Assembly (NCBI GenBank): GCA_947165505.1
Contig: CAMVAT010000017.1
Location: 7,253-71,252 of the forward strand
DNA from: an uncultured Prevotellaceae bacterium
Lineage (GTDB): Bacteria; Bacteroidota; Bacteroidia; Bacteroidales; Bacteroidaceae
Direction: 5' to 3'
DNA: 64,000 bases
The notes beneath the pieces are model-generated. The model saw only the letters and a list, made by a program, of their open reading frames with translations, was not told the DNA's origin and searched no databases. The translations under genes and the position numbers were made by a program. Shown one piece after another: positions 1 through 64,000 of the stretch. Within the stretch, counting starts at the first letter, position 1. The number at the start of each line of letters is the position of its first letter.

Positions 1-1079
1 AGGAAGATGACATTCTCGGCAGCGGGACCTGCGCTCTTGCCATAGATGGGCTTCACGATCTTCTCGATGTGCTCGATAGGATAGCTCACACGGGTGTTCT
101 CGGTCACGCTCTTGTCAGCGAAATCAATCTTACCCTCGGCATCCACAGTCACGTTCTCCAGCAGAGCGTTGCGACGGATGGCGTTATAGATGTCGGGCTC
201 GCTCTCTTTGTCCAGGTTGATGACCTTGGCATAGCAACCGCCTTCGAAGTTGAACACGCCGTCGTCGTCCCATCCGTGCTCGTCGTCGCCGATGAGCAGA
301 CGTTTCGGGTCGGTCGAAAGGGTGGTCTTACCGGTGCCGGAGAGACCGAAGAAGATGGCGGTGTTCTTTCCTTCCATGTCGGTGTTGGCCGAACAGTGCA
401 TGGCTGCGATACCCTGCAGGGGCAGGAAGTAGTTCATCATCGAGAACATACCTTTCTTCATCTCACCGCCGTACCAAGTGTTGATGATGCACTGCTCGCG
501 GCTGGTGGTGTTGAAGGCCACGCAGGTCTCGCTGCGCAGACCCAGCTCCTTGTAGTTCTCCACTTTGGCTTTCGAAGCGTTGTAGATGACGAAGTTGGGC
601 TCGAACGACTCCAACTCGGCCTCGCTGGGCTGGATGAACATGTTCTTGATGAAGTGAGCCTGCCATGCCACCTCGACGATGAAACGCACGGCCAGACGGG
701 TGCCTTCGTTGGCGCCGCAGAAAGCGTCAACCACAAACAGGCGCTTGCCGCAAAGCTCTTTCACGGCAATCTCTTTCACGGTCTTCCACACCTCTTCGCT
801 CATGGGGTGGTTGTCATTGGGATAGGCCTCTGTGGTCCACCACACCTTGTCATGGCTGTTGGCATCGTCAACGATATATTTATCCTTAGGCGAACGACCG
901 GTGTAGATACCAGTCATCACGTTCACGGCGTCAAGCTCTGTCACCTGACCCTTGTCAAAACCAGTAAGACCCTCTTTGGTCTCTTCTTCGAACAACACTT
1001 CGTAAGAAGGATTGTAAAGCACTTCGGTAGTACCGGTGATACCGTACTGCTCCAAAACTGACTTTTCAAACTTTGCCAT
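1..1079 (-). CDS. pckA: phosphoenolpyruvate carboxykinase (ATP), N-terminal ~359 aa; the C-terminus lies left of the window
   Basis: Missing from the ORF track because it has no stop codon inside the window. Translating the reverse strand from the ATG (complement of 1077-1079) gives [45 protein letters not shown]...[10 protein letters not shown]...[45 protein letters not shown], the ATP-PEPCK P-loop and signature. The listed + ORF 69..1061 is its antisense shadow. Confidence 0.9.
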
Positions 1080-1308
1080 TTTCTTTTACTTTGTATGAAT
1101 TGTTAATGATACTAATCACCTCTTTTAAAACCGCTGCAAAGGTACTAAAAAATCACGTCAAATTGCACTTTGCACACTGAAAAAACGATGTGCAACGGCC
1201 GTTTTTTGGTTAAACTTTTTAAAAACAGCACCTTGCACCCGCATTTTGCCACGCTCACTTAGCAAAAAACATTATCTTTGCAACACTTACCTGCAAACAT
1301 CAAAGTCT

Positions 1309-1965
1309 ATGAAGATCATCAATCTGAGCGACAACAACTCCGTCGTCAACCAATATCTCGCAGAGATTCGTGACACACATTACCAACAGAGCCGCCATCT
1401 CTTCCGCAACAACATCAAGCGCATCGGCGAAATGATGGCCTACGAGATATCAAAAACTCTCAGTTATGAAAAGCGCGAGGTGACCACCCCGCTGGGCGTG
1501 GCACCCGTGAATGTGCCCGCCGACCAACTGGTCATAGGCACCATCCTGCGTGCCGGACTGCCCTTCCACGAGGGCTTCCTCCATGTGTTCGACCATGCCG
1601 ACAACGCTTTCATCTCAGCCTTCCGCATGTACACCAACCGCGAGCATACCGAGGTGGGCATACACACGGAATACATGGCTTCGCCCAGCGTGGGCGGCAA
1701 GACGCTCATCATCGCCGACCCCATGCTGGCCACCGGCGGGTCGATGGCGGCATGCTACGAGGCGCTTGCCAAAACAGGCATACCCGCCAAATTGCACATC
1801 GCATGCGTCATCGCCACTGAAGAAGGACTCGACGTGGTACGGCAGGCGGTGCCCGATGATGCCACCGTCTGGTGCGCAGCCATCGACCCGGGCATGAACG
1901 CCAACAAATATATTGTGCCAGGTTTCGGCGACTGCGGCGACCTCTGCTACGGCGAGAAACTGTAG
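1309..1965 (+). CDS. upp: uracil phosphoribosyltransferase
   Basis: MKIINLSDNNSVVNQYLAEIRD...LIIADPMLATGGSMAACYEAL...YIVPGFGDCGDLCYG carries the PRPP-binding loop and the UPRT C-terminal motif. I prefer the ATG at 1309 because a TATCTTTG -7 box sits at 1273-1280; the track start at 1246 is a TTG. Confidence 0.9.
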   Translation: MKIINLSDNNSVVNQYLAEIRDTHYQQSRHLFRNNIKRIGEMMAYEISKTLSYEKREVTTPLGVAPVNVPADQLVIGTILRAGLPFHEGFLHVFDHADNAFISAFRMYTNREHTEVGIHTEYMASPSVGGKTLIIADPMLATGGSMAACYEALAKTGIPAKLHIACVIATEEGLDVVRQAVPDDATVWCAAIDPGMNANKYIVPGFGDCGDLCYGEKL

Positions 1966-1984
1966 AAGAGCCTCCAAGAAACAC

Positions 1985-4420
1985 TTATAGCCGGGTCTGC
2001 AAGTCAAGGTGCGCTGAGAGCCGTCCGGTCACGCCACGCACATGCAGACGCACACGGCCGGGGGTGTTGCCACTACGCAGGATGACCAGCGCACTGCCGT
2101 GATACAACCGGCGGCGGTGCGCCACACAAGCCTCGTCGCTGCACATGTCGCCATTGCTCACGGCCACGATATCGGCATCACCCTCAACGCTGAACAGTAA
2201 CTCGTCGGCGGCATGGGGCACACGCCGCCCCTTGCCGTCCACGGCTTCGATGCGCACATGCTGCAAGTCGCAACCGTCGGCCTTCCATCGCTCATCGTCG
2301 GCTGTGATGCGCAGGCGCACGGCCTCGCCGGCCGTCTCTACACGGTGCTTGGCCACGGCCGTGGCCATACCGTCGCGGTAGGCACGTGCCTCAATAGTCC
2401 CAGGCTCATACACTACCCCACTCCACCACAGTTGATTGCGCTTGTCAGGATGACCCTTGTCATTGCGCTGCACACCCAGGCTGCGACCATTGACCCGCAG
2501 TTCGGCGGCATCGGCATTGGTATAAACCACTATGCTCAGTGTGTCGCCAGCATGGTAGTTCCAGTGGTCGCCCATCACGTCGTTGCCCGTCTGTATGCCG
2601 TTCCACATCTGGCTGCCGTGCTGCTCTACGATGCCGATGTGCACCACGGGGTCGTCGCTGAAGAGGCTCTTCATCAGGTAAGCCTTGGGCTTCGGCTCAA
2701 GGGCGATATCAAACACCCCCTGTGTCCATCCCTTGGCAGGCCATCCCTGACTCTCGCCCAGATAGTCAATGGCACCCCAGTAGGCCAGTCCGACGACGCG
2801 GTCGCGGTCCATGCCATAGTAGTTGGGGCCCATGTTGCTGACCGAGGCCTCGCTCTGGTAGAACGTCATCCACGGGAAGCGCCGGCCGTCGCCGGGGAAG
2901 TACATGTAGCGGTAGTTATACGACTGCACGTCGGTAGCCAAGGCCAGGTCGCACGGCAGCGAGTCGGTGCTCCAGTTGCGGTATCTCGGGTGCATGGCCA
3001 CGGTGACGCGCCGTGTGCTGTCGTAGCGTTGCAGCAGTGTCTTCATCAGCCGATAGGCCGTGACGCCCCAGTCGTTGTAAGGCATCGAGGCGTTCTGCTG
3101 TGTCTCGTTGCCCAGACTCCACATCACCACCGAGGGAGAGTTGCGGTCGCGCCGCACCCATTCAGCCACGTCATACTGCCATAGCTGCTGCCATGGCACG
3201 CGCCCGCCGGTATGCTGCTTCGTCCATTTGTCGTAGAGTTCATCCACCACGAGCAGACCGAGACTGTCGCACAGTTCGATGAAACGGCGGCTGTAGGGAT
3301 TGTGCGACGTGCGGATATGGTTGACACCGAACGACTTCAACAACCGCAGTCGTTTCTCGATGGCGCGGGGATAGGCGGCTGCACCCAAGGCACCGAGCGA
3401 GTGGTGGTTGGCGATGCCACGGAGCAATATCTTCCGGCCGTTCAACCGTAGTCCGTAGTCGGGACCGATGTCGATGGTGCGGATGCCGAAACGGCTGCTC
3501 ACCATGTCGGCAACTGTGCCATCAGGCCGCAACAGCATCACCTCGGCACAGTAAAGGTTAGGAGTGCCGGTGTCCCACAACTGTGGTTGAGCAATCTCTA
3601 TCTCAGGAAAAGCCCACTCGCGGGTGCGCGCCATGGGATGTCGTCCCACGGCCATGGTGTCGGCATAGACCAAGCGACCGTCAGGACCGGTGATGCGTAC
3701 CGCCATCTGTGTGGCGGGATTGCGCTGCCGGTCGGTGAAGGCAGCTGAGATGCGTACAAAGCGGTTGTCACGCGTTGTGATATGGAGGGGATGACGCTCA
3801 AAAAAGAGGTCGGAAGCAGTGACGACGAGATGTACGGGACGGAAGAGACCACCACCCGTGTACCACCGTGAGTTCTCGGGCGAACGGGTGTCGGCCATGA
3901 CCGCCACCACATTGTCCTGTTCCCACAATAACCGGTCGGTGATATCAATCTCAAACCCCACATAACCATAGTCGGTACCGCCGATGTGCTTGCCGTTCAG
4001 ATAGACATCGCCGGTGTAGATGATACCCTCGAAATCTAACAGCACACGCTGGCCGCGCATCGACTCGGAAGGGGTGAAGTGGTAGCGGTACCACCCGCGC
4101 CCCATGGCCTTGAAACCACGACCGGAAAGGAGACTCTTCACATTGGCAGCCACATCGGTAGTGTCGGCCTGCTCGCCGGACGACGGTGCCACCCACGGTT
4201 GTTCAATCTGGAAATCATGGGGCAGTCGTAGTGTGCGCCACTGACTGTCATTGAGCGAGGGTGAGGCACCATCACGCACCTCGCCAGCATGGAAAAGCCA
4301 TCCCTGGTCGAGATTGATGACCATACGCGGAGCCTCCACCTTCTGTGCCACAGCCGACAGGCAAAGCGACAGGAGGGCAAGAACGCTCCCAAGGCGTACA
4401 TTCCACCACGTCCTCACCAT
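1985..4420 (-). CDS. glycoside hydrolase family 2 (beta-galactosidase/glucuronidase-like), secreted
   Basis: GH2 sugar-binding, Ig-like and TIM-barrel layout with NGKHIGGTDYGYVGFEIDITD, NHIRTSHNPYS and WSLGNE (acid/base Glu). I chose the start MVRTWWNV... at 4420, which sits 1 nt after the upstream stop; the alternative ATG is at 4453. Signal peptide ends ...SAVA-QK. Confidence 0.85.
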   Translation of the reverse strand: MVRTWWNVRLGSVLALLSLCLSAVAQKVEAPRMVINLDQGWLFHAGEVRDGASPSLNDSQWRTLRLPHDFQIEQPWVAPSSGEQADTTDVAANVKSLLSGRGFKAMGRGWYRYHFTPSESMRGQRVLLDFEGIIYTGDVYLNGKHIGGTDYGYVGFEIDITDRLLWEQDNVVAVMADTRSPENSRWYTGGGLFRPVHLVVTASDLFFERHPLHITTRDNRFVRISAAFTDRQRNPATQMAVRITGPDGRLVYADTMAVGRHPMARTREWAFPEIEIAQPQLWDTGTPNLYCAEVMLLRPDGTVADMVSSRFGIRTIDIGPDYGLRLNGRKILLRGIANHHSLGALGAAAYPRAIEKRLRLLKSFGVNHIRTSHNPYSRRFIELCDSLGLLVVDELYDKWTKQHTGGRVPWQQLWQYDVAEWVRRDRNSPSVVMWSLGNETQQNASMPYNDWGVTAYRLMKTLLQRYDSTRRVTVAMHPRYRNWSTDSLPCDLALATDVQSYNYRYMYFPGDGRRFPWMTFYQSEASVSNMGPNYYGMDRDRVVGLAYWGAIDYLGESQGWPAKGWTQGVFDIALEPKPKAYLMKSLFSDDPVVHIGIVEQHGSQMWNGIQTGNDVMGDHWNYHAGDTLSIVVYTNADAAELRVNGRSLGVQRNDKGHPDKRNQLWWSGVVYEPGTIEARAYRDGMATAVAKHRVETAGEAVRLRITADDERWKADGCDLQHVRIEAVDGKGRRVPHAADELLFSVEGDADIVAVSNGDMCSDEACVAHRRRLYHGSALVILRSGNTPGRVRLHVRGVTGRLSAHLDLQTRL

Positions 4421-4421
4421 A

Positions 4422-4952
4422 TCATTCACCCAAGTATTCCTTCTTGATGGCACCTCCGAGCGACCGTCCTACGATGAGAGCCCACACCTTCATCTTTGCC
4501 AGTTTTGAACCGGGCAGGAAAAGTGGTTCCTTGCCGCCGTTTATTTTCTTCACACCGAAGAGCTCGTTGCCCGAGGCATCGACGACAGCGGCGTCGCAAA
4601 AGAGGTTACCCATGTCGGTGATGACTTTCACCTTCACCCGCAGCGTATAAGCAGCTTCGGGGTAGTTGCCCACTTTCAGCACACCGCTGAGACGACTGGT
4701 GATGCCTTTCTCAAATTTGTTGATGATGGATGGCTTATCTTTATACCAGTCTTTTTCGTAATCGGCAAATTCCTCTTCGGTCTTGCCCATGATGATAGCC
4801 TCGGAGAAGTCCATGACCAAGTTGATTTTCGACCCTGGTTTGACATTGGTCAGGGGGCGCTCGTCGGTCTCCTGGGCGGCTATGGTGTGGAAGACGAAAC
4901 AACACAACGCAAGCATAAGATACCTGCCGCTGAATAACATTGTTTTTTTCAT
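4422..4952 (-). CDS. hypothetical secreted protein (176 aa)
   Basis: Signal peptide MKKTMLFSGRYLMLALCCFVFHTIAA-QE. Tightly coupled to the downstream GH2. I recognise no catalytic motif. Confidence 0.6.
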   Translation of the reverse strand: MKKTMLFSGRYLMLALCCFVFHTIAAQETDERPLTNVKPGSKINLVMDFSEAIIMGKTEEEFADYEKDWYKDKPSIINKFEKGITSRLSGVLKVGNYPEAAYTLRVKVKVITDMGNLFCDAAVVDASGNELFGVKKINGGKEPLFLPGSKLAKMKVWALIVGRSLGGAIKKEYLGE

Positions 4953-5628
4953 TGTTGTCTGTTTTATAGGTTCATTGTTGATGAATGTGTTGATGAAATG
5001 TTTACTTGACCACCATTTTTTTGCCTTTGATGATATATAGGCATATGAAGAAAGGTATGATTCTTTTCATGAAATGGGGTGTAAAGGTTTTCGTGTGCAA
5101 AGATATGAAATCTGTCTTAAGCTGGCAAACGAATTTCCAAAATTATGCACGCGCGCACATGATATCGGCCGAAGGCAGACATCTTTCCCCCACGCAACCC
5201 TCCCATGGGAGGGCTTCCAACCCCTCTCTAAATCTCTCCCCAATCCTTGGGAAGAGACTTAACCGCTCCTACCCGTCGCTCTTTCACTAAGGTATGCTCG
5301 GCCCATCAGAGGGCCGGCATCATTGTTTTTGTTCGCATCGCTCACCGCGCTGTGACAAATGTCATATCAAGCCTAAGGCGTACCACGAATTCCCATAAAA
5401 AACCATGAATGAATCAATAATAATTGATGTAAAATTTGTGGCCATTTTTGTTAATTCATGTAGCGTCGCAGACATGCCCCTCGGCCGTGGGCCGACCAAT
5501 TCCTTGATTCCTATTTTCCGTAGAATCCATACCCCATCGGTCGAGGCCGAATATTAGCATCCGTTAGCATCCGTGATTTTGATTTGCATATTATGCTGTG
5601 AAAATTTGAAAATGTCATTTATTTTCAT

Positions 5629-5636
5629 TATATTTG
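5629..5636 (+). promoter_or_regulatory. Bacteroidetes -7 box TATATTTG upstream of the C10 peptidase gene
   Basis: Exact TAnnTTTG match 43 nt upstream of the ATG at 5679. Confidence 0.45.
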
Positions 5637-5678
5637 CGGCGGAAAGTCTATTAACCCTCTATTCAACGCGTTATACAG

Positions 5679-7970
5679 ATGAAACGGACATTGATGTTAC
5701 TATGCTGCCAGTGCCTCGTGGTGTGGTGCATGGCGCAAACGATATTGGCTGACGAGGCCTATGCCAAGGCGAAGTCGTTCATGAATACCCGTGGCAAGCA
5801 GGTGAGCAAGCTGCAGGTCAAAACCATTAAGATGGAAGGGCAGACGGACCCCGCCTGTTATGTGTATAATACCCCTGCAGGCGACGGGTTCGTCATCGTC
5901 TCGGGCGACCGCCGCATCGACGGTGTCATCGGCTATTCCGACAACGGCTCGTTCGACGGACAATTCATGCCTGAGAATATGCGGGCGTGGCTGCAGGATT
6001 ATGCCCGGGAGATAACGGCATTGCGCCAGGGACTTGCCTCACCCCGGCGGGTGCCCACCCATGCTGCCATCTCACCGTTGGTCGCCTCGAAATGGGACCA
6101 AGGTACCGCGTCGGAGGATGGTGATGCCTACAACCAACTGTGCCCCACCATTGGTGGTGTGCATTGCATGACGGGTTGCGTGGCTACGGCCATGGCACAG
6201 ATTATGCGCTACAACCGGTGGCCTACAGGCTATACGGAGGTCATCCCGGCCTATAAGTCGAACGATAAGTTGGGCACCCTCTCGGCTCTCTCTGCCGTGA
6301 AGTTCAACTGGAATCAAATGCAGGACAAATACCGTGGCACGGAGACCTCGACACAGCGTACTGCCGTGGCACGCCTGATGCGCTATTGCGGTCAGGCTTT
6401 GGAGATGGACTATGGCACGAAATCGTCTTCCACCACCTCCGATAAAGTGGCTATGGCGCTGCGCACTTATTTCGGCTACGATACCAACACGCGTCATGTG
6501 GTACGTTCGGACTATACCGCTGAAGGATGGGATAAGCTGATTTACAATGAGCTAAAGGAGAACCGTCCGGTTTATTACCATGGCTCGTCAACGGGTGGCG
6601 GCCACGGCTTTGTGTGCGACGGCTACGATGGCAATGGCCTCTACCATATCAACTGGGGATGGGAAGGCAAACATGACGGCTACTACCGTCTGTCGCTGCT
6701 CAATCCCGACGGCGGCGGCACTGGGAGCAGTGGCACGGAAGATGGTTACACGATGAGTCAGGGTGCTGTAGTGGGCATCCGTCAACCTGTCAGTTTCGAT
6801 GATGACATGCGAATCCTTTCATTGGATGAATTGAACACCAGTGGCTCGACTATCGAGGCTGCCTATTGGAACCGCACGGGTATGGATGGCACGTTCCAAT
6901 ACGGTTTCGCCTATCAGGAAATCAATACCGACGGCGACTCTTTCTGGCTGGATTATAAAACCAACTCGTTCAACCCGGGAACGATACGCAGTCATAGTGT
7001 AGATGTGAACACGATGGACCTTGGCAGCGGTACGTATCGCTTCTACCCGTTCAGCCGTCTCGAGGGGGCTGAATGGTATCGCATGCAGGGCGACTTCGGT
7101 ACATACGTCGAAGTCGTGATGAAAAACGGGGTGAAGCAGTCGATGTCGTATCATCCGCATGCCTCACTGACGGTCAGCCATGAATGTGTGGGCAACCGTA
7201 TCGTGAATATGCCGCAGGAGGTGAAAATCTCTGTCACCAATAAGGGTGAGGAGTTCAACGACCTGTTCTATCTGTTTGCTTCGAAGACCAACCAGAAAGG
7301 CGAATATGTGAATCAGACGAATATGGTGGTGGAAGCAGGGGCGACGGAACAAGGGAGTATGTTCTTCACTCCTACATCGACAGGGACATGGAAACTGTGG
7401 ATTGACATCGATGAGGAGGGGTCGCATGATCTCAGCCCCATCACCGTCGAGATTATCAGTGCTCCCACGGGTACGAACAATCTCTCGCTCGTCAGCTATA
7501 CTGTCGATGTGGTGGGTGATGGTGTGAATGTGCAAGCGAAGGTGAAGAACAATGCCTCGCAAGGTTATTACCGTCCGGTGGGGTGCGCCATCTTCACCGA
7601 GGATAGTAACACGAGCATCGTGTTGCAAGAGTCGGGCAACCTCAATCTGGCCGCTGGAAAGACGGTCACGTTGGATTATCATTTTGAGGGATTGTTGCCC
7701 GGTAAGCAGCATTATGCCATGGTGGCTCAATATAAAAAACACAGCGACACAAGCCTCTCCGTCTTTGGCAACAGGATGTGGTTCGTCCCGACGGTGACAG
7801 GCATCGAGGCCGTGCCCGTTGACAATGCAGCCTCGGATGATACTTGGGAGAATCCTTCAGATGTCTATACCATCACGGGCACACTCATCCGCCCGCAAGC
7901 CACCTCACTGAAAGGATTGCCGCGCGGGGTGTATGTGGTCAACGGAAGTAAACGGGTGGTAGGAGATTGA
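5679..7970 (+). CDS. peptidase C10 (streptopain / interpain / PrtT-like cysteine protease) with a T9SS C-terminal sorting domain
   Basis: Signal peptide ...VVWCMA-QT and an N-terminal Spi-type prodomain. Catalytic Cys context CMTGCVATAMAQIM and catalytic His context GGGHGFVCDGYDGNGLYHINWGWEG. Ig-like middle domains. The C-terminus VYTITGTLIRPQATSLKGLPRGVYVVNGSKRVV is typical of Por/T9SS CTDs. Confidence 0.85.
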   Translation: MKRTLMLLCCQCLVVWCMAQTILADEAYAKAKSFMNTRGKQVSKLQVKTIKMEGQTDPACYVYNTPAGDGFVIVSGDRRIDGVIGYSDNGSFDGQFMPENMRAWLQDYAREITALRQGLASPRRVPTHAAISPLVASKWDQGTASEDGDAYNQLCPTIGGVHCMTGCVATAMAQIMRYNRWPTGYTEVIPAYKSNDKLGTLSALSAVKFNWNQMQDKYRGTETSTQRTAVARLMRYCGQALEMDYGTKSSSTTSDKVAMALRTYFGYDTNTRHVVRSDYTAEGWDKLIYNELKENRPVYYHGSSTGGGHGFVCDGYDGNGLYHINWGWEGKHDGYYRLSLLNPDGGGTGSSGTEDGYTMSQGAVVGIRQPVSFDDDMRILSLDELNTSGSTIEAAYWNRTGMDGTFQYGFAYQEINTDGDSFWLDYKTNSFNPGTIRSHSVDVNTMDLGSGTYRFYPFSRLEGAEWYRMQGDFGTYVEVVMKNGVKQSMSYHPHASLTVSHECVGNRIVNMPQEVKISVTNKGEEFNDLFYLFASKTNQKGEYVNQTNMVVEAGATEQGSMFFTPTSTGTWKLWIDIDEEGSHDLSPITVEIISAPTGTNNLSLVSYTVDVVGDGVNVQAKVKNNASQGYYRPVGCAIFTEDSNTSIVLQESGNLNLAAGKTVTLDYHFEGLLPGKQHYAMVAQYKKHSDTSLSVFGNRMWFVPTVTGIEAVPVDNAASDDTWENPSDVYTITGTLIRPQATSLKGLPRGVYVVNGSKRVVGD

Positions 7971-7977
7971 AGCAAAG

Positions 7978-9015
7978 CTATTTCTCTTCGCTATAAAGCA
8001 CTTGCAGAATAGTCTGTCCTACTGCTTTCAGGGTATTGCGGTCGATGTGGTTCATGTCGTCATTGACGGTGTGCCACGTGGGACCGAACGAGCTTTGTTC
8101 GCAGTCGGGATAGAAGGGGATGATGTCGATGCAGGGGATGCCCGCCTTTTTGTTCACCGGCACATGGTCGTCGGTGATCATGCCGCCTTGCTGCTTGGGG
8201 AAGTAATTGCTGTAGCCTGCGTCGCGTGCCGCCGACCAGACCCTTTCCACGATGGCGGGGGCAAACTCTTTAGAGTACAGTTCTTGATAGAACATGGCAT
8301 TCTCGCCGCCCACCATATCGAGCAGTATGCCGTAGAGCGGTTTGCCGCCCGCGGCACTCTGGTAGTGCTCGGCCCAGTATTGCGCGCCCAGGGCCCATGA
8401 GCTCTCATCGCTCATGCGCATCCACTGCGGGGTGCCCCAGTCCTCGGCATCGAAGCAGACGAAGTCAACGCCTACCTGCAGGGTGGTGTCGTTTTGTATC
8501 AGCCGGGCTAATTCGAGCATCACAGCCACACCCGAAGCGCCGTCGTTGGCCGCCAACACAGGCTTGCGCCAGTTGGTGCTGTCGGGGTCGTTGTCGGCCC
8601 AGGGACGGCTGTCCCAGTGAGCGCACAGCATCACGCGAGTGGGTTTGTCGCTGTGGGCGCGGGCGATGATATTCATGCTTTGCAGGGGGGTGGCATCGTA
8701 ACCGCGCAATACCACCTTCTGGGTGGCCACCTCGCAACCATACCGCTCAAACTGCCCTACGATCCATTCGCCGCAAGCATCATGCGCACGGCAGTTCATC
8801 GTACGTGGACCGAAGTCGCATTGCGCGGCACAAAAGGCGAATGCCGAGTCGGCGTTGAATGCTGGAGCATTGACGGCCTTCGCCGCTTTGGCTGGCGAAC
8901 TGGATGATGATGTCTGTGTCTTGTTGCCGTTTTTACAACTGGCGGCGGTGCAGAGGATGATGAGCGTGGCAGCCAGCATGGAAGTGAAAAGGGCTTTAGG
9001 GGTATGATGTCTCAT
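7978..9015 (-). CDS. M28-family glutaminyl-peptide cyclotransferase-like lipoprotein
   Basis: Lipobox LCTAASC. M28 metal-ligand motifs are CAHWDSRPWAD, NDGASGVAVMLELARL and FVCFDAEDWG. The size and architecture match the type II (mammalian-like) QC of Porphyromonas and Prevotella. Confidence 0.75.
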   Translation of the reverse strand: MRHHTPKALFTSMLAATLIILCTAASCKNGNKTQTSSSSSPAKAAKAVNAPAFNADSAFAFCAAQCDFGPRTMNCRAHDACGEWIVGQFERYGCEVATQKVVLRGYDATPLQSMNIIARAHSDKPTRVMLCAHWDSRPWADNDPDSTNWRKPVLAANDGASGVAVMLELARLIQNDTTLQVGVDFVCFDAEDWGTPQWMRMSDESSWALGAQYWAEHYQSAAGGKPLYGILLDMVGGENAMFYQELYSKEFAPAIVERVWSAARDAGYSNYFPKQQGGMITDDHVPVNKKAGIPCIDIIPFYPDCEQSSFGPTWHTVNDDMNHIDRNTLKAVGQTILQVLYSEEK

Positions 9016-9066
9016 TTCTTTTTGATGTTGAGTGATGTCGTTATCACGTCATGACAATATTATTAT

Positions 9067-10899
9067 TTACTCTTTAGCATTCTGTATCTGTGCCATGACA
9101 CGGAGCCAGTTGCCGCCCCAGATCTTCTGGATGTCGCGCTCGCTGTATTTGCGGCGCAGCAGATGCAGGGTGAAGTTGATGAGCTCCGATGAGTCGGCGA
9201 TGCCTCGCACGCCGCCGTCGCCGTCGAAGTCTGTGCCCAGACCCACATGTTCCACGCCCATGATGCTGATGGCGTGCTCCAGGTGTTTGAGCGCATCGAG
9301 GATGGTGGCTTCGCCCTGTCGGCGCAGGAACCCGCCATAGAGGGTGATGTGGGCCACACCGCCCCGCCGTGCCAACTTGCGCATCTGGTCGTCGCTCAGG
9401 TTGCGGGGCACGTCGCACAGTGCCTTGCAGTTGGAGTGGCTGCACACGATGGGTGTCTTACTGATGTCGAGCGCATCGTAGAAACTGCTCTCGGCGGCAT
9501 GGCTCAGGTCAACCATGATGCCCTGCCGGTTCATCTCGTGAATCACCTGTTCGCCAAACTTGCTCACACCGTGGTGGGTCTCGCTGCCTTTGGCACTGTC
9601 GCAGATGTCGTTGTCGCCGTTGTGGCAGAGTGTGATATACACCACGCCCCGCTGAGCGAAGTGATGGATATTCTCCAGGTCGTGGTTGAGCGCCAGTCCG
9701 TTTTCGATGGCGAGCATGATCGAGCGGCGCCCCTTGCGCTTGTCGTCATACAACTCGGCCGGTGTGCGGGCGATGCTGATATAGCGGTAGTTGGCTTTCA
9801 CGATGTCTTCGATCTTATCGAAAATCAGGTCGGCGTATGCCTTCGGGCTATCTACGTCGAAATGTACTTTCGAAGCGAACGTCTCGCCCATCTTGGGTTG
9901 TGGCAGATAGGCGGCCATGATGACGGCGTTTTGGCGCCCCTCTGCCATCTTGTGCATATCGACGAGGATGCGTGGGTCGCGCTGCTCGAAGTGGATGCCC
10001 TGATGGAAGAACATAGGCGTGTCGCAATGCGTATCGAGGGTGAGAATGCGCTGGTGCAGCCGTTTGGCCACGTAGAAATTGTTGGCTTGATGCACGAGCC
10101 AGACGAAGAGTTTGAGTCCCTCCTCTTCGAGCCATTCTGGATGCCACTGCACACCCATCATCGGCTTGTACTCACTGCTCTCCATGGCTTCTATCACGCC
10201 GTCGGGAGCGGTGGCGGTGACGCGGAAGTGTGGGCCCGCGTCCTTGATGGCCTGATGGTGAAACGAGTTGACGAAGATTTGGTCTGCGCCGTATATCTCA
10301 TGCAGCATCGAGTCTTTCTCTATCTTGACGGTGTGCGAGAAGAGGTTTCGGTCGCCATCCTGACTGTGCTTGATGAGCGGCTGCACGGGTGTCTCCTCCT
10401 TGCCTTTTTTCGCGTTTTTCTTCTTGTCGTCATCGCCGTCGGCCGCCTGCTGCAGTCTGTCGGTCTGGATGTCCTGCACGACGGCTCCGTCGAGTGCCAC
10501 GGCCATGGTCTGTATGCCCCTGCAGATGCCGAGGATGGGTATCTGCCGGTTGTAGGCCAGTCGGGTGATGAGCAGTTCGGGCAGGTCGCGCGTGGCGTTG
10601 ATGCCGTGCAACTGCGGTATGGGTTGCTGTCCCGACCACAGGGGGTTGATGTCGCCGCCGCCTGTGAGCAGCAGTCCGTCGATTTGCTCCAGCGTGTTGA
10701 TGATGACGCTTTTGTCGTTGACGGGGGGGATGATGACGGGGGTTCCTCCGGCCGCCACCACCTGCTGGTAGTAACGGTCGCGCAGACAGGCGTCGCCGTT
10801 GGCATAGTTGGCGGTGATGCCTATCACGGGTTTGTGTGCCGCCTCGGGAAAGGTGGCGTATATCTCATTGAGATGTGCCTTCAGGTCAAAGTTTTCCAT
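9067..10899 (-). CDS. fusion of a class-I glutamine amidotransferase-like peptidase C26 (PuuD-like) and a membrane-dipeptidase M19 domain
   Basis: The N-terminal half has GICRGIQTMAVALDG and SFHHQA (the C26 Cys/His). The C-terminal half has LDTHCDTP and GVEHVGLGTDFDGDGG (M19 renal dipeptidase motifs). Confidence 0.8.
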   Translation of the reverse strand: MENFDLKAHLNEIYATFPEAAHKPVIGITANYANGDACLRDRYYQQVVAAGGTPVIIPPVNDKSVIINTLEQIDGLLLTGGGDINPLWSGQQPIPQLHGINATRDLPELLITRLAYNRQIPILGICRGIQTMAVALDGAVVQDIQTDRLQQAADGDDDKKKNAKKGKEETPVQPLIKHSQDGDRNLFSHTVKIEKDSMLHEIYGADQIFVNSFHHQAIKDAGPHFRVTATAPDGVIEAMESSEYKPMMGVQWHPEWLEEEGLKLFVWLVHQANNFYVAKRLHQRILTLDTHCDTPMFFHQGIHFEQRDPRILVDMHKMAEGRQNAVIMAAYLPQPKMGETFASKVHFDVDSPKAYADLIFDKIEDIVKANYRYISIARTPAELYDDKRKGRRSIMLAIENGLALNHDLENIHHFAQRGVVYITLCHNGDNDICDSAKGSETHHGVSKFGEQVIHEMNRQGIMVDLSHAAESSFYDALDISKTPIVCSHSNCKALCDVPRNLSDDQMRKLARRGGVAHITLYGGFLRRQGEATILDALKHLEHAISIMGVEHVGLGTDFDGDGGVRGIADSSELINFTLHLLRRKYSERDIQKIWGGNWLRVMAQIQNAKE

Positions 10900-10903
10900 G
10901 GCG

Positions 10904-11377
10904 TTATTCTTCGGTGCTGACAGTTTTGACGGGTATTTCGCGCTTGATGCTTTGCTCTAACGAGATAAGTGTCTCTGTGGCTACCACGCCGGGGATGGAC
11001 TGCAACTGATTATTGAGCAGGTCCATCAGTTGCTCGTTGTCTTGCGCGTAAAGCTTCACGAGCATGGTATAGGAGCCGGTGGTGAAGTGACACTCCACGA
11101 TCTCGGGGATGTGGATGAGTTTCTCGACCACGCTCTTATACATATTGCCACGCTCGAGCGTGATGCCCACGTAGGTGCAGGTGCTGTAGCCGAGGCTCTT
11201 GGGGTTGACGTTGAACCCGCTGCCCGTGATCACACCATCTTCGATGAGATGCTGCACACGCTGGTGGATGGCCGCTCTCGACACGTTGCATTCTGCCGCG
11301 ACGTCTTTAAACGGGATGCGTGCGTTTTTTGAGAGGATGCTTAGTATTTTCCTGTCTAAATTGTCTATCTTTTCCAT
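10904..11377 (-). CDS. AsnC/Lrp-family transcriptional regulator
   Basis: MEKIDNLDRKILSILSKNARIPFKDVAAECNVSRAAIHQRVQHLIEDGVITG is an HTH_AsnC domain, followed by a RAM/ACT-like C-terminal domain. I picked the start at 11377 because a TATTTTTG -7 box (complement of 11407-11414) lies too close to the alternative ATG at 11398. The track start at 11572 runs through repeats. Confidence 0.85.
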   Translation of the reverse strand: MEKIDNLDRKILSILSKNARIPFKDVAAECNVSRAAIHQRVQHLIEDGVITGSGFNVNPKSLGYSTCTYVGITLERGNMYKSVVEKLIHIPEIVECHFTTGSYTMLVKLYAQDNEQLMDLLNNQLQSIPGVVATETLISLEQSIKREIPVKTVSTEE

Positions 11378-11438
11378 ATCTGTTTGTTGTTTTGACATTT
11401 TGAAAGCAAAAATACGAATTATTATTGATTTATGCAAC

Positions 11439-11474
11439 AAAATCCCCTGATTTTTGTCAAAACCAGGGGATTTT
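11439..11474 (-). terminator. intrinsic terminator hairpin after the FKBP operon
   Basis: AAAATCCCCTG...CAGGGGATTTT forms an 11-bp stem flanked by U-rich sequence on both strands. Confidence 0.5.
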
Positions 11475-11500
11475 GTGTCATTTTTGTGGAATTTAAGGAG

Positions 11501-11532
11501 GGAGTATAGGAGTATAGGAGTATAGGAGTATA
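11501..11532. repeat. tandem octamer GGAGTATA x4
   Basis: Four perfect tandem copies read directly from the sequence. Confidence 0.95.
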
Positions 11533-11563
11533 GACAATAGTTATTGCAATTGTACCACATATC

Positions 11564-11638
11564 TCCTACCACCTGCCCCTTGCCCCCTGCCCCAAAACTA
11601 TCCTCCTACCTCCTGCCCCTTGCCCCCTGCCCCTAAAA
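11564..11638 (-). repeat. two tandem ~35-nt copies (40-nt period) of the G-tract module (sense strand GGGGCAGGGGGCAAGGGGCAGG), abutting the FKBP stop codon
   Basis: TCCTACC(A/T)CCTGCCCCTTGCCCCCTGCCCC(A/T)AAA occurs at 11564-11597 and again at 11604-11638. The stop codon is at 11639-11641. Confidence 0.95.
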
Positions 11639-12499
11639 TTATTTTATCTCTTCCAACTCCACGGTGAAGATAAGTGCCGAATAGGGGGGTATTTTTCCTG
11701 CCGGCCGTGAGCCGTATGCCAGTTCCTGGGGGATGTATATCTCCCATTTGCTGCCTACGGGCATCAGTGTGAGTGCCTCGGTCCATCCTTTGATGACCTG
11801 CTTGGGCGTGAACTCGTTGGTCTGCGGGTTGCGCGTATATGAACTGTCGAAGACGGTTCCGTCGATGAGCTTCCCTTCGTATTTCACCACCACACGGTCG
11901 TTTTCTTTCGGCACGGGTCCGTTGCCCTTGCGCAGCACTTTGTATTGCAGCCCGCTGGGGGTCACGACGACCCCTGCTTTCTTGGCATTCTCGGCCAGAA
12001 AGCGCTCACCGGCCTTGCGGTGTGCGTTGCGTGCTTCGGTCATCACCTCTTTTGCCGTCCGGGCATTCATCACCGTGGTGTCTTTCTGCAGAGAGGCGAT
12101 GAAACCGCGGTGAAACAGGGCAGTGTCGATGGTGTCGGTAGCGGCCTTCACCTCGCCGCCGATGCCTGGTATCATGCGGCTTACGGCCATCTGCGCCACT
12201 TGCACGCCTGCGCTATAGGCATTGAGCCGCGGGTCGTTGTGCCGTGCCACAGCCTCTTCGTATCCACGGACAAATTCATCCATCTGACTCTCATCCACAT
12301 TGAAGTTTTGTTTCAGAAACTCCATGAGTCCTTGTGTGGCGCTATTGCCTGCGGCATAGCTGATGGAGTCGGCGGGAGTGGCGAGCACGACAGACTGCGA
12401 CGCCTTGGTCTTTTTCTTCTTGTTCTTATCGCCTGCTGACAGGGGATTGAAAGAAGCACCCGCCAAGATGACGAGTGCCAAAAGGATGATTTTCTTCAT
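11639..12499 (-). CDS. FKBP-type peptidyl-prolyl cis-trans isomerase (FkpA/FklB-like), secreted
   Basis: Signal peptide, an FKBP_N dimerisation helix region, and a C-terminal FKBP domain ...[19 protein letters not shown]...[26 protein letters not shown]. Confidence 0.85.
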
Positions 12500-12505
12500 A
12501 CTACT

Positions 12506-13453
12506 TTATTTCTTTTGCTGTACGGGCTGCGCCACGGGCTGAGCGGGAGCCTTGGCGGGCTCTTCAATACCCAGCAGTTCCAGTTTGAAGATGAGTGCCG
12601 AGAAGGGCTGGATGGGACCCTGCTGACGTCCTCCGTAGGCTTTGTCAGCGGGGATATAGACCTCCCATGTCGAACCCACAGGCATATTGAGCAGCGCCTC
12701 GCGGAAACCGTCAATCAGCGCACCTTTAGCCAGGCTCATCTGCATGGCCTGACCACGCTCGTACGAACTGTCAAACACCTTACCGTCGATGGTCTTGCCC
12801 TCGTAGTTGAGTTTCACCATAGCGCCGTCTTGGGGTTTGGCTCCATTGCCCTCTTTGATCACTTTGTACTGCACACCCGACGGCAATGTCTTCACGCCCT
12901 CTTTCTTGGCGTTCTCGGCAATGAATTTCTCGCCGGCCTCTTTGTTGGCTTTGTACTTCACGCTGTTTTCTTTCTCTATCTCAGCATTTTTCTTGGCCAT
13001 CAGCTTCTGTTGGATGGCTTGCACCATGGGGTCGATGGTCGCCATCAGTTTTTCATTGCTGAAGACGGTCGAGTCGTTGTTGAGTCCGGCCATGAGTCCA
13101 GCCACGAGGTTCTGGTATGAGAGGTGTGTGGCCGAGTCGCCCATGAATATCTGGCGGTTCATGCCTTCGGCCATCTGTGCGCCGAGGGCCAGACCTTTCA
13201 TGTAGGCTGCATTCTTCTTGTCGCCAGTGGCGAGGATGGCCTCGCGCATGCCTTTGACGAAGTCGTCGAAGTAAAGCGAGTCGATGCCTTGCTGCTGGAT
13301 GGCAAACATTTTGAGTTGTGAGCCGTTGAGCTGTCCGATGGCATAGCTCACGGTGTCCACATCATTTTTCAGGTCGGCTTTCGTCGATTGGCCGCAAGAA
13401 ACGAATGTTGCTGCCGATGCGGCGATGGCAGCGATAAAAAAGATTTTTTTCAT
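12506..13453 (-). CDS. FKBP-type peptidyl-prolyl isomerase lipoprotein
   Basis: Lipobox ATFVSC. The FKBP domain reads MVKLNYEGKTIDGKVFDSSY...GFREALLNMPVGSTWEVYIPADKAYG. Confidence 0.85.
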   Translation of the reverse strand: MKKIFFIAAIAASAATFVSCGQSTKADLKNDVDTVSYAIGQLNGSQLKMFAIQQQGIDSLYFDDFVKGMREAILATGDKKNAAYMKGLALGAQMAEGMNRQIFMGDSATHLSYQNLVAGLMAGLNNDSTVFSNEKLMATIDPMVQAIQQKLMAKKNAEIEKENSVKYKANKEAGEKFIAENAKKEGVKTLPSGVQYKVIKEGNGAKPQDGAMVKLNYEGKTIDGKVFDSSYERGQAMQMSLAKGALIDGFREALLNMPVGSTWEVYIPADKAYGGRQQGPIQPFSALIFKLELLGIEEPAKAPAQPVAQPVQQKK

Positions 13454-13502
13454 TGTTATTATTTGTGATTTTTTGAGTTTCTGAATTTGGCGAGTTTGGG
13501 AA

Positions 13503-14108
13503 TTACTTCACCTCGATGAGCTCCACGTCGAACACGAGTGCCGAGAAGGGGGGGATGGAGGCTCCTGCGCCGCCCTCGCCGTATGCGAGGCGGTAGGGGA
13601 TGAAGAAACGGTATTTGGCACCTTCCTGCATCAGCTGCAGCCCCTCGGTCCAACCCGTGATGACCTGGTTGAGGGGGAATTCAGCGGGTTCGCCGCGCTG
13701 TATGCTGCTGTCGAAGACGGTACCGTCGATGAGGAATCCCTCATAGTGGCATTTCACGGTGTCGGTGGCTTTGGGCTTGCGGCCGTTGCCTTCTTTAATC
13801 ACCTGATACTGCAGACCGCTGGGCAGTGTGACGACGCCTTCGTTCTTGGCGTTCTCTTGCAGGTATTTCTCACCAGCCTCTTTAGCTATCTTTCCGCTGG
13901 CGGCACGCTCTGCATTCATCTTCGCTTCCTTTTTACGGAAATAGTCTTCTACGATGCTTTGTGCGTCGCGGTGTGATACTTTCAGCTCATTGCCGGCGAT
14001 GACATCCTTGATGGCGCTGGCAAAATCGTCGATATTCAAGTCATTGGCTCCCATCTGCACCAACTGGTGTCCGATGCCGAGTCCCAAAGCGTAACTTACT
14101 TTGTCCAT
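13503..14108 (-). CDS. FKBP-type peptidyl-prolyl isomerase (FklB-like, no signal peptide)
   Basis: [60 protein letters not shown]. Confidence 0.85.
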   Translation of the reverse strand: MDKVSYALGLGIGHQLVQMGANDLNIDDFASAIKDVIAGNELKVSHRDAQSIVEDYFRKKEAKMNAERAASGKIAKEAGEKYLQENAKNEGVVTLPSGLQYQVIKEGNGRKPKATDTVKCHYEGFLIDGTVFDSSIQRGEPAEFPLNQVITGWTEGLQLMQEGAKYRFFIPYRLAYGEGGAGASIPPFSALVFDVELIEVK

Positions 14109-14146
14109 TTTTGTTGTTTCTGATATGTATTTGTTAAATTTGGCTG

Positions 14147-14154
14147 CAAAGGTA
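14147..14154 (-). promoter_or_regulatory. -7 box TACCTTTG for the FKBP operon
   Basis: The complement of CAAAGGTA lies 39 nt upstream of the ATG at 14108. Confidence 0.45.
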
Positions 14155-14226
14155 CAATATTTTCACGATTACCTTATTATATTTGAAAAAAAATGCGTAT
14201 TTTTGTACTTTGTTAAGAAAATAAAA

Positions 14227-14298
14227 GAGGTGAGAGGTAAGGGGTAAGAGGTGAGAGGTATGCCAAGAACACTAAACACTAAACACTAAACACTCAAC
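14227..14298 (+). repeat. two adjacent heptad arrays: GAGGTGA/GAGGTAA/GGGGTAA x5, then AACACTA x3 plus AACACTC
   Basis: Read directly. The arrays end 13 nt before the cobB ATG. Confidence 0.95.
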
Positions 14299-14311
14299 AA
14301 CCAATAGAATC

Positions 14312-15001
14312 ATGAAAAAGATTGTAGTATTGACTGGCGCCGGCATGTCGGTAGAGAGCGGACTGCGCACCTTCCGTGGCGCCAACGGCATGTGGGAAGA
14401 CCAACCCGTAGAGCGTATCGCCACGCACGAGGGCTGGCTCAACGAACCCGAGTTCGTCAATGAGTTTTATAATAAGATGCGGCGTAAATACTCCGACGTG
14501 CAACCCAACGAGGGCCACCGATTGGTGGCGCAGTTGCAAGACAAATACGATGTGACGGTGGTGACGCAGAATGTAGATGACCTGCACGAGCGCGCCGGTA
14601 GCAAGAAAGTGATTCACCTGCATGGTGAACTGATGAAGGGCTGCTCCTCGCGCGATGTCGATGACGAGCGTTACCATCGTGTGCTGACACCGGAGCATCC
14701 CGACATCGCACCCGGCGAGAAGGCCGGCGACGGGTCGCTCATGCGACCGTTCATCGTGTTCTTCGGCGAGGCGGTGCCCAAGATCGAGGAGGCTGCCGAG
14801 GCGGTGAGCCAGGCCGACATCCTCATCATCATCGGCACGTCGCTGGTGGTCTATCCGGCCGCCGGACTGAAGAACTATGCGCCCAAGGGATGCCCCATCT
14901 ACCTGATCGACCCCGCCGACATGGGCTACCACGCCATGAACGTGACGCACATACAGAAAGGTGCCTCGGCCGGCATGCGCCAACTCATGGAGATATTATA
15001 G
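14312..15001 (+). CDS. cobB: NAD-dependent protein deacylase (Sir2 family)
   Basis: VVLTGAGMSVESGLRTFRG, QNVDDLHERAG, HLHGEL and IIIGTSLVVYPAA are Sir2 signature motifs. Confidence 0.85.
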   Translation: MKKIVVLTGAGMSVESGLRTFRGANGMWEDQPVERIATHEGWLNEPEFVNEFYNKMRRKYSDVQPNEGHRLVAQLQDKYDVTVVTQNVDDLHERAGSKKVIHLHGELMKGCSSRDVDDERYHRVLTPEHPDIAPGEKAGDGSLMRPFIVFFGEAVPKIEEAAEAVSQADILIIIGTSLVVYPAAGLKNYAPKGCPIYLIDPADMGYHAMNVTHIQKGASAGMRQLMEIL

Positions 15002-15034
15002 TTTTTACGAATCCGTAGGGACGCCAGAAGGGGG

Positions 15035-16741
15035 TTACGACTCTTTCTGGCGTACTCCCATGCGCGCCTCGACCACGTTGACCACGTAGTCGCCCAGTTT
15101 TTCGCATTCGCCGATGATGTCCATATACATCGTGCCGATGGCGTAGGTGTATTTGTGGTCGTTCACATCGTTGATGTTCTGGCTCTTGAGCTGGTTGCGG
15201 TAGTTGTTGATCTCGCTCTCGATATTGAATGACCGGTTCACGTCGAGCGCCTCGCGCCGGTTCGACAGCATCACGTTCATCTGCGTGAGGGCATCGTCGG
15301 TGAGTGCCATCATCTGGTGGATATGGTCGTACTGGGCGGCGGTGAAGTCGTCCTTGCCCTTGGCTCTGCGGTTGAGTGTGCGGGCTACGTTGTAGCAGGC
15401 ATCGCCGATGCTCTCTATCTCTGAGATCTCGCGTAGCATGGCGCGTATCTGAGCCTTGGTCTCCACCGAGAGGTGGGCATCGCTCACATGGTCTAAGTAT
15501 TTGGCTATCTCTATCTCCATGTTGTCGCTGATGCTCTCGTATTTCTCGATGCGTGTGAAGAGCTTGTCAAATTTGTCATTGTCTCTCTCTTCCACCAGTT
15601 CACGTACCATATTAAACATCTTTTGGATGCGCTCGGCGAAGAGGCGTATCTCCTTGCGGGCCTCCAGCACCGACAACTCGGGCGTCTTCATCAGACCGGC
15701 GGTGATGAAGTGCAGGCGCACATCCTCGTCCTCATCCACATTACGGGGTTTAATCACCCAGCACACGAAGCGCTCGATATACTGCACGAACCCTATCAGC
15801 AACAGCGTGTTGGCGATGTTGAAGAGGGAGTGGAAGGCGGCGAGCACCAACGAGGACTTGAAGGCGAAGCCCGGTGCCGAGACCTCCATAGCGGGGTCGA
15901 AGCCCATCATGTCGCACACCATGTTGAAGAAGGGCTTGAGCACGATGAGTGCCCACGTCACGCCGATGGCATTGATGACAAAGTGGGCGAAAGCCGCACG
16001 GCGCGCCTGCACGTTGGCCTTGGCAGCCACGATATTGGCGGTGATAGTGGTACCGATGTTCTCGCCCAGCACCAGCATGACGCCCTGGTCGATATGAAGC
16101 ACGCCCGTGGCGCACAACAGCATCGTGATGGCCATGATGGCGGCCGACGACTGCACACAGAGCGTCAGCACCGTACCCACAAACAGGAAGAAGAGCTTGT
16201 TCCAGAACGAGGGGTCGTTGAAATTGTCGAAGAAAGCACTGATGGCGGCGTTGGCCTCAGGATTGTCAACGAGGGCGAACCCCGTCTCCTTGAGGGTGCA
16301 AAGACCCAGGAAGAGGAAGGCCACGCCGAAGAGGAAGTCGCCGATGATGCGGCGCCTCTTCATATAGATGAGGATGATGCCGAGGAAGAATGCCGGATAG
16401 ACAAACGACAACATCTCGAACGAGAACCCGAGCGACATGATCCAGGCCGTGACGGTGGTGCCGATGTGGGCGCCCATGATGACTGAGATGGCCTGCAGCA
16501 GGGTGACTAAGCCGGCGTTGACAAACGACACGGTCATCAGCGTGGTGGCCGTAGATGACTGTACGGCGGCAGTGACGAACATACCGGTGAACATGCCGGT
16601 GAAACGGTTGGTGGTCATCGCACCAAGCACATGGCGCAACTGAGGTCCGGCCATTTTCTGCAAGCTCTCGCTCATCGATTTCATACCGTACATGAGCAGG
16701 GCAAGCGAACCCATCAGTTTAAAAATTACCCAAATCGACAT
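15035..16741 (-). CDS. Na/Pi cotransporter family protein with a C-terminal PhoU-like domain
   Basis: The N-terminus LMGSLALLMYGMKSMSESLQKMAGPQLRHVLGAMTTNRFTGMFTGMFVTAAVQSSTATT is the duplicated Na_Pi_cotrans repeat. The C-terminal half consists of PhoU-like helices. Confidence 0.85.
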   Translation of the reverse strand: MSIWVIFKLMGSLALLMYGMKSMSESLQKMAGPQLRHVLGAMTTNRFTGMFTGMFVTAAVQSSTATTLMTVSFVNAGLVTLLQAISVIMGAHIGTTVTAWIMSLGFSFEMLSFVYPAFFLGIILIYMKRRRIIGDFLFGVAFLFLGLCTLKETGFALVDNPEANAAISAFFDNFNDPSFWNKLFFLFVGTVLTLCVQSSAAIMAITMLLCATGVLHIDQGVMLVLGENIGTTITANIVAAKANVQARRAAFAHFVINAIGVTWALIVLKPFFNMVCDMMGFDPAMEVSAPGFAFKSSLVLAAFHSLFNIANTLLLIGFVQYIERFVCWVIKPRNVDEDEDVRLHFITAGLMKTPELSVLEARKEIRLFAERIQKMFNMVRELVEERDNDKFDKLFTRIEKYESISDNMEIEIAKYLDHVSDAHLSVETKAQIRAMLREISEIESIGDACYNVARTLNRRAKGKDDFTAAQYDHIHQMMALTDDALTQMNVMLSNRREALDVNRSFNIESEINNYRNQLKSQNINDVNDHKYTYAIGTMYMDIIGECEKLGDYVVNVVEARMGVRQKES

Positions 16742-16832
16742 AAAAAATGATTTTTTTCGTTGTTTTTGCTGAAATGTCGAAAAATCTGATTACCTTTACA
16801 CCGCCTTAGAACACTATCAAAATGTAATAAAA

Positions 16833-18494
16833 ATGGAACAGGTCATACAAATTCGGTGCAAAAATAATAAAAAAACTCAAATTTTCCCAAAAGGAAGCAC
16901 ACTTTCTGAAATTTTTCGTGGTTTTCAACTGCAAATGCCCTACGGACCGGTCAATGCAAAGGTCAACAACCAGGTGGTGGATATGGACTTCACGGTCTAT
17001 CACAACAAAGACGTGGAGTTTCTCGACATGACATCAGCCTCGGGCAACCGAGCCTATACGCGCACGCTCTTCTTCGTGCTCTGCAAGGCCGTGCACGACC
17101 TCTTCCCCGGAGGCAGCGTGGTCATCGACATACCCGTGTCTAACGGTTATTACTGCGACCTCAACATCGGACGGGCCGTGACCGAGGAGGATGTGGACCG
17201 ACTGCGCAGTCTGATGGAGCAGATTATCGGCGAGGGACACGAGATACGCCGGCACGAATGCCCTACCGAAGAGGCCATACGCATCTTCGAGGAGAGGGGC
17301 ACGTCGTCGAAGGCTAAACTGCTGCGCACAGCCGGACGACTCTACACGACCTATTACGACCTCGACGGCTACGCCGACTACTACTACGGGTCGCTGCTCA
17401 ACAACACCAACCAGCTCTACCTCTTCGGACTGGAGAAATACTTCGACGGCATCCTGCTGCGCATCCCCTCACGGCAAGACCCCTCGCAACTGGGCGAACT
17501 CATCCGCCAAGACAAGATGTTCGGCATCTTCCAGGAGCACCACCGCTGGCAGCGCATCCTGGGCGTGACCACCATCGGCGACTTCAACGAGGCGGTGGCG
17601 GCTGGGCACAGCGCTGAGATCATCACAGTGTCGGAGGCCTTGCAGGAGAAGAAGATCGCACACATCGCTGAGGTGATTGCCGAACGGAAAGATGTGCGTA
17701 TGGTGCTCATCGCCGGTCCGTCGTCGAGCGGCAAGACCACGACTTGCAAACGACTGTCGGTGCAACTGGTGTGCAACGGACTGCACCCGGTGATGATCTC
17801 GCTCGACGACTATTTCCTCGACCGCGACAAGACACCGCTCGACGATAAAGGCGATTATGACTTCGAAAGCCTCTATGCGCTCAATATACCACTGCTCAAC
17901 GACCAACTCAACGCACTGCTGCGCGGCGACGAGGTGGAACTGCCCAAATACAATTTCCAAGCGGGACGCAGCGAGCGCAGCGGCAAACGGCTGCAACTGA
18001 AAAACAACGAGATACTGGTCATCGAGGGCATACACGCGCTCAACCCCGAACTGACGGCTCAGGTGCCCGACGAACAGAAATTCCGCGTCTATGCGTCGGC
18101 GCTGACCACCATCCTGCTCGACCGGCACAACTACATCCCCACCACCGACAACCGACTGCTCCGGCGCATCATACGCGATGCGAAATACCGGGGTGTGACC
18201 GCCGAGGAGACCATCCGCCGATGGCCGTCGGTGAGGGCGGGCGAACAGAAATGGATCTTCCCCTATCAAGAGAATGCCGACGAGATGTTCAACACGGCGA
18301 TGATCTACGAGCTGGCGGTCATCAAACAACAGGCCGAACAACTGCTCGAACAGGTGCCGCAATCGGCCGATGCTTATTCCGAGGCCTACCGATTGCAGAA
18401 GTTCCTGCGATATATCAAGGCCATCCCCTACAGCAAACTGCCCCCCACGTCGTTGCTGCGCGAGTTTATCGGTGGTAGTTCATTTAAGTATTAA
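16833..18494 (+). CDS. nucleoside (uridine/cytidine-type) kinase with N-terminal TGS-like and SAD-like domains
   Basis: P-loop IAGPSSSGKTT followed by the uridine kinase/PRK fold (LVIEGIHALNPEL, RRIIRDAKYRG). The N-terminal ~250 aa resemble the ThrRS TGS and second-additional domains. Confidence 0.7.
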   Translation: MEQVIQIRCKNNKKTQIFPKGSTLSEIFRGFQLQMPYGPVNAKVNNQVVDMDFTVYHNKDVEFLDMTSASGNRAYTRTLFFVLCKAVHDLFPGGSVVIDIPVSNGYYCDLNIGRAVTEEDVDRLRSLMEQIIGEGHEIRRHECPTEEAIRIFEERGTSSKAKLLRTAGRLYTTYYDLDGYADYYYGSLLNNTNQLYLFGLEKYFDGILLRIPSRQDPSQLGELIRQDKMFGIFQEHHRWQRILGVTTIGDFNEAVAAGHSAEIITVSEALQEKKIAHIAEVIAERKDVRMVLIAGPSSSGKTTTCKRLSVQLVCNGLHPVMISLDDYFLDRDKTPLDDKGDYDFESLYALNIPLLNDQLNALLRGDEVELPKYNFQAGRSERSGKRLQLKNNEILVIEGIHALNPELTAQVPDEQKFRVYASALTTILLDRHNYIPTTDNRLLRRIIRDAKYRGVTAEETIRRWPSVRAGEQKWIFPYQENADEMFNTAMIYELAVIKQQAEQLLEQVPQSADAYSEAYRLQKFLRYIKAIPYSKLPPTSLLREFIGGSSFKY

Positions 18495-18521
18495 GCCCAC
18501 CCTGAAGCTAGCAAAATCAAT

Positions 18522-18565
18522 AAAAATGCAAATATGTGCGATATTTCGTGCATATTTGCATTTTT
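18522..18565 (+). terminator. intrinsic terminator after the kinase gene
   Basis: AAAAATGCAAATATG...CATATTTGCATTTTT is a 15-bp perfect inverted repeat ending in a T-run. Confidence 0.55.
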
Positions 18566-18648
18566 ATGCTAAAACATTTTGCCGTTTCAATAAAAATTTC
18601 GACCTTTGCACCCGATTTTAGGAAAAAAACATATAAATCAAGTTAGTT

Positions 18649-20511
18649 ATGGCAGAAAAATTGGAAGTGAAAGAACTCGACCAAGTGGTAGTGCGGTTCT
18701 CCGGCGACTCCGGCGACGGCATGCAACTGGCCGGCAACATCTTCTCGACCGTGTCGGCCACCGTCGGCAACGGCATCTCCACGTTTCCCGATTACCCGGC
18801 AGACATCCGCGCCCCGCAAGGGTCGCTCACAGGTGTGAGCGGTTTCCAGGTGCACATCGGCGAAGGAAAGGTATATACCCCCGGCGACCAATGCGACGTG
18901 CTGGTGGCAATGAACGCCGCCGCGCTGAAGACACAATATAAGTATGCCAAGCCGCAGGCCACCATCATCATCGACACCGACAGCTTCGGCCCGAGCGACC
19001 TGAAGAAGGCGCAGTTCGCCTCCGACGACTACCTGGGCGAGATGGGCATCGACCCCGACCGCGTGGTGCAGTGCCCCCTGACAACGATGGTGAAAGACTG
19101 CCTGGCCGACAGCGGCATGGACAACAAGGCTGTGCTCAAGTGCCGTAATATGTTCGCCCTGGGACTGGTGTGCTGGCTGTTCGACCGCGACCTGTCGCTG
19201 GTGGCCAATTTCCTGCGCGAGAAGTTCGCCAAGAAACCTGCCATCGCAGAGAATAATATCAAGGTGGTGCAGGCCGGCTACGACTATGGCCACAACACAC
19301 ACTCGTCGGCCATCAATGTCTATCGCATCGAGACCAAGCAGAAAGAGCCCGGACGATACATGGACATCACCGGCAACAAAGCCACAGCCTACGGCTTCAT
19401 CGCCGCCGCCGAGAAAGCAGGACTGAAACTCTACTTAGGCTCCTACCCTATCACACCTGCCACCGACGTGCTGCACGAACTGTCGAAGCATAAGTCGCTC
19501 GGCGTGACCACCGTGCAGTGCGAAGACGAGATCAGCGGCTGCGCCTCGGCACTGGGAGCCTCGTTTGCCGGCGCCCTGGGCGTGACATCGACATCCGGAC
19601 CGGGCATCTGCCTGAAGTCGGAGGCTATGAACCTGGCCGTCATCATGGAACTGCCGCTCGTGGTGCTCGACGTGCAGCGCGGAGGCCCCGCCACGGGACT
19701 GCCCACCAAGTCGGAACAGACCGACCTGCTGCAAGTGCTCTTCGGCCGCAACGGCGAGAGCCCCATGCCCGTGCTGGCCGCTACCAGTCCGGCCGACTGC
19801 TTCGACGCTGCCTATCAGGCTTGCAAGATCGCCCTGGAGCACATGACGCCTGTGGTGCTGCTCACCGATGCCTACGTGGCCAACGGCTCCGGCGCCTTCA
19901 AACTGCCCGACATCACTCGTCTCGACGCCATCTGTCCTCCCTACGTGCCCGAGGAGCTCAAAGGTAAGTGGACACCCTACATGCGCGCCGACAACGGCAC
20001 CCGCTACTGGGCTGTGCCGGGACGTGAGGGCTTCACACATATCCTGGGCGGTCTGGAGAAAGACTCTGCCACAGGTGCCATCTCGACCAACCCCGAGAAC
20101 CACGACCTGATGACACGTCTGCGCCAGCAGAAGATACAGAATATCGAGGTGCCCGACCTGGAAGTGGAGGGCGATGCCGCCGACGCCGACCTGCTCATCG
20201 TGGGCTTCGGCTCTACCTACGGTCATCTGCACGCGGCGATGGACGAGTTGCGCGCACAAGGCAAAAAGGTGGCGCTGGCTCAGTTTAAGTACCTCAACCC
20301 GCTGCCCAAGAACACCCCCGAGGTGATGAAGAAATACAAGCGGGTGGTGGTGGCCGAACAAAACATGGGCCAACTTGCCGCATACCTGCGCATGAAGGTC
20401 GATGGTTTCGTTCCCTGCCAATACAACGAGGTGAAAGGACAACCCTTTGTGGTGGGCGATATCGTAGCGCACTTAGCCCCCCTCCTTTCCTCCCCCGAGG
20501 GGGAGGCATAA
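18649..20511 (+). CDS. korA: 2-oxoglutarate (2-oxoacid):ferredoxin oxidoreductase subunit alpha
   Basis: The N-terminus VVRFSGDSGDGMQLAGNIFSTVSATVGNGISTFPDYPADIRAPQGSLTGVSGFQVHIG (gamma-like domain) is fused to the alpha domain (GSYPITPATDVLHEL). The last ~12 codons are encoded by a repeat hairpin. Confidence 0.85.
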   Translation: MAEKLEVKELDQVVVRFSGDSGDGMQLAGNIFSTVSATVGNGISTFPDYPADIRAPQGSLTGVSGFQVHIGEGKVYTPGDQCDVLVAMNAAALKTQYKYAKPQATIIIDTDSFGPSDLKKAQFASDDYLGEMGIDPDRVVQCPLTTMVKDCLADSGMDNKAVLKCRNMFALGLVCWLFDRDLSLVANFLREKFAKKPAIAENNIKVVQAGYDYGHNTHSSAINVYRIETKQKEPGRYMDITGNKATAYGFIAAAEKAGLKLYLGSYPITPATDVLHELSKHKSLGVTTVQCEDEISGCASALGASFAGALGVTSTSGPGICLKSEAMNLAVIMELPLVVLDVQRGGPATGLPTKSEQTDLLQVLFGRNGESPMPVLAATSPADCFDAAYQACKIALEHMTPVVLLTDAYVANGSGAFKLPDITRLDAICPPYVPEELKGKWTPYMRADNGTRYWAVPGREGFTHILGGLEKDSATGAISTNPENHDLMTRLRQQKIQNIEVPDLEVEGDAADADLLIVGFGSTYGHLHAAMDELRAQGKKVALAQFKYLNPLPKNTPEVMKKYKRVVVAEQNMGQLAAYLRMKVDGFVPCQYNEVKGQPFVVGDIVAHLAPLLSSPEGEA

Positions 20512-20972
20512 TTACCTCTGCAAATGAGCTATGATTACCAAACAGCAGACCCTATGTTATACAGTCTGTTGAAGGATTTAGCCAAAAAGAATCGTGAGCA
20601 TCCCACTCCTGCCGAGTCAGCTCTTTGGAAATTCCTGAAAAACAATGCCCTGGGATGCACCTTTAAGAGACAACATATCGTAGGTGCTTATATCGCTGAT
20701 TTTATCTGCATCCAGGCAAGGTTAATCATTGAGATAGATGGTGGATACCATCAACTGCCCGAACAGCAAATCAGTGATTTGGAGCGTCAACAATGGCTGG
20801 AGTCTCAAGGTTTCAAGGTAATCAGATTCACCAATGAAGAGGTAATGGCAGACATTGAGCGAGTAATAGATACAATAGAACGTTTTACATAGCCAACAAA
20901 GAATACATGGAATCAAATATCAACAACAACAGTAATTATTCCTCCCCCTCGGGGGAGGCCAGGTGGGGGGCT
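20475..20972. mobile_element. candidate mini-cassette: a DUF559 gene bounded by ~37-bp inverted repeats
   Basis: The left arm at 20475-20511, reverse-complemented, is TTATGCCTCCCCCTCGGGGGAGGAAAGGAGGGGGGCT. The right arm at 20936-20972 is TTATTCCTCCCCCTCGGGGGAGGCCAGGTGGGGGGCT. The enclosed gene is AT-richer by hand count: about 40% G+C in its first 60 nt versus about 57% in the last 60 nt of korA. Confidence 0.4.
20524..20892 (+). CDS. DUF559 (Vsr/PD-(D/E)xK-fold) endonuclease-domain protein
   Basis: PTPAESALWKFLKN...FKRQHIVGAYIADFICIQARLIIEIDGGYH...QWLESQGFKVIRFTNEEV is the typical DUF559 pattern (D...E.DG..H, then R.. and V.RF.N). Confidence 0.8.
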   Translation: MSYDYQTADPMLYSLLKDLAKKNREHPTPAESALWKFLKNNALGCTFKRQHIVGAYIADFICIQARLIIEIDGGYHQLPEQQISDLERQQWLESQGFKVIRFTNEEVMADIERVIDTIERFT

Positions 20973-22022
20973 TCTGACATCAACAACAACAGTAACTATT
21001 CCTCCCCCTCGGGGGAGGCCAGGTGGGGGGCTTCTGACTTCAAAAAAGGGCAGCCCCGTTGGTGTCCCGGTTGTGGCGACCACTTCTTCCTGGCATCACT
21101 CCATAAAGCATTGGCCGAGATAGGCGTGGCTCCCTACGACACCGCCGTCATCTCTGGCATCGGCTGTTCCAGCCGTCTGCCCCACTACATGGCTACCTAC
21201 GGCATGAACACCATCCACGGGCGCGCTGCCGCCATCGCCACAGGCGCCAAGGTGGCCAACCCCCGCCTCACCATATGGCAGGTGAGCGGCGACGGCGACG
21301 GTCTGGCTATCGGCGGCAACCACTTCATCCATGCCAACCGCCGTAATATCGACCTCAATATGATTCTGCTCAACAACCGCATCTACGGTCTGACCAAGGG
21401 ACAGTACTCACCCACCTCACCGCGCGGATTCGTGTCGAAGTCGAGCCCCTACGGCACCGTCGAAGACCCGTTCCGCCCGGCTGAACTGTGCTTCGGCGCA
21501 CGCGGACATTTCTTCGCCCGTGCCGTAGCCACCGACACCGCCGGCACGGTAGAGGTGCTCAAGGCCGCCTACGAGCACAAGGGCGCCTCGGTGTGCGAGA
21601 TACTGCAAAACTGCGTCATCTTCAACAATGGCACGCACGACTTGGTCTATACCAAGGAGGGACGTAAGAAAAACGCCATCTACGTGCGCCACGGCGAGAA
21701 ACTCGTGTTCGGCGAGAACAACGAATACGGCCTGGTGCAGGACGGCTTCGGCGTGAAGGTAGTGAAGATAGGCGAAAACGGCGTCACCCTCGACGATATC
21801 CTGGTGCATGACGCCCACTGCCAGGACAACACCTTGCAGCTGAAGCTGGCTATGATGACACCCGAAGACGGATTCCCCATCGCCCTCGGCGTCATCCGCG
21901 ACGTGGAGGCTCCCACCTACGACGCTGCCGTGCACGAGCAGATTGCAGAGGTGAGCGCACAGAAGAAATACCACAACTTCACCGAACTGCTCGAGACCAA
22001 CGACATCTGGGAGGTGAAATAG
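20907..22022 (+). CDS. korB: 2-oxoglutarate:ferredoxin oxidoreductase subunit beta (TPP-binding)
   Basis: RWCPGCGDHFFL, GIGCSSRLPHY and GDGDGLAIGGNHFIHANRRN (TPP-binding GDG...N). The only in-frame ATG is at 20907, so about 45 N-terminal residues come from cassette and repeat sequence. Confidence 0.85.
   Translation: MESNINNNSNYSSPSGEARWGASDINNNSNYSSPSGEARWGASDFKKGQPRWCPGCGDHFFLASLHKALAEIGVAPYDTAVISGIGCSSRLPHYMATYGMNTIHGRAAAIATGAKVANPRLTIWQVSGDGDGLAIGGNHFIHANRRNIDLNMILLNNRIYGLTKGQYSPTSPRGFVSKSSPYGTVEDPFRPAELCFGARGHFFARAVATDTAGTVEVLKAAYEHKGASVCEILQNCVIFNNGTHDLVYTKEGRKKNAIYVRHGEKLVFGENNEYGLVQDGFGVKVVKIGENGVTLDDILVHDAHCQDNTLQLKLAMMTPEDGFPIALGVIRDVEAPTYDAAVHEQIAEVSAQKKYHNFTELLETNDIWEVK
20919..21038 (+). 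repeat. 60-bp tandem duplication (2 units, 1 mismatch) inside the 5' end of korB
   Basis: ATCAACAACAACAGTAA(T/C)TATTCCTCCCCCTCGGGGGAGGCCAGGTGGGGGGCTTCTGAC occurs at 20919-20978 and again at 20979-21038. It is translated as INNNSNYSSPSGEARWGASD twice. Confidence 0.95.
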
Positions 22023-22048
22023 AGAAACGACCGAGTTCTACGGTATAT

Positions 22049-22086
22049 GCGGGCCAAGGCGACAGACACCTTGGCCCGCTATTTTC
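22049..22086 (+). terminator. intrinsic terminator after korB
   Basis: GCGGGCCAAGG-9 nt-CCTTGGCCCGC (11-bp stem) followed by TATTTTCT. Confidence 0.6.
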
Positions 22087-22195
22087 TCCATACCACGTCA
22101 TCGCCGGACGCGCCTTGGGCGGTGTCATCAAGAGGACATACGTTGGCGAATGAATCCGTCGGCTCGAAGCTTGAATCTTACAACTCTAAGAGAAA

Positions 22196-22230
22196 CCAAA
22201 AGTGGCGCAGCATTGCTGCGCCACTTTTGG
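22196..22230 (-). terminator. hairpin terminator after the GH10 gene (bidirectional shape)
   Basis: CCAAAAGTGGCGCAGC-loop-GCTGCGCCACTTTTGG is a perfect 16-bp stem with U-runs built into both arms. Confidence 0.6.
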
Positions 22231-22245
22231 TCTATGTAGCAGAAT

Positions 22246-24672
22246 TTATTTCACCGTCTCTGAGACGTTCTGCTTCTCGTAGTAAGCCTTGTAGTCATCG
22301 CCGCCATACTTCAGACCGAGGTCTTCGCCGGCGATACCGTCGCACACGCCCTTGTAGGCCCACTTGCGCAGGAAGTTGGCGTCAAACAGGTTGGGCACCT
22401 CGCCCTTGAGCCAATATTCGTGCTCGTCCTCGGCATCGGTGAGCGACCAGATGGTGATACCGTGCTGCTGTGCCTCGGGGATATTCTCCTTGTACGACTC
22501 GAAGATCATCTTGTAGGCATCGGCCTGGGCCTGATACTGCGCAGCCGACGGCGTACCGGTGCCAAGGGCGATGTCGAGCTCGGTCACGCGGATGAGCTTG
22601 CCGGTGGCGGCGAGCGTCTTGAACTGCGCATCCACCTTCTCCTTCAGTTCGGCCAGGATGCCGGCATTGGCCTCCACGTCGTCGGTAGGACGGAACGACA
22701 CGTGCATCTGCGTGCCGATGCCATCGACGATGGGCGAACCATTGGCAGCGTCGATCTCCTGCACCCACTTGATGAGGGCGGCCAGTTTCGAGGGCGATGT
22801 CTCGAGGTTGTAGTCGTTGATGAACAGCTTGGTCTCGGCGGGCAGGTACTTGCGGGCATACTGGAAGGCCTTCACACCGTAGTCGGGCACGTAGTAACCC
22901 CAGTAGAAGCGGTTGTTGCCCCAGTTGAGTTGCAGGCCGTTGGTGGTGTCTTCAGTGGGCACCGTGTCATACGTGGTGTTGCCGTCGTCGTCGGTGGTAG
23001 AACCGCCGAATACGCCGTTCAGACCGCGCACGCCGTTGCCGTTGCCGTCGGCGATGGCTTCGTTGATGACATCATAGCCGGCGGGCACCACGCCCTTCTC
23101 GGCGAAGTAGTCGGCCACGGCCTTCACCCAGCTCTCCATGGCACCAGTCAGCGCCTCATATTTCTCTTCGGGGGTCTTGAAGGTATAGACCATCTTCGTG
23201 GCTCTGCGGGGCGCAAACCACTTGGTGCTGTTGGCACCCTCGCCCTCTTCGCTCACCTTGGTCACCTTCACATCATCGATGTAATAGGTCACGCCCGGCT
23301 GAGTGCCCAGGTCGATGAAGAACTGCCATGTGTCGCTGCCCTCGACGAAGTCGGTGCTGAAGCGCTGCAGCACCACGTTGATCTCGGTCCATGAGGTAGA
23401 GGTCTCAAACGCCTCGGTCCAGCTCGACTGACTGCCCGTCCAGTTCATCCACGGCCAGCGGTTGCTCAGGTCGGCCGAGAACGACACACGTCCCTTGCCG
23501 GCCTGGTCGCTCTTGATGAAGAACGACAGGCGCACCTCTTCGCCCGGGAAAGTGGGTATGGGGTCGCAGCTCACCTGCAGGTCCCAGTAGTTGGCGCTGC
23601 TCTCCGAGGCGGTCATCTTCAGTGCGTGCGAACCGTCGGTGGCGTCGCTGAGTTCCACAGCCTCGACGCCAGCACCGGCGTTGTTGACGGTCCACCCGGT
23701 GGTGCCGTCCTCAAACGAACCGTTGTTGCAGTAGTTGGTGGGGCCGGAGATACGCTCACCCAGTTCCACATTGTCTATCCAATAGGTGCCGGCCACCTTA
23801 CCAAAATTGATGCAGAACTGGTTATACCCCTCGCCTGCCACAAACTCTTTCTCGTAGGTGCCCCAAGAGGTGCCCACGGCTTGCGAGCCGAGTCCGGCCT
23901 GCGCGTATGTAGAGTTGTTTTGTATCACGGCATCCAGACTGCCAGCAGGAGAGTCGGAGCGAGCCTTGAAGCGGAACACGTAGGTCTTGCCCTCTTCGAG
24001 GGGGTCGTTCAGATTCTGTGCAAACTGAGCCGAGTAGGTGTCAGCGGCATCAGAGGGGTTTATGAGCTTGGCGGCGCCGCTGCCATCGATACCGCCCGTC
24101 TCGTCCCATTCTTTCGATGAACCGTTGCCCCAGCTGTTCCAGTTGTCCAGTCCCTGGTCGAAGTAGCCGTTTTTCAGGATGCTGGCGATGTCGCCGTCGG
24201 TCTCGATGGTCACCGTGGGGGCGATGAGCGACTTCAGGTAAGTCTGGTTCTGCTGCTGATACCAGAAGAAGTTATGACCGTAGAGCTTCATGTCGGCGGG
24301 CATGGCATTGAGCACGGCATCCACGGTGCCGGTGTTCAGCGTACCGCTGTTGCTCAGGAAGGCGTCCATCTTCATGGCGTTGCCCAGGGTGATCATCTGG
24401 AAGTTGTCGTTGGCCAGTTGGCCGCGACCGTCTTCACCCAGATAGATAGAAGCTCCGAGCCCCAGTCCGATTATCTGGTTGGGGGTGTATTGTGCGGCGT
24501 AGGTCTTGATATTGTCATAGTTGGCCAGCACCTCACGCACCTCGAGCGGCAGTTCGGTCGATGTCACTGCTCCGTGCCCTTCGGGTGTGCGCCATTCCAT
24601 GATTTGCTCGTCGCACCCCACCAGCAGCATCGATGCCGCCAGTGCCGGTAGAATGATTTTATGGAATTTCAT
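22246..24672 (-). CDS. endo-1,4-beta-xylanase, GH10 interrupted by tandem CBM4_9 modules (Xyn10C-like lipoprotein)
   Basis: Lipobox LLVGC. The GH10 N-terminal part (LYGHNFFWYQQQN) comes first. Two CBM4_9-like inserts follow (NGYFDQGLDNWNSWGNG, CNNGSFEDGTTGWTV). The GH10 fold then resumes with DVINEA (acid/base) and RVTELDIA (nucleophile). I chose the start MKFHKII at 24672. Confidence 0.85.
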   Translation of the reverse strand: MKFHKIILPALAASMLLVGCDEQIMEWRTPEGHGAVTSTELPLEVREVLANYDNIKTYAAQYTPNQIIGLGLGASIYLGEDGRGQLANDNFQMITLGNAMKMDAFLSNSGTLNTGTVDAVLNAMPADMKLYGHNFFWYQQQNQTYLKSLIAPTVTIETDGDIASILKNGYFDQGLDNWNSWGNGSSKEWDETGGIDGSGAAKLINPSDAADTYSAQFAQNLNDPLEEGKTYVFRFKARSDSPAGSLDAVIQNNSTYAQAGLGSQAVGTSWGTYEKEFVAGEGYNQFCINFGKVAGTYWIDNVELGERISGPTNYCNNGSFEDGTTGWTVNNAGAGVEAVELSDATDGSHALKMTASESSANYWDLQVSCDPIPTFPGEEVRLSFFIKSDQAGKGRVSFSADLSNRWPWMNWTGSQSSWTEAFETSTSWTEINVVLQRFSTDFVEGSDTWQFFIDLGTQPGVTYYIDDVKVTKVSEEGEGANSTKWFAPRRATKMVYTFKTPEEKYEALTGAMESWVKAVADYFAEKGVVPAGYDVINEAIADGNGNGVRGLNGVFGGSTTDDDGNTTYDTVPTEDTTNGLQLNWGNNRFYWGYYVPDYGVKAFQYARKYLPAETKLFINDYNLETSPSKLAALIKWVQEIDAANGSPIVDGIGTQMHVSFRPTDDVEANAGILAELKEKVDAQFKTLAATGKLIRVTELDIALGTGTPSAAQYQAQADAYKMIFESYKENIPEAQQHGITIWSLTDAEDEHEYWLKGEVPNLFDANFLRKWAYKGVCDGIAGEDLGLKYGGDDYKAYYEKQNVSETVK

Positions 24673-24736
24673 AATATAGTTGCTTTTTTTTGTTTTTTTT
24701 ATATTGCTTTTTTTAGATACTATAGACACGATGTCT

Positions 24737-26119
24737 CTATTCTTCCGGGAAGTCGGAGACGGTCTGGGCGGTGGTCTTCACCACGCGCAGGTTGTCGATA
24801 TAGATCTTGATGCCGGTGTTGGTCGAGGGGAAGGTCTTCTCCTCGCTGAACTCCAGGTCGTTGTTGACGAAGAAGATGAGCAGGTTGCGATACGAACCGG
24901 CATTGCGGTCGTCGATCACGTTTTGGAAGGTGTATTCCGCCTCGGGGTCGCTGTAGTTGCCCAGGGTGTTGAAGGGGATGGTGACGGTGACCCAGCGCTT
25001 GCCTGTCTCGTATGGAGTGGTGGTGCCGTCTGCGTTGAGCCAGGGCACCCACACGCCGGCCTGGTGCAGGTAGCTGGTCGAGGGCTTTGTGTCGCCCGAG
25101 CCGTAGCCCGAGGTGGAGAGGTTGTTCTGGAGCGAGATTTCAAACTGTCCGGTCATGCTCCACACGCCATCTACATACACGTCCATCTGGATGGCCAGCT
25201 CGCTCACCGGCGTATTGCCGGGGATATAGGCGGTCATGCGGTTCCAGTCGTCAGTGGGCTCGTCGTTGCCGGCGGTGGCCCAGTAGCGGGTCACCTTGCC
25301 TGCGCCATAGACACCATCCACGTAGTCAGACTCGGGAATGAGTGTTGCCACCTTGCCGCGTCCGGTGCCGAGGGGGTCGTCAACCAGCTCGTCGGGACTG
25401 CATGTGGCGCTCCACGAGCCGAGTGCGCCCTTGCCGTTCTCCTCGAAGTCGATGATGAAGCAGCGGAAGTCGTTGAAGAACTCGGGCGACATGGCGGTGC
25501 CGTTGGCACCCTCGCTGCTGATGGCTCCGCACTCGGTCACGCCGTCGGGCATGACAAACGAGAACCATTTTCCCTCCTCGTCATTCTCGATGCCACTGTT
25601 GACGACGATGCCGCCGGGCAGCGTGACAGAGGTGGTCTCTTGCAGGTTGCTGCCATAGACAGTGACGGTCTCGCCCGGCCGCGGCATGGTGTTGTCCATG
25701 CTGGTGATGCTGGGCGACGAGGCGCGGATGGTGAACGCATATACCGTCTCGGTCTGGTCTTTCACCAGGCGGATGGTGTTGCGCACGGCGTCGTCGGCCG
25801 TCTCCACGGGTGTTTCAGTATTGAGGGTCACCCACACGTTGTTGTCGGTGAGCAGGGCATTGTTGAAATAGGTGTCATAGCCGTTGATATAGATTTTCTT
25901 CAGTCCCTTGAATCCTTCGCCCTGTATGCGGATGAGCTGTCCCAGGCGTGCGAAGTCCACCTCGCGGTCGGGCACGCTCGACTTCACGTCTTGCAGGAAG
26001 ACCTTGTCGATGCGCATGGCTTTCGACTGCGATCCGCTGTCATCGTCGTCCTTGCACGAGGTAAGCCCCAGGCCGATGAGTGCGACGCACAGCATCCATA
26101 AATATTTCATTGTTTTCAT
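24737..26119 (-). CDS. PUL-encoded surface glycan-binding lipoprotein (XusE-like; IPT/TIG-like domains plus a C-terminal beta-sandwich)
   Basis: Lipobox GLTSC. It sits between SusD and GH10, as in the Prevotella/Bacteroides Xus xylan cluster. There are two IPT/TIG-like segments (IRIQGEGFKGLKKIYING, VTVYGSNLQETTSVTLPGG). Confidence 0.6.
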   Translation of the reverse strand: MKTMKYLWMLCVALIGLGLTSCKDDDDSGSQSKAMRIDKVFLQDVKSSVPDREVDFARLGQLIRIQGEGFKGLKKIYINGYDTYFNNALLTDNNVWVTLNTETPVETADDAVRNTIRLVKDQTETVYAFTIRASSPSITSMDNTMPRPGETVTVYGSNLQETTSVTLPGGIVVNSGIENDEEGKWFSFVMPDGVTECGAISSEGANGTAMSPEFFNDFRCFIIDFEENGKGALGSWSATCSPDELVDDPLGTGRGKVATLIPESDYVDGVYGAGKVTRYWATAGNDEPTDDWNRMTAYIPGNTPVSELAIQMDVYVDGVWSMTGQFEISLQNNLSTSGYGSGDTKPSTSYLHQAGVWVPWLNADGTTTPYETGKRWVTVTIPFNTLGNYSDPEAEYTFQNVIDDRNAGSYRNLLIFFVNNDLEFSEEKTFPSTNTGIKIYIDNLRVVKTTAQTVSDFPEE

Positions 26120-26226
26120 ATATAGAATATGTTAGATGATACTTTAGATGATAGTTTAAATAATACGATATTTGATTACCTACCCGAATGACCGTTTTAC
26201 TTTTTTACTCTTTTACTTTTTTACTT

Positions 26227-27966
26227 TTAAAAGAGTTGCGCGTCGGTCACCTCACGCTCGCCGAAGGTATAGGGCTGCGTGGTGATTTGTCCGTTGACGT
26301 CGGTCTTCAAGAGCGGGTTCTTGGTCTGGTCGGTGGCCGACATGGGCAGCAGCAGGTCGCTGGCAGTGGCGATATCTACGCTCGGACCGGGCGAGGTGTA
26401 GGTGTCGCTCAGCTTATACTCGTGGGTCGAGGACTCATAGTAGCTGGCGTTGCGCTGCTGGTTGTTCAGGTAGTTGACCACCTCTTGCTGCTGATAGTAT
26501 CCGCGGCGGATGAGGAAGTACCAGTAGAGTCCTTCGAAGGCCAGTTCCACACGGTATTCGTGGCGCAGGTCTTCGTAGGTGACCTGTGTCTTCACGGGCA
26601 TCTGCGCGCGCTGGCGGATAGCGTTGAAGCACTCCAGGGCCTTTGTGTCTTGAGTGACCCCGGCGTTGCCCATCACGGCCTCCACATAGTTGAGATAGAC
26701 CTCGGCCAGACGGAGCATGTAGGTGTTGATGCCCGAGTTGTTGGGTACGCTGAATCCGTTGACCTTGTTGGTGCCGATGACGTATTTCTTGATGTTGGCA
26801 CCCTGCGAACTGGCGTTCTCTGTCTCGCCGTAGATATAGGGGTTCTGCGGGTCGGCGCTCAGTTCGGGATAGACCTCGCCGTAGGAAGCCACGCTGTAGT
26901 GACGGCGCACGGCATCGTCGATAGAGTTCACGCCCAGGGTGGCATCGGCATACTCCTTGAACTCACGCCAGAGGTCCCACGAGCAGTAGGTGGCGCCGCC
27001 CCATGCGTTGGTGTCGCCCACGGTGGTGCTCCATGCCAGGAATCGGGTCATGCTCTGTCCGGCGCCCGCCATGTCGGCGCCCGGCAGGAACTGCAACTGG
27101 AAGAGCGACTCGGCGTTGTTGTTCTGCGTCTTGGCGGCAAACAGGTCGGCATAGTTGGACAGCAGCGATGCTCCGCTCTCATTGATGACTTTCTCTGCGG
27201 CTTTCTTGGCCATGTCGAGGTAGTATTCATTGCGTGTACCGCGGTTTTTGTCGGTAGCCACGTTGGTGCCGTCGTAGCGGCCCGAGGTGGTGAGTCCGGC
27301 CATGGCGAGATACACGCGCGAGAGCATGCCATAGGCTGAGTATTTGGTCACGCGGCCAAGGTCGCCCTGCGATGCGGGCAAGTTGACGGCGGCATACTCC
27401 AGGTCGCGGATGGCAAACTCCATGGCGTCGGCCTGCGGCTGCGCATAGACCACGTAATTATCCACGAGCTGCTGTGTGTCGTCGTAGATAATGGCGCATC
27501 CCCACAGCGAGGCGATATACCAGTAGGCGGTGCCGCGCATGAAGCGTGCTTCGGCGATGGCCTGTGTCTTGGCCGTCTCACTCACGTTGGCGGTGCTATA
27601 GTCTCGGATGTTCTTGATCGAGTTGTTTGACTGTGCCACGACGGAGTAGAGTGCTGCCCACGCCTCGGTCAGACCCGTAGAGAGCGACGTCTCGGTGAAG
27701 TTGGTGTAGGGATAGATATAGTCTGAATACTGGGCGGTGATGTTATTGGCGCGGCCGTCGCCCATGCCGTAGTAGAACTTATCGTTGAAGTCGTACCACA
27801 CATGGCTGTAGAGCGGACTGGTGGCAGCCGCCACGGCGGCGTTGGAGTCGAAGAAGGTCTGCTGGTTCTGCTGGTAGGTGTTTTCCTGCTCCAGGAAGTC
27901 GTCGGCGCAGCCCGTGGTCATCATCAGTGCTGCGAGTGCTGCGGTATAGATTGCATATTTTTTCAT
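26227..27966 (-). CDS. SusD/RagB-family outer-membrane nutrient-binding lipoprotein (xylan PUL)
   Basis: Lipobox MMTTGC with the start MKKYAIY at 27966. SusD TPR-like core and the typical C-terminus ...LLPMSATDQTKNPLL. Confidence 0.9.
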   Translation of the reverse strand: MKKYAIYTAALAALMMTTGCADDFLEQENTYQQNQQTFFDSNAAVAAATSPLYSHVWYDFNDKFYYGMGDGRANNITAQYSDYIYPYTNFTETSLSTGLTEAWAALYSVVAQSNNSIKNIRDYSTANVSETAKTQAIAEARFMRGTAYWYIASLWGCAIIYDDTQQLVDNYVVYAQPQADAMEFAIRDLEYAAVNLPASQGDLGRVTKYSAYGMLSRVYLAMAGLTTSGRYDGTNVATDKNRGTRNEYYLDMAKKAAEKVINESGASLLSNYADLFAAKTQNNNAESLFQLQFLPGADMAGAGQSMTRFLAWSTTVGDTNAWGGATYCSWDLWREFKEYADATLGVNSIDDAVRRHYSVASYGEVYPELSADPQNPYIYGETENASSQGANIKKYVIGTNKVNGFSVPNNSGINTYMLRLAEVYLNYVEAVMGNAGVTQDTKALECFNAIRQRAQMPVKTQVTYEDLRHEYRVELAFEGLYWYFLIRRGYYQQQEVVNYLNNQQRNASYYESSTHEYKLSDTYTSPGPSVDIATASDLLLPMSATDQTKNPLLKTDVNGQITTQPYTFGEREVTDAQLF

Positions 27967-27986
27967 CGTATGTGTCCTCCTGTTCA

Positions 27987-30900
27987 TTAGAATGATATAT
28001 TAAGTCCGAAGGTATAAACGCGTGGCGAGGGATAACGGCTGTAGTCGAGTCCGTTGAGCAGTGCGTCGCCCTGGTGGCTGCCCACCTCGGGGTCGAAGCC
28101 TTTGTACTTGGTCCAGGTATAGACGTTCTGCAGGTTCATATACACCTTCACGTTTTGCAGGTAGAGCTTAGAGATCCATTTCTTAGGCAGCGTGTAGCTG
28201 AGCGAGATGTTCTGCAGGCGGATGAACGAGCCGTCTTCGATGTAGGCGTCGCTCACACGGTTGTTCTTATTGGCATACGAGTCGGTGTAGAGACGCGGCA
28301 TGATGGTGCCGGTGTTGGTGACGTGATAGTTGCGGTAGTCGTCGGGACCGTCGGCTACAATCTTCTCCACGTGAGCATAGTCGAGCACGCTGTTGAAGGA
28401 GTTGCTGGTCTGTCCGGTGATCTCCATGAAGCGGCGGGTGTAGTTGAGCAGTTTGTTGCCGTAGCTGCCGCTGAACTGGATGCTCAGCTCGATGCCCTTC
28501 CACGAAAAGCTGTTGCCGAAGCCCCAAGTGAACTTGGGTTCGGGGTTGCCGATGAAGGTCTCGTCGTTGGTGTCGATGACGCCGTCGCCGTTGATATCCT
28601 CGAAGATATAGTCGCCGAGCCATGCGCCGTTCTCGCCGATGCTCACGCCCTGGGGCAGTGCCACGGGCTTGACGGCTCCGCTGGCATCTTTATAGTAGAA
28701 GTCTTCGGGTTTGTCGAAGCGGCCGATGACCTTGTAGCCCCAGAACTGCGCGATGGGCTTGCCCACCACGGTCATGGTGGCGTTGGCGGTCTCTGAGCCT
28801 ACCTGCTTCGAGCGGGGCAGTGTGCCGGTGGCGGTGTCGAGCTCGGTCACCTTGTTGCGGTTGAGCGAGAAGACGATGTTAGAGCGCCACTGGAATCCTT
28901 TCTTGTCGATATTCACGGTGTTGAGGGTCAGTTCCAGACCTTTGTTCTCCAGGCTGCCCACGTTGGCCCAGGGGTTGGCGGCCACACCGTAGTTGCTGCC
29001 GGCGCCCGAACCGAGGAAGGCGGGCAGGTCGGCTCTGAGCAGCAGGTCTTTGGTCTTCTTATAGTACCAGTCGGCAATCAGCTCGATGCGGTTGTTGAAG
29101 AGGGCGATGTCGAGTCCGATGTTAGTGCTGTAGGTGGTCTCCCACTTCAGTTTCTCGTTGGCGTTGTTGGCGTTGAGCACACCGGTGCCCCACGGAGTGG
29201 CGTAGGTGTTGAGGGTGGCCAGATAGGCCCAGTTCTCTACGTTCTGGTTACCGGTGGTTCCCCATCCGAAGCGCAACTTGAGGTTGTTGACGGTGTCGGC
29301 CAGGGGCGAGAAGAATTTCTCGTTGTTGATGCGCCATGCGAGGGCTGCCGAGGGGAACCAGCCCCAGTTGCGGTCATCTACCTGTGCGAACTTCGACGAA
29401 CCGTCGCGGCGCAGGGTGAAGGTGACCAGATAGCGCTCGTCGAAGTTGTAGAAGGCGCGTCCGAAGTAAGAGAAGAGAGCCGAGGGCACGTTATACTCAT
29501 CGGCCTTGGTGGTGGTGGGGTCAGCGGCACGCAGGTCTTTGGCCACGTTCGAGAGGTAGCCCTGTCCGGAGCCTCGCATATACGACCACTCGTTGTGGCT
29601 CATCTCCTGACCGAGCATCACATTGATGGTGTGTTTGTCGGCAAAGGTGTTCTGATAGGTGAGGATATTGCGCCACGACCAGTATTTCGAGGTCTGCTGG
29701 GTCTTGGTACCCTCGCGCGAGTCGTTGGTCTTCAAGCCGAAGGTGTAGTCAGGGGTATAGGTGAAATACTTCGACTGGTTGAAGTCGGCCGAGAGCTCGG
29801 TCTTGAAGGTGAGCCCTTTGATAATCTCTGCCTCGAGATAGGTATTGACGCGGAAGTTGAGCTTCTTGTTGTAGTTGTCTTTGATGCTGGCCAGTGCCAC
29901 GGGGTTGTCGGGCATCCACTGGTCGTCGGGACCGTCGAACGAGCCGTCGGGGCTCTTCACGGCCACGGTGGGCTGCGAGCGCAGGGCGGTCATGATGATG
30001 TCCCAGTTTTTCTCCACTTCCTGCCGTGAGTTGGTGAGCGAGAAGCTGACGCCTCCGCGCAGCCATTTCTTCAGCTGTGTGTCGAGGTTGCCTCTGAGGG
30101 TCTGGCGGCGGTAGCCGGTCTGAATGGCGATACCGTCCTGGTCCAGGTAGCCGGCGCTGATGGCGTAGGTGGTCTTCTCGTTGCCGCCGGTGATGGAGAG
30201 GTTGTGGCTGGTCATCATGGCGTTGCGGAAGAGCTCGTCCTGCCAGTCGGTACCGTTGCCCATCAGGTCGGCGCGGATATAGGTGCTGCTGGCCTCCTTG
30301 ATGTGGGCGTCGGTGATGTCGTTGTAGTGCTGGGCATACTCTTGCAGGTTGAGCACGTCGAGCTTCTTGGGCATCGACTGCCAGCCCACGTATCCGTCGT
30401 AGGTGATGGTGGCCTCGCCGGCCTTACCGCGCTTGGTGGTGATCATGATGACACCGTTCGACGCGCGCGAACCATAAATAGCTGTGGCCGAGGCGTCTTT
30501 GAGAATGTCCATCGTGACGATGTCACTGGGGTTGATGGCGGCCAGGGGGTTGGAGTTACCATTGTCGTCGCCGTTGGCGGGGTCGATGATGACTCCGTCG
30601 ATGACGAAGATAGGCTGCGAACTGGCGTTGAGCGAGTTAGTACCACGGATGCGGATGCTGGCCGAGCCGCCCGGCGTACCGGTGTTGGCCTGTATCTGCA
30701 CACCGGCGGCACGACCCTGCAGCACCTGGTCGATACTGGTGGGCACCGACTTCTCGATGGCCTTGTCGCCCACCGACACCACGGCGCCGGTCAGGTCCGA
30801 CCGCTTCATCTGTCCGTAACCTACGACGACGACCTCGTTGAGCACGGTCTCGTCGCTGGCCAGTTCGACGTTGATTACACTCTGGCTGACGGTCACCTCT

Positions 30901-31151
30901 TTGGTCTGAAATCCGATGTAAGAGATTTCCAATACTTCGCCACGCTTCACCTTCAAGGTAAAGTTACCGTCAATGTCGGTAACCGTACCTTGAGATGAAC
31001 CTTTCACTTTGACGGTCGCTCCAATGGCTGGTTCGCCGTCGGCACTTACTGTACCCTGTACGTTGATGTCCTGAGCGAATGTCCCTAACGGAAACAGACA
31101 CAGCAGTAGCAGCAATCCAAGGGTTTTCATCATTTTACTTGTGCGTTTCAT
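27987..31151 (-). CDS. SusC/RagA-family TonB-dependent transporter (xylan PUL)
   Basis: Signal peptide ...GTFA-QD, a carboxypeptidase-regulatory-like domain (VQGTVSADGEPAIGATVKVKGSSQGTVTDIDGNF), a TonB-box/plug (VVVGYGQMKRSDLTGAV) and the terminal ...YTFGLNISF. I chose the start MKRTSKMMK at 31151. Confidence 0.9.
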   Translation of the reverse strand: MKRTSKMMKTLGLLLLLCLFPLGTFAQDINVQGTVSADGEPAIGATVKVKGSSQGTVTDIDGNFTLKVKRGEVLEISYIGFQTKEVTVSQSVINVELASDETVLNEVVVVGYGQMKRSDLTGAVVSVGDKAIEKSVPTSIDQVLQGRAAGVQIQANTGTPGGSASIRIRGTNSLNASSQPIFVIDGVIIDPANGDDNGNSNPLAAINPSDIVTMDILKDASATAIYGSRASNGVIMITTKRGKAGEATITYDGYVGWQSMPKKLDVLNLQEYAQHYNDITDAHIKEASSTYIRADLMGNGTDWQDELFRNAMMTSHNLSITGGNEKTTYAISAGYLDQDGIAIQTGYRRQTLRGNLDTQLKKWLRGGVSFSLTNSRQEVEKNWDIIMTALRSQPTVAVKSPDGSFDGPDDQWMPDNPVALASIKDNYNKKLNFRVNTYLEAEIIKGLTFKTELSADFNQSKYFTYTPDYTFGLKTNDSREGTKTQQTSKYWSWRNILTYQNTFADKHTINVMLGQEMSHNEWSYMRGSGQGYLSNVAKDLRAADPTTTKADEYNVPSALFSYFGRAFYNFDERYLVTFTLRRDGSSKFAQVDDRNWGWFPSAALAWRINNEKFFSPLADTVNNLKLRFGWGTTGNQNVENWAYLATLNTYATPWGTGVLNANNANEKLKWETTYSTNIGLDIALFNNRIELIADWYYKKTKDLLLRADLPAFLGSGAGSNYGVAANPWANVGSLENKGLELTLNTVNIDKKGFQWRSNIVFSLNRNKVTELDTATGTLPRSKQVGSETANATMTVVGKPIAQFWGYKVIGRFDKPEDFYYKDASGAVKPVALPQGVSIGENGAWLGDYIFEDINGDGVIDTNDETFIGNPEPKFTWGFGNSFSWKGIELSIQFSGSYGNKLLNYTRRFMEITGQTSNSFNSVLDYAHVEKIVADGPDDYRNYHVTNTGTIMPRLYTDSYANKNNRVSDAYIEDGSFIRLQNISLSYTLPKKWISKLYLQNVKVYMNLQNVYTWTKYKGFDPEVGSHQGDALLNGLDYSRYPSPRVYTFGLNISF

Positions 31152-31324
31152 GAAAACTACTTTTATTGTTAGAAAAATTACAGTCTGACAGATAGGCGGC
31201 AGCCGCCACGACCTCGACAGGCCTGTGCTTCGCCACGCAGGTGTATTATCTGCTGAAATAAAAAGAGTTTCGCAACTCGGTTTCTGTTTTAGGTTTTTAT
31301 TTGTGCTTTTAAAAAACTCCGCTG

Positions 31325-31332
31325 CAAAGTTA
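31325..31332 (-). promoter_or_regulatory. -7 box TAACTTTG upstream of the xylan SusC
   Basis: Complement of CAAAGTTA, about 175 nt upstream of the ATG at 31151. Confidence 0.35.
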
Positions 31333-31725
31333 CGCAAACGTTTTCGGTCGCTATTTCACAATCGTTGCATCTATGTTTCAAATTGTTTCATCCCTTGCGG
31401 GATTGTAAGGAAAAAGGGGATTTTTCGTGCAGTTTATGCTTTTTTGTGTACTAAAATTGAACGTTTCATTCAGTTTTGGTGCAAATATACGTTAATTTTT
31501 ACACACAACAAAAAAACAATCACTTTTTTTTGATTCCATTTTCGTCGGGAGCCGAGGGTTTATATACGATCTTTACGGCTGGTCAATAGGTAAAACCAAA
31601 CAACCATAAAGGAATACGATTGCATTGCAAAGATAAATATTTATATTTGCAACTACATAAAAAATGATATTTTTATAGTTGAAACTATAAAATTTTTATT
31701 GTTTTTGTATTTACAACTATAAAAA

Positions 31726-33075
31726 TTATCTATTATTCGTGATGCTCCGGCCGGCACACACCAGCAGCACCCTGCTGCCGTCGGCGCGGGTGGTGGCGAA
31801 GAGGTAATGGCTGCCGCCGTCGGCCAGACGCAGGCGGCGGCGCAGGTCGGCCACCGACAGGGGGAAATTCCTGACGGTGATATTGGCGCGCTCGATGCCA
31901 CAGAGGGCGTCGCGCAGGTCGCGCTTGTTGAGCGTGCTCTCACGGTCGATGCGAAACTGCCGCCCGGGGAAGTCGGCCACCGGCGCATCACTCACCAAGA
32001 GATGGCTGTTGGCGGCGATGGCCCGCAGACCGTAGCGCCGGCATACCTCGCCAAAGCACCCGGCTTTCATCAATGCCGCATTCGGCTCACAGAGCCAGCG
32101 GCCATCAAGCCGCTCACCTCCCTCTACGATGGGCACGGCTATCCCCTGTCCCTGATCCGGACAGTAGGTAAACACCTGTTCGTCGTTGACACAATCTATC
32201 TTCAGGTGAGAGCATTGTCCGTGTGGCTGCCCCTCTTGAGCGTCCTCCTCTTTGTCAGTTGATAGTGGAGATACGATTACGAGAAGCTCCTTGCACTCAT
32301 TGCCCGTGGCCACGATATGCACCTCGCGTACCACATCGGCCCCCGCGGCAAGATTCAGCTCTGCCACCACCTGGTGCCAGTCGAGCATGGGCGAGAGCTT
32401 CAGCATGACACAAGCGGCACGCTGCAACAACAGTGGCATCAGCCGGCACACATCGGGTGTGCAGTCGGCGATGGCGTAGGTGCGCTGCCCATGCTCGTCG
32501 CGCCGCGCCGGGTCGGCATAGATGAGCGAGGCGTAGGGCAACGTGGGCAACAACTCGGCAGAGTCGCCACAGAGCACTTCGGTCTGCCGCAATCGCAGCA
32601 GGGCGAAGTTGTGCCGTGCGATGTCACAGAGCTCTGACTGCCTCTCTATATAAAAGGTACGCGCGAAGTGCGTGGCCAGGGCGGCATGGTCGATGCCGAA
32701 ACCGCCCGTCAGGTCTATCAGTATCTTTTCAGCCTCGTGGGCTGCCTCGCCGTCAGCAACACCAGGGTGCGCCATCCATCTGCGGACCAGTTCGGCTTTA
32801 TAACGTGCGGTCTGCTCAGACGAGCATTGCTCCATGGCCAACTGCGGAGGGTAGATAATGCCCTCGACAGCGGTCCAGGAGGGCAGTTTGGTGCGTGCCT
32901 TCTGCCATCCGGCTATCTGCTCCACCACCCACCGGCGGTCGATACCAGGCTGCTTGGCGGCCTTCAGCGCCACCTCGCGCACATCCTCCTCACGATGGGC
33001 AAGGATGAAAAGCGTTGAGTGTTGAGTGTTGAGTGTTGAGTGTTCGCTTCGCGATGAAAAATTGAGAATTGCCAA
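31726..33075 (-). CDS. class I SAM-dependent methyltransferase with a THUMP-like C-terminal domain
   Basis: LIDLTGGFGIDHAALA (motif I) and LIYADPARRDEHG (motif IV-like). The first ~22 codons (MAILNFSSRSEHSTLNTQHSTL) are encoded by AATTGCC and CACTCAA tandem repeats, so the true start is uncertain. Confidence 0.7.
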   Translation of the reverse strand: MAILNFSSRSEHSTLNTQHSTLFILAHREEDVREVALKAAKQPGIDRRWVVEQIAGWQKARTKLPSWTAVEGIIYPPQLAMEQCSSEQTARYKAELVRRWMAHPGVADGEAAHEAEKILIDLTGGFGIDHAALATHFARTFYIERQSELCDIARHNFALLRLRQTEVLCGDSAELLPTLPYASLIYADPARRDEHGQRTYAIADCTPDVCRLMPLLLQRAACVMLKLSPMLDWHQVVAELNLAAGADVVREVHIVATGNECKELLVIVSPLSTDKEEDAQEGQPHGQCSHLKIDCVNDEQVFTYCPDQGQGIAVPIVEGGERLDGRWLCEPNAALMKAGCFGEVCRRYGLRAIAANSHLLVSDAPVADFPGRQFRIDRESTLNKRDLRDALCGIERANITVRNFPLSVADLRRRLRLADGGSHYLFATTRADGSRVLLVCAGRSITNNR

Positions 33076-33145
33076 TTGCCAATTTAGAGGTTAGAGGTTA
33101 GAGGTATGAGGTAAGAGACGAGTTGTTGAACGACAGTGAAAAATA
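33014..33145. repeat. stack of tandem heptads (GTTGAGT x4, AATTGCC x2.5, TAGAGGT x4) plus a 33-nt unique arm; left copy of a 61-bp inverted repeat
   Basis: Read directly. 33085-33145 matches the reverse complement of 34301-34361 at 57 of 61 positions. Confidence 0.95.
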
Positions 33146-33184
33146 ACTTCGTTGCAGAGAAAGATAAATCGAGAATCAATCAAC

Positions 33185-33216
33185 AAGTAGGGACAGGGCA
33201 CGCCCTGTCCCTACTT
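33185..33216. repeat. palindrome AAGTAGGGACAGGGCACGCCCTGTCCCTACTT (REP-like hairpin)
   Basis: Near-perfect 32-nt palindrome. Related copies lie at 34231-34256, 57716-57741 and 57773-57798, with half copies at 41596-41613 and 58353-58366. Confidence 0.95.
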
Positions 33217-33255
33217 ACGTGGCGAGGCTTTATAACTGCGCCCCAACAGTAATCA

Positions 33256-33290
33256 CAAAGCTCAAAGTTCAAAGCTCAAAGTTCAAAGTC
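33256..33290. repeat. tandem heptads CAAAG(C/T)T x5, abutting the lemA stop codon
   Basis: CAAAGCTCAAAGTTCAAAGCTCAAAGTTCAAAGTC, read directly. Confidence 0.95.
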
Positions 33291-33292
33291 CC

Positions 33293-33880
33293 TTAGAACT
33301 TCACCTGCGGTGCTTTCTGTGCGCCCTCTTCTGCTTGGAACGACTCGGTTTTTTCAAATCCGAACATACCCGCCAGCAGGTTGGTGGGGAACGAGCGCAC
33401 CGACTTGTTGTACTCTGCTACAGTACTGTTGAAAGCGTTGCGCGCCTCGTTGATGCGGTTCTCGGTACCCTCCAACTGGTGTTGCAGGTCGAGGAAGTTC
33501 TGGTTAGCTTTCAGGTCAGGATAGCTCTCACCCACAGCAATGAGTTTACCCAGTGCGCCACCCAGTTCGCTCTGTGCCTGCTGGAAGGCCTTGATCTGCT
33601 CGGGAGTGGCATTGGCCAGATCCACCTGTGTCTGCATGGCTTTGGCACGAGCCTCAACCACCGACTTCAATGTTTCCTCCTCGTGTTTGGCATAGCCTTT
33701 CACCGTCTCCACCAGATTAGGCACCAGGTCGGCCCTGCGCTGATAGGCCGACTGCACATTGGCTGAGGCCTTCTCCACCTCTGTCTGTTTGCTCACCAAT
33801 CCGTTGTACGAACTAAATCCCCAAATGGCTGCTACCGCCACGATTGCGATCAGCACCATCAATGATTTACTGATTTTCAT
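33293..33880 (-). CDS. lemA: LemA family protein
   Basis: An N-terminal TM helix followed by GLVSKQTEVEKASANVQSAYQRRADLVPNLVETVKGYAKHEEETL, the LemA signature. Confidence 0.9.
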   Translation of the reverse strand: MKISKSLMVLIAIVAVAAIWGFSSYNGLVSKQTEVEKASANVQSAYQRRADLVPNLVETVKGYAKHEEETLKSVVEARAKAMQTQVDLANATPEQIKAFQQAQSELGGALGKLIAVGESYPDLKANQNFLDLQHQLEGTENRINEARNAFNSTVAEYNKSVRSFPTNLLAGMFGFEKTESFQAEEGAQKAPQVKF

Positions 33881-33916
33881 AATGATATTTATTTAATTAG
33901 TATATGATTTTCAGTT

Positions 33917-34361
33917 CACAATGCACAATGCACAATGCTTCCGTTCGGGTGGAACCAGCGGTCGGCGGCCGAAGGGAAAGCCAATTGCAATCCACCCGCA
34001 GAGAGCAGATGGATTTGCAATCCATCCACTATTATTCTTTCCCCACCCAACCCTCCCATGGGAGGGCTTCCAACCTATCCCTAAACCCCTTCCCAATCCC
34101 TAAGAAGGGACTTAACCGCTCCTACCCGTCGCTCGTTCACTAAGGTACTGCTCCCTTTTTCTGCCGGTCGCAGTATTGTTTTAGGCAACAGAGTTGCGAT
34201 TATTTGTGTTCGCTCCGCTCACCGTGCTGCGGACAGGGCACGCCCTGTCCCTACTTGCGTGGAGAGCATATCTCCTGCCCCCTGCCCCTCGCCCCAAAGC
34301 TATTTTTCACTGTCGCTCAACAACTCGTCTCTTACCTCTTACCTCTTACCTCTTACCTCTA
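33917..34361 (-). repeat. largest composite repeat element; it fills the TPM-lemA spacer
   Basis: Module order in the sense (minus) direction: TACCTCT heptads, unique arm, G-tract, palindrome, the ~190-nt element also present at 5184-5352, GGATTTGCAATCC, the GGTGGAACC...TCCACC hairpin (also at 41649-41697), and CACAATG x3. Confidence 0.9.
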
Positions 34362-34363
34362 TA

Positions 34364-35194
34364 TTACCAGCTCGACCTGCCTCCTCCGCCACCGAACGAG
34401 CCGCCGCCGAACGAGCCGCCGCTGCTGCCGCCGCCCGACCAGCCACCACCGCTGCCGCCCGACCAGCCGCCACCGCCGCCGCCGACATACACGCTGCTGC
34501 CCTGGCTGTAGATGAGGAAGAGGATGATGATGACCAAGACGATGAAGTCGCCCCAGCCGAAGTCGTCGTCGCCCTCGGTGGTGCCCTGACTGTCGTCGAG
34601 CACGGGGTCTATGCCGGTGCTCAACTTGTCGTAGATCACCTGGCAGGTCTGCAGCACGGCATGGTCGGGGTCGCCCTTGCGCATGTTGCCCGAGATATAG
34701 GTGTCGCCGATGCGCCCGCAGAGCAGGTCGGTCAGGTCGCCCTCCAATCCGCGCCCGGGCGCGATAAACGACTCATGGTCTTCCACGGCGATGACCATCA
34801 CCAGTCCGCGGTTGGTCTCCTTGCGTCCCACGCCATATTTGTTGCCTATATCCTGCGCCATACGGAAGGTGTCGCCGCCCTTCACATGGCTCACGATGAC
34901 GAACACCGACTCTATCTGATAGTTCTTCTCCAGGTTGGCCAGCACCATGTCGGCCGAGTCGCGATACACCTGCTGCATGATGCCCTCAGGGTCGCACACA
35001 TAGCGGGTGCGGTCTTGCAGGTGCACCATCGGCAGATCGTCGGCGGTCCACTCGCGCTGCTGCCAGGTATTTGGGTTGTCCTGGTCATAGACGCGCTCGG
35101 TCTGCGTGGTCGTATCTGTCTGCTCCTCATCGAAGCAGGCGGCATAGATAAAGACCACGGCTATGAATGCGAAGATAATTTTTGCCTTACTCAT
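34364..35194 (-). CDS. TPM-domain (TLP18.3/Psb32/MOLO-1) protein with a Gly-rich C-terminal tail
   Basis: LANLEKNYQIESVFVIVSHVKGGDTFRMAQDIGNKYGVGRKETNRGLVMVIAVEDHESFIAPGRGLEGDLTD is a TPM phosphatase-like domain. A TM helix and GGGGGGWSGGSGGGWSGGGSSGGSFGGGSFGGGGG follow. Upstream partner of lemA. Confidence 0.8.
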   Translation of the reverse strand: MSKAKIIFAFIAVVFIYAACFDEEQTDTTTQTERVYDQDNPNTWQQREWTADDLPMVHLQDRTRYVCDPEGIMQQVYRDSADMVLANLEKNYQIESVFVIVSHVKGGDTFRMAQDIGNKYGVGRKETNRGLVMVIAVEDHESFIAPGRGLEGDLTDLLCGRIGDTYISGNMRKGDPDHAVLQTCQVIYDKLSTGIDPVLDDSQGTTEGDDDFGWGDFIVLVIIILFLIYSQGSSVYVGGGGGGWSGGSGGGWSGGGSSGGSFGGGSFGGGGGRSSW

Positions 35195-35243
35195 ATCGTC
35201 ATGATTACTCCCCTCCTATCTGAGGTGTCGGTATTATGCCTTG

Positions 35244-35251
35244 CAAAGATA
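35244..35251 (-). promoter_or_regulatory. -7 box TATCTTTG for the TPM-lemA unit
   Basis: Complement of CAAAGATA, 50 nt upstream of the ATG at 35194. Confidence 0.45.
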
Positions 35252-35361
35252 ATGTGAAGAATTGGAAAAAACAAAAAATATCCTACAATTTGCACAACTT
35301 CTTTTACAATCAGGGCTAATTGCAGAAGAACCTACCGACATCGCCAGCCCGAATCCTCCCC

Positions 35362-35395
35362 CAAAAAATAAAAAAACACCTCTATGCAAGAGGTG
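35362..35395 (-). terminator. hairpin CACCTCTATGCAAGAGGTG plus a long U-run on the minus strand; also the left arm of an inverted-repeat pair
   Basis: 7-bp stem at 35377-35395, with A14 on the plus strand at 35363-35376. The partner copy at 35544-35562 is in inverted orientation (18 of 19 match). Confidence 0.45.
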
Positions 35396-35420
35396 AAACA
35401 TTCGCACATAAACTGCTGTG

Positions 35421-35428
35421 CAAAGGTA
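35421..35428 (-). promoter_or_regulatory. -7 box TACCTTTG pointing left, located between the inverted hairpin copies
   Basis: Complement of CAAAGGTA. No annotated gene starts within 200 nt downstream of it except via the terminator at 35362-35395. Confidence 0.35.
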
Positions 35429-35689
35429 ACATATTTAATCTTTTCACGACCATTTCTTATTGAAAACTTTAGTTATTTAACACGATTTAACGCTTTACCC
35501 CCCGCAAATAGGGCTTGATGGCTGCTTTTTGGTTGCCCCCTCTCACCTCTTGCATAGAGGTAAACACCCCACGCCGTTCACAGCGATGAACGTATCAAGT
35601 TGTCAATCAACAAGTTATACCAGCCCGTGAGGGTAATTAGTTATTATATATATTATACAACTTTGTAAATATTTATTTTATGTTTTCTG

Positions 35690-35726
35690 AGGCACTAAGT
35701 CGTGAGATTACGAGTGCCTGTTTTTT
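35690..35726 (+). terminator. terminator-like hairpin plus T6 in the leader of the LRR gene
   Basis: AGGCACT...AGTGCCT (7 bp) with an inner CGT/ACG pairing, followed by GTTTTTTA. Confidence 0.4.
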
Positions 35727-35919
35727 ACCTCTTTCTGACCTTTACAAAAACTAACAATAGGCGCCTCCCTGCTAAAACTGCCGGTTCGGGTTCTGTCTCC
35801 GTCAACGCCAACATTGTTAATCTATCAAGCCTGCCCCCATGAGACTACGGAGCACTTGACACACAGCCGAAAAGGCATCCATGCACTGAAAAAAAATAAT
35901 ATCAAATATCAAAATAAGT

Positions 35920-38900
35920 ATGAAAAAACTATTACTGTTATTGATGGCGGTATTGGCCTCGGTCGGGGTCAATGCGGCGAAGTTTACTTGGACGTCTGAC
36001 GACGGACAGTACACTGTGACGGCTTCTAACGTCGGAGATGAGACCCAGAAACTGGAGGTCAATAAAGAAGGGGCTTTAGCCGCATTCGTTAAGGCAACGA
36101 AAGACTTAAGCGATTCCGAGGGCGGCTCATTGAAAGGTGTCGGTGGCAACAGCCAGCGCGTCAACTTGATCGTAGAAGGTCCGATGGGCGCTGACGACTT
36201 CAAGGCGATGAACTCTTCTACAGTTTCACGCTGGGGTAATTTCAAGAACATCGACCTAAGCAGTGCCACCATTTCGGGCATCGGCGACATGGGCGATATG
36301 AACCTGAGTGGATTGGAATATCTCCGTCTGCCCAATGGTCTGACCAGTGCTAAAGATGTACAGTTGATGTCAACATTGAAAGATGGTGGGAAAAATAACA
36401 ACTTGAAGATTGCTGGAGCCGTCAACTCGGAAGATAAGACGGCCTATTCGCTTCACTCTTTCTCTTCCAACAATGTACAGAATTTTCTTGATATATTCTT
36501 TGGAGGCTATAATGCCGTAGGAGCCGGCGAGGCGCCAGAGAAGAGCATGGTGCGTATGTCCGGCAACCTTGGTGACAAGGATTTGGTAGGTGGCAACGGC
36601 ACAGGCGGATTGAATTTCGGCAAGGTGTTAGCTTTTGACTTCACCGGTGCCACTTTTGATCCTTATACCATTCCTAAACTGTCTGTCTCTGGTTATACTG
36701 ACCCCGAGCATCCTTACGCAAGAGGGAAGGGTGATTCTGCGCCAAACGACCCGTTTGCCGAACCCGATATTAAGGGTACTATGGTGCTTGATGGATATGA
36801 AACCAACGCTCTGTATTTTATCAACGGCTACGAGATGTTCACTTCTATCATCCTGCCCACAGGCAACAATGACATACCCCCGCAGGCCTTTAAGGACAGA
36901 ACTGCACTCACAAGCATCTCTATCCCCGAAAACTATATCACGATAGGTCATGAGGCTTTTCTCCATTCAGGTATCACCGAAGTGGTGATTGGTAAGAATG
37001 TAAAGACGATTGAAGCTGGTGCTTTTACGAATTGTACGGAACTGCAGGATGTAAAATTCCAGCCAGGCCTGGATGACCAGATCTATGGACCAAGCGTATT
37101 TTATAACTGTCAGAACATCAAGCACATCGTACTGCCAGAAGGTATTAAAACATTAGGTGCCTTTATGTTCTCTGTTAGTAAGGAGGTTGAGTCTGTCCGT
37201 CTTCCTGAGACCCTGGAAAACATCGGAACAGGATGTTTTTGGGATTCAGAGTCGCTGAGCTCTATCACGTTGCCTTCAAACGTGAAAAAGATAGGCAAGC
37301 GAGCTTTCTGTTTGACCAGTATCAAAGATATTTATCTTACAGTGCAAGACCCAGAAAAACTGCCGATGATTTTTACACTGGGTTCAAACTTTGAAAATGG
37401 CGATCAGGATGCATCGTTTGGAACGAATGTCATCAACAACAATGGCTCAAACGGAAAAGAAAAAAAGACACATGCAGAAATAGCCAGTGAGACCTGGGAA
37501 GAAGCATGTCTGGATTTTTACTATGTGAATGGTACTGCAACATTGCACTACCCAGAGACATTGGCAGAAAAAGTGCGTGAGGATATTTCTCTTCGATATG
37601 CTCATACCACATCAGATGGTGGAAAAATCCCTGATCGTAACACTTGGGTAGATGGTTATTCTCAAGAAAGAGCTTGGAGTGACTTCGCTCTCCGTACTAC
37701 AGTAGATAATAGCGGAACTATAGGCACAAATGGTAAAGGTGTCTGGAGCACAGATGGTTGGGCTCAATTCTTGCTGATGGGGGCTTACGATCCTCACACG
37801 GAAACCATCGTTCACACCAAGGAATATGATGATGTGTGGTACACAATGTGCTTCCCCTTCGACCTCACCGATGAGCAACTGGCTACGGCTTTCAATGAGG
37901 GCTTTAATATCGTTGACTTCAGTGGCGTTGAAATAAAAGAGGCAGAGGAAACGGTGGACAACAAGAAAACGCTGATTCTGCACTTCAATACCGTAGGACA
38001 AACGGAATATCGAGATGAGGATAACAATGTCTATAACAAATTGGAAAAAGACGCAGACGGCTTTAATATCTTCGAACGCAATGGCGACAGATATGTGCAC
38101 TATTTAATTGCTAAGGCACCAGGCGCTAAAACCTATGTAAAGCAGGGCACCAAAGAACCTGTTTGCTATATTGAGGGTTACTTGGCTACTGCCGGACACC
38201 CCTACATGGTGCACCCGAACACTGGCACCTCTCCGGGCCAGCCGAAAGTGGCATGCCACTTCTCGGGCATCAAATGGATTGAGAGTACAGACGATAGCAA
38301 AACGACAGATGAGGTGCGTGCTGAGTTGTTTGAGGCCCGGAAACGTATGATTGACTTGGGCGTGGAAAAGAAAACAGACAACTATGTACAGGAGGCATAC
38401 GAAGGTTATAGCGGTCAGACTTACACTTTCAAGGGCAACCACAAAGTCTATAGAGATGGTTGGGAGTCCGATCCCGAGGTAGCAGATGAACCTCAATTCA
38501 CCATCGATTTCCCAGAAGTACCCGTCCAACCGACACCCGTTGAACCAAGCACACCCGAAATAACTGAGATACCCGTTCAAGGTGAAAACCCGCGGGATGA
38601 TAAAACCACCTATCCGGATGCATTCCAGACACTGTATGATACGGATTGGACTGATTATTATTATGATTCTAATACAGGTGAACGTTATGGAAACGGTCAA
38701 CCTAATTCTGCAACATACGGATTCATTCTTACCATAGCAAATTGGGATGCCAATACGTTCCAATGGAAGGTTCCCCTGAGGAGTTATTTTAATACAGGTG
38801 ATGCTGCCATAACAGAGGCACAATTCAATCAAGCAAAAGCAAAAGCAATAGCATTTAAAGATGCCCTTGACGACTATAATAGCTATGATGCCAAACTCGC

Positions 38901-39489
38901 AGCATACAATGCCAGCAAAAAGGAATGGGATGATTATCGAGCAGCACTCAGTTGGAATCAAGAGGAAGAAGAAGCTAAATACACAGCAGCGTTGAAAGCC
39001 TATCAAGATGCCTGGGATCAATATGTAATAGATCATGCGGCTTGGGAGCAGAAAATGGCTAATTATGGCATACTGATTCCTAAAAACGCTTACTTCCTTG
39101 GTCGTAGGAGGGCTACAGACTTTCCTAAATACTACCGCGAGATTGCCGATGACAGCACACCGCGCACCACTGGCCTGTGGACACAATACACAGCCATCGT
39201 TATGCCCAACGATGCTGCAGTAGCCGGCATCGAGGCTGAACTCGACGGCAAGAAGGCATCGGCCAACGGATTTAACATGGTCATTGACGAGAATTTCACT
39301 GCCGAGATGGTGACACCCACTCAGATCAAGCAAATCGTGGCCGAAGCCGAGGAGAATGGCGAGAAGGTGGAGTACATGAAAGTGGTGTACAACATCAACG
39401 GACAGGTGGTGCGCGAAGGCGACACCTCACTCGAGGGACTGCCCAAAGGCATCTACATCGTGAACGGCAAGAAATATTTTGTTCGCTAA
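35920..39489 (+). CDS. BspA-type leucine-rich-repeat surface protein with a T9SS C-terminal sorting domain
   Basis: Signal peptide MKKLLLLLMAVLASVGVNA. LRR_5-type repeats (ISIPENYITIGHEAFLHSGITEVVIGKNVKTIEAGAFTNCTELQDVKF, IVLPEGIKTLGAFMF, VRLPETLENIGTGCF, ITLPSNVKKIGKRAF). C-terminus VVYNINGQVVREGDTSLEGLPKGIYIVNGKKYFVR. Clearly AT-richer than its neighbours. Confidence 0.8.
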   Translation: MKKLLLLLMAVLASVGVNAAKFTWTSDDGQYTVTASNVGDETQKLEVNKEGALAAFVKATKDLSDSEGGSLKGVGGNSQRVNLIVEGPMGADDFKAMNSSTVSRWGNFKNIDLSSATISGIGDMGDMNLSGLEYLRLPNGLTSAKDVQLMSTLKDGGKNNNLKIAGAVNSEDKTAYSLHSFSSNNVQNFLDIFFGGYNAVGAGEAPEKSMVRMSGNLGDKDLVGGNGTGGLNFGKVLAFDFTGATFDPYTIPKLSVSGYTDPEHPYARGKGDSAPNDPFAEPDIKGTMVLDGYETNALYFINGYEMFTSIILPTGNNDIPPQAFKDRTALTSISIPENYITIGHEAFLHSGITEVVIGKNVKTIEAGAFTNCTELQDVKFQPGLDDQIYGPSVFYNCQNIKHIVLPEGIKTLGAFMFSVSKEVESVRLPETLENIGTGCFWDSESLSSITLPSNVKKIGKRAFCLTSIKDIYLTVQDPEKLPMIFTLGSNFENGDQDASFGTNVINNNGSNGKEKKTHAEIASETWEEACLDFYYVNGTATLHYPETLAEKVREDISLRYAHTTSDGGKIPDRNTWVDGYSQERAWSDFALRTTVDNSGTIGTNGKGVWSTDGWAQFLLMGAYDPHTETIVHTKEYDDVWYTMCFPFDLTDEQLATAFNEGFNIVDFSGVEIKEAEETVDNKKTLILHFNTVGQTEYRDEDNNVYNKLEKDADGFNIFERNGDRYVHYLIAKAPGAKTYVKQGTKEPVCYIEGYLATAGHPYMVHPNTGTSPGQPKVACHFSGIKWIESTDDSKTTDEVRAELFEARKRMIDLGVEKKTDNYVQEAYEGYSGQTYTFKGNHKVYRDGWESDPEVADEPQFTIDFPEVPVQPTPVEPSTPEITEIPVQGENPRDDKTTYPDAFQTLYDTDWTDYYYDSNTGERYGNGQPNSATYGFILTIANWDANTFQWKVPLRSYFNTGDAAITEAQFNQAKAKAIAFKDALDDYNSYDAKLAAYNASKKEWDDYRAALSWNQEEEEAKYTAALKAYQDAWDQYVIDHAAWEQKMANYGILIPKNAYFLGRRRATDFPKYYREIADDSTPRTTGLWTQYTAIVMPNDAAVAGIEAELDGKKASANGFNMVIDENFTAEMVTPTQIKQIVAEAEENGEKVEYMKVVYNINGQVVREGDTSLEGLPKGIYIVNGKKYFVR

Positions 39490-39508
39490 AAGAAAGGAGG
39501 ATACAGCA

Positions 39509-39760
39509 ATGAAAAAACACTATATCAAACCCGAAGTGGAGATAACGGCACAATGGTTTGAAAGCCATCTATGCGCCGGCACTGAAACAGGACAGCGCAT
39601 GGCCGACTGGGGTGCTAAAGGCGTCAACGACTACAGCAACAGCGCCTGGGATAATGAAGGATGGGGAAACACCACCACCCCGGTGATTATCGCTGGCGAT
39701 GACAACGGTGAACTCAATTCTACCGGTAACCAATACAACCTCTGGGAAGATGAGGATTAG
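39509..39760 (+). CDS. small acidic hypothetical protein (83 aa), no signal peptide
   Basis: MKKHYIKPEVEITAQWFESHLCAGT...NLWEDED. The ATG lies 20 nt after the LRR stop, preceded by AAAGGAGGA. Its last 11 nt overlap the next gene's start. Coding status unproven. Confidence 0.45.
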   Translation: MKKHYIKPEVEITAQWFESHLCAGTETGQRMADWGAKGVNDYSNSAWDNEGWGNTTTPVIIAGDDNGELNSTGNQYNLWEDED

Positions 39761-41381
39761 CCTGATGCTGATGACTCTGGGCCTGATGCTGCCGATGGCG
39801 GCACAGGCCCAAAGTTTCTCCGACAACTGGACACTGCCGTTCATTGCCGGAGAATTGGCGCCTGTGGCCCATACGCAAGAAGCGACATCTACGAGGCGGG
39901 CAGCTGCCGACGGAGTCTATTACCTGCGCCCGGAGGGGGCCTTCTACCAAGGCATGAGACCGCAAAACTGGTCGTACTACCCTGTGACGAAGATCATCGT
40001 CACACCGTGGCAGGCGTTCACCTACGAGAACCGCTGCACCACCACAGCACAATGGAGCATCGAGGGCAAGGACGTGAGCGCAGATGCCGACGGCCACTAC
40101 ACCGAGACCATTGAGCCCATCCCCGACGGATACATCGACCACTACCTGCCTACCGTCACGGCGGGCGATAAGAGTTACACGCTGGGCGAGGGACACGAAA
40201 ACTGGACCAAATACCACGGATGTATCGCCTGGGCCGACAGCATCGTCGAGATGGCTGTCTTTGACCCCGGACGTGTCATCCGACGGAGCGGCACGACGGT
40301 ATATACCAATTTCCGACCGCTGTCGATGACCGAAGGCCTGCGCTATAACTACGGCACCATGAGCATATCATCTGACGGCGACACCTACTACAGCCGAGGC
40401 GTCAGGCAGACATTCGAGAAGCCGATGGGCCGCCTGTGGGTGCAAGAGGTGACCATCCCGGCCATCAGCTATGCCGAGACGCTGCTGCCCGACGGGAAGG
40501 CGCTCACCATGACCATCAGCACCACCGCCGATGGCGAGACGGCGGCTGCGACGCTCGCCACGCTCACCTGCACGCCGGCCGACATCCTCATGATCGGATC
40601 GCAAAACGTGGGCGGCAACAAAGTGACGATGGCTTCACTCAGGTTTCACGCCGCCGACGAACTGGTCATCGACCAACCGTTTATCATCGAGATAGAGGGG
40701 TTCCAGCAAGAGGGGGTTGACATCGGGCTGGCGGCTGCACTCATCGACCCGTGCGACCAAGAGCGATGCCACACCGCACTCATCACGCTGCAGGATGAGA
40801 ACCATCAGGACATCAATGCCACTACATCGTATGCCGACCGGGTGCCCTGCATCAGTATCCGCGGTATGTACGACGGCATCAAGATGCTGACCGACGACGA
40901 TGCGCTGCAGCTGACGGCTCCCACCGAAGGCGGCGCATGCACGCAAGAGGGTGGCAACACGCCGGCCAAGATACAGCTGAAGACGGCCATCAGATGGAAC
41001 TACGGACTGGCTGATGCCAACTACACCATCGAGGGCCTGCCCGACTGGCTGCACGCCACGGTGGATGAAAGCCGGCGTGAGTTCAGCGGAGGGCAATTCG
41101 GCCACGGACAGGTGACTCTCTCCTTCACGGCCGACAACACACCCGACAACACACCCGACCGCAAGGCGACGCTCTACATCAAAGGGCGGGGCGTACAGAC
41201 CACCACACCCATCGTCGTCAGGCAAAAGGGCACATGGGTTGACGCCATTACAGAAACAGGCATCCTACCGGCAGATGAGCCGGATGAAGCCATCTACAAC
41301 CTGAACGGCCAACGTATCAACAAACCTGCGAGAGGCATTTATATCAAAGGAAAGCAAAAAAAGATAAAAAGGAATATATAA
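39750..41381 (+). CDS. secreted protein with a BACON-like domain and a T9SS-type C-terminus
   Basis: Signal peptide MRISLMLMTLGLMLPMAAQA-QS. BACON-like segment GQVTLSFTADNTPDNTPDRKATLYIKGRGVQTTTPIVVRQKG. C-terminus AIYNLNGQRINKPARGIYIKGKQKKI. Confidence 0.6.
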   Translation: MRISLMLMTLGLMLPMAAQAQSFSDNWTLPFIAGELAPVAHTQEATSTRRAAADGVYYLRPEGAFYQGMRPQNWSYYPVTKIIVTPWQAFTYENRCTTTAQWSIEGKDVSADADGHYTETIEPIPDGYIDHYLPTVTAGDKSYTLGEGHENWTKYHGCIAWADSIVEMAVFDPGRVIRRSGTTVYTNFRPLSMTEGLRYNYGTMSISSDGDTYYSRGVRQTFEKPMGRLWVQEVTIPAISYAETLLPDGKALTMTISTTADGETAAATLATLTCTPADILMIGSQNVGGNKVTMASLRFHAADELVIDQPFIIEIEGFQQEGVDIGLAAALIDPCDQERCHTALITLQDENHQDINATTSYADRVPCISIRGMYDGIKMLTDDDALQLTAPTEGGACTQEGGNTPAKIQLKTAIRWNYGLADANYTIEGLPDWLHATVDESRREFSGGQFGHGQVTLSFTADNTPDNTPDRKATLYIKGRGVQTTTPIVVRQKGTWVDAITETGILPADEPDEAIYNLNGQRINKPARGIYIKGKQKKIKRNI

Positions 41382-41414
41382 GCGTTTCAACTTATATTAT
41401 TTTTAGCACTTCTT

Positions 41415-41450
41415 CAGGGATGCGATGTGAATCGCGTCCCTGTCTTTTTT
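41415..41450 (+). terminator. intrinsic terminator after the surface-protein cluster
   Basis: CAGGGATGCGAT-GTGA-ATCGCGTCCCTG (12-bp stem) followed by TCTTTTTT. Confidence 0.65.
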
Positions 41451-41494
41451 ATTAAAAAACAGGCCAGACACAACCATATTTCGCATTTTTTTTC

Positions 41495-41502
41495 TAATTT
41501 TG
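41495..41502 (+). promoter_or_regulatory. -7 box TAATTTTG, about 420 nt upstream of the HTCS-like regulator
   Basis: Exact TAnnTTTG match. If it is used, the whole composite repeat at 41517-41921 is transcribed as the 5' leader. Confidence 0.35.
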
Positions 41503-41516
41503 CCACCGAAATCCTA

Positions 41517-41921
41517 AAGAGGTGAGAGGATAGTTGAGGGGCAGGGGATTTCTGAGGGGCGGGGAGCAAGGTGCAAGGGGCAGGAGATTACTTTGCCGCC
41601 CTGTCCCTACTTCCAAGCACTAAACCCTCAACCCTACCCCTCCGTTCAGGTGGAACCAGCGGTCGGCGGCCGAAGGGAAAGCCAATTGCAATCCACCTGA
41701 GTAGAAGAAAAAGCATTTGCAATGCTGCTCTCGGATTTCAAATCCTGTATTCCATGCGTCAGGATTACAAATCCCGACGAACGGGGACTTTGAACATTGA
41801 ACATTGAACTTTATGATTACCTCTCTATCCCCCATTTATCGTGATAGGCGTACTATCTGCTCCCCTCCCTACAAGGGAGGGGCTGGGGGGTGGGTCTGAT
41901 TGCAACTAAACCCTCAACCAA
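41517..41921 (+). repeat. composite repeat element filling the leader of the fructan regulator
   Basis: Module order: AAGAGGTGAGAGGA, G-tract 41537-41588, half palindrome, CACTAAACCCTCAACCC, the GGTGGAACC...TCCACC hairpin, three GGATTNNNAATCC-type palindromes, TTGAACA x2.5, the CCCCTCCC-TACAA-GGGAGGGG hairpin, and CTAAACCCTCAACCAA abutting the ATG. Confidence 0.9.
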
Positions 41922-44429
41922 ATGAAATATCTGCGACTATTTCTATACTTCACTGCCATGACACTATTGACGGCTGCGTGCGCCGACAACGACACACGCT
42001 ACCGCATCGGCGTGTCGCAATGCTCGGAAGACATCTGGCGCAACTGGCAAAACGCGGAAATGAAGATGGAGGCCAACTTCCACGACGGCATTGAACTCAT
42101 CTTCGCCTCGGCGCAAGACAACAGCGAGCGACAGACACAACAGATCGACAGTCTGGTGGCGGCCGGCATCGACCTGCTCATCGTGGCGCCCAACCAACTG
42201 CAAAACGTGTCGCCTGCCATCGACCGCGCCTACGACAAGGGAATACCCGTCATCGTGTTCGAACGAAAGACCGACTCGCAAAAATACACCGCCTTCATGA
42301 GCGCCGACAACTATGAGATGGGACGGCAGATGGGACAGTACATCGCCACGCGCATGGGGGGCAAGGGACGTGTCATGGAGATTCTCGGACTGAAAGGCTC
42401 TTCGCCCGCCGACGAGCGCCACAAGGGTTTCCGAGAGGTCATCGACAATTACCCGCAAATAGAGGTGACAGCCGAACTGCAAGGCGACTGGACCGAAGAG
42501 ACGGCCTATGGGCAGGTGCTGCAATACAAGGGCGACCTGTCACAGATTGATATGGTGTTCGGACACAACGACCGAACGGCCATCGGTGCACGACGCGCCT
42601 TCATCGAGCGCGGCGAAGACAGCACACTCACCCTCTTCTGCGGCATCGACGGACTCGCCGGGGCCAACGGGGGCATTCAGCAGGTGCGCGACTCGCTGCT
42701 CGAGGCCAGCTATATCTACCCCACACGAGGCGACCTGCTGCTCAAACTGGCGCTCGATATCCTCGACGGTAAGCCATACGAGAAAGAGACGCTGCTCAAG
42801 TCGGCCATCGTCACACACGACAACGCGCAGGTGCTGCTGCTCGAAAGCGACGAGGTGATGCGACAGGCGAAAAACCTTGAACAGATGCACCAACAGGCCG
42901 ACAACTATCTCAAAGAACTGGCCAACCAACGCACGCTGACACTGCTCGCCATCGGTTTCATCATCCTGCTATGCCTGCTGCTCGCGGCTATCTACCTCTA
43001 CTTCAGGCAGAAAGCACGCATCGCTGCCGAACGGACGAAAATGGAGCGCGAACAGCTCGACTTCTACACCCAGGTGAGCCACCAACTGCGCACGCCGCTG
43101 ACACTCATCGAGGGACCGCTCGACCAACTGGCACTGACCGACGACATCCGGCAGGCCGACAAGCAGGCAGCAGACCTCTTCGCCATCGTCAGACGAAACA
43201 CCCGACAGTTGGCACAGCTCATCAACCGCATGCTCGACGCGCAAGCAGGAGGCAGCATCGACGACGACAGTGCCGCACAACACGTACAGACCACGACCAT
43301 AACGACAGAGACGACAGACAATCACCTACACGCTGATACGGCCGTTCACGACGACATTCCTGCCGACGACGACCGCCACACGCTGCTCATCGTGGACGAC
43401 AATGCCGACATACGCGCCTACCTGCGGCATATACTCAAAGACAAATACCACATCTGCGAGGCCGCCGACGGACAGGAAGGACTGCGAGTGGCCAACGAAC
43501 AAGTGCCCGACCTGATTGTGTCTGACGTGATGATGCCCGTGATGAACGGACTGGAATTCTGCCAACACATCAAGAAAGACATGATCACCAGCCATATACC
43601 CGTGATCCTGCTCACCGCGCGCGCCCTGAGCCAACACCAGATTGAGGGATATGAGAGCGGGGCCGACGCCTATCTGACCAAGCCCTTCTCGGCCGAACTG
43701 CTCACCGCCCGCATCGACAACCTGCTGCAAAGCCGCCAACGCCTCAAAGTGCTGTGGGGCGACACCGAGGAGCTTTCTGAGGGGATTTCCGAGGGGCAGG
43801 GGCTTTCCGAGGGGCAAGGGGCAGGGGGCAAGGGGCTTTCTGAGGAGCAGGGAGCAGGGGGCAGGGGGCAGGAGAATACTATCCCCATCACGAAAGCTAA
43901 TGTCCAAACTCCTACACTCCCAAACTCCCAAACTCCCAACTCCCTAAACGACCAAACAACCACCTCCCCAAACTCCCAAACTCCCAAACTCCCAAACTCC
44001 CAAACTCCCAACTCCCTAAACGACCAAACAACCAAACAACCAAGCGACCAACTCCCCTCCCCCCAAAACGCTTTCATCGAGCGGTTTAAAAAAGTGGTGG
44101 AGCAGCATCTCGACAACAGCGACCTAAGCGTGGAAGACCTGAGCGCTGAGATGCACCTGAGCCGCGTGCAACTATACCGCAAGGTGAAGGCACTCACGGG
44201 TTACAGTCCCATCGACCTGCTGCGCAAGGCACGTCTGGCTCGCGCACACGCCCTGCTCAAGGCTGACAATGAGCTCTCCGTGAGCGAGATAGCCTACCAG
44301 ACGGGATTCTCATCGCCCTCGTACTTCACCAAATGCTTCAAAGAAGAATACGGCATCGTGCCGGGAGAGGCAAGAAAGACCTCCCCCTCAGAAAAAATAC
44401 AAAATCCTTGCAAATGTGATTTTTTTTGA
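41922..44429 (+). CDS. hybrid two-component-like regulator: periplasmic sugar-binding (PBP1) sensor, TM, HisKA, receiver, AraC HTH; no HATPase_c domain
   Basis: PBP1/LacI-type periplasmic domain (IGVSQCSEDIWRNWQNAEM...LIVAPNQ...GIPVIVFER). TM helix LTLLAIGFIILLCLLLAAIYLYF. H-box FYTQVSHQLRTPLTLIEGPL. REC domain LLIVDDNADIRAYL...DLIVSDVMMPVMNG...ILLTA. HTH_AraC SVSEIAYQTGFSSPSYFTKCFKEEYG. This is the architecture of the fructose-sensing BT1754 type minus the ATPase domain. Confidence 0.8.
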   Translation: MKYLRLFLYFTAMTLLTAACADNDTRYRIGVSQCSEDIWRNWQNAEMKMEANFHDGIELIFASAQDNSERQTQQIDSLVAAGIDLLIVAPNQLQNVSPAIDRAYDKGIPVIVFERKTDSQKYTAFMSADNYEMGRQMGQYIATRMGGKGRVMEILGLKGSSPADERHKGFREVIDNYPQIEVTAELQGDWTEETAYGQVLQYKGDLSQIDMVFGHNDRTAIGARRAFIERGEDSTLTLFCGIDGLAGANGGIQQVRDSLLEASYIYPTRGDLLLKLALDILDGKPYEKETLLKSAIVTHDNAQVLLLESDEVMRQAKNLEQMHQQADNYLKELANQRTLTLLAIGFIILLCLLLAAIYLYFRQKARIAAERTKMEREQLDFYTQVSHQLRTPLTLIEGPLDQLALTDDIRQADKQAADLFAIVRRNTRQLAQLINRMLDAQAGGSIDDDSAAQHVQTTTITTETTDNHLHADTAVHDDIPADDDRHTLLIVDDNADIRAYLRHILKDKYHICEAADGQEGLRVANEQVPDLIVSDVMMPVMNGLEFCQHIKKDMITSHIPVILLTARALSQHQIEGYESGADAYLTKPFSAELLTARIDNLLQSRQRLKVLWGDTEELSEGISEGQGLSEGQGAGGKGLSEEQGAGGRGQENTIPITKANVQTPTLPNSQTPNSLNDQTTTSPNSQTPKLPNSQTPNSLNDQTTKQPSDQLPSPQNAFIERFKKVVEQHLDNSDLSVEDLSAEMHLSRVQLYRKVKALTGYSPIDLLRKARLARAHALLKADNELSVSEIAYQTGFSSPSYFTKCFKEEYGIVPGEARKTSPSEKIQNPCKCDFF
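43766..44066 (+). repeat. about 300-nt composite repeat translated in frame in the REC-HTH linker
   Basis: G-tract (GAGGGGCAGGGGC...GGGGCAGGGGGCAGGAGAAT) followed by CCCAAACT octamers and two copies of CCCAACTCCCTAAACGACCAAACAACC. This is the same module order and polarity as the intergenic elements. Confidence 0.9.
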
Positions 44430-44430
44430 T

Positions 44431-44438
44431 TATCTTTG
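44431..44438 (+). promoter_or_regulatory. -7 box TATCTTTG, 2 nt after the regulator stop codon
   Basis: Exact TAnnTTTG match; about 500 nt upstream of SusC. Confidence 0.4.
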
Positions 44439-44444
44439 CAAACA

Positions 44445-44704
44445 TCTTCAAGTGAGGAGACCTAACATATTGGATTGATATTCGAGTGGCTGACTCTTTT
44501 CAGACCAAACTGCGACCTTGGGAATAGAATAGAGAGTACAGTACCGACACCATCATACCCTCCGGGTGCATGTATCAACGGCGTGCGCAACGGAATGTGT
44601 ATGGCTGACGATGCAAAATAATGGTGTGGACTGACGTTTCATCTATTCTGAGGTTGTCGCAGACCCGGTTTGAAAGTGAAACGCTCATTGTCCACACCTT
44701 TTTT
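44445..44704 (+). ncRNA. candidate ~260-nt PUL-associated small RNA or structured leader
   Basis: Bounded by the -7 box at 44431-44438 and by a long hairpin (GGTGTGGAC at 44623-44631 pairing with GTCCACACC at 44690-44698, plus an inner ACGTTTCA/TGAAACG helix) followed by T6. There is no ORF of 60 aa or more. Confidence 0.3.
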
Positions 44705-44887
44705 CATGCTGTGATACTATTTAACCGATGCTGAAGTGTGAGTGCGCCACCTTCAACACTGCAAAGGTACAACAACGAATGAACCATGACTTGCAATCTT
44801 CGTTCATTTCGTGAGAATAATGTTGCAATGTAACATTTCTTGCACCCGATGAACGATTTTTGAAACATGAAAACACCTTAATGACGC

Positions 44888-44895
44888 TATTTTTG
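44888..44895 (+). promoter_or_regulatory. -7 box TATTTTTG proximal to the fructan SusC
   Basis: Exact match 41 nt upstream of the ATG at 44936. Confidence 0.45.
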
Positions 44896-44935
44896 CACCT
44901 AAATCAAACCTATTACTAATCAAAACATCAATGCA

Positions 44936-47900
44936 ATGAAACAACTGAAGCGATTTCTTCTGAGCTTCGCGCTCATCTTTGCAAGTACTATTATGTACGC
45001 GCAAACGGAAATCACTGGAACTGTCGTCGATGAAACCGGAGAAGGGGTCATCGGCGCCACCGTGATTGAGAAAGGTACCTCGAACGGTACCGCCACCGAC
45101 CTGGACGGCAACTTCAAACTGAAAGTAGCCAACGGTGCCACTCTGGTCATCACCTACATCGGATATGATGCCGTAGAGGCCGTGGCCACACCAGGCATGA
45201 CCATCTCGCTGAAAGAGAACGCCGCCGAACTGGCTGAGGTGGTGGTCACCGGTTATCAGGTACAACGCAAGGCCGACCTGACGGGTTCGGTAGGCGTGAT
45301 TGAGACCAAGGACTTCAAAACCAGCAACACCGACCCCATGGCATCGCTACAAGGTAAGGTGCCGGGCATGACCATCACCTCAAACGGCTCTCCCTCGGGC
45401 GAAGCCAACGTGCAGATACGTGGTATCGGCTCTATGGGCGGCTCAAGCACCGCTCCCCTCTACATCGTTGACGGAATGCCCTACAGCGGATCGCTCAACA
45501 GCCTGAATGCCTCAGACATCGAGACAATGCAGGTGCTCAAGGATGCCGCATCGGCCAGTATCTACGGTTCACGCGCTGCCAACGGTGTCGTGGTCATCAC
45601 CACCAAGAAGGGTAAGAAAGGCGACAAGATCAACATCGACTTCAACGCCTCGCTGTCGGTGGCGTGGATGTCGCAGAAGATGAAACTGCTGAACAGCCAG
45701 CAGTATGCTACCGCCCTGGTGCAGGCTGCGCTGAACGACGGCAAGAACCCCGCCGACTACGCCCAGAACTATGGCCTGGCACTCAACGTAGAAAACGGCA
45801 CGCCTATCTCCGTTTACAACCCTGCCACCGGCACTATGGAGTCTTACTCTGTGGGGGGATTCTATGACGGATATATGAATGCCAAGATGACGATGCCCTA
45901 TAGCGACACCGACTGGGTGGACGAAATAGGACGTACGGGCATCACACAGAACTATGACCTCTCGCTCTCGAAGGCTACCGACAAGAGCTCTTCACTCTTC
46001 TCTGCCGGCTACAAGAAGGCGCAGGGTGTGCTGAAACATACCGACTTTGAGAATTTCTCGGCTCGTTTCAACAGTGTTTACAAAATCAACAGCATCGTCA
46101 CCGTAGGCGAGAATGCCACATTCGCTTATTCTAACAATGTGGACTGTGCACCCCTGGAGAACGCATTGAAGATGTCGCCCACACTGCCTGTCTATGAGAT
46201 AGACGGCGAGACATTCTCAGGCCCCGTGGGTGGCATGAGCGACCGCCAGAATCCTATGCGAGAGCTCTATCACAACAAAGACAACCGCCTGAAGAAGTGG
46301 CGCATCTTTGCCAACGCCTTTGTCGATATCACTCCCATCAAGGGCATGCTCTTCCGTTCCAACTTCGGTATCGACTATACCAACAGCTATATCCGCAGCC
46401 TGCAGCACACATGGAATTCTGATGTCGTGAAGAATAGCACCAACGCCAGCACCATGGCGCAAACACACAGCACCAAGTGGACGTGGTCGAACACCTTGCA
46501 GTATAATTTCGACATCGTAGAGAATCACAATCTCAACGTGCTCGTTGGTATCGAGGCCCATCAAGACAATGGCATCGACTTCTCAGGACGCCGCACCGAC
46601 TATCCGCTGGAGACCTACGACTATATGTGGCCCAACGCCGGCACTGGCATCCAGACCGTCACCGGCGCAGGCGACGCTTACAAACTGATGTCGTACTTCG
46701 GCAAGATCGACTACAACTGGAACGACCAACTGCTGGCCTCGTTCACGCTGCGTTACGACGGCTCCAGCCGCTTCGGTAAGAACAACCAGTACGGTACATT
46801 CCCCTCAGCATCGCTGGGTTATCGCCTCTCAAAACATATCAATGCCGACTGGCTGCACGACTGGAAAGTCCGTGCGAGCTACGGTATCACCGGTAACCAA
46901 GGCATGAACTCTAACACGGCACACTACGGACTCTACGTGGCCGACTACGGCTCAAGCCGTGAGAACTCTACCGCCTACGACGTCAACCTGCAAGGGTCGG
47001 GTACGCTGCCCTCAGGCTACTACAAACTGCAGTCGGCCAACGAGGACCTCAAGTGGGAGTCGTCGTCACAGCTCAACTTCGGTACCGACTTCTCGCTCTT
47101 CAGAGGCGACCTCTACGGTTCTTACGACGTGTTCTTCAAAGAAACAAAAGACATGCTTGTACAGCCTGCATTCCTCGGTGCCATCGGATTTGGCGGTCAG
47201 ACGTGGATCAACGGTCCCACGCTCAAAAACTGGGGTATGGAACTCATGCTGGGCTATCGCCACAACACATCCTATGGCCTGTATTACAACATCACGGCCA
47301 ATGCCGACTTCTATCGCTCTAAGGTGACCTATCTGCCTGAGAAGTCGAAAAACTCGTACGAGCACAACGACTACCACAACCTGGCACAAGACGAGCGCGC
47401 CTACGGTTCGCGCATCGGCTATGTGGTCGAGGGACTCTATCAGTCGCGCGAGGATGTGCTTGCACACGGACAGGCCGGTGCCCGCGTCGGCGGACTGAAA
47501 TATGCCGACCTCAACGGCGACGGACGCATCAACGAGCAAGACCGCACATGGGTCTTCAATCCCGTGCCCGACTTCTCTTACGGTATCAATATCAATCTGT
47601 CGTACCGCGATTTCGACTTCACCATGTTCTGGCAGGGTGTGGCTGGCGTTGACATCATCAACGACCAGAAATTCCAGACCGACTTCTGGAGCATCACCGA
47701 CGCCGGCTCAAACAAGGGCGAACGCGTGGTTGAAGCATGGACACCGGCCAACAGCGGCTCCTCCATCCCGGCACTGACCACATCCAACAGCGCCGACGAG
47801 GGACGTATGTCGTCATACTTCGTAGAGAACGGCTCTTATGTCAAGATGCGTACACTGCAGCTGGGCTACACCCTGCCCGCAGCACTGACCAAGAAACTGC

Positions 47901-48046
47901 TGCTGCAGAAAGCACGCATATTCTGCTCTGGCGACAATCTGCTGACCATCAAGTCGGGCTCGCTCACTTGCTCAGACCCCGAAAACACGGCATGGAACTA
48001 TCCCCACACTGCATCATTCACCTTCGGCGTACAGCTGGGATTCTAG
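44936..48046 (+). CDS. SusC/RagA-family TonB-dependent transporter (fructan PUL)
   Basis: Signal peptide ...IMYA-QT, CarboxypepD_reg domain (ITGTVVDETGEGVIGATVIEKGTSNGTATDLDGNF), plug (VVVTGYQVQRKADLTGSV) and the terminal ...SFTFGVQLGF. Confidence 0.9.
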   Translation: MKQLKRFLLSFALIFASTIMYAQTEITGTVVDETGEGVIGATVIEKGTSNGTATDLDGNFKLKVANGATLVITYIGYDAVEAVATPGMTISLKENAAELAEVVVTGYQVQRKADLTGSVGVIETKDFKTSNTDPMASLQGKVPGMTITSNGSPSGEANVQIRGIGSMGGSSTAPLYIVDGMPYSGSLNSLNASDIETMQVLKDAASASIYGSRAANGVVVITTKKGKKGDKINIDFNASLSVAWMSQKMKLLNSQQYATALVQAALNDGKNPADYAQNYGLALNVENGTPISVYNPATGTMESYSVGGFYDGYMNAKMTMPYSDTDWVDEIGRTGITQNYDLSLSKATDKSSSLFSAGYKKAQGVLKHTDFENFSARFNSVYKINSIVTVGENATFAYSNNVDCAPLENALKMSPTLPVYEIDGETFSGPVGGMSDRQNPMRELYHNKDNRLKKWRIFANAFVDITPIKGMLFRSNFGIDYTNSYIRSLQHTWNSDVVKNSTNASTMAQTHSTKWTWSNTLQYNFDIVENHNLNVLVGIEAHQDNGIDFSGRRTDYPLETYDYMWPNAGTGIQTVTGAGDAYKLMSYFGKIDYNWNDQLLASFTLRYDGSSRFGKNNQYGTFPSASLGYRLSKHINADWLHDWKVRASYGITGNQGMNSNTAHYGLYVADYGSSRENSTAYDVNLQGSGTLPSGYYKLQSANEDLKWESSSQLNFGTDFSLFRGDLYGSYDVFFKETKDMLVQPAFLGAIGFGGQTWINGPTLKNWGMELMLGYRHNTSYGLYYNITANADFYRSKVTYLPEKSKNSYEHNDYHNLAQDERAYGSRIGYVVEGLYQSREDVLAHGQAGARVGGLKYADLNGDGRINEQDRTWVFNPVPDFSYGININLSYRDFDFTMFWQGVAGVDIINDQKFQTDFWSITDAGSNKGERVVEAWTPANSGSSIPALTTSNSADEGRMSSYFVENGSYVKMRTLQLGYTLPAALTKKLLLQKARIFCSGDNLLTIKSGSLTCSDPENTAWNYPHTASFTFGVQLGF

Positions 48047-48103
48047 TAAGGTATAGTGACAAGAGAAAAATTTGCAACCGCTAAATATAAAAAAGTAAGA
48101 ACA

Positions 48104-49819
48104 ATGAAAAAGATCAATATATTCATAGCTACGCTACTGCTATCTGCTTTTGCTGTATCTTGCAGCGTTGACGACGTGAAGCCGCAGGGTACGCTCGACG
48201 AAGAGACGGCGTTCTCAAGCCCTGAGAAACTGGTCACCGCAGCCTATGCCAAACTGGGCGACGACTGGTATTCCTACCCCTTCAACCTCTGGCCTTACGG
48301 CGACATGAGTGCCGACGACTGCCTCAAAGGCGGTTCGGGCGAGAACGACACGGGCTATCACCCCATGGAGATCTTCTCTACGTTGCAGCCCGACCGCGGT
48401 GAGTTCGACGAACTGTGGTATCAGCTCTACAGTGCCATCTCACGCTGCAACCGCGCCCTGGAATCGATGCAAAACGTGGAGGAGACAGCAAAGATTAAAC
48501 AACTGAAAGCCGAGACCCTCTTCCTGCGCGCACACTTCTATTACAAACTGCAGCAGATGTGGTATGAGGTGCCTTTTATCACCGAGGGCATGGACAACGC
48601 GGCCATCGAGGCCTGTCCGCAAAGCTCGCACGACGAGATCATGCAGCAGATCATCAACGACTTCCAGTATGCCTACGACAATCTGCCCGAGATGGGTCCC
48701 GGCACCACGGGCCGCGCTCACAAGGTGGCCGCTGCCGCCTATCTGGCCAAGTGCTACCTGAACTGGGCCTACGGCGACGGCTATGAGGCTACAACGGGCT
48801 ACAGCCATGTGGACCAAGCGAAGATACAGAAAGTGATCGACTACACCGAAGTGGTGAAAAACTCACCCTACGGATACCTTGACACCTATGGACACATCTT
48901 CCTGCAAGAATTTGCCAACTCTAAAGAGAGCATCTTTGCCGTGCAGCACTCCAACAAGGCCGACGACGGTACGATGTATGGACGGGCCAACTGGTCGAAC
49001 ATGCTCAATGGCGTCTGGGGCATCTGGTCGTGCGGATGGGACTTTCACAAACCATCGCAGAACCTGGTCAACGCGTTCAAGACACGCAACGGACTGCCTA
49101 TGGACGACTTCGATGCCGACCACAATGCCATCGTGGTCAACGGTGCCGACTCTAAATACAAGTACGACCCGCGACTCTTCCACACCGTCGGCATGCCTAC
49201 CTATCCTTATAAGTATGAGGCAGACTTTACGCTGACCAAGGCCAACAGCCGCACACCCAACACCTACGGCTACTACTGCTCGATGAAAGAGGTGCCGCAG
49301 CGCTCGAAGGGCGAGGATTACGACAACCCCTGGCAGGCATTCGGACAGAACGACTACGTGCTGCGCTATACCGACGTCATGCTGATGCGTGCCGAGGCGC
49401 TCATCGAAAAGGGCGACTTCAACGGCGAGGCATTGCAAATCATCAATGAAATACGCGAGCGCGCCAAACGCGATATCAGCAGCACGTCGCTCATCAAGTA
49501 CGCTAAAGACCAGTGCGACATCGCATTGTATGGCTCCTTCGCCTCTAAAGACGATGCACGCAAGGCACTGCGCTGGGAGCGCCGCCTGGAACTGGCCATG
49601 GAGGGACACCGCTTCTTCGACCTTCGCCGCTGGGGCTTGCTCTCTACCACACTCAACAAGTATTTCGAGAGTGAGATGACCGACGAATACGACGGACAGA
49701 CCTACGCCCTGTATTACAAGGATGCCTTCTTCACCGCTGGTAAGAACGAGTACTTCCCTATCGCATCCAACCAGATGAACTACGTGCAAGGACTCTACCA
49801 CCAGAACAAGGGTTACTAA
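48104..49819 (+). CDS. SusD/RagB-family lipoprotein (fructan PUL)
   Basis: MKKINIFIATLLLSAFAVSC lipobox and a SusD-like TPR core. The track start at 48056 is a GTG upstream of the lipoprotein signal. Confidence 0.9.
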   Translation: MKKINIFIATLLLSAFAVSCSVDDVKPQGTLDEETAFSSPEKLVTAAYAKLGDDWYSYPFNLWPYGDMSADDCLKGGSGENDTGYHPMEIFSTLQPDRGEFDELWYQLYSAISRCNRALESMQNVEETAKIKQLKAETLFLRAHFYYKLQQMWYEVPFITEGMDNAAIEACPQSSHDEIMQQIINDFQYAYDNLPEMGPGTTGRAHKVAAAAYLAKCYLNWAYGDGYEATTGYSHVDQAKIQKVIDYTEVVKNSPYGYLDTYGHIFLQEFANSKESIFAVQHSNKADDGTMYGRANWSNMLNGVWGIWSCGWDFHKPSQNLVNAFKTRNGLPMDDFDADHNAIVVNGADSKYKYDPRLFHTVGMPTYPYKYEADFTLTKANSRTPNTYGYYCSMKEVPQRSKGEDYDNPWQAFGQNDYVLRYTDVMLMRAEALIEKGDFNGEALQIINEIRERAKRDISSTSLIKYAKDQCDIALYGSFASKDDARKALRWERRLELAMEGHRFFDLRRWGLLSTTLNKYFESEMTDEYDGQTYALYYKDAFFTAGKNEYFPIASNQMNYVQGLYHQNKGY

Positions 49820-49851
49820 ACAATTAAAATGATCATAAAAACTGTAATATT

Positions 49852-51408
49852 ATGAACAAAATATATCAATTATTCTTTGCAGGCTGGCTCTGCCTCAGCG
49901 GCACGGCAATCCTCTCCTCCTGCCAGGATCGCGACCTCCCCGGTTCAGCCGAAATGCAAATTGCCAGCCCCGACGCATCACAGATAACCGGTGCGCTCAG
50001 CGGAGAGAACAATTACGACTACACACTCACATGGCCCCAAAGCAGCAACGGTGCCATCATGCAGGTGGCCGTGTTTAAAAACGGCACACAGCAGCAGGCG
50101 CTCACACCCTGCGCCGGCAACTCCTTCACGCTGAAAAACCTGGAGACCAACCAACTCTACGAGTTCCTCTTCAAATATGCCAACGGCGAGACCCTCTCAA
50201 ACGGCGTGATGACATCGTTCACCCGACTGGGTGCCTCTACTCCAAGCGAGGTGAAGATGGAGCAAGTGGATATCTCTGACGAACAGCACAACCTGCTCAT
50301 TACCTGGGCGAAAAGTGCTGATGCCACATCATATATCTTGAAGGTGGTGAAAAACAGCACCGACGTGGTGGTCAACACCACGGTCAGCGACAACTCTTAC
50401 CTGCTGGAGGGTGTGCAGATGAAAGACCGCTTCGAGGCGACCGTCATCGCACAGAACAACGACGGCCGTGCGCTGCCCGTTGAGGCTTCTGCCAAGATCG
50501 GCGGCAAGATGCCCGGCTTCCTGTCTGAATATGCCACACCCGAGGAACTGATTGCCAACGGCGACGACGACGAGGCTTCGGCATGGCTGTGGTTCCACGA
50601 AAACTACCCCAAAGGCGAGTATATCTACTTTGGCAATATCAATACCGTAGAGGATATCGCCGACTACCGCATGCTCTTCTGGCTGCGCGACATCGAGACG
50701 GGTAATGTCGATGACATCTGGAACTTCTCAGACGTGGCACGCAATGCCGCTCCTTGCGTGGAGCAGTATGTCAAGAACGGCGGCAACCTGCTGCTGTGGT
50801 CGCATGCCGTGCCTTACATCGGCACCATCAACCGCCTGTCAACCTCGCTGCTGCGCGGCGTGAGCAATGCCTTCGGATGCGGCGCGGGCGGCTACAACCC
50901 CGACGTTTGGAAGATGGGCGTATGTATCAACACGGGCGCTTTCTCCAAGGACTTCAGCGGCCATCCCATCTATGCAGGCATCCCCACCGAGAAGCTGAAC
51001 GACAACTGCTTCGCCGCCATTGCCTTCAAGGGTAAAGGCTGGACCGAAGACCATAACTGCCTCTTCTTCGACATCCCGGCCAAATTGACCGACATGGACA
51101 ATACCTCAGAGGAATGCTACAACACTCTGACCAACGACTATGGCATCTATCCGCTCGGAACGTGGGACAGCCAGGCGTCATGGGTCAGCCAGCTCAACGT
51201 CTGGGAGGCTAAAGGTGCCAATTTGGCGCCCGAGGGATTCCAGAAAGGCGCAGGCACGGTGCTCTGTATCGGCAACGGCGGATGCGAGTTCTCGATGAAG
51301 AACGATGACGGCACACCCGACAAGAGTGCACATCCCAAGAACAACTCTTGCCAAGACAATATCCTGCGACTGGCCAAGAACAGCATCGAATATCTGATGT
51401 CGATCTAA
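49852..51408 (+). CDS. PUL-encoded surface lipoprotein, probable fructan-binding SGBP (possibly DUF4960-like)
   Basis: Lipobox ILSSC. N-terminal Fn3/Ig-like repeats (TLTWPQSS..., LLITWAKSADATSY). It occupies the same position as the SGBP of Bacteroides fructan PULs. The family assignment is from memory only. Confidence 0.55.
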   Translation: MNKIYQLFFAGWLCLSGTAILSSCQDRDLPGSAEMQIASPDASQITGALSGENNYDYTLTWPQSSNGAIMQVAVFKNGTQQQALTPCAGNSFTLKNLETNQLYEFLFKYANGETLSNGVMTSFTRLGASTPSEVKMEQVDISDEQHNLLITWAKSADATSYILKVVKNSTDVVVNTTVSDNSYLLEGVQMKDRFEATVIAQNNDGRALPVEASAKIGGKMPGFLSEYATPEELIANGDDDEASAWLWFHENYPKGEYIYFGNINTVEDIADYRMLFWLRDIETGNVDDIWNFSDVARNAAPCVEQYVKNGGNLLLWSHAVPYIGTINRLSTSLLRGVSNAFGCGAGGYNPDVWKMGVCINTGAFSKDFSGHPIYAGIPTEKLNDNCFAAIAFKGKGWTEDHNCLFFDIPAKLTDMDNTSEECYNTLTNDYGIYPLGTWDSQASWVSQLNVWEAKGANLAPEGFQKGAGTVLCIGNGGCEFSMKNDDGTPDKSAHPKNNSCQDNILRLAKNSIEYLMSI

Positions 51409-51621
51409 TATTTCTCAAGTAGTTAAGTAGTCAGTAGTTAAGCAGTTAAGCCGATACTCTGACGATGAGATTCCAGGTAAGGGGGTTGTTTTCAGGATAA
51501 CATTTTGATAAAATATTGTTGCGATGAACGATTATTGGCGGTTAATGTATCATAAATGACACTGAATACCGAAGAATATTCGTTACTTTGCAAACAGCAA
51601 TAACCAAATGAAACACCGACA

Positions 51622-53304
51622 ATGAGAAAGACAATCATGCTTTTGACCCTCGTGCTGATGGCTGTGACCACCAAGGCGCAGACTCCGCAGATCCTGGGCG
51701 ACAACCATGCGATGCTGCCACTCAAGGTCAGCGGCAAGTATCTGCTGCTGCCCGTGCAGGAGAAAGAGGAGATAGCCAACGTGCGCGTGGTAGTGAACAA
51801 TGAGCAACGCCAGGCGCTCAACGTGAAACTGGCTGTTGACAAAGTCGATTACTTCGTGCCGCTCGACATCCGACGCTTCGGCTCCGACCACGTGCTGCTC
51901 GACATCACCCTGCATGGCGACCGACGCGCCACCGGACCGGTGAAGGACTTCGCCTGCTGGAAGGAGATGCGACAGAGCGACACCTTCGACACCGCCAACC
52001 GCGAGCGCTTCCGCCCCGTATATCACCACTCGCCGCAGTACGGGTGGATGAACGACCCCAACGGTATGTTCTATAAGGATGGTGTCTATCACCTCTACTA
52101 CCAGTGGAACCCCTACGGATCGCAGTGGGAAAACATGACATGGGGGCACTCTACATCGACCGACCTCATTCACTGGCAGGCTCAGCCCACTGCCATCGAG
52201 ATAGACGCCCTGGGCTCTATCTTCAGCGGTTCGTGCGTGGTGGATAAGAAAAACGACCGTGTGGTGGCATTCTACACCTCGGCAGGACAGCACCAGACGC
52301 AGTCGATGGCTGTGTCGCGCGACAACGGACGCACCTTCGAGAAATATGCCGCCAACCCCATCCTCACCTCCAACGAACCCGACTTCCGCGACCCGAAGGC
52401 ATTCTGGAACCCCGACATCCAGCGCTGGAACCTGATACTGGCCGTGGGACAGGAGATGCGTATCTACTCATCGACCGACCTGAAGGAATGGACCTACGAG
52501 AGCAGTTTCGGCAAGGGCTTCGGATGCCATGACGGCGTATGGGAATGCCCCGACCTGATCAAGATGCAGGTGCGCGGCACCAACCAACAGAAGTGGATGC
52601 TTATCTGCAACATCAACCCCGGTGGCCCCTTCGGCGGCTCGGCTACACAGTATTTCATCGGCGACTTCGACGGACACCGTTTCACCTGCCAGCAGACCGA
52701 CACACGGTGGATGGACTATGGCAAGGACCACTATGCCACCGTCACCTTCGACAATGCTCCCGACGGGCGCCATATCGCACTGGCATGGATGTCTAACTGG
52801 CAGTATGCCAACCAGGTGCCCACCAAGCAATACCGCTCGTCCAACAGCATACCACGCGACCTGGGGCTCTTCGCCTATAACGGCGACGTGTATTGCAGCG
52901 TGACACCCTCGAAAGAGATGCTGGCAGCTCGTGGCAAGAAGGTGAAGAACCCGACGGAGACCTGCGAGATCATCGTCGATGTGAAGGCCAACACCGAGAT
53001 TACACTCTCTAACGCCAAGGGCGAACAGGTGGTGATGCGCTACGACGCACAGCAACAGACCTTCGCCATGGACCGCACCAAGAGCGGCGACTGCTCGTTC
53101 AGCGAGGCTTTCCCCGTCACAACCACGGCTCCCACCTACGGCAACATCAAGCAACTGCGCCTGTTCATCGACCGCTGCTCGATCGAGGCCTTCGATGCCG
53201 ACGGCAAGATGGCGATGACCAACCTGGTGTTCCCCTCAGAGCCCTACAACAAAATCACGGTGAAGGGCGGCAAAGCCACCATCTACACGTTGAACGTTGA
53301 ATAG
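51622..53304 (+). CDS. glycoside hydrolase family 32 (exo-beta-fructosidase / levanase-inulinase type)
   Basis: YHHSPQYGWMNDPNGMFY (nucleophile Asp), FRDPKAFW (RDP) and VWECPDL (acid/base Glu). Signal peptide ...TTKA-QT. Confidence 0.9.
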   Translation: MRKTIMLLTLVLMAVTTKAQTPQILGDNHAMLPLKVSGKYLLLPVQEKEEIANVRVVVNNEQRQALNVKLAVDKVDYFVPLDIRRFGSDHVLLDITLHGDRRATGPVKDFACWKEMRQSDTFDTANRERFRPVYHHSPQYGWMNDPNGMFYKDGVYHLYYQWNPYGSQWENMTWGHSTSTDLIHWQAQPTAIEIDALGSIFSGSCVVDKKNDRVVAFYTSAGQHQTQSMAVSRDNGRTFEKYAANPILTSNEPDFRDPKAFWNPDIQRWNLILAVGQEMRIYSSTDLKEWTYESSFGKGFGCHDGVWECPDLIKMQVRGTNQQKWMLICNINPGGPFGGSATQYFIGDFDGHRFTCQQTDTRWMDYGKDHYATVTFDNAPDGRHIALAWMSNWQYANQVPTKQYRSSNSIPRDLGLFAYNGDVYCSVTPSKEMLAARGKKVKNPTETCEIIVDVKANTEITLSNAKGEQVVMRYDAQQQTFAMDRTKSGDCSFSEAFPVTTTAPTYGNIKQLRLFIDRCSIEAFDADGKMAMTNLVFPSEPYNKITVKGGKATIYTLNVE

Positions 53305-53527
53305 GGGCAGGGAGCAGGGGGCAGGAGATATGCTCCGAGCACCCCGCAATAAACCAGGAATAACCCCGGAAATTCCGGAGAAACCGGAATTCCGGAAAAT
53401 CCGCCGCCCCCCCGAAAGCCCCCTCAACCCTAAACCCTAAACCCTCAACCCTAAACCCTCAACCCTCAACCCTAAACCCTCAACCCTCAACCCTCAACCC
53501 TAAACCCTAAACCCTCAACCCTCAACC
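53304..53527 (+). repeat. composite repeat filling the GH32-MFS spacer, ending in 15 tandem CCCT(C/A)AA heptads
   Basis: G-tract starting at the G of the TAG stop codon, then ATGCTCCGAGCACCCCGCAATAAAC, CCGGAAATTCCGG and CCGGAATTCCGG palindromes, then the heptad array at 53421-53525. The ATG is at 53533. Confidence 0.95.
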
Positions 53528-53532
53528 AAAAA

Positions 53533-54696
53533 ATGGCACAACAACAGAATAAATCCATTTATCTGATACCGGTGATGCTCTGCTTCTTCTGCATGGGCTT
53601 CGTCGATCTGGTCGGCATCGCGTCTAACTACGTGAAAGAAGACCTGCAACTGAGCGACTCCGTCGCCAACATCTTCCCCTCGCTCGTGTTTTTCTGGTTC
53701 CTGATCTTCTCCGTGCCCACCGGCATGCTGATGAACAAGATAGGACGCAAGAAGACCGTGCTGCTCTCGCTCATCGTCACCATCGTGTCGCTGATCATTC
53801 CGCTCTTCGGCAACAACTTCGGCATCATGCTCGTGGCCTTCTCGCTCTTAGGCATCGGCAACGCACTGATGCAGACCAGCATCAACCCGCTGGCCATGCT
53901 CATCATCGGCGACAAAAACCTGGCCTCTACCCTCACCTTCGGACAGTTTGTCAAGGCCATCGCCTCGTTTCTCGCTCCCTATCTGGCCATGTGGGGTGCC
54001 ACACAGGTCATCCCCTCGTTCGGCTACGACTGGCGCGTGCTCTTCCTGGTCTATTTCGTGGTGGGCACACTGTCGGCTCTGCTGCTGTGGTTCACGCCCA
54101 TCCATGAAGAGATAGCCGGCGGCAAGACATCGTCGTTCATGGACTGTCTGCGACTGCTGGGCAAACCCATCGTGCTGCTCTCGTTCTTCGCCATCATGTG
54201 CCATGTGGGCATCGACGTGGGCACCAACACCACGGCTCCCAAACTGCTGCAAGAACGTCTGGGCATGTCGCTCAACGATGCCGCCTTCGCCACGTCGCTC
54301 TATTTTATCTTCCGTACCGTGGGCGCACTCACCGGGTCGTTCTTCCTGCGGGTGATGAAGACACGCTGGTTCTTCATCTTCAGCGTGCTGCTCATGGCTG
54401 TGAGCATGGTGCTGATGTTCGGCGGCGACTCCAAGGCTACGCTTTACACCGCTATCGCACTGGTGGGCTACGGCAATAGCAACATCTTCTCGATGGCCTT
54501 CTCCGAGGCGCTGCTCTCCGTGCCCGACAAGCAGAACGAGGTGTCGGGTCTGATGATCATGGGTCTCTTCGGAGGCACCATCTTCCCGCTCATCATGGGC
54601 TTCGCCAGCGATGCCATGGGGCAGGCCGGCGCCGTCATCACCATGGCCGTGGGTGTGGCTTATCTCTTCACCTATATACCGAGGATTAAAAGGTAA
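53533..54696 (+). CDS. MFS sugar transporter (FucP/GluP-like; probable fructose importer)
   Basis: About 12 predicted TM helices and an MFS signature region (MNKIGRKKT). It occupies the same position as the BT1758-type transporter in fructan PULs. Confidence 0.8.
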   Translation: MAQQQNKSIYLIPVMLCFFCMGFVDLVGIASNYVKEDLQLSDSVANIFPSLVFFWFLIFSVPTGMLMNKIGRKKTVLLSLIVTIVSLIIPLFGNNFGIMLVAFSLLGIGNALMQTSINPLAMLIIGDKNLASTLTFGQFVKAIASFLAPYLAMWGATQVIPSFGYDWRVLFLVYFVVGTLSALLLWFTPIHEEIAGGKTSSFMDCLRLLGKPIVLLSFFAIMCHVGIDVGTNTTAPKLLQERLGMSLNDAAFATSLYFIFRTVGALTGSFFLRVMKTRWFFIFSVLLMAVSMVLMFGGDSKATLYTAIALVGYGNSNIFSMAFSEALLSVPDKQNEVSGLMIMGLFGGTIFPLIMGFASDAMGQAGAVITMAVGVAYLFTYIPRIKR

Positions 54697-54711
54697 TTAA
54701 ACTTTCAAAAA

Positions 54712-54752
54712 AACATTCCCCTTCATCCCCCTCGGGGGATAAGAGGGGGGCT
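54712..54752 (+). repeat. solo copy of the CCCCCTCGGGGG-hairpin / GGGGGGCT element
   Basis: CCCTTCATCCCCCTCGGGGGATAAGAGGGGGGCTCCC has the same layout as the arms flanking the DUF559 gene. Confidence 0.85.
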
Positions 54753-54769
54753 CCCAAACTCCTAACAAT

Positions 54770-55654
54770 ATGCAACAGAAACGCTACGTAGTAGGGCTGG
54801 GCGAAGCCCTGTGGGACGTACTGCCCGAAGGCAAGAAACTGGGCGGCGCACCTGCCAATTTCGCTTACCATGCCGGACAGATGCTCGGCAGTGACAATAC
54901 CATCGCCATCAGCGCCCTGGGCGAAGACCGACTGGCCGAGGAGACCATCGAGGCCCTGAAAGAGCACAATCTGCAATACCTGATGCCCCGCGTGCCCTAC
55001 CCCACCGGCACGGTGCAGGTGACACTGGCCGAGGGTGGCATACCTACTTACGATATCAAAGAGAATGTGGCGTGGGACAATATCCCCTTCACGCCCGAGA
55101 TTGAAGAGATAGCCCGTAACTGCCGCGCCGTGTGCTTCGGCTCGCTGGCTCAGCGCAATGTTGTTTCACGTGAAAACATTCACCGCTTCCTCGATGCCAC
55201 GCCGAACGACTGCATGAAGATTTTCGACATCAACCTGCGACAGCAGTTCTATACCAAAGAGGTGATCCAGGCTTCGCTGCGCCGCTGCAACGTGCTGAAG
55301 ATCAACGACGAGGAGTTGGTACTCATCGGTCGTATGTTCGGCTACCCAGGCCTCGATATCGAGAATAAATGCTGGCTGATATTGGGTAAATACAATCTTG
55401 ATATGCTGGTGCTCACATGTGGCACCAACGGCTCGTATGTGTTCACGCCGGGCCAGATGTCGTTCCAAGAGACACCGAAGGTGGAGGTGGCCGACACCGT
55501 GGGCGCGGGCGACTCGTTCACCGGTTCGTTCTGCGCTGCCATCCTCAGCGGCAAGCCCGTGGCCGAGGCACACGCCCTGGCTGTGAAGGTGAGCGCCTTC
55601 GTCTGCACGCAAAACGGCGCCATGCCCACTCTGCCCGAAGAGCTGAAGTGCTGA
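54770..55654 (+). CDS. PfkB-family carbohydrate kinase (fructokinase)
   Basis: VVGLGEALWDVLPEGKKLGGAPANFAYH and DTVGAGDSFTGSF (PfkB signature 2). Confidence 0.85.
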   Translation: MQQKRYVVGLGEALWDVLPEGKKLGGAPANFAYHAGQMLGSDNTIAISALGEDRLAEETIEALKEHNLQYLMPRVPYPTGTVQVTLAEGGIPTYDIKENVAWDNIPFTPEIEEIARNCRAVCFGSLAQRNVVSRENIHRFLDATPNDCMKIFDINLRQQFYTKEVIQASLRRCNVLKINDEELVLIGRMFGYPGLDIENKCWLILGKYNLDMLVLTCGTNGSYVFTPGQMSFQETPKVEVADTVGAGDSFTGSFCAAILSGKPVAEAHALAVKVSAFVCTQNGAMPTLPEELKC

Positions 55655-55776
55655 GCGGACCATCGCTTTCCTTATACCACGTTTCCCACCACTTTTCGTC
55701 TGCAAAAGTGGTGGGAAACGTTTTTATTCGTCTGAAAAAGTGGCGAAAATTCTAATTATTCGTCTGCAAAAGTGCC

Positions 55777-56694
55777 TCAGCGGGTGGTGGATTGTCTGAA
55801 AACCAGCCACGGGATGATGCCCTTCCACTTCTTGTGCGGATATCCAGCCACATCGCCGATGTCGTGCTTCTGGCCGTCGGCGGTGCGGTAATAGCTATAG
55901 TTGTCGCCGCCGGTGATATAGATGGCGTCAAGGAAGCCGTATTCGCGCAGCGCATCGGCAAAGTCCCACATGGTCTCTTTCGAGCGCGTCACCACAAAAT
56001 AATACCGCTCACCGATACGTGCGATGGCCTTGCGCTCCACCTTGCCATGCAACTCAAAGTCGTTCGGCAGCACACCGTTGCTCAGCAGCACCATCTGGCG
56101 GAAGAACGACCCGCCCCGCTCTGCCACATAATCCTTCACGGCATCGCTGGCCGACACACCAATCACATAACGGCCGTCGGCCATCGCCATATAGCCCAGA
56201 CGACCCTCGTACGCGGGTTTCTCCTCGCCACCCACCACGAGCGAACCGAGGTAGAGGCTGTCGGCCTTATGGTCGGCCGAGCGGCAGTAGAGAAAGACCG
56301 ACCGGTCGAGCGTGTCGGGCTCCTGCCACTCCAGACTGGCACTCACGCCGTGCAAGGCATAGAAGTCGAGCGCCACGCCGAGGATGCTGTCTTGGGTGTG
56401 CACCACGCCGGGGGTCTCTTTGGCGGCAGTCAGCGTGTCGCCGCTCTGCAGTTTCTCGATGTTTTCTTCGGGAGTGGCAGACAGGGGCAGGTCGAGGTCG
56501 GGCTGATGCCGGCACGACCGGTAGCCCCAGAGAGCCAGCAGCACCAAGGCGAGCACAGCCCCGGCGGCGGCCAGGCGGTGCAACCACAGATACCGTGGCG
56601 GCTGTGGCTGCTCAGCGGTCTGCTCCACGCGCTCTATCAGGAATACAGGCTCCTCAGGTTGCTGTATCTGCTGTTGTGTGTCGATATCGCTCAT
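55777..56694 (-). CDS. membrane-anchored protein with a phosphodiester-glycosidase-like (DUF2233-type) domain
   Basis: Cytoplasmic N-terminus, one TM helix (AAAGAVLALVLLALWGY) and an extracytoplasmic domain (...RQMVLLSNGVLP...AIARIGERYYFVV...DAIYITGGDNY). The family call is tentative. Confidence 0.45.
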   Translation of the reverse strand: MSDIDTQQQIQQPEEPVFLIERVEQTAEQPQPPRYLWLHRLAAAGAVLALVLLALWGYRSCRHQPDLDLPLSATPEENIEKLQSGDTLTAAKETPGVVHTQDSILGVALDFYALHGVSASLEWQEPDTLDRSVFLYCRSADHKADSLYLGSLVVGGEEKPAYEGRLGYMAMADGRYVIGVSASDAVKDYVAERGGSFFRQMVLLSNGVLPNDFELHGKVERKAIARIGERYYFVVTRSKETMWDFADALREYGFLDAIYITGGDNYSYYRTADGQKHDIGDVAGYPHKKWKGIIPWLVFRQSTTR

Positions 56695-56700
56695 AGTGTT

Positions 56701-57087
56701 TTAATACGCTTTTTCCAATTGTTCTTTGAGTGCTTTGAGTGCATCACGCGCCACCTTGACGGTATAGAGGTCGCCCGGGGCACGTCCTTCGGCACGGGCA
56801 TCGCGCAAGAGATGTTTTCCGCCGAAGATGACCACCTGATCCATCAAGTCGATCACCTGCACATACTGCCGGTTGACGATCAGACTGCGGCCCACCCGCA
56901 CAAAGAGGTCGGCATGCTCCAGAAGTTTGAAGTTCTCCTCGAAATGGTGCAGCTGAAACGTCATCTTGCGGCTCCGTCCGTTGATGAGGACCAAGTCGCA
57001 GTAGTTGCCGTCGGCTTTCACATAGACGATGTCGTCGATGTCAACGCGCACCAGCAGGCTCGATGTCTTGATGATAAAACGCTCCAT
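56701..57087 (-). CDS. LytTR-family DNA-binding protein (stand-alone)
   Basis: VRVDIDDIVYVKADGNYCDLVLINGRSRKMTFQLHHFEE...FVRVGRSLIVNRQYV. I chose the start MERFIIK at 57087. Confidence 0.8.
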   Translation of the reverse strand: MERFIIKTSSLLVRVDIDDIVYVKADGNYCDLVLINGRSRKMTFQLHHFEENFKLLEHADLFVRVGRSLIVNRQYVQVIDLMDQVVIFGGKHLLRDARAEGRAPGDLYTVKVARDALKALKEQLEKAY

Positions 57088-57197
57088 ACAGTATATATAA
57101 CGCAAGTATTTCGTGTTTTATTGTGCTTCGGGCGCACCGTAGAAAAAATCCCCACACCCGCCAAGCGGGGTGCGGGGATTTACTACTGAGTCAATCC

Positions 57198-57440
57198 TTA
57201 CTTGGCTTTAGCAGCCTCGGCTTTGTCCTCTGCGGGAGCGGTTTTCTCGTCGGCCTTGGCAGCCTCGCCGGCCTTCGCCTCGGGAGCAGCCTCGCCTTCT
57301 TTCACCTTGGTGGTGTCTTCAGCTGCTTTCACCTCGCTCTGCTCTGTTTGCGGCTGAGCATCCTGTTTCTTCTCATTTCCCGTGCAGGCGGCGAACGACA
57401 TGGCGGCAGCCACCACAACCAGTAACATCAATTTTTTCAT
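57198..57440 (-). CDS. small low-complexity (Ala/Glu/Lys-rich) lipoprotein
   Basis: MKKLMLLVVVAAAMSFAAC lipobox. A TATCTTTG -7 box lies at the complement of 57503-57510. Confidence 0.55.
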   Translation of the reverse strand: MKKLMLLVVVAAAMSFAACTGNEKKQDAQPQTEQSEVKAAEDTTKVKEGEAAPEAKAGEAAKADEKTAPAEDKAEAAKAK

Positions 57441-57595
57441 TTCTCTTTGCTTTTTTTGAGTTAGTAATACAATTTGTCTCTCTCTGTCTTATTCAGACGG
57501 TGCAAAGATAACGTCAAATGATGCTCCGCTCCAAATCTTTTCCCTCACGCTGTATGAAATGCCCCCTTTTTTGTACGAAATGGAGGGCTTCTTTG

Positions 57596-57905
57596 TTGAG
57601 GGTTGAGGGTTGAAGGTTGAGGGTTGAGGGTTGAGGGTTGAAGGTTGAGGGTTGAGGGTTTAGTGTTGAGGGTTCTAGCAGGGTTTTTGTTGAGGGTTGA
57701 GTGTTGAGTGTTTGGAAGTAGGGACAGGGCGTGCCCTGTCCGCAAGAAGCCGGCATTTGATATTCTCACTACGGACAGGGCACGCCCTGTCCCTACTTGC
57801 GCGGAAAAGTAATCTCCTGCCCCTTGCCCCCGGCCCCTCAGAAAAACCCCTGCCCCTAAGCTATCTACTCCCCTCCCTACAAGGGAGGGGCGGGGGTGGG
57901 TCTGC
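57596..57905 (-). repeat. composite repeat filling the ybeY-lipoprotein spacer
   Basis: Module order in the sense (minus) direction: CCCCTCCC hairpin (it holds the ybeY stop codon), G-tract 57811-57856, two palindrome copies 57773-57798 and 57716-57741, CTTCCAAACACTCAACACTCAAC, then 11 heptads (plus strand TTGAGGG/TTGAAGG/TTTAGTG) at 57596-57672. Confidence 0.95.
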
Positions 57906-58314
57906 TCACCATCTCCAGCGCCTTGTTTTCGGCGGCCTCCATCTGTTCGCGCTCTCCGGGTCCTTTGTCATTGATGCCGCAGAGGTGCAGGATGCCGTGT
58001 ATGATGACGCGGTGCAGTTCGGTATCGTAGTCTGTATGCTGCTCCTCTGCGTTAGATCGCACGGTGTCGAGCGAGATGACGATATCGCCGTTGATGGTGT
58101 CGCCCTCGTCGTAGTCGAAGGTAATGATGTCGGTATAGTAATCGTGGCCCAGGTATTGGCGGTTTACCTCGAGTATCTTCTCGTCATCTACGAAGAGGTA
58201 TCCCACCTCGCCTATTTTCTTGCCGTACGAGGCGGCCACCTGTTTGATCCAGGCCGTTGTGTCGCGTCGCCGTATTTTCGGCATCGGCACGTTTTCGTGA
58301 TTGTATGTTATCAT
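57877..58314 (-). CDS. ybeY: rRNA maturation endoribonuclease YbeY
   Basis: HRVIIHGILHLCGINDKGPGE is the H..H.....H zinc motif. The last ~9 codons (SRPTPAPPL) are encoded by a repeat hairpin. Confidence 0.85.
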   Translation of the reverse strand: MITYNHENVPMPKIRRRDTTAWIKQVAASYGKKIGEVGYLFVDDEKILEVNRQYLGHDYYTDIITFDYDEGDTINGDIVISLDTVRSNAEEQHTDYDTELHRVIIHGILHLCGINDKGPGEREQMEAAENKALEMVSRPTPAPPL

Positions 58315-58352
58315 AGTTGTTTTTGGGGAGTTTAGACATTAGTTATCGTGGT

Positions 58353-58477
58353 TGGAAGTAGGGACGAACTCGTTCGTTGGGATTTGCAATCCCGACGCAT
58401 GGAATATCAGGATTTATAATCCGAGAGTAGCATTGCAAATCTCTCACCTCTCACCTCTCACCTCTTACCTCTTACCT
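58353..58477 (-). repeat. composite repeat filling the coaD-ybeY spacer
   Basis: CACCTCT/TACCTCT heptads at 58441-58477 abut the coaD stop codon. Then GCATTGCAAAT, GGATTTATAATCC, GGGATTTGCAATCCC and a half palindrome. Confidence 0.95.
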
Positions 58478-58915
58478 CTATATAGGCAGAAACTCACTGA
58501 CATCCCGTCCGAAATGCTCCAGTTCGCGCACCATCGTCGAACTGACGCAGGCCAATGCGGGATCGGCAGGCAGCAGCAGGGTGTCGATGCCGCTGATACG
58601 TCGGTTGATATCGGCCTGTTCGCGCTCATATTCGTAGTCTTTGACGCTGCGCACGCCCTTGACGATGACGCCGGCCCCTTCGCGCCGTGCGAAATCGACC
58701 GTCAGGTCACTGTAGGCCTTCACCTCCAGTCGCGGTTCATCGGCATATCGTTGCCTGATGGCGTTGATGCGCTCCTCGGTCGTCTGCCGGTATGTCTTCC
58801 TCTCGTTGACCCCCACGCCCACAATCACCTGGTCGAAGAGTGCCAGTGTGCGCCGTACGATATCGTCATGACCGATAGTAAAGGGGTCGAAACTGCCAGT
58901 AATCAATGCTTTCAT
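58478..58915 (-). CDS. coaD: pantetheine-phosphate adenylyltransferase
   Basis: MKALITGSFDPFTIGHDDIV (the T/HxGH motif) and ...ISSTMVRE. Confidence 0.9.
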   Translation of the reverse strand: MKALITGSFDPFTIGHDDIVRRTLALFDQVIVGVGVNERKTYRQTTEERINAIRQRYADEPRLEVKAYSDLTVDFARREGAGVIVKGVRSVKDYEYEREQADINRRISGIDTLLLPADPALACVSSTMVRELEHFGRDVSEFLPI

Positions 58916-58934
58916 GTGTTGTGGTTTGTTCTTT

Positions 58935-59069
58935 TTATTGAGTGTTTAGGGCCGGGCTTTCTGGGCTTTCCGAGTTTATTGCGGGGTGCTCGGAGCATAT
59001 CTCCTGCCCCCTGCCCCCTGCCTCCTGCTCCCTGTCCCTTGCCCCAAAATATCCTCTTACCTCTCACCT
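58935..59069 (-). repeat. composite repeat filling the ruvB-coaD spacer
   Basis: Module order in the sense direction: GAGGT heptads at 59053-59069 abutting the ruvB stop, G-tract 58999-59045, ATGCTCCGAGCACCCCGCAATAAAC (the same 25-mer as at 53330-53354), and CCTAAACACTCAA. Confidence 0.95.
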
Positions 59070-60098
59070 CTAAAACAGCGTCGGCTCCATGATATTGCCT
59101 TGATAGGGGTTGCGCCCCAGGTGTTGGTAGGCCAGAGGTGTGACCATACGTCCGCGTGGTGTGCGTTTGATGAATCCCTCCATGATGAGGAAGGGCTCAT
59201 ACACCTCCTCCACCGTGCCTGCATCTTCGCCGATGGCGGTGGCGATGGTAGAGATGCCCACGGGGCCGCCTCGGAACTTATCGATGATCGTGAGCAGTAT
59301 CTTATGGTCGATGTCGTCGAGCCCGTACTGGTCGATGTTGAGCGCCTGCAGCGACAGCCGTGCGATGCTCATGTCTATGCGGCCGTCGCCGCGCACCTGT
59401 GCGAAGTCGCGCACGCGCCTGAGCAGCGCATTGGCGATACGTGGCGTGCCGCGGCTGCGCCGTGCTATCTCGTGTGCCGCCTCTTCGTCGATGGGCACGC
59501 CCAGTATGCCTGCCGAGCGCCGTATGATGTGCATCAGCGTGTCGGGGTCGTAGTACTCCAGGTGCAGGTTGATGCCGAAGCGGGCGCGCAGGGGTGCCGT
59601 GAGCAGTCCGCTGCGTGTGGTAGCGCCCACGAGGGTGAAGGGGTTCAGGTCTATCTGTATCGACCGTGCCGACGGTCCTTTGTCGATCATGATGTCGATG
59701 CGATAGTCTTCCATGGCGCTGTAGAGGTATTCCTCGACCACGGGCGACAGTCGGTGTATCTCATCGATGAAGAGCACGTCGCGCGGCTCGAGCGAGGTGA
59801 GGATGCCAGCCAGGTCGCCGGGCTTGTCGAGCACCGGTCCCGAGGTGAGTTTGAACCCCACGCCCAGTTCGTTGGCGATGATATTGCTCAGGGTAGTCTT
59901 GCCCAGTCCGGGGGGGCCGTGCAGCAGGGTGTGGTCGAGCGGTTCGCCGCGGTATTTGGCGGCCTCTACAAACACCTCCAGGTTTTCCACCACCTTCTGT
60001 TGTCCGCTGAAGTCGCCGAAGCTCAGGGGTCGCAGCGCGTTCTCGAAATCCTTTTCGCCGCGTGCCCCTTCGTGTCTGATGTCGAAGTTGTCGTTCAT
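59070..60098 (-). CDS. ruvB: Holliday junction branch-migration helicase RuvB
   Basis: [13 protein letters not shown] (Walker A), [10 protein letters not shown] (Walker B) and [19 protein letters not shown] chose the start [11 protein letters not shown] at 60098. Confidence 0.9.
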
Positions 60099-60189
60099 AT
60101 CGACCGCAAAATTACGCAATTCCTTTTAATTTTTGTCTCTTTTTCTCAAATAATTGCAGAAAATATTTGGAGGATTGCCAGAAAACGTT

Positions 60190-60197
60190 TACCTTTG
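60190..60197 (+). promoter_or_regulatory. -7 box TACCTTTG for the tRNA gene
   Basis: Exact TAnnTTTG match 37 nt upstream of tRNA position 1. Confidence 0.5.
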
Positions 60198-60233
60198 CAT
60201 CCGCTTTTATGCCATCCGTGGCATTTAGCGTTT

Positions 60234-60307
60234 GGACTTGTAGCTCAGTTGGTTAGAGCAACAGACTCATAATCTGGAGGTCCCAGGTTCAAGCCCTGGC
60301 TGGTCCA
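60234..60307 (+). tRNA. tRNA with a CAU anticodon (elongator tRNA-Met, or tRNA-Ile2 if lysidine-modified)
   Basis: GGACTTG-TA-GCTCAGTTGGTTAGAGC-A-ACAGA-CTCATAA-TCTGG-AGGTC-CCAGG-TTCAAGC-CCTGG-CTGGTCC-A folds as a cloverleaf with one U-U and one G-U in the acceptor stem. The initiator features are absent: no three G-C pairs in the anticodon stem. No encoded CCA. Confidence 0.85.
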
Positions 60308-60318
60308 CTTTGGAAATC

Positions 60319-60352
60319 AAGCACTTACGAGTTTCTCGCAAGTGCTTTTTCT
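60319..60352 (+). terminator. intrinsic terminator after the tRNA
   Basis: AAGCACTTACGA-GTTTC-TCGCAAGTGCTT followed by TTTTC. Confidence 0.6.
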
Positions 60353-60403
60353 TTTACTGGTGACCTTCAAGTGACCTTTTTGAAACAAAAGTGACCTCGC
60401 GTT

Positions 60404-60430
60404 ACCCTCTGAAACGTAGAGGGTTTTTTT
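60404..60430 (+). terminator. second hairpin plus T7
   Basis: ACCCTCT-GAAACGT-AGAGGGT followed by TTTTTT. It is preceded by three GTGACCT direct repeats at 60360, 60371 and 60391. Confidence 0.45.
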
Positions 60431-60736
60431 GTGAGTTCAAGAAATGTTTTCGCAAAGATTACAGCGAAAACAAGGAGCATTATCTCAAAGCGGCAAGCAG
60501 GAAAAGTAAACCAGACACCAGATTTAGGTATGTGGTTTGGAGTTGCCCCAGCTAATCACCAAGAAATCCATATTTGGTGGATATATGAACAGCAAAAACA
60601 CATAAAAAAGCATAAAATAGGGGCACACAACCACGATTATTTAAAAGAGAGTGGCAGAAATTGAAAGTATTTCACTACCTTTGCAGGGTAAACATTGCAT
60701 TAAATATAATATCTGGAAGATATTAACCGAATAAAG

Positions 60737-60946
60737 ATGGTTCTGTTCGAGAAGAAGAAAACTGCTAGATGGCTGGCAGGTGAAATGGGCGTCACCCCAT
60801 CTACCGTCAGCAAGTGGTGCACCAACTCTTCTCAGCCTGACCTCGCCACGATACTCAAAATTGCAGATTTGTTAGAGGTCGATATACGGGAGTTGTTTGT
60901 GAGGGAGTATAAGCAATATTTGGTTTCACAGGAACTGGAAAAATAA
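60737..60946 (+). CDS. XRE-family helix-turn-helix protein (69 aa)
   Basis: TARWLAGEMGVTPSTVSKWCTNSSQPDLATILKIADLLEVDIRELF is an HTH_3/Cro-C1 pattern. A TACCTTTG -7 box lies at 60676-60683. Confidence 0.75.
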   Translation: MVLFEKKKTARWLAGEMGVTPSTVSKWCTNSSQPDLATILKIADLLEVDIRELFVREYKQYLVSQELEK

Positions 60947-61093
60947 GAGTATAATTGTATTATGGGCAAGAGTCTAAATTTGCACGCTTTCCCTGAAGAA
61001 GTTATTCTACGTAAGAATACCATAACAACGGAAGCTCCACAACCAGATAGCATCCAGATTAAAGCAGCATCAGAACCAGCCAAATAACGCATT

Positions 61094-61681
61094 ATGAGTG
61101 ATATTCTGACAAACGCACAAAGACATACCTATATGGCGGCTATCCACGGCAAAGACACGAAACCAGAGATGGTGGTGCGTCGCTGGCTGTGGGGGCATGG
61201 GTATCGCTATCGGCTGAATCATAAGCGGTTGCCGGGGAAACCTGACATCGTGATGCGGAAGTACAGGACGTGCTTCTTTGTGAACGGGTGCTTCTGGCAC
61301 GGCCATTTGGTGAAGTTTTCACCAAATGATAGTTCAGAGTTTAGTGTTGAGCGTTTAGAGTCAGTTGAAAGTGGAGAGGTGAAAGGTTCCGAGTGCTGCA
61401 AGATTCCGAAGACGAATCGGGAGTTTTGGGTGGCAAAGATAAGGAGGAATCAGGAACGTGATGCGAGAGTGCAGCATGAGCTGGCTGAGATGGGCTGGCA
61501 CTCTATCACGATTTGGGAATGTGAACTGAAGCCGAAGGTCAGGGAAAAGACATTGGAATCGCTGGCATACACGCTCAACAGGATTTTCCTGCAAGATAGG
61601 ACTATCAAGCGTTATGAGATTCCAAAGGAAGAACCCATGATGGCGGCAGAGGACACACCTGAATACAACAATAACAGATAG
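61094..61681 (+). CDS. vsr: very-short-patch repair endonuclease (Vsr) carrying a 29-aa internal insertion
   Basis: RSKNM-equivalent N-terminus (NAQRHTYMAAIHGKDTKPE), LPGKPDIV, FVNGCFWHGH, then an insert at 61307-61393, then CKIPKTNREFWVAKIRRNQERD and GWHSITIWECEL. Confidence 0.8.
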   Translation: MSDILTNAQRHTYMAAIHGKDTKPEMVVRRWLWGHGYRYRLNHKRLPGKPDIVMRKYRTCFFVNGCFWHGHLVKFSPNDSSEFSVERLESVESGEVKGSECCKIPKTNREFWVAKIRRNQERDARVQHELAEMGWHSITIWECELKPKVREKTLESLAYTLNRIFLQDRTIKRYEIPKEEPMMAAEDTPEYNNNR

Positions 61682-61700
61682 AATAGGAACGTTATAAGAT

Positions 61701-62861
61701 ATGTCACAGAAAGAAGGTTATATAAATTTTGAGGAATACTCACAAGTAGGGGAACCTCAGAAAGCGGAAAGGGCTTACGCATGGAGCACTGCTATCGGTC
61801 TTCAGGCTGTAGATGGGCTAGCTGTGTCGCAATATCTCAAAGATACAGCCGTAAGGAATATTGAGGGTGAAATCTCCATTGATGAAGCTCGTGAACTTAT
61901 CAAGACCTATTATCAGACAAAAACAAACCGTGAGCCAGACGACGAAGAGAAGCAGGAAGCCGATAAGGTTTCAGGCAACATTGCGAAGATCTTAGCCGAG
62001 CAGTCGTTCTCCTTTAGTGTACCGACACTCATTTCCATCCATCGTCATATTTTCGAGGGAGTGTTCAAGCACGCCGGACAGCTGCGCAATTACGACATTA
62101 CGAAAAAGGAATGGGTGTTACGTGGCGATACGGTACTCTATGGACGGAGTCAAGACTTGCGAATGGCTCTGGAGTATGACATGGAGCAAGAACGACAGTT
62201 CGATTATAGCGGATTAAATATGGGACAGGTGGTGGAGCATCTCGCAAAGTTTGTGTCTGGCATCTGGCAGATACATCCTTTCCGAGAAGGAAACACGCGA
62301 ACGACGGCTGTTTTCACCATTAAGTATCTGCGTTCCATCGGGTTCGACGTTACCAATCACCTATTTTCCATGCATTCGTGGTATTTCCGGAATGCGCTTG
62401 TACGGGCCAATTACCAAAATATAGCCAAGGGGATTCAGCGTGACGCCCGATTCCTGGAACTGTTCTTCCGAAACTTGCTGATGGGCGAAAAGAACGAGTT
62501 GCGCAACCGTTATATGCTCGTTAATCCGCCAGAAGGACTTGCAGCCCCTGCAAGCACCCCATCAAGTACCCCCGCAAGTACCCCATCAAGTGCTGGCGTT
62601 CCATTCACGACCGACAATGAGAATATTTTGCGGTTGGTCAAAGCTATTGGCCATCGCCAGCTCTCCGTAAAGGAGATGCTTGCTGCCGTTGGTCTGAAAG
62701 ACCGAATGAATTTTATGGAGTATTCTCTTACCCCGGCAATGGCTGAAGGTTTTGTCTGCCTGCTCTATCCAGATAAGCCTCGACATCCAAGACAAAAGTA
62801 TTTGTTAACAGTCAAGGGTTCCGCCCTCTATAACGAACTGACAAAGGATGCGAGCAAATGA
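61701..62861 (+). CDS. Fic/Fido-domain protein with an N-terminal VbhA-like helix region and a C-terminal wHTH-like domain
   Basis: Fic motif HPFREGNTRTTA at 62274-62309 (canonical HxFx(D/E)GNGRxxR). The N-terminus AIGLQAVDGLAVSQYL...GEISIDEA resembles antitoxin VbhA. An STP-rich linker (PASTPSSTPASTPSS) follows, then a winged-helix-like tail. Confidence 0.8.
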   Translation: MSQKEGYINFEEYSQVGEPQKAERAYAWSTAIGLQAVDGLAVSQYLKDTAVRNIEGEISIDEARELIKTYYQTKTNREPDDEEKQEADKVSGNIAKILAEQSFSFSVPTLISIHRHIFEGVFKHAGQLRNYDITKKEWVLRGDTVLYGRSQDLRMALEYDMEQERQFDYSGLNMGQVVEHLAKFVSGIWQIHPFREGNTRTTAVFTIKYLRSIGFDVTNHLFSMHSWYFRNALVRANYQNIAKGIQRDARFLELFFRNLLMGEKNELRNRYMLVNPPEGLAAPASTPSSTPASTPSSAGVPFTTDNENILRLVKAIGHRQLSVKEMLAAVGLKDRMNFMEYSLTPAMAEGFVCLLYPDKPRHPRQKYLLTVKGSALYNELTKDASK

Positions 62862-62908
62862 AGTTAGACATTGGGGGGGAACTGCAAAGACACAATGCCA
62901 TTTGAAGG

Positions 62909-62947
62909 AAAACCGAATCACATTGGCGATTCACCAATGTGACTCGG
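62909..62947 (-). terminator. terminator for the convergent minus-strand pair
   Basis: CCGAATCACATTGG-7 nt-CCAATGTGACTCGG (13 of 14 bp paired), followed on the minus strand by TTTT. Confidence 0.55.
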
Positions 62948-63005
62948 AAAGGGAGTGTCAAAAATAACATCTCCTTGATTCCACAGTGAAAATTCGACCA
63001 TCACA

Positions 63006-63305
63006 TCACATTCCCCAACAGGGTCTTTTTCTTCGTGCCATCCCAGTTGGTAAGTTCACCATTGGAACCGTAGCCATCCTGCGTTGCTTTTCGTCAGTCG
63101 GGTCAAGGCCATACCTGAATGCTATTGCAATGATGCTCCATGCAACAGAGTTACCCTGCTTTGGCTGGAAGTCGTCGTCTTTGCCATCTGCATAATCACT
63201 GATGGCTGCAACTCCATCTTTAATCCATTTGTCAATCTGCTTCTTGAAGGCTTCTTTATTCTGTTGAACACTCTCCCAGATTTCCTTGATTTCAGGGATG
63301 TCCAA
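63006..63305 (-). CDS. hypothetical protein (99 aa), downstream partner of the HD hydrolase
   Basis: The ATG lies 8 nt after the upstream stop on the same strand. The N-terminal half looks protein-like (MDIPEIKEIWESVQQNKEAFKKQIDKWIKDG). I recognise no motif. Confidence 0.4.
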   Translation of the reverse strand: MDIPEIKEIWESVQQNKEAFKKQIDKWIKDGVAAISDYADGKDDDFQPKQGNSVAWSIIAIAFRYGLDPTDEKQRRMATVPMVNLPTGMARRKRPCWGM

Positions 63306-63313
63306 TAATTGAC

Positions 63314-63994
63314 CTATAGCCCAATTTGTTCTTGAAAGGCAGTCATCAGTTTCTCGTATTCTCTTTTATAGCGTTCCAACCTTTCCATATCCCTTTCCGT
63401 TGGCTCTGCAATGCGACTGATATCCATATTACTACGGAGGTCATTTAATTTTACCTTGAGTGCGAGTATGTTGGTACATATGCGAGAAAGGTATTCTTCC
63501 CTGTTTGGTGCTGTGTGGTGATCGAGCAATTGAAGGGCGGTGGCAATCTCATTCCACTCTTCTTCTGGAGGCATATGACACTGTTCGGCAGGATATTGAA
63601 AAAATTCTTCTTCAAAATCATCAATCCATGATCTGTCGTCTGGGTTGTTCATCCATGTCTCCAATTTCTTTTTTACTAATTGTAAAATCGTAGATATATC
63701 GTTAGGCGTGTCTTCTGCGGCATCATGCAGTAACCCTACCACCTGTTCTTTCCAATTATGTCCGCTCTTTCCTACAGGAAGTAAGTGAGAACTAAAGTAG
63801 TCGTTACCACCTTTATCTTTTTGCCCTTGATGCAAATCCCTGGCTACATGGGCCGCTGCAAATACAATATGAATTTTATATCCCAAATGTTCATCTAAAG
63901 ATTCTTCGTACTCCTTAGCCTTTTGAGGATTAAAAGTTGCTACATGAGCAAGGTATTCACGATAAAGAGCTTCTGTGTCACCCCCTGGGTCCAT
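63314..63994 (-). CDS. HD-domain protein of the RelA/SpoT-hydrolase type (small alarmone hydrolase-like)
   Basis: AAAHVARDLHQGQKDKGGNDYFSSHLLPV (the H..GQ.. and ..H motif), VVGLLHDAAEDT (the HD motif) and KVKLNDLRSNM (equivalent to KLADRLHN). The start is near the window edge and may lie further upstream. Confidence 0.65.
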   Translation of the reverse strand: MDPGGDTEALYREYLAHVATFNPQKAKEYEESLDEHLGYKIHIVFAAAHVARDLHQGQKDKGGNDYFSSHLLPVGKSGHNWKEQVVGLLHDAAEDTPNDISTILQLVKKKLETWMNNPDDRSWIDDFEEEFFQYPAEQCHMPPEEEWNEIATALQLLDHHTAPNREEYLSRICTNILALKVKLNDLRSNMDISRIAEPTERDMERLERYKREYEKLMTAFQEQIGL

Positions 63995-64000
63995 GAAATC

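Follow-up and report, generated by a model that had tools for sequence, protein, structure and literature searches.

GGGGCAG heptamer repeats in Prevotella spacers: G-rich past stop codons as part of a polar intergenic mosaic

Why does a G-tract module that recurs seven times in one stretch of Prevotellaceae DNA carry its G-runs on the sense strand in every copy? The earlier note on this DNA, which drew attention to the module, connected its orientation with a possible RNA G-quadruplex (rG4). The answer depends on what kind of repeat the module is, on how far the strand rule extends beyond the window (the whole stretch of DNA that was analysed, 64,000 nt in length), and on whether the rule is peculiar to G-tracts or shared by the sequences around them.

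The window has a GC content of about 55% and a Bacteroidota gene content, as judged by Pfam and a codon-model gene map. It contains two SusC/SusD loci, one of which is a fructan PUL with the order HTCS (41922-44429), SusC, SusD, SGBP, GH32 (51622-53304), MFS, and PfkB; the other genes include ybeY, coaD, ruvB, Lrp, LemA, three FKBP genes, and a TPM-domain gene. The RuvB protein is at most 90% identical to that of any species representative, and its best matches are all from Prevotella or Prevotellaceae. Pfam content and these RuvB matches rule out a cyanobacterial origin, which the heptamer repeats had first suggested. Exact-protein look-ups retrieved contigs 97.6-98% identical to the window from several metagenomes; they belong to other strains of the window species. 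A related Prevotellaceae MAG, CAMJFC01, bears these repeats too. Two further Prevotella species, reached via GuaA, are largely devoid of the module, although one of them carries one (GGGGCAA)n array, located between divergent genes.

The 7-nt unit of the module forms a degenerate tandem (GGGGCAG)n with the 3' end GGAGAT. Heptamer variants within the cores are GGGGCAA, GGGAGCA, and GGGGCGA, and the terminal element is nearly always GGCAGGAGAT. With up to three mismatches allowed, the module 19-mer GGGGCAGGGGGCAGGAGAT has nine matches in the window, against 0.01 expected from dinucleotide shuffles. Tandem Repeats Finder detected period 7 at five sites (among them 11572-11593, 34274-34288, 43810-43872, and 59003-59045), with the consensus CCTGCCC / AGGGGCA, as well as a 40-nt super-unit repeated twice at 11563-11642, in agreement with the two units described earlier at 11564-11638. 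All seven copies listed in the earlier note were recovered where it had placed them, and a G4Hunter scan found no additional (GGGGCAG)n copies in the window. No curated RNA family of Rfam 15 matches the modules at the gathering threshold, the sole match being a tRNA-Met at 60234-60307. The copies are:

11564-11638, minus strand: G-tract module of two 40-nt super-units, GGGGCAGGGGGCAAGGGGCAGG(A/T)GGTAGGAGGAT, in the FKBP-to-Lrp spacer, 5 nt past the FKBP stop codon (11639-11641); a VNTR
34271-34295, minus strand: G-tract module GGGGCGAGGGGCAGGGGGCAGGAGA in the TPM-to-LemA spacer, 68 nt past the TPM stop codon, after (GTAAGAG)n and before a REP hairpin
41537-41588, plus strand: G-tract module with a ATTTCTGA insert in the spacer between a BACON-domain gene and the HTCS gene, followed by half a REP (41597-41612) and a CTAAACCCTCAACCC array
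43775-43875, plus strand: G-tract module in frame in the HTCS gene (41922-44429), in the linker from the receiver domain (aa 489-598) to the AraC HTH (aa 740-819)
53304-53329, plus strand: G-tract module sharing its first G with the TAG stop codon of GH32, between cistrons of the fructan PUL (GH32-MFS-PfkB)
57811-57856, minus strand: G-tract module 20 nt past the ybeY stop codon, followed by two REP hairpins and CCCTCAA arrays
58999-59045, minus strand: G-tract module of six heptamers in the ruvB-to-coaD spacer, 24 nt past the ruvB stop codon and preceded by a (GAGAGGT)n array at 59053-59071

According to the Pfam and codon-model gene map, six of the seven copies are intergenic, and one, which had already been recognized as lying inside a coding sequence, falls within the HTCS gene. 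The six intergenic copies begin 0, 5, 20, 24, 68, and 155 nt past the preceding stop codon and end 84-390 nt before the next start codon. As had been described, the TAG codon of GH32 supplies the first G of the module at 53304. The module ending at 11638 was also said to lie beside a stop codon: its interval does abut the FKBP stop codon (11639-11641), but its first G-run begins 5 nt after it. A CTCCCCTCCC/GGGAGGGG hairpin precedes the module at 57811-57856 and overlaps with the 3' end of ybeY.

Presence of the module in RNA is suggested by its position, either in an operon or upstream of a terminator-like hairpin. In the fructan PUL, a hairpin of this kind occurs only after PfkB (55679-55721). 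At the FKBP locus, the following element lies between the module and Lrp and is kept in all strains compared:

11439-11474, minus strand: hairpin AAAATCCCCTG-N14-CAGGGGATTTT, then GTTGC

This hairpin, which a simple terminator scan missed because of its 14-nt loop, is likely a terminator, and would place the FKBP-locus module in the FKBP 3' UTR.

In the window, the G-rich strand is the sense strand in all seven copies, six between co-directional genes and one in the HTCS gene. The claim that the G-runs lie on the coding strand of both neighbouring genes is true of all six intergenic copies, each of which separates co-directional genes. The G-rich strand is plus for three copies and minus for four, switching with gene direction within 64 kb; the bias therefore tracks transcription and not replication, and a replication-strand bias was ruled out. 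Hitch-hiking on coding-strand composition was ruled out as well, as the sense strands here contain more C than G, opposite to the module.

Chance or shared ancestry could produce such a pattern, given few copies, a post hoc test, and the common descent of strain copies. The chance figure of 1/128 quoted in the earlier note is right if the test is one-sided, but it becomes 1/64 if two-sided and was calculated after the pattern had been seen; moreover, comparisons of the same locus among strains are not independent events. Loci of the lineage outside the window (L numbers denote the related loci fetched) are oriented as follows:

L334, 2832-2902 (equivalent to L335, 2887-2970), between two minus-strand genes: module G-rich on the sense strand
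L319, 17 nt past a stop codon: module G-rich on the sense strand
L003, between a convergent pair: module G-rich on the sense strand of the left gene, with the right trailer made of the G/T-rich complement of the C/A arrays
L328 and L339, in divergent or unresolved spacers: C-rich strand toward the nearer start codon

With L334/L335 and L319 added to the six of the window, the intergenic co-directional loci of the lineage are G-rich on the sense strand in 8 of 8 cases, the sample outside the window being small (two new independent intergenic loci, a metagenome scan having yielded four contigs of the lineage). The same orientation is found at all four co-directional Nostoc loci with the GGGGCAG heptamer (L002, L009, L012, and L015); among nine cyanobacterial loci with this heptamer, seven have it on the coding strand just past a stop codon and two before a start codon on the non-coding strand. 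Pooled over the two phyla, co-directional loci agree in 12 of 12 cases, and in 6 of 6 when the hypothesis-generating window loci are left out (one-sided p = 0.016). Since these new independent loci are uniform, other array types show the complementary polarity, and related repeats follow the rule across the genomes of three organisms (PMC4692102), chance and shared ancestry are regarded as a highly improbable explanation.

Tandem arrays with units of 7-8 nt abound in the spacers of this genome, along with two kinds of hairpin, and comparisons of strains and loci show that the order of these blocks is constant in the mRNA sense. A stop codon is followed by purine-rich arrays (GAGAGGT/GTAAGAG), GATAGTTTT, the G-tract ending in GGAGAT, and an optional ATGCTCCGAGCACCCCGCAATAAAC; next come one or two GTAG-headed palindromes, GTAGGGACAGGGCRYGCCCTGTCCCTAC, then G-free C/A-rich arrays, and finally a start codon. 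The units of the G-free arrays are CCCTCAA/CCCTAAA, CTCAACA, CCAAACTC, CTAAACTCC, and CTATACTCC. The following blocks represent the mosaic in the window:

34329-34360, minus strand: (GTAAGAG)x4.6 purine-rich array adjoining the TPM stop codon, a stop-proximal block
58441-58479 and 59053-59071, minus strand: arrays similar to (GTAAGAG)x4.6
53330-53360, plus strand: block ATGCTCCGAGCACCCCGCAATAAAC, joined to a G-tract and pairing with its last tracts as a hairpin; second copy at 58968-58998, minus strand
33187-33214, no strand assigned: GTAG-headed REP-like palindrome GTAGGGACAGGGCACGCCCTGTCCCTAC; more at 34229-34256, 57716-57743, and 57769-57798, and a half copy at 41597-41612
53421-53527, plus strand: (CCCTCAA/CCCTAAA)x15 array, G-free on the sense strand and directly upstream of the start codon of MFS, the start-proximal end of the mosaic; strain L220 has another copy number
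57595-57712, minus strand: (CCCTCAA/CTCAACA)n arrays whose sense strand is rich in C and lacks G; they correspond to the 53421-53527 array in reverse complement

The same polarity is reflected by the composition of the spacers as a whole. Of 22 co-directional spacers, 18 have a higher GC skew in their 5' half than in their 3' half. Of the 13 stop-proximal arrays, 10 are G-rich, and of the 11 start-proximal arrays, 8 are C-rich (Fisher p = 0.012; Spearman -0.58, p = 0.003, n = 24), where the 24 arrays include four (L006, 1877-2334) inside an uncalled NTP-transferase coding sequence and the p-values, computed with these four included, are approximate. Leaders (positions -40 to -1) contain 40% A and 15% G, and more C than G, even in those without repeats (p = 0.013). 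As the polarity is common to other repeat blocks, the orientation of the G-tract is one instance of a general trailer/leader polarity. Avoidance of Rho loading as the reason for the G-sense orientation was set aside: G-free C-rich arrays of 100 nt lie on the sense strand in the same spacers. At one locus only, TAnnTTTG, the Bacteroidetes -7 promoter motif, is present at the GATAGTTTTG junction.

On balance, the favoured explanation is a slippage-prone heptamer repeat that belongs to a polar, exchangeable intergenic mosaic and whose orientation is filtered at the RNA level. Selection for what can be tolerated in untranslated mRNA would then produce the intergenic strand bias. In Shine-Dalgarno-independent Bacteroidota genes such as these, leaders would have to stay G-poor and unstructured, so that G-free arrays face the start codon, and G-rich arrays would be tolerated, perhaps as mildly useful 3' structures, only beside the preceding stop codon. 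Longer G-tract alleles would probably fold into two- to four-layer RNA quadruplexes, quadruplex formation itself presumably not being what is conserved.

The exchangeable nature of the mosaic is evident from strains 97.6-98% identical to the window, which differ in unit number and sequence at every locus compared. The FKBP-Lrp spacer is a VNTR with one, two, or three super-units in eight strains, with or without a 5' GAGAGGT array, and its alleles have from 2 to 9 G3+ tracts among strains that are 98% identical. Across strains about 98% identical, the block composition of the ruvB-coaD spacer takes three forms. In the ybeY trailer, the module is present in two strains and replaced by unrelated sequence in a third, and the YbeY protein ends at 140, 145, or 150 aa across strains. 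The CCCTCAA and CCGGAAAAT arrays differ in length between strains, and the GH32 locus has an A/G polymorphism within a G-tract.

Copies inside genes show what the repeats do where the surrounding sequence is translated. In the linker of the HTCS protein, the in-frame G-tract is read as ...SEGQGAGGKGLSEEQGAGGRGQEN..., and a later array as NSQTPKLPNSQTP...:

43904-44051, plus strand: translated array of the CCAAACTC octamer, located after the in-gene G-tract, with the block order of the intergenic mosaics

The NTP-transferase of the window species is 403 aa long, compared with 239-245 aa in relatives, and the whole mosaic occurs in it twice in frame, with the G-rich strand as sense and the REP hairpin translated as VGTGRALS. 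In GuaA of close relatives, the module is in frame at two hot spots with the C-rich strand as sense (SPAPCPLPPAP), an insert that is missing from solved GMP synthases and from many Prevotella GuaA proteins. In the M16 peptidase gene of a close relative, it is likewise in frame with the C-rich strand as sense. Altogether, in-gene events in this species and close relatives comprise three with the G-rich and three with the C-rich strand as sense. Hence the statement that the module is always G-rich on the sense strand, accurate for the seven copies of the window, does not extend to guaA (two sites) and the M16 peptidase gene of close relatives: the strand rule holds between co-directional genes and fails inside genes. 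Because (GGGGCAG)n is free of stop codons in all frames of both strands, its insertion is tolerated in genes; the CCCTCAA array is seen only in the sense orientation, as its antisense strand contains TGA. In-frame insertions in both orientations separate spread at the DNA level from filtering at the RNA level. Taken together, the comparisons between strains and genes demonstrate growth and shrinkage of arrays by slippage, exchange of blocks between loci, and in-frame landing in flexible protein parts. The repeats also have practical consequences: they break metagenome assemblies (contigs often terminate within them), inflate protein lengths (536-645 aa for GuaA), and seed spurious ORF calls.

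Orientation could instead be fixed at birth relative to transcription, with the mosaic or the G-tract being mobile or enzyme-generated. Candidate processes are the action of a REP-associated single-strand transposase on the displaced non-template strand and transcription-driven slip-out expansion of G-rich non-template DNA. Such directional insertion or generation is consistent with the copying of a mosaic of about 260 nt (G-tract, REP, and C/A arrays) as a unit with the same internal order, twice in the NTP-transferase gene and in HTCS, and with the gap of 12-14 nt between G-tract and GTAG-headed REP hairpin at both 34271 and 57811. Among the matches listed, the REP sequence recurs unchanged across many phyla and often has arrays of 7-9 nt beside it, suggesting shared machinery. 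The recurrence of the same polarity in three phyla (PMC4692102) could likewise reflect a mechanism (directional generation or function) and not passive filtering. However, no cognate RAYT (Y1 transposase) gene is present in the window or in the related loci fetched. The solo G-tracts of guaA and of the M16 peptidase gene run antisense to transcription, which implies that insertion is not strictly oriented, and orientation in the window is independent of the replication strand (three plus, four minus in 64 kb). Furthermore, one strain has an empty LemA trailer, and the window's array at this place apparently grew from a pre-existing local seed, AAACTCAAC; neither terminal inverted repeats nor a target-site duplication are found at this filled-versus-empty site downstream of LemA, and a MITE was ruled out on the same grounds. 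Overall, directional insertion appears unlikely. Somewhat more doubtful still is an active mobile "trailer-leader cassette" composed of a G-tract/rG4, a GTAG-REP hairpin, and an unstructured G-free leader; a REP-associated single-strand DNA enzyme on the transcription bubble would move the cassette or generate its arrays. If true, such a cassette would provide 3'-end protection for the upstream gene and a Shine-Dalgarno-independent leader for the downstream one, and would even be copied in frame into proteins.

A functional rG4 past the stop codon would account for the orientation in another way, acting as a 3' exonuclease barrier or as an attenuator or terminator, or else modulating ribosome release or re-initiation in the cistrons on either side. 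The earlier note had proposed a G4Hunter scan; it yields means of 1.6-2.2, with every copy at or above 1.5, and the minimum-free-energy structures predicted by ViennaRNA with G4 energies include a quadruplex for six of the seven contexts, with four layers at 41537, 43775, and 57811 and two elsewhere. Ordinary Watson-Crick folding of the sense RNA is unremarkable against shuffles for most copies (z of -0.3, -0.7, -0.1, and +0.7), which also favours an rG4. So do the 12 of 12 co-directional loci of two phyla with the G-rich strand as sense, and the location of 4 of 6 loci 0-24 nt past a stop codon, as in the published, transcribed, G4-forming heptamers (PMC4692102).

The number and spacing of the tracts point the other way. 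It had been stated that the runs are 1-5 nt apart and satisfy the G3+N1-7 rule; among the module sequences this is true of 43811-43835 alone, so that the strict motif (G3+ N1-7)x4 occurs in one of seven copies. The modules of the window have 3, 3, 3+3, 5, 5, 5, and 10 G3+ tracts: only three are available at 34271, at 53304, and in each unit of 11564-11638, and three other copies need loops of 8-11 nt. All copies qualify under relaxed definitions (G2 tracts, or a G4Hunter score of at least 1.5). Neither the window modules nor the FKBP-locus alleles show a preference for four units (four tracts), unlike the heptamers of Xanthomonas and Nostoc. Canonical G4 motifs are strongest in the window at (TTGAGGG)n and (TTTAGGG)n, which are on the template strand and thus absent from the mRNA. 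In the two copies joined to the ATGCTCC...CACCCCGC block, the last tracts pair with the block in a hairpin instead (z of -1.8 and -2.5). A conserved Watson-Crick hairpin as a general feature of the module was ruled out, as a fold better than that of shuffles is confined to these two copies, which are joined to the ATGCTCCGAGCACCCCGC block.

Natural variation weighs against an rG4 as well: there are FKBP-locus alleles with two or three tracts, the A/G polymorphism of the GH32 locus falls within a tract, and the module is missing from orthologous spacers of some strains. Tract numbers of 2 to 9 among strains at a single locus mean that quadruplex capacity is not conserved. Both orientations are equally frequent in coding regions, and the bias is part of the wider intergenic polarity, G-rich past stop codons and G-free before start codons. 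An rG4 is therefore plausible for long alleles, as far as folding predictions go, and is not a conserved property. The potential suggested in the earlier note is borne out by the G4Hunter and ViennaRNA predictions and by in vitro precedent (PMC4692102), but the quadruplex is not singled out as the cause of the bias, and a function of it as the explanation is considered rather improbable. For assays of rG4, the natural alleles with 2 to 9 tracts in near-identical strains constitute ready-made controls. Filtering at the RNA level of a slippage-prone repeat in a polar mosaic accordingly stays the preferred reading of the strand rule.

The module shares features with several known repeat systems. 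Rickettsia palindromic elements (RPEs) are palindromic elements of 100-150 nt that are translated as extra peptide segments in tolerant regions. They were reportedly described by Ogata et al. in 2000 as short selfish repeats in frame in protein-coding genes. Similarly, the blocks of the module insert in frame and are translated in tolerant protein regions; unlike RPEs, the module is a heptamer array and occurs in another phylum. We know of no strand rule past stop codons for RPEs.

Heterocystous cyanobacteria are said to contain short tandemly repeated repetitive heptamers (STRR), a finding ascribed to Mazel et al. in 1990. Exact (GGGGCAG)n arrays are present in many Nostoc genomes. The STRR units are not G-tract repeats, and the host of the module belongs to the Prevotellaceae. 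TAACTGA heptamer repeats have a patchy distribution that includes cyanobacteria and some Bacteroidetes, and their arrays are located directly upstream of start codons (MacGregor 2015, PMC4679880). Like STRR and TAACTGA, the module consists of tandem intergenic heptamers from families of differing units; unlike the module, the TAACTGA unit is not a G-tract repeat. To our knowledge, no mosaic with REP hairpins has been described for STRR or TAACTGA repeats.

The GTAG-tagged REP superfamily forms REP/BIME mosaics, and some of its members supply stop codons or lie in ORFs (Di Nocera et al. 2013, PMC3733652); GTAG REPs in Bacteroidetes are not reported in that survey. Like REP/BIME, the blocks described here form short-block mosaics in co-directional or convergent spacers, downstream of coding regions and probably transcribed, and the hairpin adjoining the G-tract, GTAGGGACAGGGCRYGCCCTGTCCCTAC, has the GTAG head and palindromic body of these elements. 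The G-tract itself differs from a REP (an imperfect palindrome of 20-40 nt with a terminal GTAG) in being a direct repeat without dyad symmetry.

The closest counterparts are the G-rich heptamers GGGAATC of Xanthomonas and GGGGA(C/T)T of Nostoc (Rehm et al. 2015, PLoS One, PMC4692102). [quoted passage not shown] They form K+-dependent quadruplexes in vitro, and their function is unknown, with no link to gene function. The module likewise consists of tandem 7-nt units, each with a run of three to five G, and is dispersed, mostly non-coding, and situated chiefly between aligned ORFs. Its copies past stop codons are on the coding strand, a position that fits all six intergenic copies, the new loci L334, L319, L003, and L339, and the Nostoc loci, and its copy number and sequence differ among close relatives. 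It departs from these repeats in its unit (GGGGCAG), its phylum (Bacteroidota), and the absence of a four-unit preference; it is also placed among REP hairpins and G-free arrays in a mosaic of fixed order, and occurs in frame in genes in both orientations, its quadruplex being a predicted one. Through Prevotella of the gut or rumen, the stop-codon/coding-strand rule, unexplained in Xanthomonas and Nostoc, extends to a third phylum, and GGGGCAG in Nostoc loci adds a second test; by now the rule appears to be a general one that merits mechanistic study. For this purpose, the fixed block order linking G-tracts, REP hairpins, and G-free leaders in Prevotella is a useful handle. Judged by unit structure and placement, the module falls into an already known bacterial class, the G-rich heptamer repeats, to which GGGGCAG in Prevotella is a new addition.

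Within the window's Prevotella clade, heptamer arrays enter coding sequence. GuaA contains two hypervariable insertion hot spots, both in frame (alignment A1, proteins P0001-P0120), and the inserts are translated heptamer arrays, with CCCTCAA read as PSTLNPQ and CCTGCCC as SPAPCPLPPAP; the proteins are between 536 and 645 aa long. In an NTP-transferase the entire spacer mosaic is present twice and in frame, comprising the G-tract, the REP hairpin (translated as VGTGRALS) and CTCCCAAA arrays, and the protein reaches 403 aa, versus 239-245 aa in related species. The genes are located as follows:

L006 3664-5445: guaA of the Prevotella clade (alignment A1, P0001-P0120)
L334 7702-8913 and L335 7768-8904 (equivalent lineage loci): NTP-transferase gene

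The mRNA strand of the trailer blocks carries many Shine-Dalgarno-like strings, AGGAGG or AGGAGA. To our knowledge, Shine-Dalgarno sequences are not used for initiation in the host phylum.

Window 11598-11620, 34271-34280 and 58999-59010, together with the purine arrays: Shine-Dalgarno-like trailer strings

Metagenome contigs of the window's species often terminate within these repeat mosaics (L336-L338, L318, L319 and L328), so that short-read assemblies are broken at the repeats.

Other repeats are dispersed through the window. One, of the form CTCCCCTCCC-loop-GGGAGGGGC(N)GGGGGTGGGTCTGC, is common to other Prevotellaceae; it overlaps the final ybeY codons in the window, its G-rich arm satisfies the strict G4 motif, and in locus L222 it forms a long hairpin together with a G-tract. 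Another, 110 nt long, contains GGATTGCAAATCC-type hairpins and bears no relation to the heptamer arrays.

Window 41869-41904 and 57857-57908, also L088, L093 and L222: CTCCCCTCCC-loop-GGGAGGGGC(N)GGGGGTGGGTCTGC repeat
Window 5185-5294 and 34038-34147: 110-nt dispersed repeat, 88% identity

A DUF559 gene, flanked by inverted CCTCCCCC/GGGGGAGG hairpins, separates the alpha gene of a 2-oxoacid:ferredoxin oxidoreductase from its beta gene. The position holds a PDDEXK_3 gene in strain L347 and no gene in other strains; the pattern suggests that small nuclease genes have a hot spot here.

Window 20524-20892, within region 20475-21043: DUF559 gene (Vsr-like endonuclease fold)
Window 20919-21043: 60-nt tandem duplication inside the beta gene

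An island of 44-45% GC (window 60300-64000) adjoins tRNA-Met and carries Vsr and Fic genes; in L220, a strain of the window's species, a restriction-modification cluster replaces it at the same position. The hybrid two-component regulator (window 41922-44429) has HisKA at aa 379-439 and a receiver domain from aa 489, just 50 aa apart. No HATPase_c match was found in this protein, which seems to lack the kinase catalytic domain.

The mosaic's REP-like element is a GTAG-headed palindrome of 28 nt, GTAGGGACAGGGC(A/G)(C/T)GCCCTGTCCCTAC.

Window 33187-33214, 34229-34256, 57716-57743 and 57769-57798: GTAG-headed palindrome
Window 41597-41612: half copy

Bacteroidetes are not among the GTAG REP carriers reported in the 2013 survey (Di Nocera et al. 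2013, PMC3733652). Among the matches listed (L223-L315), the identical palindrome occurs in Bacteroidota, Chloroflexota, Spirochaetota, Bacillota, Rhodothermota and others, in genomes of 29-74% GC, and its neighbours are often tandem arrays of 7-9 nt or arrays of half-sites.

Follow-up and report, generated by a model that had tools for sequence, protein, structure and literature searches.

Organization of the korA–korB Junction

In the window, i.e., the whole 64-kb stretch of DNA that was analysed, three genes are arranged head to tail: korA (18649–20511), a DUF559 gene (20524–20892, 122 aa) and korB (20907–22022). The features at this junction are as follows:

18649–20511, plus strand: korA, alpha subunit of a 2-oxoacid:ferredoxin oxidoreductase (TIGR03710 and POR/POR_N profile matches)
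20456–21022, plus strand: polymorphic block, without homology to contig L084 from the same species (blastn comparison of the two)
20475–20515, plus strand: left arm, made up of the C-run AGCCCCCC, the spacer TCCTTT, the hairpin CCTCCCCC-GA-GGGGGAGG and then CATAATTAC
20524–20892, plus strand: DUF559 nuclease-family gene (YcjD-like, Vsr-fold PD-(D/E)XK; PF04480), 122 aa
20907–21038, plus strand: cassette-borne korB ATG and 44-codon leader (MESN + 2 × INNNSNYSSPSGEARWGASD), the sole in-frame start
20919–21038, plus strand: 60-bp unit in two tandem copies, 98% identical (repeat search)
20932–20972, minus strand: right arm copy 1, the inverted left arm, with hairpin CCTCCCCC-TC-GGGGGAGG, spacer CCAGGT and GGGGGGCT
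20992–21032, minus strand: right arm copy 2, whose outer end GTGGGGGGCTTCTGAC starts at 21023
21039–22022, plus strand: korB conserved core (FKKGQPRWCPGCGDH... through the stop; Pfam TPP_enzyme_C)

KorA matches the Pfam families POR/POR_N and scores 652.7 bits against NCBIfam TIGR03710 (cut-off 482.75), and the korB core is 83–91% identical to the loci of the 80 related genomes compared. A first-pass annotation, made from the sequence alone, had placed an AT-richer DUF559 gene between the two kor genes. Both points hold: the gene is identified by the open reading frames and by the match to PF04480 (E = 3e-34, 117.6 bits against a cut-off of 20.6, profile positions 4–106 of 109), and its GC content is 42% versus 60–61% in korA and the korB core.

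Both Kor subunits are kept intact, with the left arm supplying the KorA tail and stop and the 3′ end of the cassette supplying the KorB start and leader. The C-terminus of KorA is ...VGDIVAHLAPLLSSPEGEA, the final 11 codons and the stop being encoded by the left arm (20479–20511) as had been proposed, and it replaces the native tail of relatives, ...AFEDILKK. The korB leader is read in frame across both right-arm copies, and the ATG at 20907 is the only ATG, GTG or TTG between the upstream in-frame stop (ending at 20858) and the CPGC motif. The earlier view that the sole in-frame ATG of korB lies inside the cassette is thus upheld, and a non-ATG start further downstream, which would have refuted it, does not exist. 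In KorB, 44 residues stand ahead of FKKGQPRW versus about 7 in the native form (a gain of about 45 had been claimed), and the protein is 371 aa long versus 332–336 aa in relatives. The leaders are in frame at all 11 orthologous loci, and the lengths of the arm duplications are divisible by 3 (60 nt in the window, 36 nt in L085).

Inverted Arms and Their Repeat Class

The 41-nt element AGCCCCCC-N6-CCTCCCCCGAGGGGGAGG-NATANTTAC is found at 20475–20515 (plus strand), 20932–20972 (minus strand) and 20992–21032 (minus strand). That is to say, the inverted arms first described as about 37 bp long are real but slightly longer. The repeat search of the window gave 88% complementarity for the 41-nt inverted pair; the 41-nt pattern had zero matches across 100 shuffled sequences, and the 18-nt arm core was matched 7 times against 0.05 expected. 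The 60-bp tandem duplication that carries the right arm was likewise recovered, and it is also present in strains P0123 and L003.

At 20940 and 21000, the sequence TCCTCCCCC-tc-GGGGGAGGC-ca-GGTGGGGGG is composed of a pyrimidine block, a loop, a complementary purine block, a second loop and a G-rich third block. The left arm gives a BoxC/PIT-type triplex motif when read on the minus strand (20479–20506), so that the single-strand block order of BoxC/PIT is satisfied by the right arms and by the minus strand of the left arm. Judged by sequence alone, the arms are members of this known class of intrastrand-triplex repeats. The loop dinucleotides differ among loci (GA/TC, TT/AA, AA/TT and AC/GT), and at 10 of 11 loci the right loop is the complement of the left one, the 3-nt right loop TGT of L056 being taken as GT; the loop bases of the two arms co-vary.

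Five solo elements of the arm class also lie within the 64-kb window, and their sequences differ from those of the arms:

54712–54752, minus strand: AGCCCCCC-TCTT-ATCCCCC-GA-GGGGGAT, of the class of the arms, between two co-directional genes
41861–41894, plus strand: triplex-motif element of a second subfamily, TCCCCTCCC-tacaa-GGGAGGGGC-tg-GGGGGTGGG
57869–57901, plus strand: triplex-motif element of the subfamily of the 41861 element
34042–34066, minus strand: triplex-motif element CCCTCCC-at-GGGAGGG-tt-GGGTGGG
5189–5213, minus strand: near-identical to the 34042–34066 element

Among them, the solo at 54712–54752 and the hairpins at 41862 and 57866 had already been pointed out, and they are real members of the structural class of the arms. 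The 41861-type subfamily forms inverted doublets in other Prevotella (L053), and gene-less inverted doublets of the arm repeat class are dispersed in Prevotella genomes. Solo arm-type elements number 4.2 per 100 kb in DUF559-bearing genomes versus 1.8, with tiny counts, and they are not clearly commoner in the former.

The Junction in Related Genomes

Among 80 related genomes, the junction is empty in 46, contains repeat debris in 21 and carries a gene cassette in 13. The empty site predicted by the first-pass annotation is therefore present in relatives: the native korA end ...AFEDILKK and its stop are followed by about 10 nt and the korB start MSYTAQD-FKKGQ. DUF559 occupies the junction at 12 distinct species-level loci, all with both arms, the left arm being found at every one, and many relatives lack the gene. 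The finding that would have refuted an insertion, DUF559 in all relatives without arms, is not what is seen.

The same-species contig L084, which is collinear with the window at 98–99% DNA identity, has an unrelated PDDEXK_3 gene at this position and a native-type korA end. Identity (blastn) is 98.8% up to 20455 and 99.3% from 21023, and the polymorphic block between them (20456–21022) takes in the final 8 korA codons at a "native position" (GDIVAHL) together with the DUF559 gene and the two inner arms. These 8 korA codons differ between the two alleles while the remainder is about 99% identical, which is compatible with co-conversion. Moreover, the outer end of right arm copy 2 (GTGGGGGGCTTCTGAC) survives as a scar in the PDDEXK_3 allele. 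The empty sites and this same-species swap support the original proposal that an inverted-repeat cassette landed in korAB without breaking the operon.

Two further checks came out negative. There is no target-site duplication at the cassette ends, where about 45 nt of the native junction (the last codons and stop of korA, the spacer of about 10 nt and the first ~7 korB codons) are replaced, not split; and the 1.4 Mb of sampled sequence around kor holds no further copies of the cassette DUF559, the lineage being found only at the kor junction. No transposase was seen near the cassette among the window ORFs. Since neither a target-site duplication nor another copy was found in the sampled genomes, nothing shows transposition. 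All sampled DUF559 homologues at 57–73% identity sit at korA/korB, the position and both arms being found for 5 of 5 sampled homologues (61–73% identity) and for 6 more located via KorB. The PDDEXK_3 lineage is at the kor junction in 3 of 3 cases, and in other species the same place is taken by a PF05635 "23S IVS protein" cassette, which has inverted arms of its own. This junction is thus known to host three small-gene classes that are unrelated to one another, two with nuclease folds, and the DUF559 cassette can be displaced by other small-gene cassettes.

On trees that are simple NJ trees or identity matrices, the DUF559 loci are scattered over the KorAB tree, and occupied loci are sister to empty ones on the KorA+KorB tree. 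The DUF559 of the window is closest to that of L086 (70%), with a Kor identity of 84%, whereas L106 has 91% Kor identity but only 59% in DUF559. The arm subtype GCCCCC-GA-GGGGGC follows one DUF559 clade across hosts. The correlation between DUF559 and Kor identity is weak (rho = 0.38), which means that part of the distribution is vertical. The left cassette junction lies at at least 2 distinct korA positions, and the KorA tail APLL(T/S)SPEGE(E/A), ending at the stop, is common to four loci, and two others have a closely similar form of it. In summary, the DUF559 lineage is patchy in rumen Prevotella and moves as a unit, gene and both arms together, between host lineages.

The DUF559 Protein and Its Association with Repeats

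The DUF559 protein matches PDB 3HRL with E = 1.6e-16. The residues D59, E70, D72 and H76 are invariant across 11 kor-junction orthologues and aligned with the equivalent residues of 3HRL, and the conserved acidic/histidine motif (..ADF.. and ..E-x-D-G-x-x-H..) is present. The score against the NCBIfam YcjD equivalog model NF007294 is 78.9 bits, below the cut-off of 218, so the protein is only a relative of YcjD and not an equivalog. The ORF is intact in 11 lineages, and dN/dS values of 0.07–0.11, available for the 4 of 55 pairs with finite dS, indicate that it is under purifying selection. Nuclease activity and target are both inferred, without cleavage data. No Y1 domain was found by profile searches. 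In the PADLOC search the protein matched no protein of an anti-phage defence system; similarity was at domain level only (DpdF N-terminus, 28.8 bits, and a methyl-directed restriction enzyme), and the cassette was not accepted as a known defence system.

In other bacteria, BoxC-type repeats adjoin or bracket DUF559 genes in E. coli (ycjD), Neisseria, alphaproteobacteria, Deinococcus and cyanobacteria. In a small cross-phylum sample taken from PLSDB records, triplex-motif repeats flank or adjoin the DUF559 gene in 12 of 16 replicons (7/8 and 5/8) from five phyla, and the other 4 have none within 500 nt of the gene. The motif occurs 20 times per 10.4 kb within 500 nt of DUF559 versus 49 times per 310 kb elsewhere, about a 12-fold enrichment near the gene. 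At E. coli ycjD, TMECO no. 9 lies 168 nt downstream and a degenerate copy runs across the ycjD stop codon. In addition, inverted arms surround three non-kor metagenomic DUF559 genes, and arm-class repeats also flank DUF559 genes outside operons.

It is possible, though on present evidence rather doubtful, that YcjD-type DUF559 nucleases are the cognate enzymes of BoxC/PIT repeats, i.e., a PD-(D/E)XK counterpart of RAYT/REP; a biochemical link has not been demonstrated. In that case the gene-carrying inverted doublet would be the "autonomous" form, while singlets and gene-less doublets (the 23 BoxC copies of E. coli, the Prevotella doublets and the solos of the window) would be non-autonomous elements descended from it, or its substrates. 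If true, this would account for the origin and instability of a repeat family that has been without a mechanism since 1992. The recurring pairing of gene and repeat in distant bacteria hints at the maker of these long-unexplained BoxC-type repeats.

Proposed Origin and Spread of the Cassette

The favoured explanation, to which a probability of about 0.6 is given, sees here a compact, selfish cassette that resides at korA/korB, consists of a YcjD-type DUF559 gene within an inverted BoxC/PIT repeat pair and spreads by recombination. Such spread would begin with DNA uptake, followed by homologous recombination in the strongly conserved kor sequences on either side, and the nuclease may promote it by introducing nicks or cuts, either in the empty junction, as in homing, or in its own structured arms. 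Co-transcription of DUF559 with korAB is inferred. If the nuclease acts on its own arms, it would also be clear why the arms stay complementary and why DUF559 genes of other phyla lie next to or within such repeats. Homing endonucleases need no flanking inverted repeats, and pure homing therefore leaves the role of the arms unexplained. Against the selfish cassette stands the fact that nuclease activity and cleavage site are both inferred and lack demonstration. The weak DUF559–Kor correlation, the lack of any sign of transposition, the solos, which are not clearly commoner in DUF559-bearing genomes and in the window differ from the arms in sequence, and the small cross-phylum sample also count against it.

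An unlikely but not negligible view is that DUF559 is a passive hitch-hiker or a host-useful gene, which had one origin, was shuffled by ordinary kor recombination and does not contribute to its own spread; its cellular role might be, for example, to process triplex or hairpin repeats and limit their instability. Spread at a single site is just what recombination-only transfer predicts, the PDDEXK_3 lineage is likewise confined to kor, selection on DUF559 is strongly purifying, and BoxC-type motifs have been tied to genomic instability (PMC4666352). However, absence from most close relatives and replacement by unrelated genes argue against a needed function, and the three unrelated small-gene classes at the junction, with their two nuclease folds, are left without an account. 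It is less probable still that the arms act in RNA, with transcript pairing that encloses the DUF559 ORF and limits its translation or makes an RNase III site as in 23S rRNA intervening sequences, the inverted repeats being kept by selection on the RNA stem without any DNA mechanism. In the minimum-free-energy fold (-220.8 kcal/mol, z = -6.7), the left arm is indeed paired with right arm copy 1, but any inverted repeat folds so in silico, and no Rfam family was above threshold. Loop covariation that maintains left–right complementarity and the PF05635 cassette with arms at the same junction also fit an RNA role; yet stem cleavage would take away the korA stop and the korB start and leader, and repeats of this class also flank DUF559 genes outside operons.

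Vertical inheritance from a single insertion in an early Prevotella ancestor, with many independent losses, is already disfavoured and has very little left to recommend it. The identical orientation and site in all orthologues, the weak positive DUF559–Kor correlation and the shared KorA tail agree with it, but deletion could not bring back the original korA stop, spacer and korB start that sister taxa have, the left junction occupies more than one korA position, the trees of cassette types and hosts disagree, and two different cassettes exist within one species. Least credible of all is a MITE-like transposon that carries DUF559 as a passenger and whose terminal inverted repeats are recognised by a transposase from another locus. 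It would explain the inverted 41-nt ends and the dispersed gene-less doublets; against it, native sequence was replaced without target-site duplication, the sampled kor-flanking DNA holds no second copy, the lineage is restricted to one junction and no transposase is nearby.

Comparison with Known Systems

BoxC in E. coli was reportedly described by Bergler in 1992, and the BoxC/PIT repeats by Hoyne and Maher in 2000. The arms share with BoxC/PIT/"TM" repeats the block order of pyrimidine, short loop, purine, short loop (often TTA, CTA or CAGGT) and G-rich block; both are found at variable loci, either singly or as inverted doublets with little space between the copies, and the original boxC locus of E. 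coli adjoins the DUF559 gene ycjD. However, the arms are unlike the E. coli TMECO consensus CCCTCNCCC-N3-6-GGGNGAGGG-N3-GGGNGAGGG, their blocks being CCTCCCCC/GGGGGAGG/GGGGGGCT with loops of 2 nt and 6 nt; they share the BoxC class but not the E. coli family. They also overlap the 3′ end of korA and the 5′ end of korB and enclose a gene, whereas BoxC is intergenic. Holder et al. (2015) reported no link to mobile elements, and DUF559/ycjD is unmentioned there (PMC4666352).

With the REP/RAYT system (REPIN), the cassette has in common a single-copy nuclease-type gene within an inverted pair of short structured repeats. Gene-less singlets and inverted doublets of the repeat class are dispersed in Prevotella as well, but for this genome the comparison rests on the five solos of the 64-kb window. 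The differences are that the enzyme has a PD-(D/E)XK Vsr fold and is not an HUH/Y1 transposase, that the repeats are of triplex type and not REP, and that the dispersed copies in the window differ from the arms in sequence.

Free-standing homing endonuclease genes, such as T-even phage seg/mob and the gene of I-Bth0305I, a Vsr-like "EDxHD" homing endonuclease (PDB 3R3P), are also small nuclease genes between conserved essential genes. They resemble the cassette in being present or absent among close relatives and displaced there by other nuclease genes, in having lineages tied to one site, and in divergent flanking codons that appear to be carried along. The Vsr/DUF559 group has a proven homing endonuclease (PMC3424549). 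By contrast, the present cassette is located in a cellular operon and not in a phage, is bounded by inverted repeats and rewrites the termini of its neighbours.

The 23S rRNA intervening sequences with a PF05635 ORF are short inverted-repeat-bounded insertions, sometimes with a small ORF, in an essential transcribed unit; the host here, however, is an mRNA operon whose stop and start/leader are covered by the arms, so that excision of the stem would be harmful. Finally, the Rickettsia palindromic elements are palindromic repeats translated in a host protein without destroying it, but whereas these are internal solo insertions, the arms extend protein termini, i.e., the KorA tail and the KorB leader, as part of a gene cassette.

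Structure of the Cassette between korA and korB

The first-pass annotation had placed a DUF559 gene between korA and korB, and the rechecked sequence and ORFs bear out this layout. The three genes follow one another in the same orientation, separated by 12 and 14 nt, and the inverted arms, which form the cassette together with the DUF559 gene, were located by a pattern search that gave 0 matches in shuffled sequence.

Features of the korA–korB junction (window positions)
18649–20511, + strand: korA, alpha subunit family of 2-oxoacid:ferredoxin oxidoreductase (Pfam, NCBIfam)
20475–20515, + strand: left arm, 41-nt element AGCCCCCC-N6-CCTCCCCCGAGGGGGAGG-NATANTTAC
20524–20892, + strand: DUF559 ORF, 122 codons (Pfam PF04480, E=3e-34)
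20907–22022, + strand: korB, beta subunit family of 2-oxoacid:ferredoxin oxidoreductase (Pfam, NCBIfam)
20932–20972, − strand: right arm, first copy of the 41-nt element
20992–21032, − strand: right arm, second copy of the 41-nt element

The 60-nt tandem duplication at 20919–21038, which holds both minus-strand arm copies, was likewise recovered, as was the AT-richness claimed for the inserted gene (42% GC vs ~60% for the kor genes). It had also been claimed that korB has a sole start; indeed, the ATG at 20907 is the only ATG/GTG/TTG in frame before the CPGC motif. Five solos, i.e., single dispersed elements of the same triplex-motif class, were detected in the window by the motif finder (5189, 34042, 41861, 54718 and 57869).

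In 11 of 11 cassette loci, the korB leader starts from an ATG within a few nt of the DUF559 stop and crosses the right arm without loss of frame to reach (S/A/N)D(F/Y)KKGQ. The duplicated arm units have lengths divisible by three (60 nt in the window, 36 nt in locus L085), and KorA reads into the left arm in 9/11. The cassette can give the upstream gene a stop codon and the downstream gene a start codon and a leader, and for this reason its insertion is tolerated in an enzyme of central metabolism. The usual KorB homologues have 332–336 aa and the N-terminus MSxYTAQD(F/Y)KKGQPRW; by our own count, lengths exceed ~340 aa in about 27 of the best 120 homologue clusters, and many sampled long KorBs carry leaders that spell out hairpins (SPSGEARWGAS, SPSLGEG, APSGAEGG). 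The odd N-terminal extensions in roughly a fifth of the close KorB homologue clusters are thus explained by leaders of the cassette type. Three metagenome-derived KorB homologues of 450–536 aa (P0121, P0122 and P0124) have internal duplications of 100–200 residues, which are probably assembly artefacts, although this was not checked.

Because the palindromic stem of an arm equals its reverse complement, only the positions in its loop and flanks are informative. The loop pairs (left/right) are GA/TC in the window, L086, L097, L102, L085, L036 and L089, TT/AA in L060, AA/TT in L052 and AC/GT in L056, where the right loop has 3 nt (TGT) and is read as GT; with this reading, the loops are complementary in 10/11 loci, the sole mismatch being GA/GC in L106. 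The 6-nt spacers are not complementary, yet each is kept on its own side: the left one is TCCTAA or a variant, giving the korA stop codon in some frames, and the right one is CAGGT or a variant. A promoter or terminator role of the arms was rejected, since the signal did not exceed the shuffled background and no T-run follows the hairpins.

The Empty Junction and Its Occupants

For comparison, 80 genome loci with korB (83–91% KorB identity) were collected from rumen and gut Prevotella, Xylanibacter and relatives, and the junction was measured from the conserved korA end to the FKKGQ codons. The source species is absent from this set (best KorB identity 91%), so the copy number in the whole source genome is not covered. 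The empty site sought in relatives was found: the junction is ≤62 nt in 46/80 loci, with the consensus ...AFEDILKK, a TAA stop, ~10 nt, and then ATG AGT TAT ACA GCA CAA GAT. Another 21/80 junctions (63–260 nt) contain short repeat debris or solo arms, and the remaining 13/80 measure 468–780 nt. Since the empty state occurs all over the tree, including Bacteroides, Barnesiella and Paraprevotella, it is ancestral.

The 13 long junctions contain three unrelated types of small gene, each with its own inverted arms; the identities of the second and third types are backed by NCBIfam TIGR04256 and TIGR02436, respectively.

Small genes in the 13 long junctions
DUF559 gene, C-run/hairpin arms: L036, L052, L056, L060
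GxxExxY/PDDEXK_3 gene, inverted octamer arrays (ACGAATTA)n ... (TAATTCGT)n: seven loci
PF05635 four-helix-bundle ("23S rRNA intervening sequence") gene, (TTAAGAG)n ... (CTCTTAA)n: two loci

The PDDEXK_3 gene (~125–130 aa) was seen at the junction of other Prevotella in L007, L010, L023, L026, L045, L053, L081 and L084, and also in L246–L257; its arms in L084 are (ACGGATTTC)/(GAAATCCGT) instead of the usual arrays. Unlike the DUF559 cassette, it spares the native korA stop, and also the native korB start except in L084. Downstream of one PDDEXK_3 lineage (L254–L256, 3021–5357), the korB call is either shortened (300 aa) or in two pieces (201 + 92 aa) and is followed by a 335-aa ORF without Pfam match, which may reflect decay or duplication of korB. 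The PF05635 gene occurs in two species (L020 and L039) and is frameshifted in L039; in L013 only a solo right arm of this type remains, and P0237 is called as a fusion of the PF05635 protein and KorB. In one Prevotella (L055, 6615–6787), both hairpin arms stand at the junction (171 nt) with no DUF559 gene between them and the KorA and KorB termini rewritten, which makes it a gene-less doublet or else a cassette in decay.

Tandem arrays of 7–8-nt units, similar to the PDDEXK_3 and PF05635 cassette arms at kor, are also present in many intergenic regions of the window (11501–11642, 14225–14299, 33014–33289, 33917–34360, 53341–53527, 57595–57712, 58441–58479 and 59001–59045), for example (GTTGAGG)11, (CCCTCAA)15 and (CTCTTAC)4. 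Some are inverted pairs around genes: (TTAGAGG)n...CGAGTTGTTGAACGACAGTGAAAAATA at 33084–33150 is the inverse of 34295–34360 and encloses the ORF 33293–33880. Beside heptamer arrays, GGGACAGGGCACGCCCTGTCCC, a perfect palindrome flanked by TAC(T)T, is repeated (33190–33215, 34232–34256, 57722–57745 and 57777–57797), by its sequence another dispersed repeat family of the source genome. At 43765–44051, GGGGCA/GAGGGGCTTTCC-type and (CCAAACTC)n arrays lie in frame in an 835-aa ORF (41922–44429), so this protein apparently includes translated repeats like those found between genes.

Turnover and Movement at the kor Junction

L084, a 204-kb metagenome contig, is collinear with the window at 98–99% DNA identity, and its junction holds the PDDEXK_3 gene, not DUF559. 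The homology ends at 20455 and restarts at 21023; korA has its native end ...VVAELTASFEKLL before the stop, and the korB leader MEKNNISVDVKTQWGASD ends in GTGGGGGGCTTCTGAC, the outer end of the right arm of the DUF559 cassette. Read from sequence, this remnant is a scar of that cassette, and therefore the junction has turned over within one species.

The exact DUF559 protein of the window was found only in three short metagenome contigs with the same korA context, which end within or just ahead of the right-arm repeat. Its homologues at 61–73% identity lie between korA and korB in 5/5 cases examined (two of them under the misleading database names metH and gmk), and, together with the loci reached through KorB, 12 distinct species-level DUF559 loci are now known at the junction, with left and right arms in 12/12. 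The PDDEXK_3 class also has a site-bound lineage, since 3/3 sampled homologues at 71–74% identity are at the same junction.

On the KorA+KorB neighbour-joining tree (all trees are simple distance trees), DUF559 loci are interspersed among empty-site sisters, i.e., L102 with L004/L013/L006, L097 with L005/L011, and L056 with L076. DUF559 identity correlates only weakly with Kor identity (rho=0.38): the window gene is nearest to that of L086 (70%; Kor 84%) and distant from that of L106 (59%; Kor 91%). L036, L089 and L106 share another arm subtype, GCCCCC-GA-GGGGGC, and their DUF559 proteins group (66–70%) although their hosts do not, and the left junction lies at ≥2 positions, after the ..AF-equivalent codons or after the full native tail. 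Taken together, the tree scatter, the arm-subtype grouping and the differing left junctions indicate that gene and arms move together between lineages. The simplest route would be homologous recombination within the conserved kor flanks.

DUF559 and BoxC-Type Repeats across Phyla

The order of blocks in the arms (pyrimidine block, loop, purine block, loop, G-run) is, as far as sequence can tell, that of the BoxC/PIT/"TM" intrastrand-triplex motif. According to Holder et al. 2015 (PMC4666352), this motif, known from E. coli and >260 genomes, is intergenic, often arranged in inverted doublets, has a link to genomic instability and is "not associated" with mobile elements; the paper is silent on DUF559, on ycjD and on endonucleases in general. 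In a literature search on DUF559, ycjD, GxxExxY or PF05635 with inverted repeats, boxC or triplex motifs, no paper was found that describes such cassettes or a DUF559–BoxC link.

Metagenomes were scanned with the pattern CCCCC-N5-8-CCTCCCCC-NN-GGGGGAGG. Among the matches listed, ~70/80 loci are solo elements on very diverse contigs, and at least three non-kor DUF559 genes (31–43% identity) lie between inverted arms that are often duplicated in tandem (L109, L143 and L182), with the L109 gene lying between priA and lipA. The cross-phylum sample comprised 16 PLSDB replicons and E. coli K-12, with our own heuristic triplex-motif finder. Within 700-nt flanks, the repeats flank or adjoin DUF559 in 7/8 cases (E. 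coli, N. gonorrhoeae, Azospirillum, Sphingomonas, Deinococcus aetherius, Sinorhizobium and Pseudanabaena; none in Synechocystis), and in 40-kb windows they lie by the gene in 5/8 (Methylobacterium, Photobacterium, Picosynechococcus, Qipengyuania and D. psychrotolerans; none in Novosphingobium, Sphingobium or Geobacillus). The motif density is 20 per 10.4 kb within 500 nt of DUF559 vs 49 per 310 kb elsewhere, i.e., ~12-fold. Solo repeats number 4.2 per 100 kb in DUF559-bearing genomes vs 1.8 in others, on very few counts, which do not establish an excess.

In Photobacterium sp. GJ3 (L239, 20373–21921), an alternating-strand array of the motif with a ~145-nt period and 20 or more units starts ~50 nt after the DUF559 gene, and a second array lies 18 kb off (38742–39905). 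Distant DUF559 genes were also seen at paaD|paaZ in Deinococcus psychrotolerans (L242, 19971–20324), at gatB/yqeY|dnaG in Sphingomonas (L233, 521–1057), at priA|lipA on a GC-rich metagenome contig (L109, 1963–2247) and between carboxylase subunit genes in Sphingobium (L244, 20004–20438), which suggests that these genes may generally prefer conserved gene junctions.

Interpretation and Comparison with Known Systems

The comparisons establish the anatomy, the ancestral empty site, the within-species replacement, the site-bound lineages, the patchy and incongruent distribution, the covariation of the arms and the cross-phylum DUF559–BoxC association, and the descriptive claim overall is given a probability of about 0.6. 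The favoured reading, inferred without activity, transcript or protein data, is a selfish nuclease cassette that would spread by recombination through the conserved flanks, aided by its own nuclease, whose target may be the empty junction (homing-like) or its own structured arms (RAYT-like). The RAYT-like version, if true, would also account for the homogenisation of the arms, their frequent tandem duplications and the general pairing of DUF559 with repeats.

Several other explanations have to be weighed against the selfish cassette. Ancestral synteny with losses fits a gene met only at the kor junction, but deletion alone cannot regenerate the empty site, since the cassette stands in place of the native stop, spacer and start. 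MITE-type transposition would suit the inverted arms; the first-pass annotation had looked to target-site duplications and to further DUF559 copies with the same arms, and neither was found. No duplication exists at the cassette, where native sequence is replaced, so a transposon of that kind was rejected, and tblastn with 10-kb flanks in 1.4 Mb of related loci matched no cassette (DUF559, PDDEXK_3 or PF05635) off the kor junction, so a multi-copy cassette was rejected as well. A structure acting at the RNA level is compatible with the predicted fold, a stem formed by the left arm and the first right arm around the ORF (−220.8 kcal/mol, z=−6.7), but any inverted repeat folds so in silico. The DUF559 gene may also be a passive hitch-hiker or serve a host function. 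Its ORF is intact, with D59, E70, D72 and H76 invariant in 11 lineages, and dN/dS is 0.07–0.11, in four unsaturated pairs only (dS is saturated in 51/55 pairs); judged by these values, the gene is under constraint. Among solved structures, the closest to it is 3HRL, from a DUF559 protein of Neisseria.

Other candidates were rejected: a phage or plasmid vector (homologues only distant, 33–44% identity, some of those in phages being annotated as homing or HNH endonucleases), a defence system (no PADLOC match), an integron-type cassette (arms inverted, not direct attC-like sites, and no integrase nearby) and a known RNA family. For the last, Rfam whalefall-1 matched below threshold at 20938–21020 (20.8 bits, gathering score 37) and 20476–20509 (17.1 bits); this metagenome-only motif may itself be a repeat of the same hairpin class.

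An essential, highly conserved operon junction is a possible stable niche for small selfish genes; the kor junction is used by three unrelated cassette classes, two of them within one species, and at least two have lineages bound there. Moreover, the DUF559/YcjD nuclease family, whose function is unknown, is tied to BoxC/PIT, a widespread class of repeats of unexplained origin. The idea of DUF559 as the enzyme of BoxC remains doubtful, with no activity data, but the link provides an enzyme–substrate hypothesis that can be tested in E. coli (ycjD, 23 BoxC copies).

The Prevotella flanks contain gene-less inverted doublets of the same class, 75–120 nt apart with complementary loops, whose outside-in configuration is that of the cassette arms and which resemble "empty cassettes". 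In E. coli, the DUF559 gene ycjD (1351407–1351760, minus strand) has TMECO #9 168 nt downstream, and its neighbourhood is the original boxC locus beside fabI/envM. At the ycjD locus (L229, 640–700 and 1020–1275), the spacer to fabI (367 nt, NC_000913.3 1351040–1351406) contains two to three BoxC copies, and a 19-bp perfect palindrome overlaps the ycjD start codon. A degenerate BoxC copy, the first, spans the ycjD stop codon and supplies the YcjD end (...SPSPQPSP and stop), just as the Prevotella arm ends KorA.

Follow-up and report, generated by a model that had tools for sequence, protein, structure and literature searches.

A composite repeat in frame in the REC-to-HTH linker of a putative Prevotellaceae fructan regulator, and its relatives between and within genes

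The regulator gene and its repeat-derived linker

The composite repeat described here is normally found between genes in Prevotellaceae genomes, often in the leader just 5' of a start codon. How, then, did a copy come to lie in frame within a regulator gene, between the receiver (REC) and DNA-binding (HTH) domains, and what became of the protein? The gene was found in a 64,000-nucleotide stretch of DNA from an uncultured Prevotellaceae bacterium (CAMVAT010000017.1:7253-71252), the whole of which is referred to below as the window.

The regulator is encoded by an uninterrupted open reading frame (41922-44429, + strand; 835 amino acids), the product of which contains the Pfam domains Peripla_BP_4 (residues 39-284, E 4.6e-43), followed by a transmembrane segment, HisKA (379-439), REC (Response_reg, 489-598), a linker (614-716) and, 3' of the insert, an AraC-type DNA-binding HTH (HTH_18, residues 740-819, encoded at 44139-44378, + strand). 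Residues 22-339 match the sensor domain of BT1754 of Bacteroides thetaiotaomicron (PDB 2x7x, E 5.3e-79), and the REC-HTH fragment of a hybrid two-component system (HTCS; PDB 12aw) also matches the protein. Downstream, in the window and beside all alleles, are genes for SusC (44936-48046), SusD, a levan-binding SGBP, GH32 and MFS proteins. By domain content and gene order, the product is predicted to be a BT1754-type hybrid two-component regulator of the adjoining fructan utilisation locus. It has in common with BT1754 a periplasmic sugar-binding sensor, HisKA, REC and AraC-type HTH, and with the fructan HTCS genes of both BT1754 and the Prevotella copri inulin PUL, the latter of which is needed for growth of P. 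copri on inulin (PMC8634118), its position beside genes for SusC, SusD, GH32 and a levan-binding protein. It differs from these in a linker three to four times longer, and in that HATPase_c was undetected. The lack of HATPase_c (PF02518; no Pfam match at E<=0.01) is a subfamily trait unrelated to the insert: the domain is on record in none of the 120 closest homologues, and only about 45 low-confidence residues separate HisKA from REC in the AlphaFold2 model. The closest species representative for the regulator protein is MAG SRR12081293_bin.71 (76-78% identity); an exact look-up of the window protein returned no record, and a scan of metagenome contigs for further alleles returned only homologues of at most 68% identity.

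The whole REC-to-HTH linker (43761-44069, + strand; 103 codons) lies between the conserved sequences LKVLWG and AFIERFKK, is almost wholly repeat-derived and is predicted to be disordered. It begins with a G-rich part (43761-43879, + strand), made of TTTC(T/C)GA-spaced (GGRGCAR)n heptamer modules that are duplicated in the window strain and end in GGCAGGAGAATAC, with GGCAGGAGAAT at 43867-43877; this G-part encodes ..SEGQGAGGKG..EEQGAGGRGQEN. A non-repetitive spacer or leader of 22 nt (43880-43901, + strand) follows, in which TATCCCCATCACGAAAGCTAAT runs into GTCCAAAC and which ends in CTAATGTC. The remainder, or C-part (43902-44069, + strand), is an octamer array of the NNNACTCC family (CAAACTCC, TACACTCC) with additional AAACGACCAAACAACC units, and encodes eight-residue periods of the PNSQTPxL type. 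Octamers of the form CCCAAACT span 43904-44037, with five perfect copies at 43967-44006, and the array contains a 72-nt (24-codon) duplication (43904-43975 versus 43976-44047, 86% identical). Gly, Gln, Glu and Ser abound in the first part of the translated linker, and Pro, Asn, Ser, Gln and Thr in the second; the peptides GLSEEQGAGGR and ANVQTPTLPNSQTPNSLNDQTTTSPNSQTPK lie within it. These repeats are not due to chance: the double octamer was matched 6 times (0.02 expected), GGGGCAGGAGAWAT 10 times (0.78 expected) and GGGGCAGGGGGCA 26 times (2.2 expected). A preliminary description of the window, made from the sequence alone, had reported about 100 codons of composite repeat in frame in this linker, and translation from 43767 gives the peptide it quoted (EELSEGISEGQG...SPQ) exactly. 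The start that it gave, 43766, is one base too early, and the duplicated 27-nt unit that it noted is part of the larger 72-nt duplication; its order of modules, its octamers and the presence of a duplication stand.

The ends of the insert were without terminal inverted repeats, the two boundaries (CTGTGGGGC/GA... and ...CAAAAC/GCT, the slash marking the junction) showed no target-site duplication, and no transposase linked to the element was found; 'insertion' is thus used here as a description rather than as a demonstrated mechanism. An inverted-repeat search of the insert yielded a single 10-nt inverted pair, and the RNA fold of the insert was weaker than that of shuffled controls (z = +2.75), so readings of the regulator copy, and of that copy only, as a palindrome or a MITE were dropped.

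Relatives of the insert between genes and within other genes

Each of the three parts of the insert has intergenic counterparts within the window. G-modules were identified between genes at six places: 41537-41592 and 53303-53335 on the + strand, and 57808-57870, 58997-59045, 34268-34295 and 11560-11645 on the - strand. The architecture and polarity of the insert are also those of intergenic elements, as had been proposed: a G-module, a spacer and a C-rich array of 7-8-nt units succeed one another at 11645->11501 (- strand), 41537-41640 (+ strand) and 53303-53527 (+ strand). The element at 41537-41640, just 5' of the regulator gene, consists of a G-module (TGAGGGGCAGGGGATTTCTGA, four heptamers and GAGATTAC), half of a GTAG-type hairpin and CCCTCAA heptamers; it sits in a mosaic block (41520-41900) that is missing from strain L082 and that is present, partly present or absent across three strains. 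The module at 57808-57870 (- strand) has the layout TTTCTGA, heptamers, GGCAGGAGATTAC, and the units of the coding G-part align one by one with those of both 41537-41592 and 57870-57808 (TTTCTGA, four heptamers, GAGAWTAC). Two G-modules, a junction of about 30 nt ending in ACTATTGTC and (TATACTCC)x4 make up the composite at 11501-11645 (- strand), which matches the coding insert in order and polarity and lies upstream of an AsnC-family gene; since the Pfam domains of the AsnC open reading frame begin at residue 65, translation probably starts downstream of the array. The composite at 53303-53527 (+ strand) has a G-module that begins at the GH32 stop codon, a 90-nt spacer and (CCCTCAA/CCCTAAA)x15, and its array ends 6 nt before the ATG of the MFS gene. 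The 3' half of the spacer has an intergenic relative (21 of 24 bases) at 58350->58327: this copy of the window-type leader (58327-58350, - strand; CACGATAACTAATGTCTAAACTCC) ends 12 nt upstream of the ybeY start codon. Rfam, at gathering thresholds, identified only a tRNA in the window; no repeat module is a described RNA family.

Similar arrangements are found in other genomes. In many Prevotellaceae MAGs, octamer arrays between genes have the leader CTAATGTCYAAACT in front of them, and octamer arrays of the C-part kind are also intergenic in the sister species and in other MAGs. When junction sequences were compared by blastn-short, a 28-nt core (GAGAATANNNNGCAAATGGAGTATYGTC) was found to be common to the coding copy of the sister species and four of its intergenic composites (24-25 of 28 bases identical), in each of which a G-rich heptamer array lies 5' of the core and a NNNACTCC array 3' of it. 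Among 185,579 species genomes scanned, this core had five exact matches, all in the MAG of the sister species.

The G-module is in frame in 12 of 20 sampled Prevotellaceae and Bacteroidales loci, among them genes for RNase R, MutS2, CobT, LpxB, the CCA-adding enzyme and peptidases, and also in the Lgt gene of a strain that carries a window-species allele of the regulator. Unrelated proteins carry it in both orientations, and the RNase R copy of one genome (L110) contains an in-frame palindrome of a G-arm and a C-arm. No account of these elements in Prevotella or Prevotellaceae emerged from a search of the literature. The chances seem about even that all of these belong to an undescribed mosaic 'dual-array' family of a Prevotellaceae clade (G-rich heptamer array, unique core, C/A-rich array of 7-8-nt units) that is still changing between strains, has many copies in 5' leaders, has repeatedly colonised genes in frame in both orientations (the fructan regulator as well as those just named) and exchanges sequence with its intergenic copies. 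Such a family would be a counterpart, in free-living gut and rumen bacteria, of the Rickettsia palindromic elements (RPEs), with a mechanism that leaves neither inverted repeats nor target duplications. Exchange between coding and intergenic copies within a genome, as part of this reading, is suggested by the species-specific 28-nt core common to both, and the elements might spread through template switching, or through gene conversion, at G-rich sites.

Homologues, alleles and selection

Linkers are short in other orthologues, as the alignment proposed in the preliminary description bears out. In the 119 closest of 8000 candidate homologues (E<=1e-20), in which the linker was measured, its median length is 26 residues; outside the clade of the window and sister species it ranges from 15 to 41 residues, compared with 51 in the sister species and 68-105 in the window species by the same measure, and PDB 12aw has 20 residues where the window protein has 97. 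A protein search with the 103-residue linker alone gave no match at E<=0.001, and one with a query centred on the linker retrieved nothing but fragments of distant homologues, with no truncated allele among them. In other lineages of the regulator this linker also contains heptamer-array elements, though unrelated ones. The regulator of a distant lineage (L316) is split into two called open reading frames, the break falling between HisKA and REC and not at the linker.

Six distinct alleles, assembled independently, all keep the open reading frame intact, five of the window species and one of the sister species, with one allele identical in 4 samples, the sister allele in 5 contigs and at least eight samples represented overall; most are short-read metagenome assemblies, in which repeat copy number can be mis-assembled. 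Linker length differs between strains of the window species (66-103 residues) and spans 49-103 residues over all alleles. The G-part is 119, 86, 80 or 56 nt long and the C-part 168, 96, 129 or 192 nt, and each varies only in multiples of 3 nt even though the units are of 7 and 8 nt, so that the variation in multiples of three named beforehand as a check on the in-frame reading is present in both parts. One frame of the insert is open and the other two contain stops. The spacer is kept at 91-98% in all five window-species alleles.

Between the two species, the flanking coding sequence of which has diverged to a dS of 0.6-1.1, the HTH is under purifying selection (dN/dS 0.08); dN/dS is 0.115 for REC and 0.59 for the fast-evolving linker. 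In the AlphaFold2 model, residues 611-714 have pLDDT below 50 and no secondary structure, and are flanked by a confident REC and a confident HTH (the latter with pLDDT 80-88). That an HTH encoded 3' of the insert is held at such a low dN/dS argues that the insert is translated and read through, and together with the intact alleles it suggests that the host regulator stays functional. For annotation, this would mean that a low-complexity stretch in a Prevotellaceae gene may be a real repeat insertion that is translated, rather than an error or a gene boundary, and that one DNA unit can be readable as leader, spacer or protein.

Origin of the linker and comparison with known repeats

A mosaic interspersed repeat specific to the clade has very probably displaced the original linker, having entered in frame and later changed in length under selection for the reading frame. 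The ancestral linker would have had about 20-30 residues, as in almost all relatives, and would have been replaced by a copy of an element composed of (GGRGCAR)n ending in GGCAGGAGAATAC, a non-repetitive core or leader ending in (A/T)TGTC, and a NNNACTCC octamer array. Entry probably took place in the common ancestor of the window and sister species, and a single event before the species split is suggested by the common 3' boundary CCCCAAA(A/G)C/GC and the common GCAGGAGAATAC. The cores of the two species differ (TATCCCCATCACGAAAGCTAAT in the window species versus CCCAGCAAATGGAGTATC in the sister species), so a single ancestral insertion requires later replacement or conversion of the core; there may instead have been two independent insertions at one site. 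The copy would have survived because one of its three frames is free of stops and because the site is between two independently folding domains, where its product would form a disordered tether. Slippage, unequal recombination or gene conversion involving intergenic copies may then have lengthened and shortened the arrays, while selection removed all changes other than multiples of 3 nt and left the strain-specific linkers of the window species. The route of entry is our inference, as is the view that the copy is carried as a tolerated passenger and is not adaptive. Insertion into a tolerant linker in the manner of RPEs, offered in the preliminary description, is supported by the short linkers elsewhere, by the non-repetitive junction sequence common to intergenic copies and by the multiples of 3 nt; the likeness to RPEs is limited in one respect, as the regulator copy is not palindromic.

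Of the alternatives, an adaptive linker or nucleic-acid signal fares best, though it is unlikely: the disordered tether, or a G-part prone to form G-quadruplexes (G4), would tune the coupling of REC to HTH, or translation. The insert has been kept in two species despite the divergence of its flanks, other lineages have long linkers at the same site, and four-unit G-rich heptamers form G4 in Xanthomonas and Nostoc (PMC4692102). A motif of four G-tracts (regular expression G3+N1-7 x4, coding strand) is present in most alleles (the window, L081, L082 and L087), but two, L083 and that of the sister species, do not match it; moreover, the linker is fast-evolving, its length is not conserved, and the occurrence of the same G-module in many unrelated proteins and in both orientations argues against a function specific to the regulator. 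If the insert is instead a passenger, its length polymorphism is a natural experiment on the tether tolerated between receiver and HTH, and possibly a strain marker.

Somewhat less probable again is that the linker grew in place by slippage and owes its likeness to intergenic DNA to a genome-wide mutational bias. Array copy number does change between strains in slippage-like steps, and the TGG GGC codons (of LWG) just before the insert resemble GGGGCAR and could have seeded it. This would not account for the 28-nt core of the sister species, which is non-repetitive and yet common to its intergenic copies (five copies, in that genome only), for the TTTCTGA and GAGAWTAC edges of the G-module and the leader CACGAWARCTAATGTCYAAACTCC, which also occur in intergenic copies, or for the order and polarity that the G-array, core and octamer array have in common with those copies.

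Of slightly lower probability still is a phase-variable switch, in which gain or loss of a 7- or 8-nt unit would shift the frame, remove the HTH and silence the fructan locus in a fraction of the cells. The unit lengths, which are not multiples of 3, the five perfect CCCAAACT copies of the window allele, the stops met in both alternative frames and the variation in copy number between strains would all suit such a switch, and non-multiple-of-3 tandem units that lie in frame and vary in copy number between strains are also features of contingency loci with simple sequence repeats in open reading frames. Unlike at contingency loci, all alleles seen (six of six) keep the frame, with each half of the insert changing only by multiples of 3 nt; the repeats form a short, impure tract, with perfect runs of 2-5 units that are broken by variant units in the other strains; and the product is a cytoplasmic regulator, not a surface structure. 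No truncated product of about 620 residues from the window species was present among the best protein matches, and with no frameshifted allele seen, phase variation is unsupported.

Fusion of a sensor-REC gene with a separate AraC-type gene through a translated, repeat-bearing spacer, the other origin considered in the preliminary description, is refuted almost beyond doubt. The intergenic type of the DNA in the insert would fit such a fusion, as might the two open reading frames called in L316, albeit with their split away from the linker; however, all of the best 120 of 8000 homologues have the same Pfam domain set, REC and HTH included, in one protein, and these domains are in one chain in the 119 homologues with measured linkers, which outside the clade are short, as well as in 12aw, where they are contiguous, so the fused state is ancestral and long predates the insert. 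Least probable of all is a sequencing or assembly artefact hiding a stop or frameshift, to which low-complexity repeats and metagenome assemblies are prone, but which is contradicted by the same open frame in independent assemblies from at least eight samples, with alleles recurring between samples and contigs, and by purifying selection on the downstream HTH in that frame.

Several known repeats resemble parts of the element that probably took over the linker. The GGGNATC-type heptamers of Xanthomonas and Nostoc (Rehm et al. 2015, PMC4692102) are likewise G-rich 7-nt units, commonly in fours, dispersed, mostly non-coding and near the ends of open reading frames, but the GGRGCAR unit is bounded by constant edges (TTTCTGA and GGCAGGAGAWTAC) and forms part of a composite with other modules, and its G4 formation is predicted by motif. 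The TAACTGA heptamers of Beggiatoaceae, cyanobacteria and some Bacteroidetes (MacGregor 2015, PMC4679880, in which the survey of long simple sequence repeats by Mrazek et al. 2007 is cited) also form 7-nt arrays that are mostly intergenic and often a few nucleotides 5' of start codons, with a patchy phylogenetic distribution and a means of spread that is not known; they differ in unit sequence, and because TAACTGA has stop codons in the forward orientation it cannot be read through, whereas the Prevotellaceae arrays are stop-free in one frame and apparently translated.

The closest parallels are RPEs and intragenic REPs (GTAG/CGTC-tagged), reviewed by Di Nocera et al. (2013, PMC3733652), which are also short multi-copy intergenic repeats found in frame in open reading frames that are apparently still functional, where they add tens of residues to unrelated proteins, including nucleic-acid enzymes, and are absent from related orthologues. 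Such in-frame 'selfish' repeats have so far been described mostly in bacteria with an obligate intracellular life, Rickettsia above all; a similar process still under way in bacteria that abound in the gut and rumen would offer a tractable system for studying the spread of repeats, the sites that tolerate them and the birth of new disordered linkers. The Prevotellaceae element differs in its host phylum, Bacteroidota, in that no link to a RAYT-type transposase was found, and in that the regulator copy is not palindromic and has a unique core flanked by two tandem arrays, of 7-nt and 8-nt units, that differ in length between strains. Those in-frame G-modules that form palindromic pairs, such as the one in RNase R, are closer to RPEs than the regulator copy is.

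Composition and reading frame of the regulator insert

The fructan regulator gene (41922-44429, + strand) is an uninterrupted open reading frame of 835 amino acids that contains the whole repeat-derived insert. Its product comprises a periplasmic sugar-binding domain (residues 39-284), HisKA (379-439), a receiver domain (REC, 489-598) and an AraC-type HTH (740-819), all identified with Pfam. Among solved structures, the BT1754 sensor (2x7x) is matched by the sensor domain at E 5e-79, and the REC-HTH fragment of an HTCS (12aw) by the C-terminal half. Because of these matches, and because genes for SusC, SusD, a levan-binding SGBP, GH32 and an MFS transporter lie downstream both here and on all related contigs, fructan regulator is a fair name for this gene. 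The inulin-locus HTCS of Prevotella copri is needed for growth on inulin (PMC8634118). HATPase_c was undetected in the regulator and in its 120 closest homologues, where HisKA, REC and HTH are all present; in this PBP-sensor subfamily the HisKA-to-REC gap is only about 45 residues and poorly predicted. In one distant lineage (contig L316), the regulator is called as two open reading frames divided in the HisKA-to-REC spacer (PBP-HisKA, 6-1358; REC-HTH, 1501-2361); either the gene is truly split there or the contig contains a frameshift error.

The REC-to-HTH linker between the conserved motifs LKVLWG and AFIERFKK (43761-44069, 103 codons) consists of a 119-nt G-part of (GGRGCAR) heptamers with TTTC(T/C)GA spacers and the 3' end GGCAGGAGAATAC, a non-repetitive spacer of 22 nt (TATCCCCATCACGAAAGCTAAT), and a 168-nt C-part that starts with GTCCAAAC and is made of NNNACTCC octamers and AAACGACCAAACAACC units; 72 nt of the C-part are duplicated internally, and CCCAAACT occurs in it in five perfect copies. 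Shuffled sequence has far fewer copies of these motifs than the window does. The peptide quoted in the preliminary description is the exact translation from 43767, and its observation of an in-frame repeat is confirmed. The reading frame is intact and all parts of the insert have intergenic counterparts.

Only one of the three frames across the insert is free of stop codons, and independent assemblies gave six distinct alleles, each of them open through the insert; one allele is identical in four samples, and that of the sister species (MAG SRR12081293_bin.71) in five contigs. Between strains, length varies only in multiples of three nucleotides, both in the G-part (119, 86, 80 or 56 nt) and in the C-part (168, 96, 129 or 192 nt), despite their 7- and 8-nt units. 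Between the window and the sister species, dN/dS is 0.08 for the HTH, 0.09-0.13 for the upstream domains and 0.59 for the linker. In an AlphaFold2 model (mean pLDDT 62), residues 611-714, between the last REC helix (ending at 613) and the first HTH helix (starting at 717), have pLDDT below 50 and lack secondary structure. Together, the open frame, the in-frame length changes, dN/dS and the modeled disorder indicate that the insert is probably read through into a putatively functional HTH, to which it would be a disordered tether. Phase variation is unlikely: a change of one unit in the 8-nt tract would switch translation to a frame with stop codons, but no out-of-frame allele was seen among the six, no truncated product of about 620 amino acids from the window species was found among the best protein matches, and perfect octamer runs in other strains have only two or three units.

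Origin and turnover of the insert

The closest relatives of the regulator protein fall into two groups: the window species itself (94-98% identity; linkers of 66-98 amino acids) and the sister species (78% identity; a linker of 49 amino acids). The sister-species insert reads TATCTTTGGGGCAAGGAGCAGGGGACAAGGAGCAGGAGAATACCCAGCAAATGGAGTATCGTCCAAACGTCCAAACGCCCAAACT..., and intergenic copies in its genome consist of a G-rich heptamer array, then GAGAATA(G/C)TCTGCAAATGGAGTATTGTC, then NNNACTCC octamers. A 28-nt core pattern, GAGAATANNNNGCAAATGGAGTATYGTC, had five exact matches in a scan of 185,579 species (one genome each), all in the sister MAG. One is the coding copy and the other four are intergenic; the coding copy is identical to these at 24-25 of 28 positions. 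In many Prevotellaceae MAGs, octamer arrays that follow the leader (A/C)TA(A/T)TGTCYAAACT lie between genes. Judged by the core, leader and arrays common to coding and intergenic copies, the insert belongs to a family of interspersed composite repeats and is more than low-complexity sequence.

Orthologues have short linkers (median 26 amino acids among 119 homologues; 15-41 outside the clade, against 51 in the sister species and 68-105 in the window species by this measure), and 12aw has 20 residues at the position of 97 in the window protein. The short linkers outside the clade and the core common to intergenic copies support the first of two earlier explanations, that the repeat was inserted into a tolerant linker, which we consider likely. 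The other, fusion of a sensor-REC gene with an AraC gene by read-through of their spacer, is refuted, because REC and HTH are contiguous in one chain in all 119 homologues measured and in 12aw.

As to the timing of insertion, the window and sister coding copies both have the variant GCAGGAGAATAC, in place of the ATAT or ATTA of the window's intergenic copies, and the two species have a similar 3' boundary, CCCCAAA(A/G)C|GC(T/G)TTC, encoding PQ(N/S)AFI at a place where other homologues have acidic residues. We read these similarities as the trace of a single insertion in their common ancestor. The two species have different spacers or cores, however, and in each case the sequence is like that of intergenic copies in the same genome. 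Either gene conversion from intergenic copies has altered the coding copy, or two insertions took place at this site.

The repeat family is dynamic and the linker site permissive. A mosaic block of about 370 nt upstream of the regulator (41520-41900) is polymorphic within one species, being complete in the window, without two pieces in strain L081 (9700-10000) and wholly missing in strain L082 (9824-10000). Other regulator lineages carry unrelated heptamer-array elements at the same REC-to-HTH site: GAAGAAT/TAAGAAT arrays forming an inverted pair around a core in L316 (1880-2050), and ATTCCTC arrays with three 21-nt units in L317 (560-680).

In-frame copies in other genes

An exact-pattern scan located the G-module, (GGRGCAR)n, at at least 50 loci; among the matches listed, 20 were in Prevotellaceae or Bacteroidales MAGs, and at 12 of these 20 (L096, L100, L102, L108, L110, L111, L118, L119, L124, L128, L132 and L141) it lies in frame within a recognisable gene. 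The host genes encode MutS2, CobT, an alpha-amylase family protein, saccharopine dehydrogenase, RNase R (same site in three species), peptidases S9 and M16, DUF6298, CCA/poly(A) polymerase and LpxB. Both orientations were found, giving the peptides ..GQGA(R/G)(G/S)KGQEN... (sense) and ..SPAPCPLPLAP... (antisense), and several copies are G-arm/C-arm palindromes. In RNase R of L110, 37 residues occupy the place of 9 in the Bacillus subtilis enzyme (8cdu). An lgt gene (L084:3033-3971), on a contig that also bears a window-species regulator allele, contains an in-frame G-module followed by CAAAGYT heptamers.

Rickettsia palindromic elements and intragenic REPs have been described as behaving in this way (PMC3733652). 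In their heptamer make-up the modules recall the GGGNATC repeats that form G4 in Xanthomonas and Nostoc (PMC4692102), as well as the TAACTGA repeats that precede start codons (PMC4679880). Literature searches found no account of such elements in Prevotella, and no Rfam family matches the repeat modules. In-frame interspersed repeats are already known; what is new here is the phylum and the unusual tandem-array architecture.

Exact matches to the G-module pattern and triple octamer, among the matches listed, recurred in Nostoc, Anabaena, Trichodesmium, Desulfobacterales HSG2, Pontibacter and Botryobacter. They thus come from Cytophagia-type Bacteroidota, from a Desulfobacterales MAG and from cyanobacteria, and several 7-nt tandem repeats are already known to be plentiful in some of these groups.

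Another repeat, in two tandem 60-nt copies (20919-21043), each with a hairpin CCTCCCCCTCGGGGGAGG followed by GGTGGGGGG, opens a 2-oxoacid:ferredoxin oxidoreductase beta-type gene (20907-22022, + strand), lying in frame at its N-terminal end. As no start codon in this frame separates the repeats from the conserved WCPGCG motif, they are probably translated, giving MESNINNNSNYSSPSGEARWGASD two times over. Hairpin elements related to this repeat lie between genes at 41862-41900 and 57866-57900.

Intergenic relatives within the window

G-modules occupy six intergenic sites of the window, two of them (41537-41592, + strand; 57870-57808, - strand) with the layout of the coding copy (TTTCTGA, four heptamers, GAGAWTAC). 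The architecture and polarity attributed to the intergenic elements, with G-module, spacer and C-rich 7-8-nt array in that order, recur at three intergenic loci (11645->11501, - strand; 41537-41640, + strand; 53303-53527, + strand). On a rough gene map, all remaining arrays in the window are intergenic or in likely leaders. An intergenic relative of the window-type leader (58350->58327, 21/24 identical) has its end 12 nt before the start codon of ybeY.

C/A-rich 7-8-nt arrays (CCCTCAA, NNNACTCC, AACACTA) often stop a few nucleotides short of a start codon and are C/A-rich on the sense strand (window 41905-41921, 53421-53532, 14268-14311 and 58315-58345, the last on the - strand; contig L107, 4540-4657; and several further leader-array loci), which places them in 5' leaders. 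Since Shine-Dalgarno pairing is little used in Bacteroidota, these arrays may be candidate unstructured leaders. A CCCTCAA/CCCTAAA array has 15 units (53421-53527) and a complement-type GTTGAGG array has 11 (57595-57674); as the plant-type telomere unit, TTTAGGG, is complementary to CCCTAAA, G-tracts are also present on the G-rich strand. Hairpins of the form GTAGGGACAGGGC(A/G)(C/T)GCCCTGTCCCTAC (33186-33215, 57718-57745, 57773-57800 and a half copy at 41597-41612) are interleaved with G-modules, and start with GTAG and end with CTAC as in the GTAG-tagged REP superfamily (PMC3733652).
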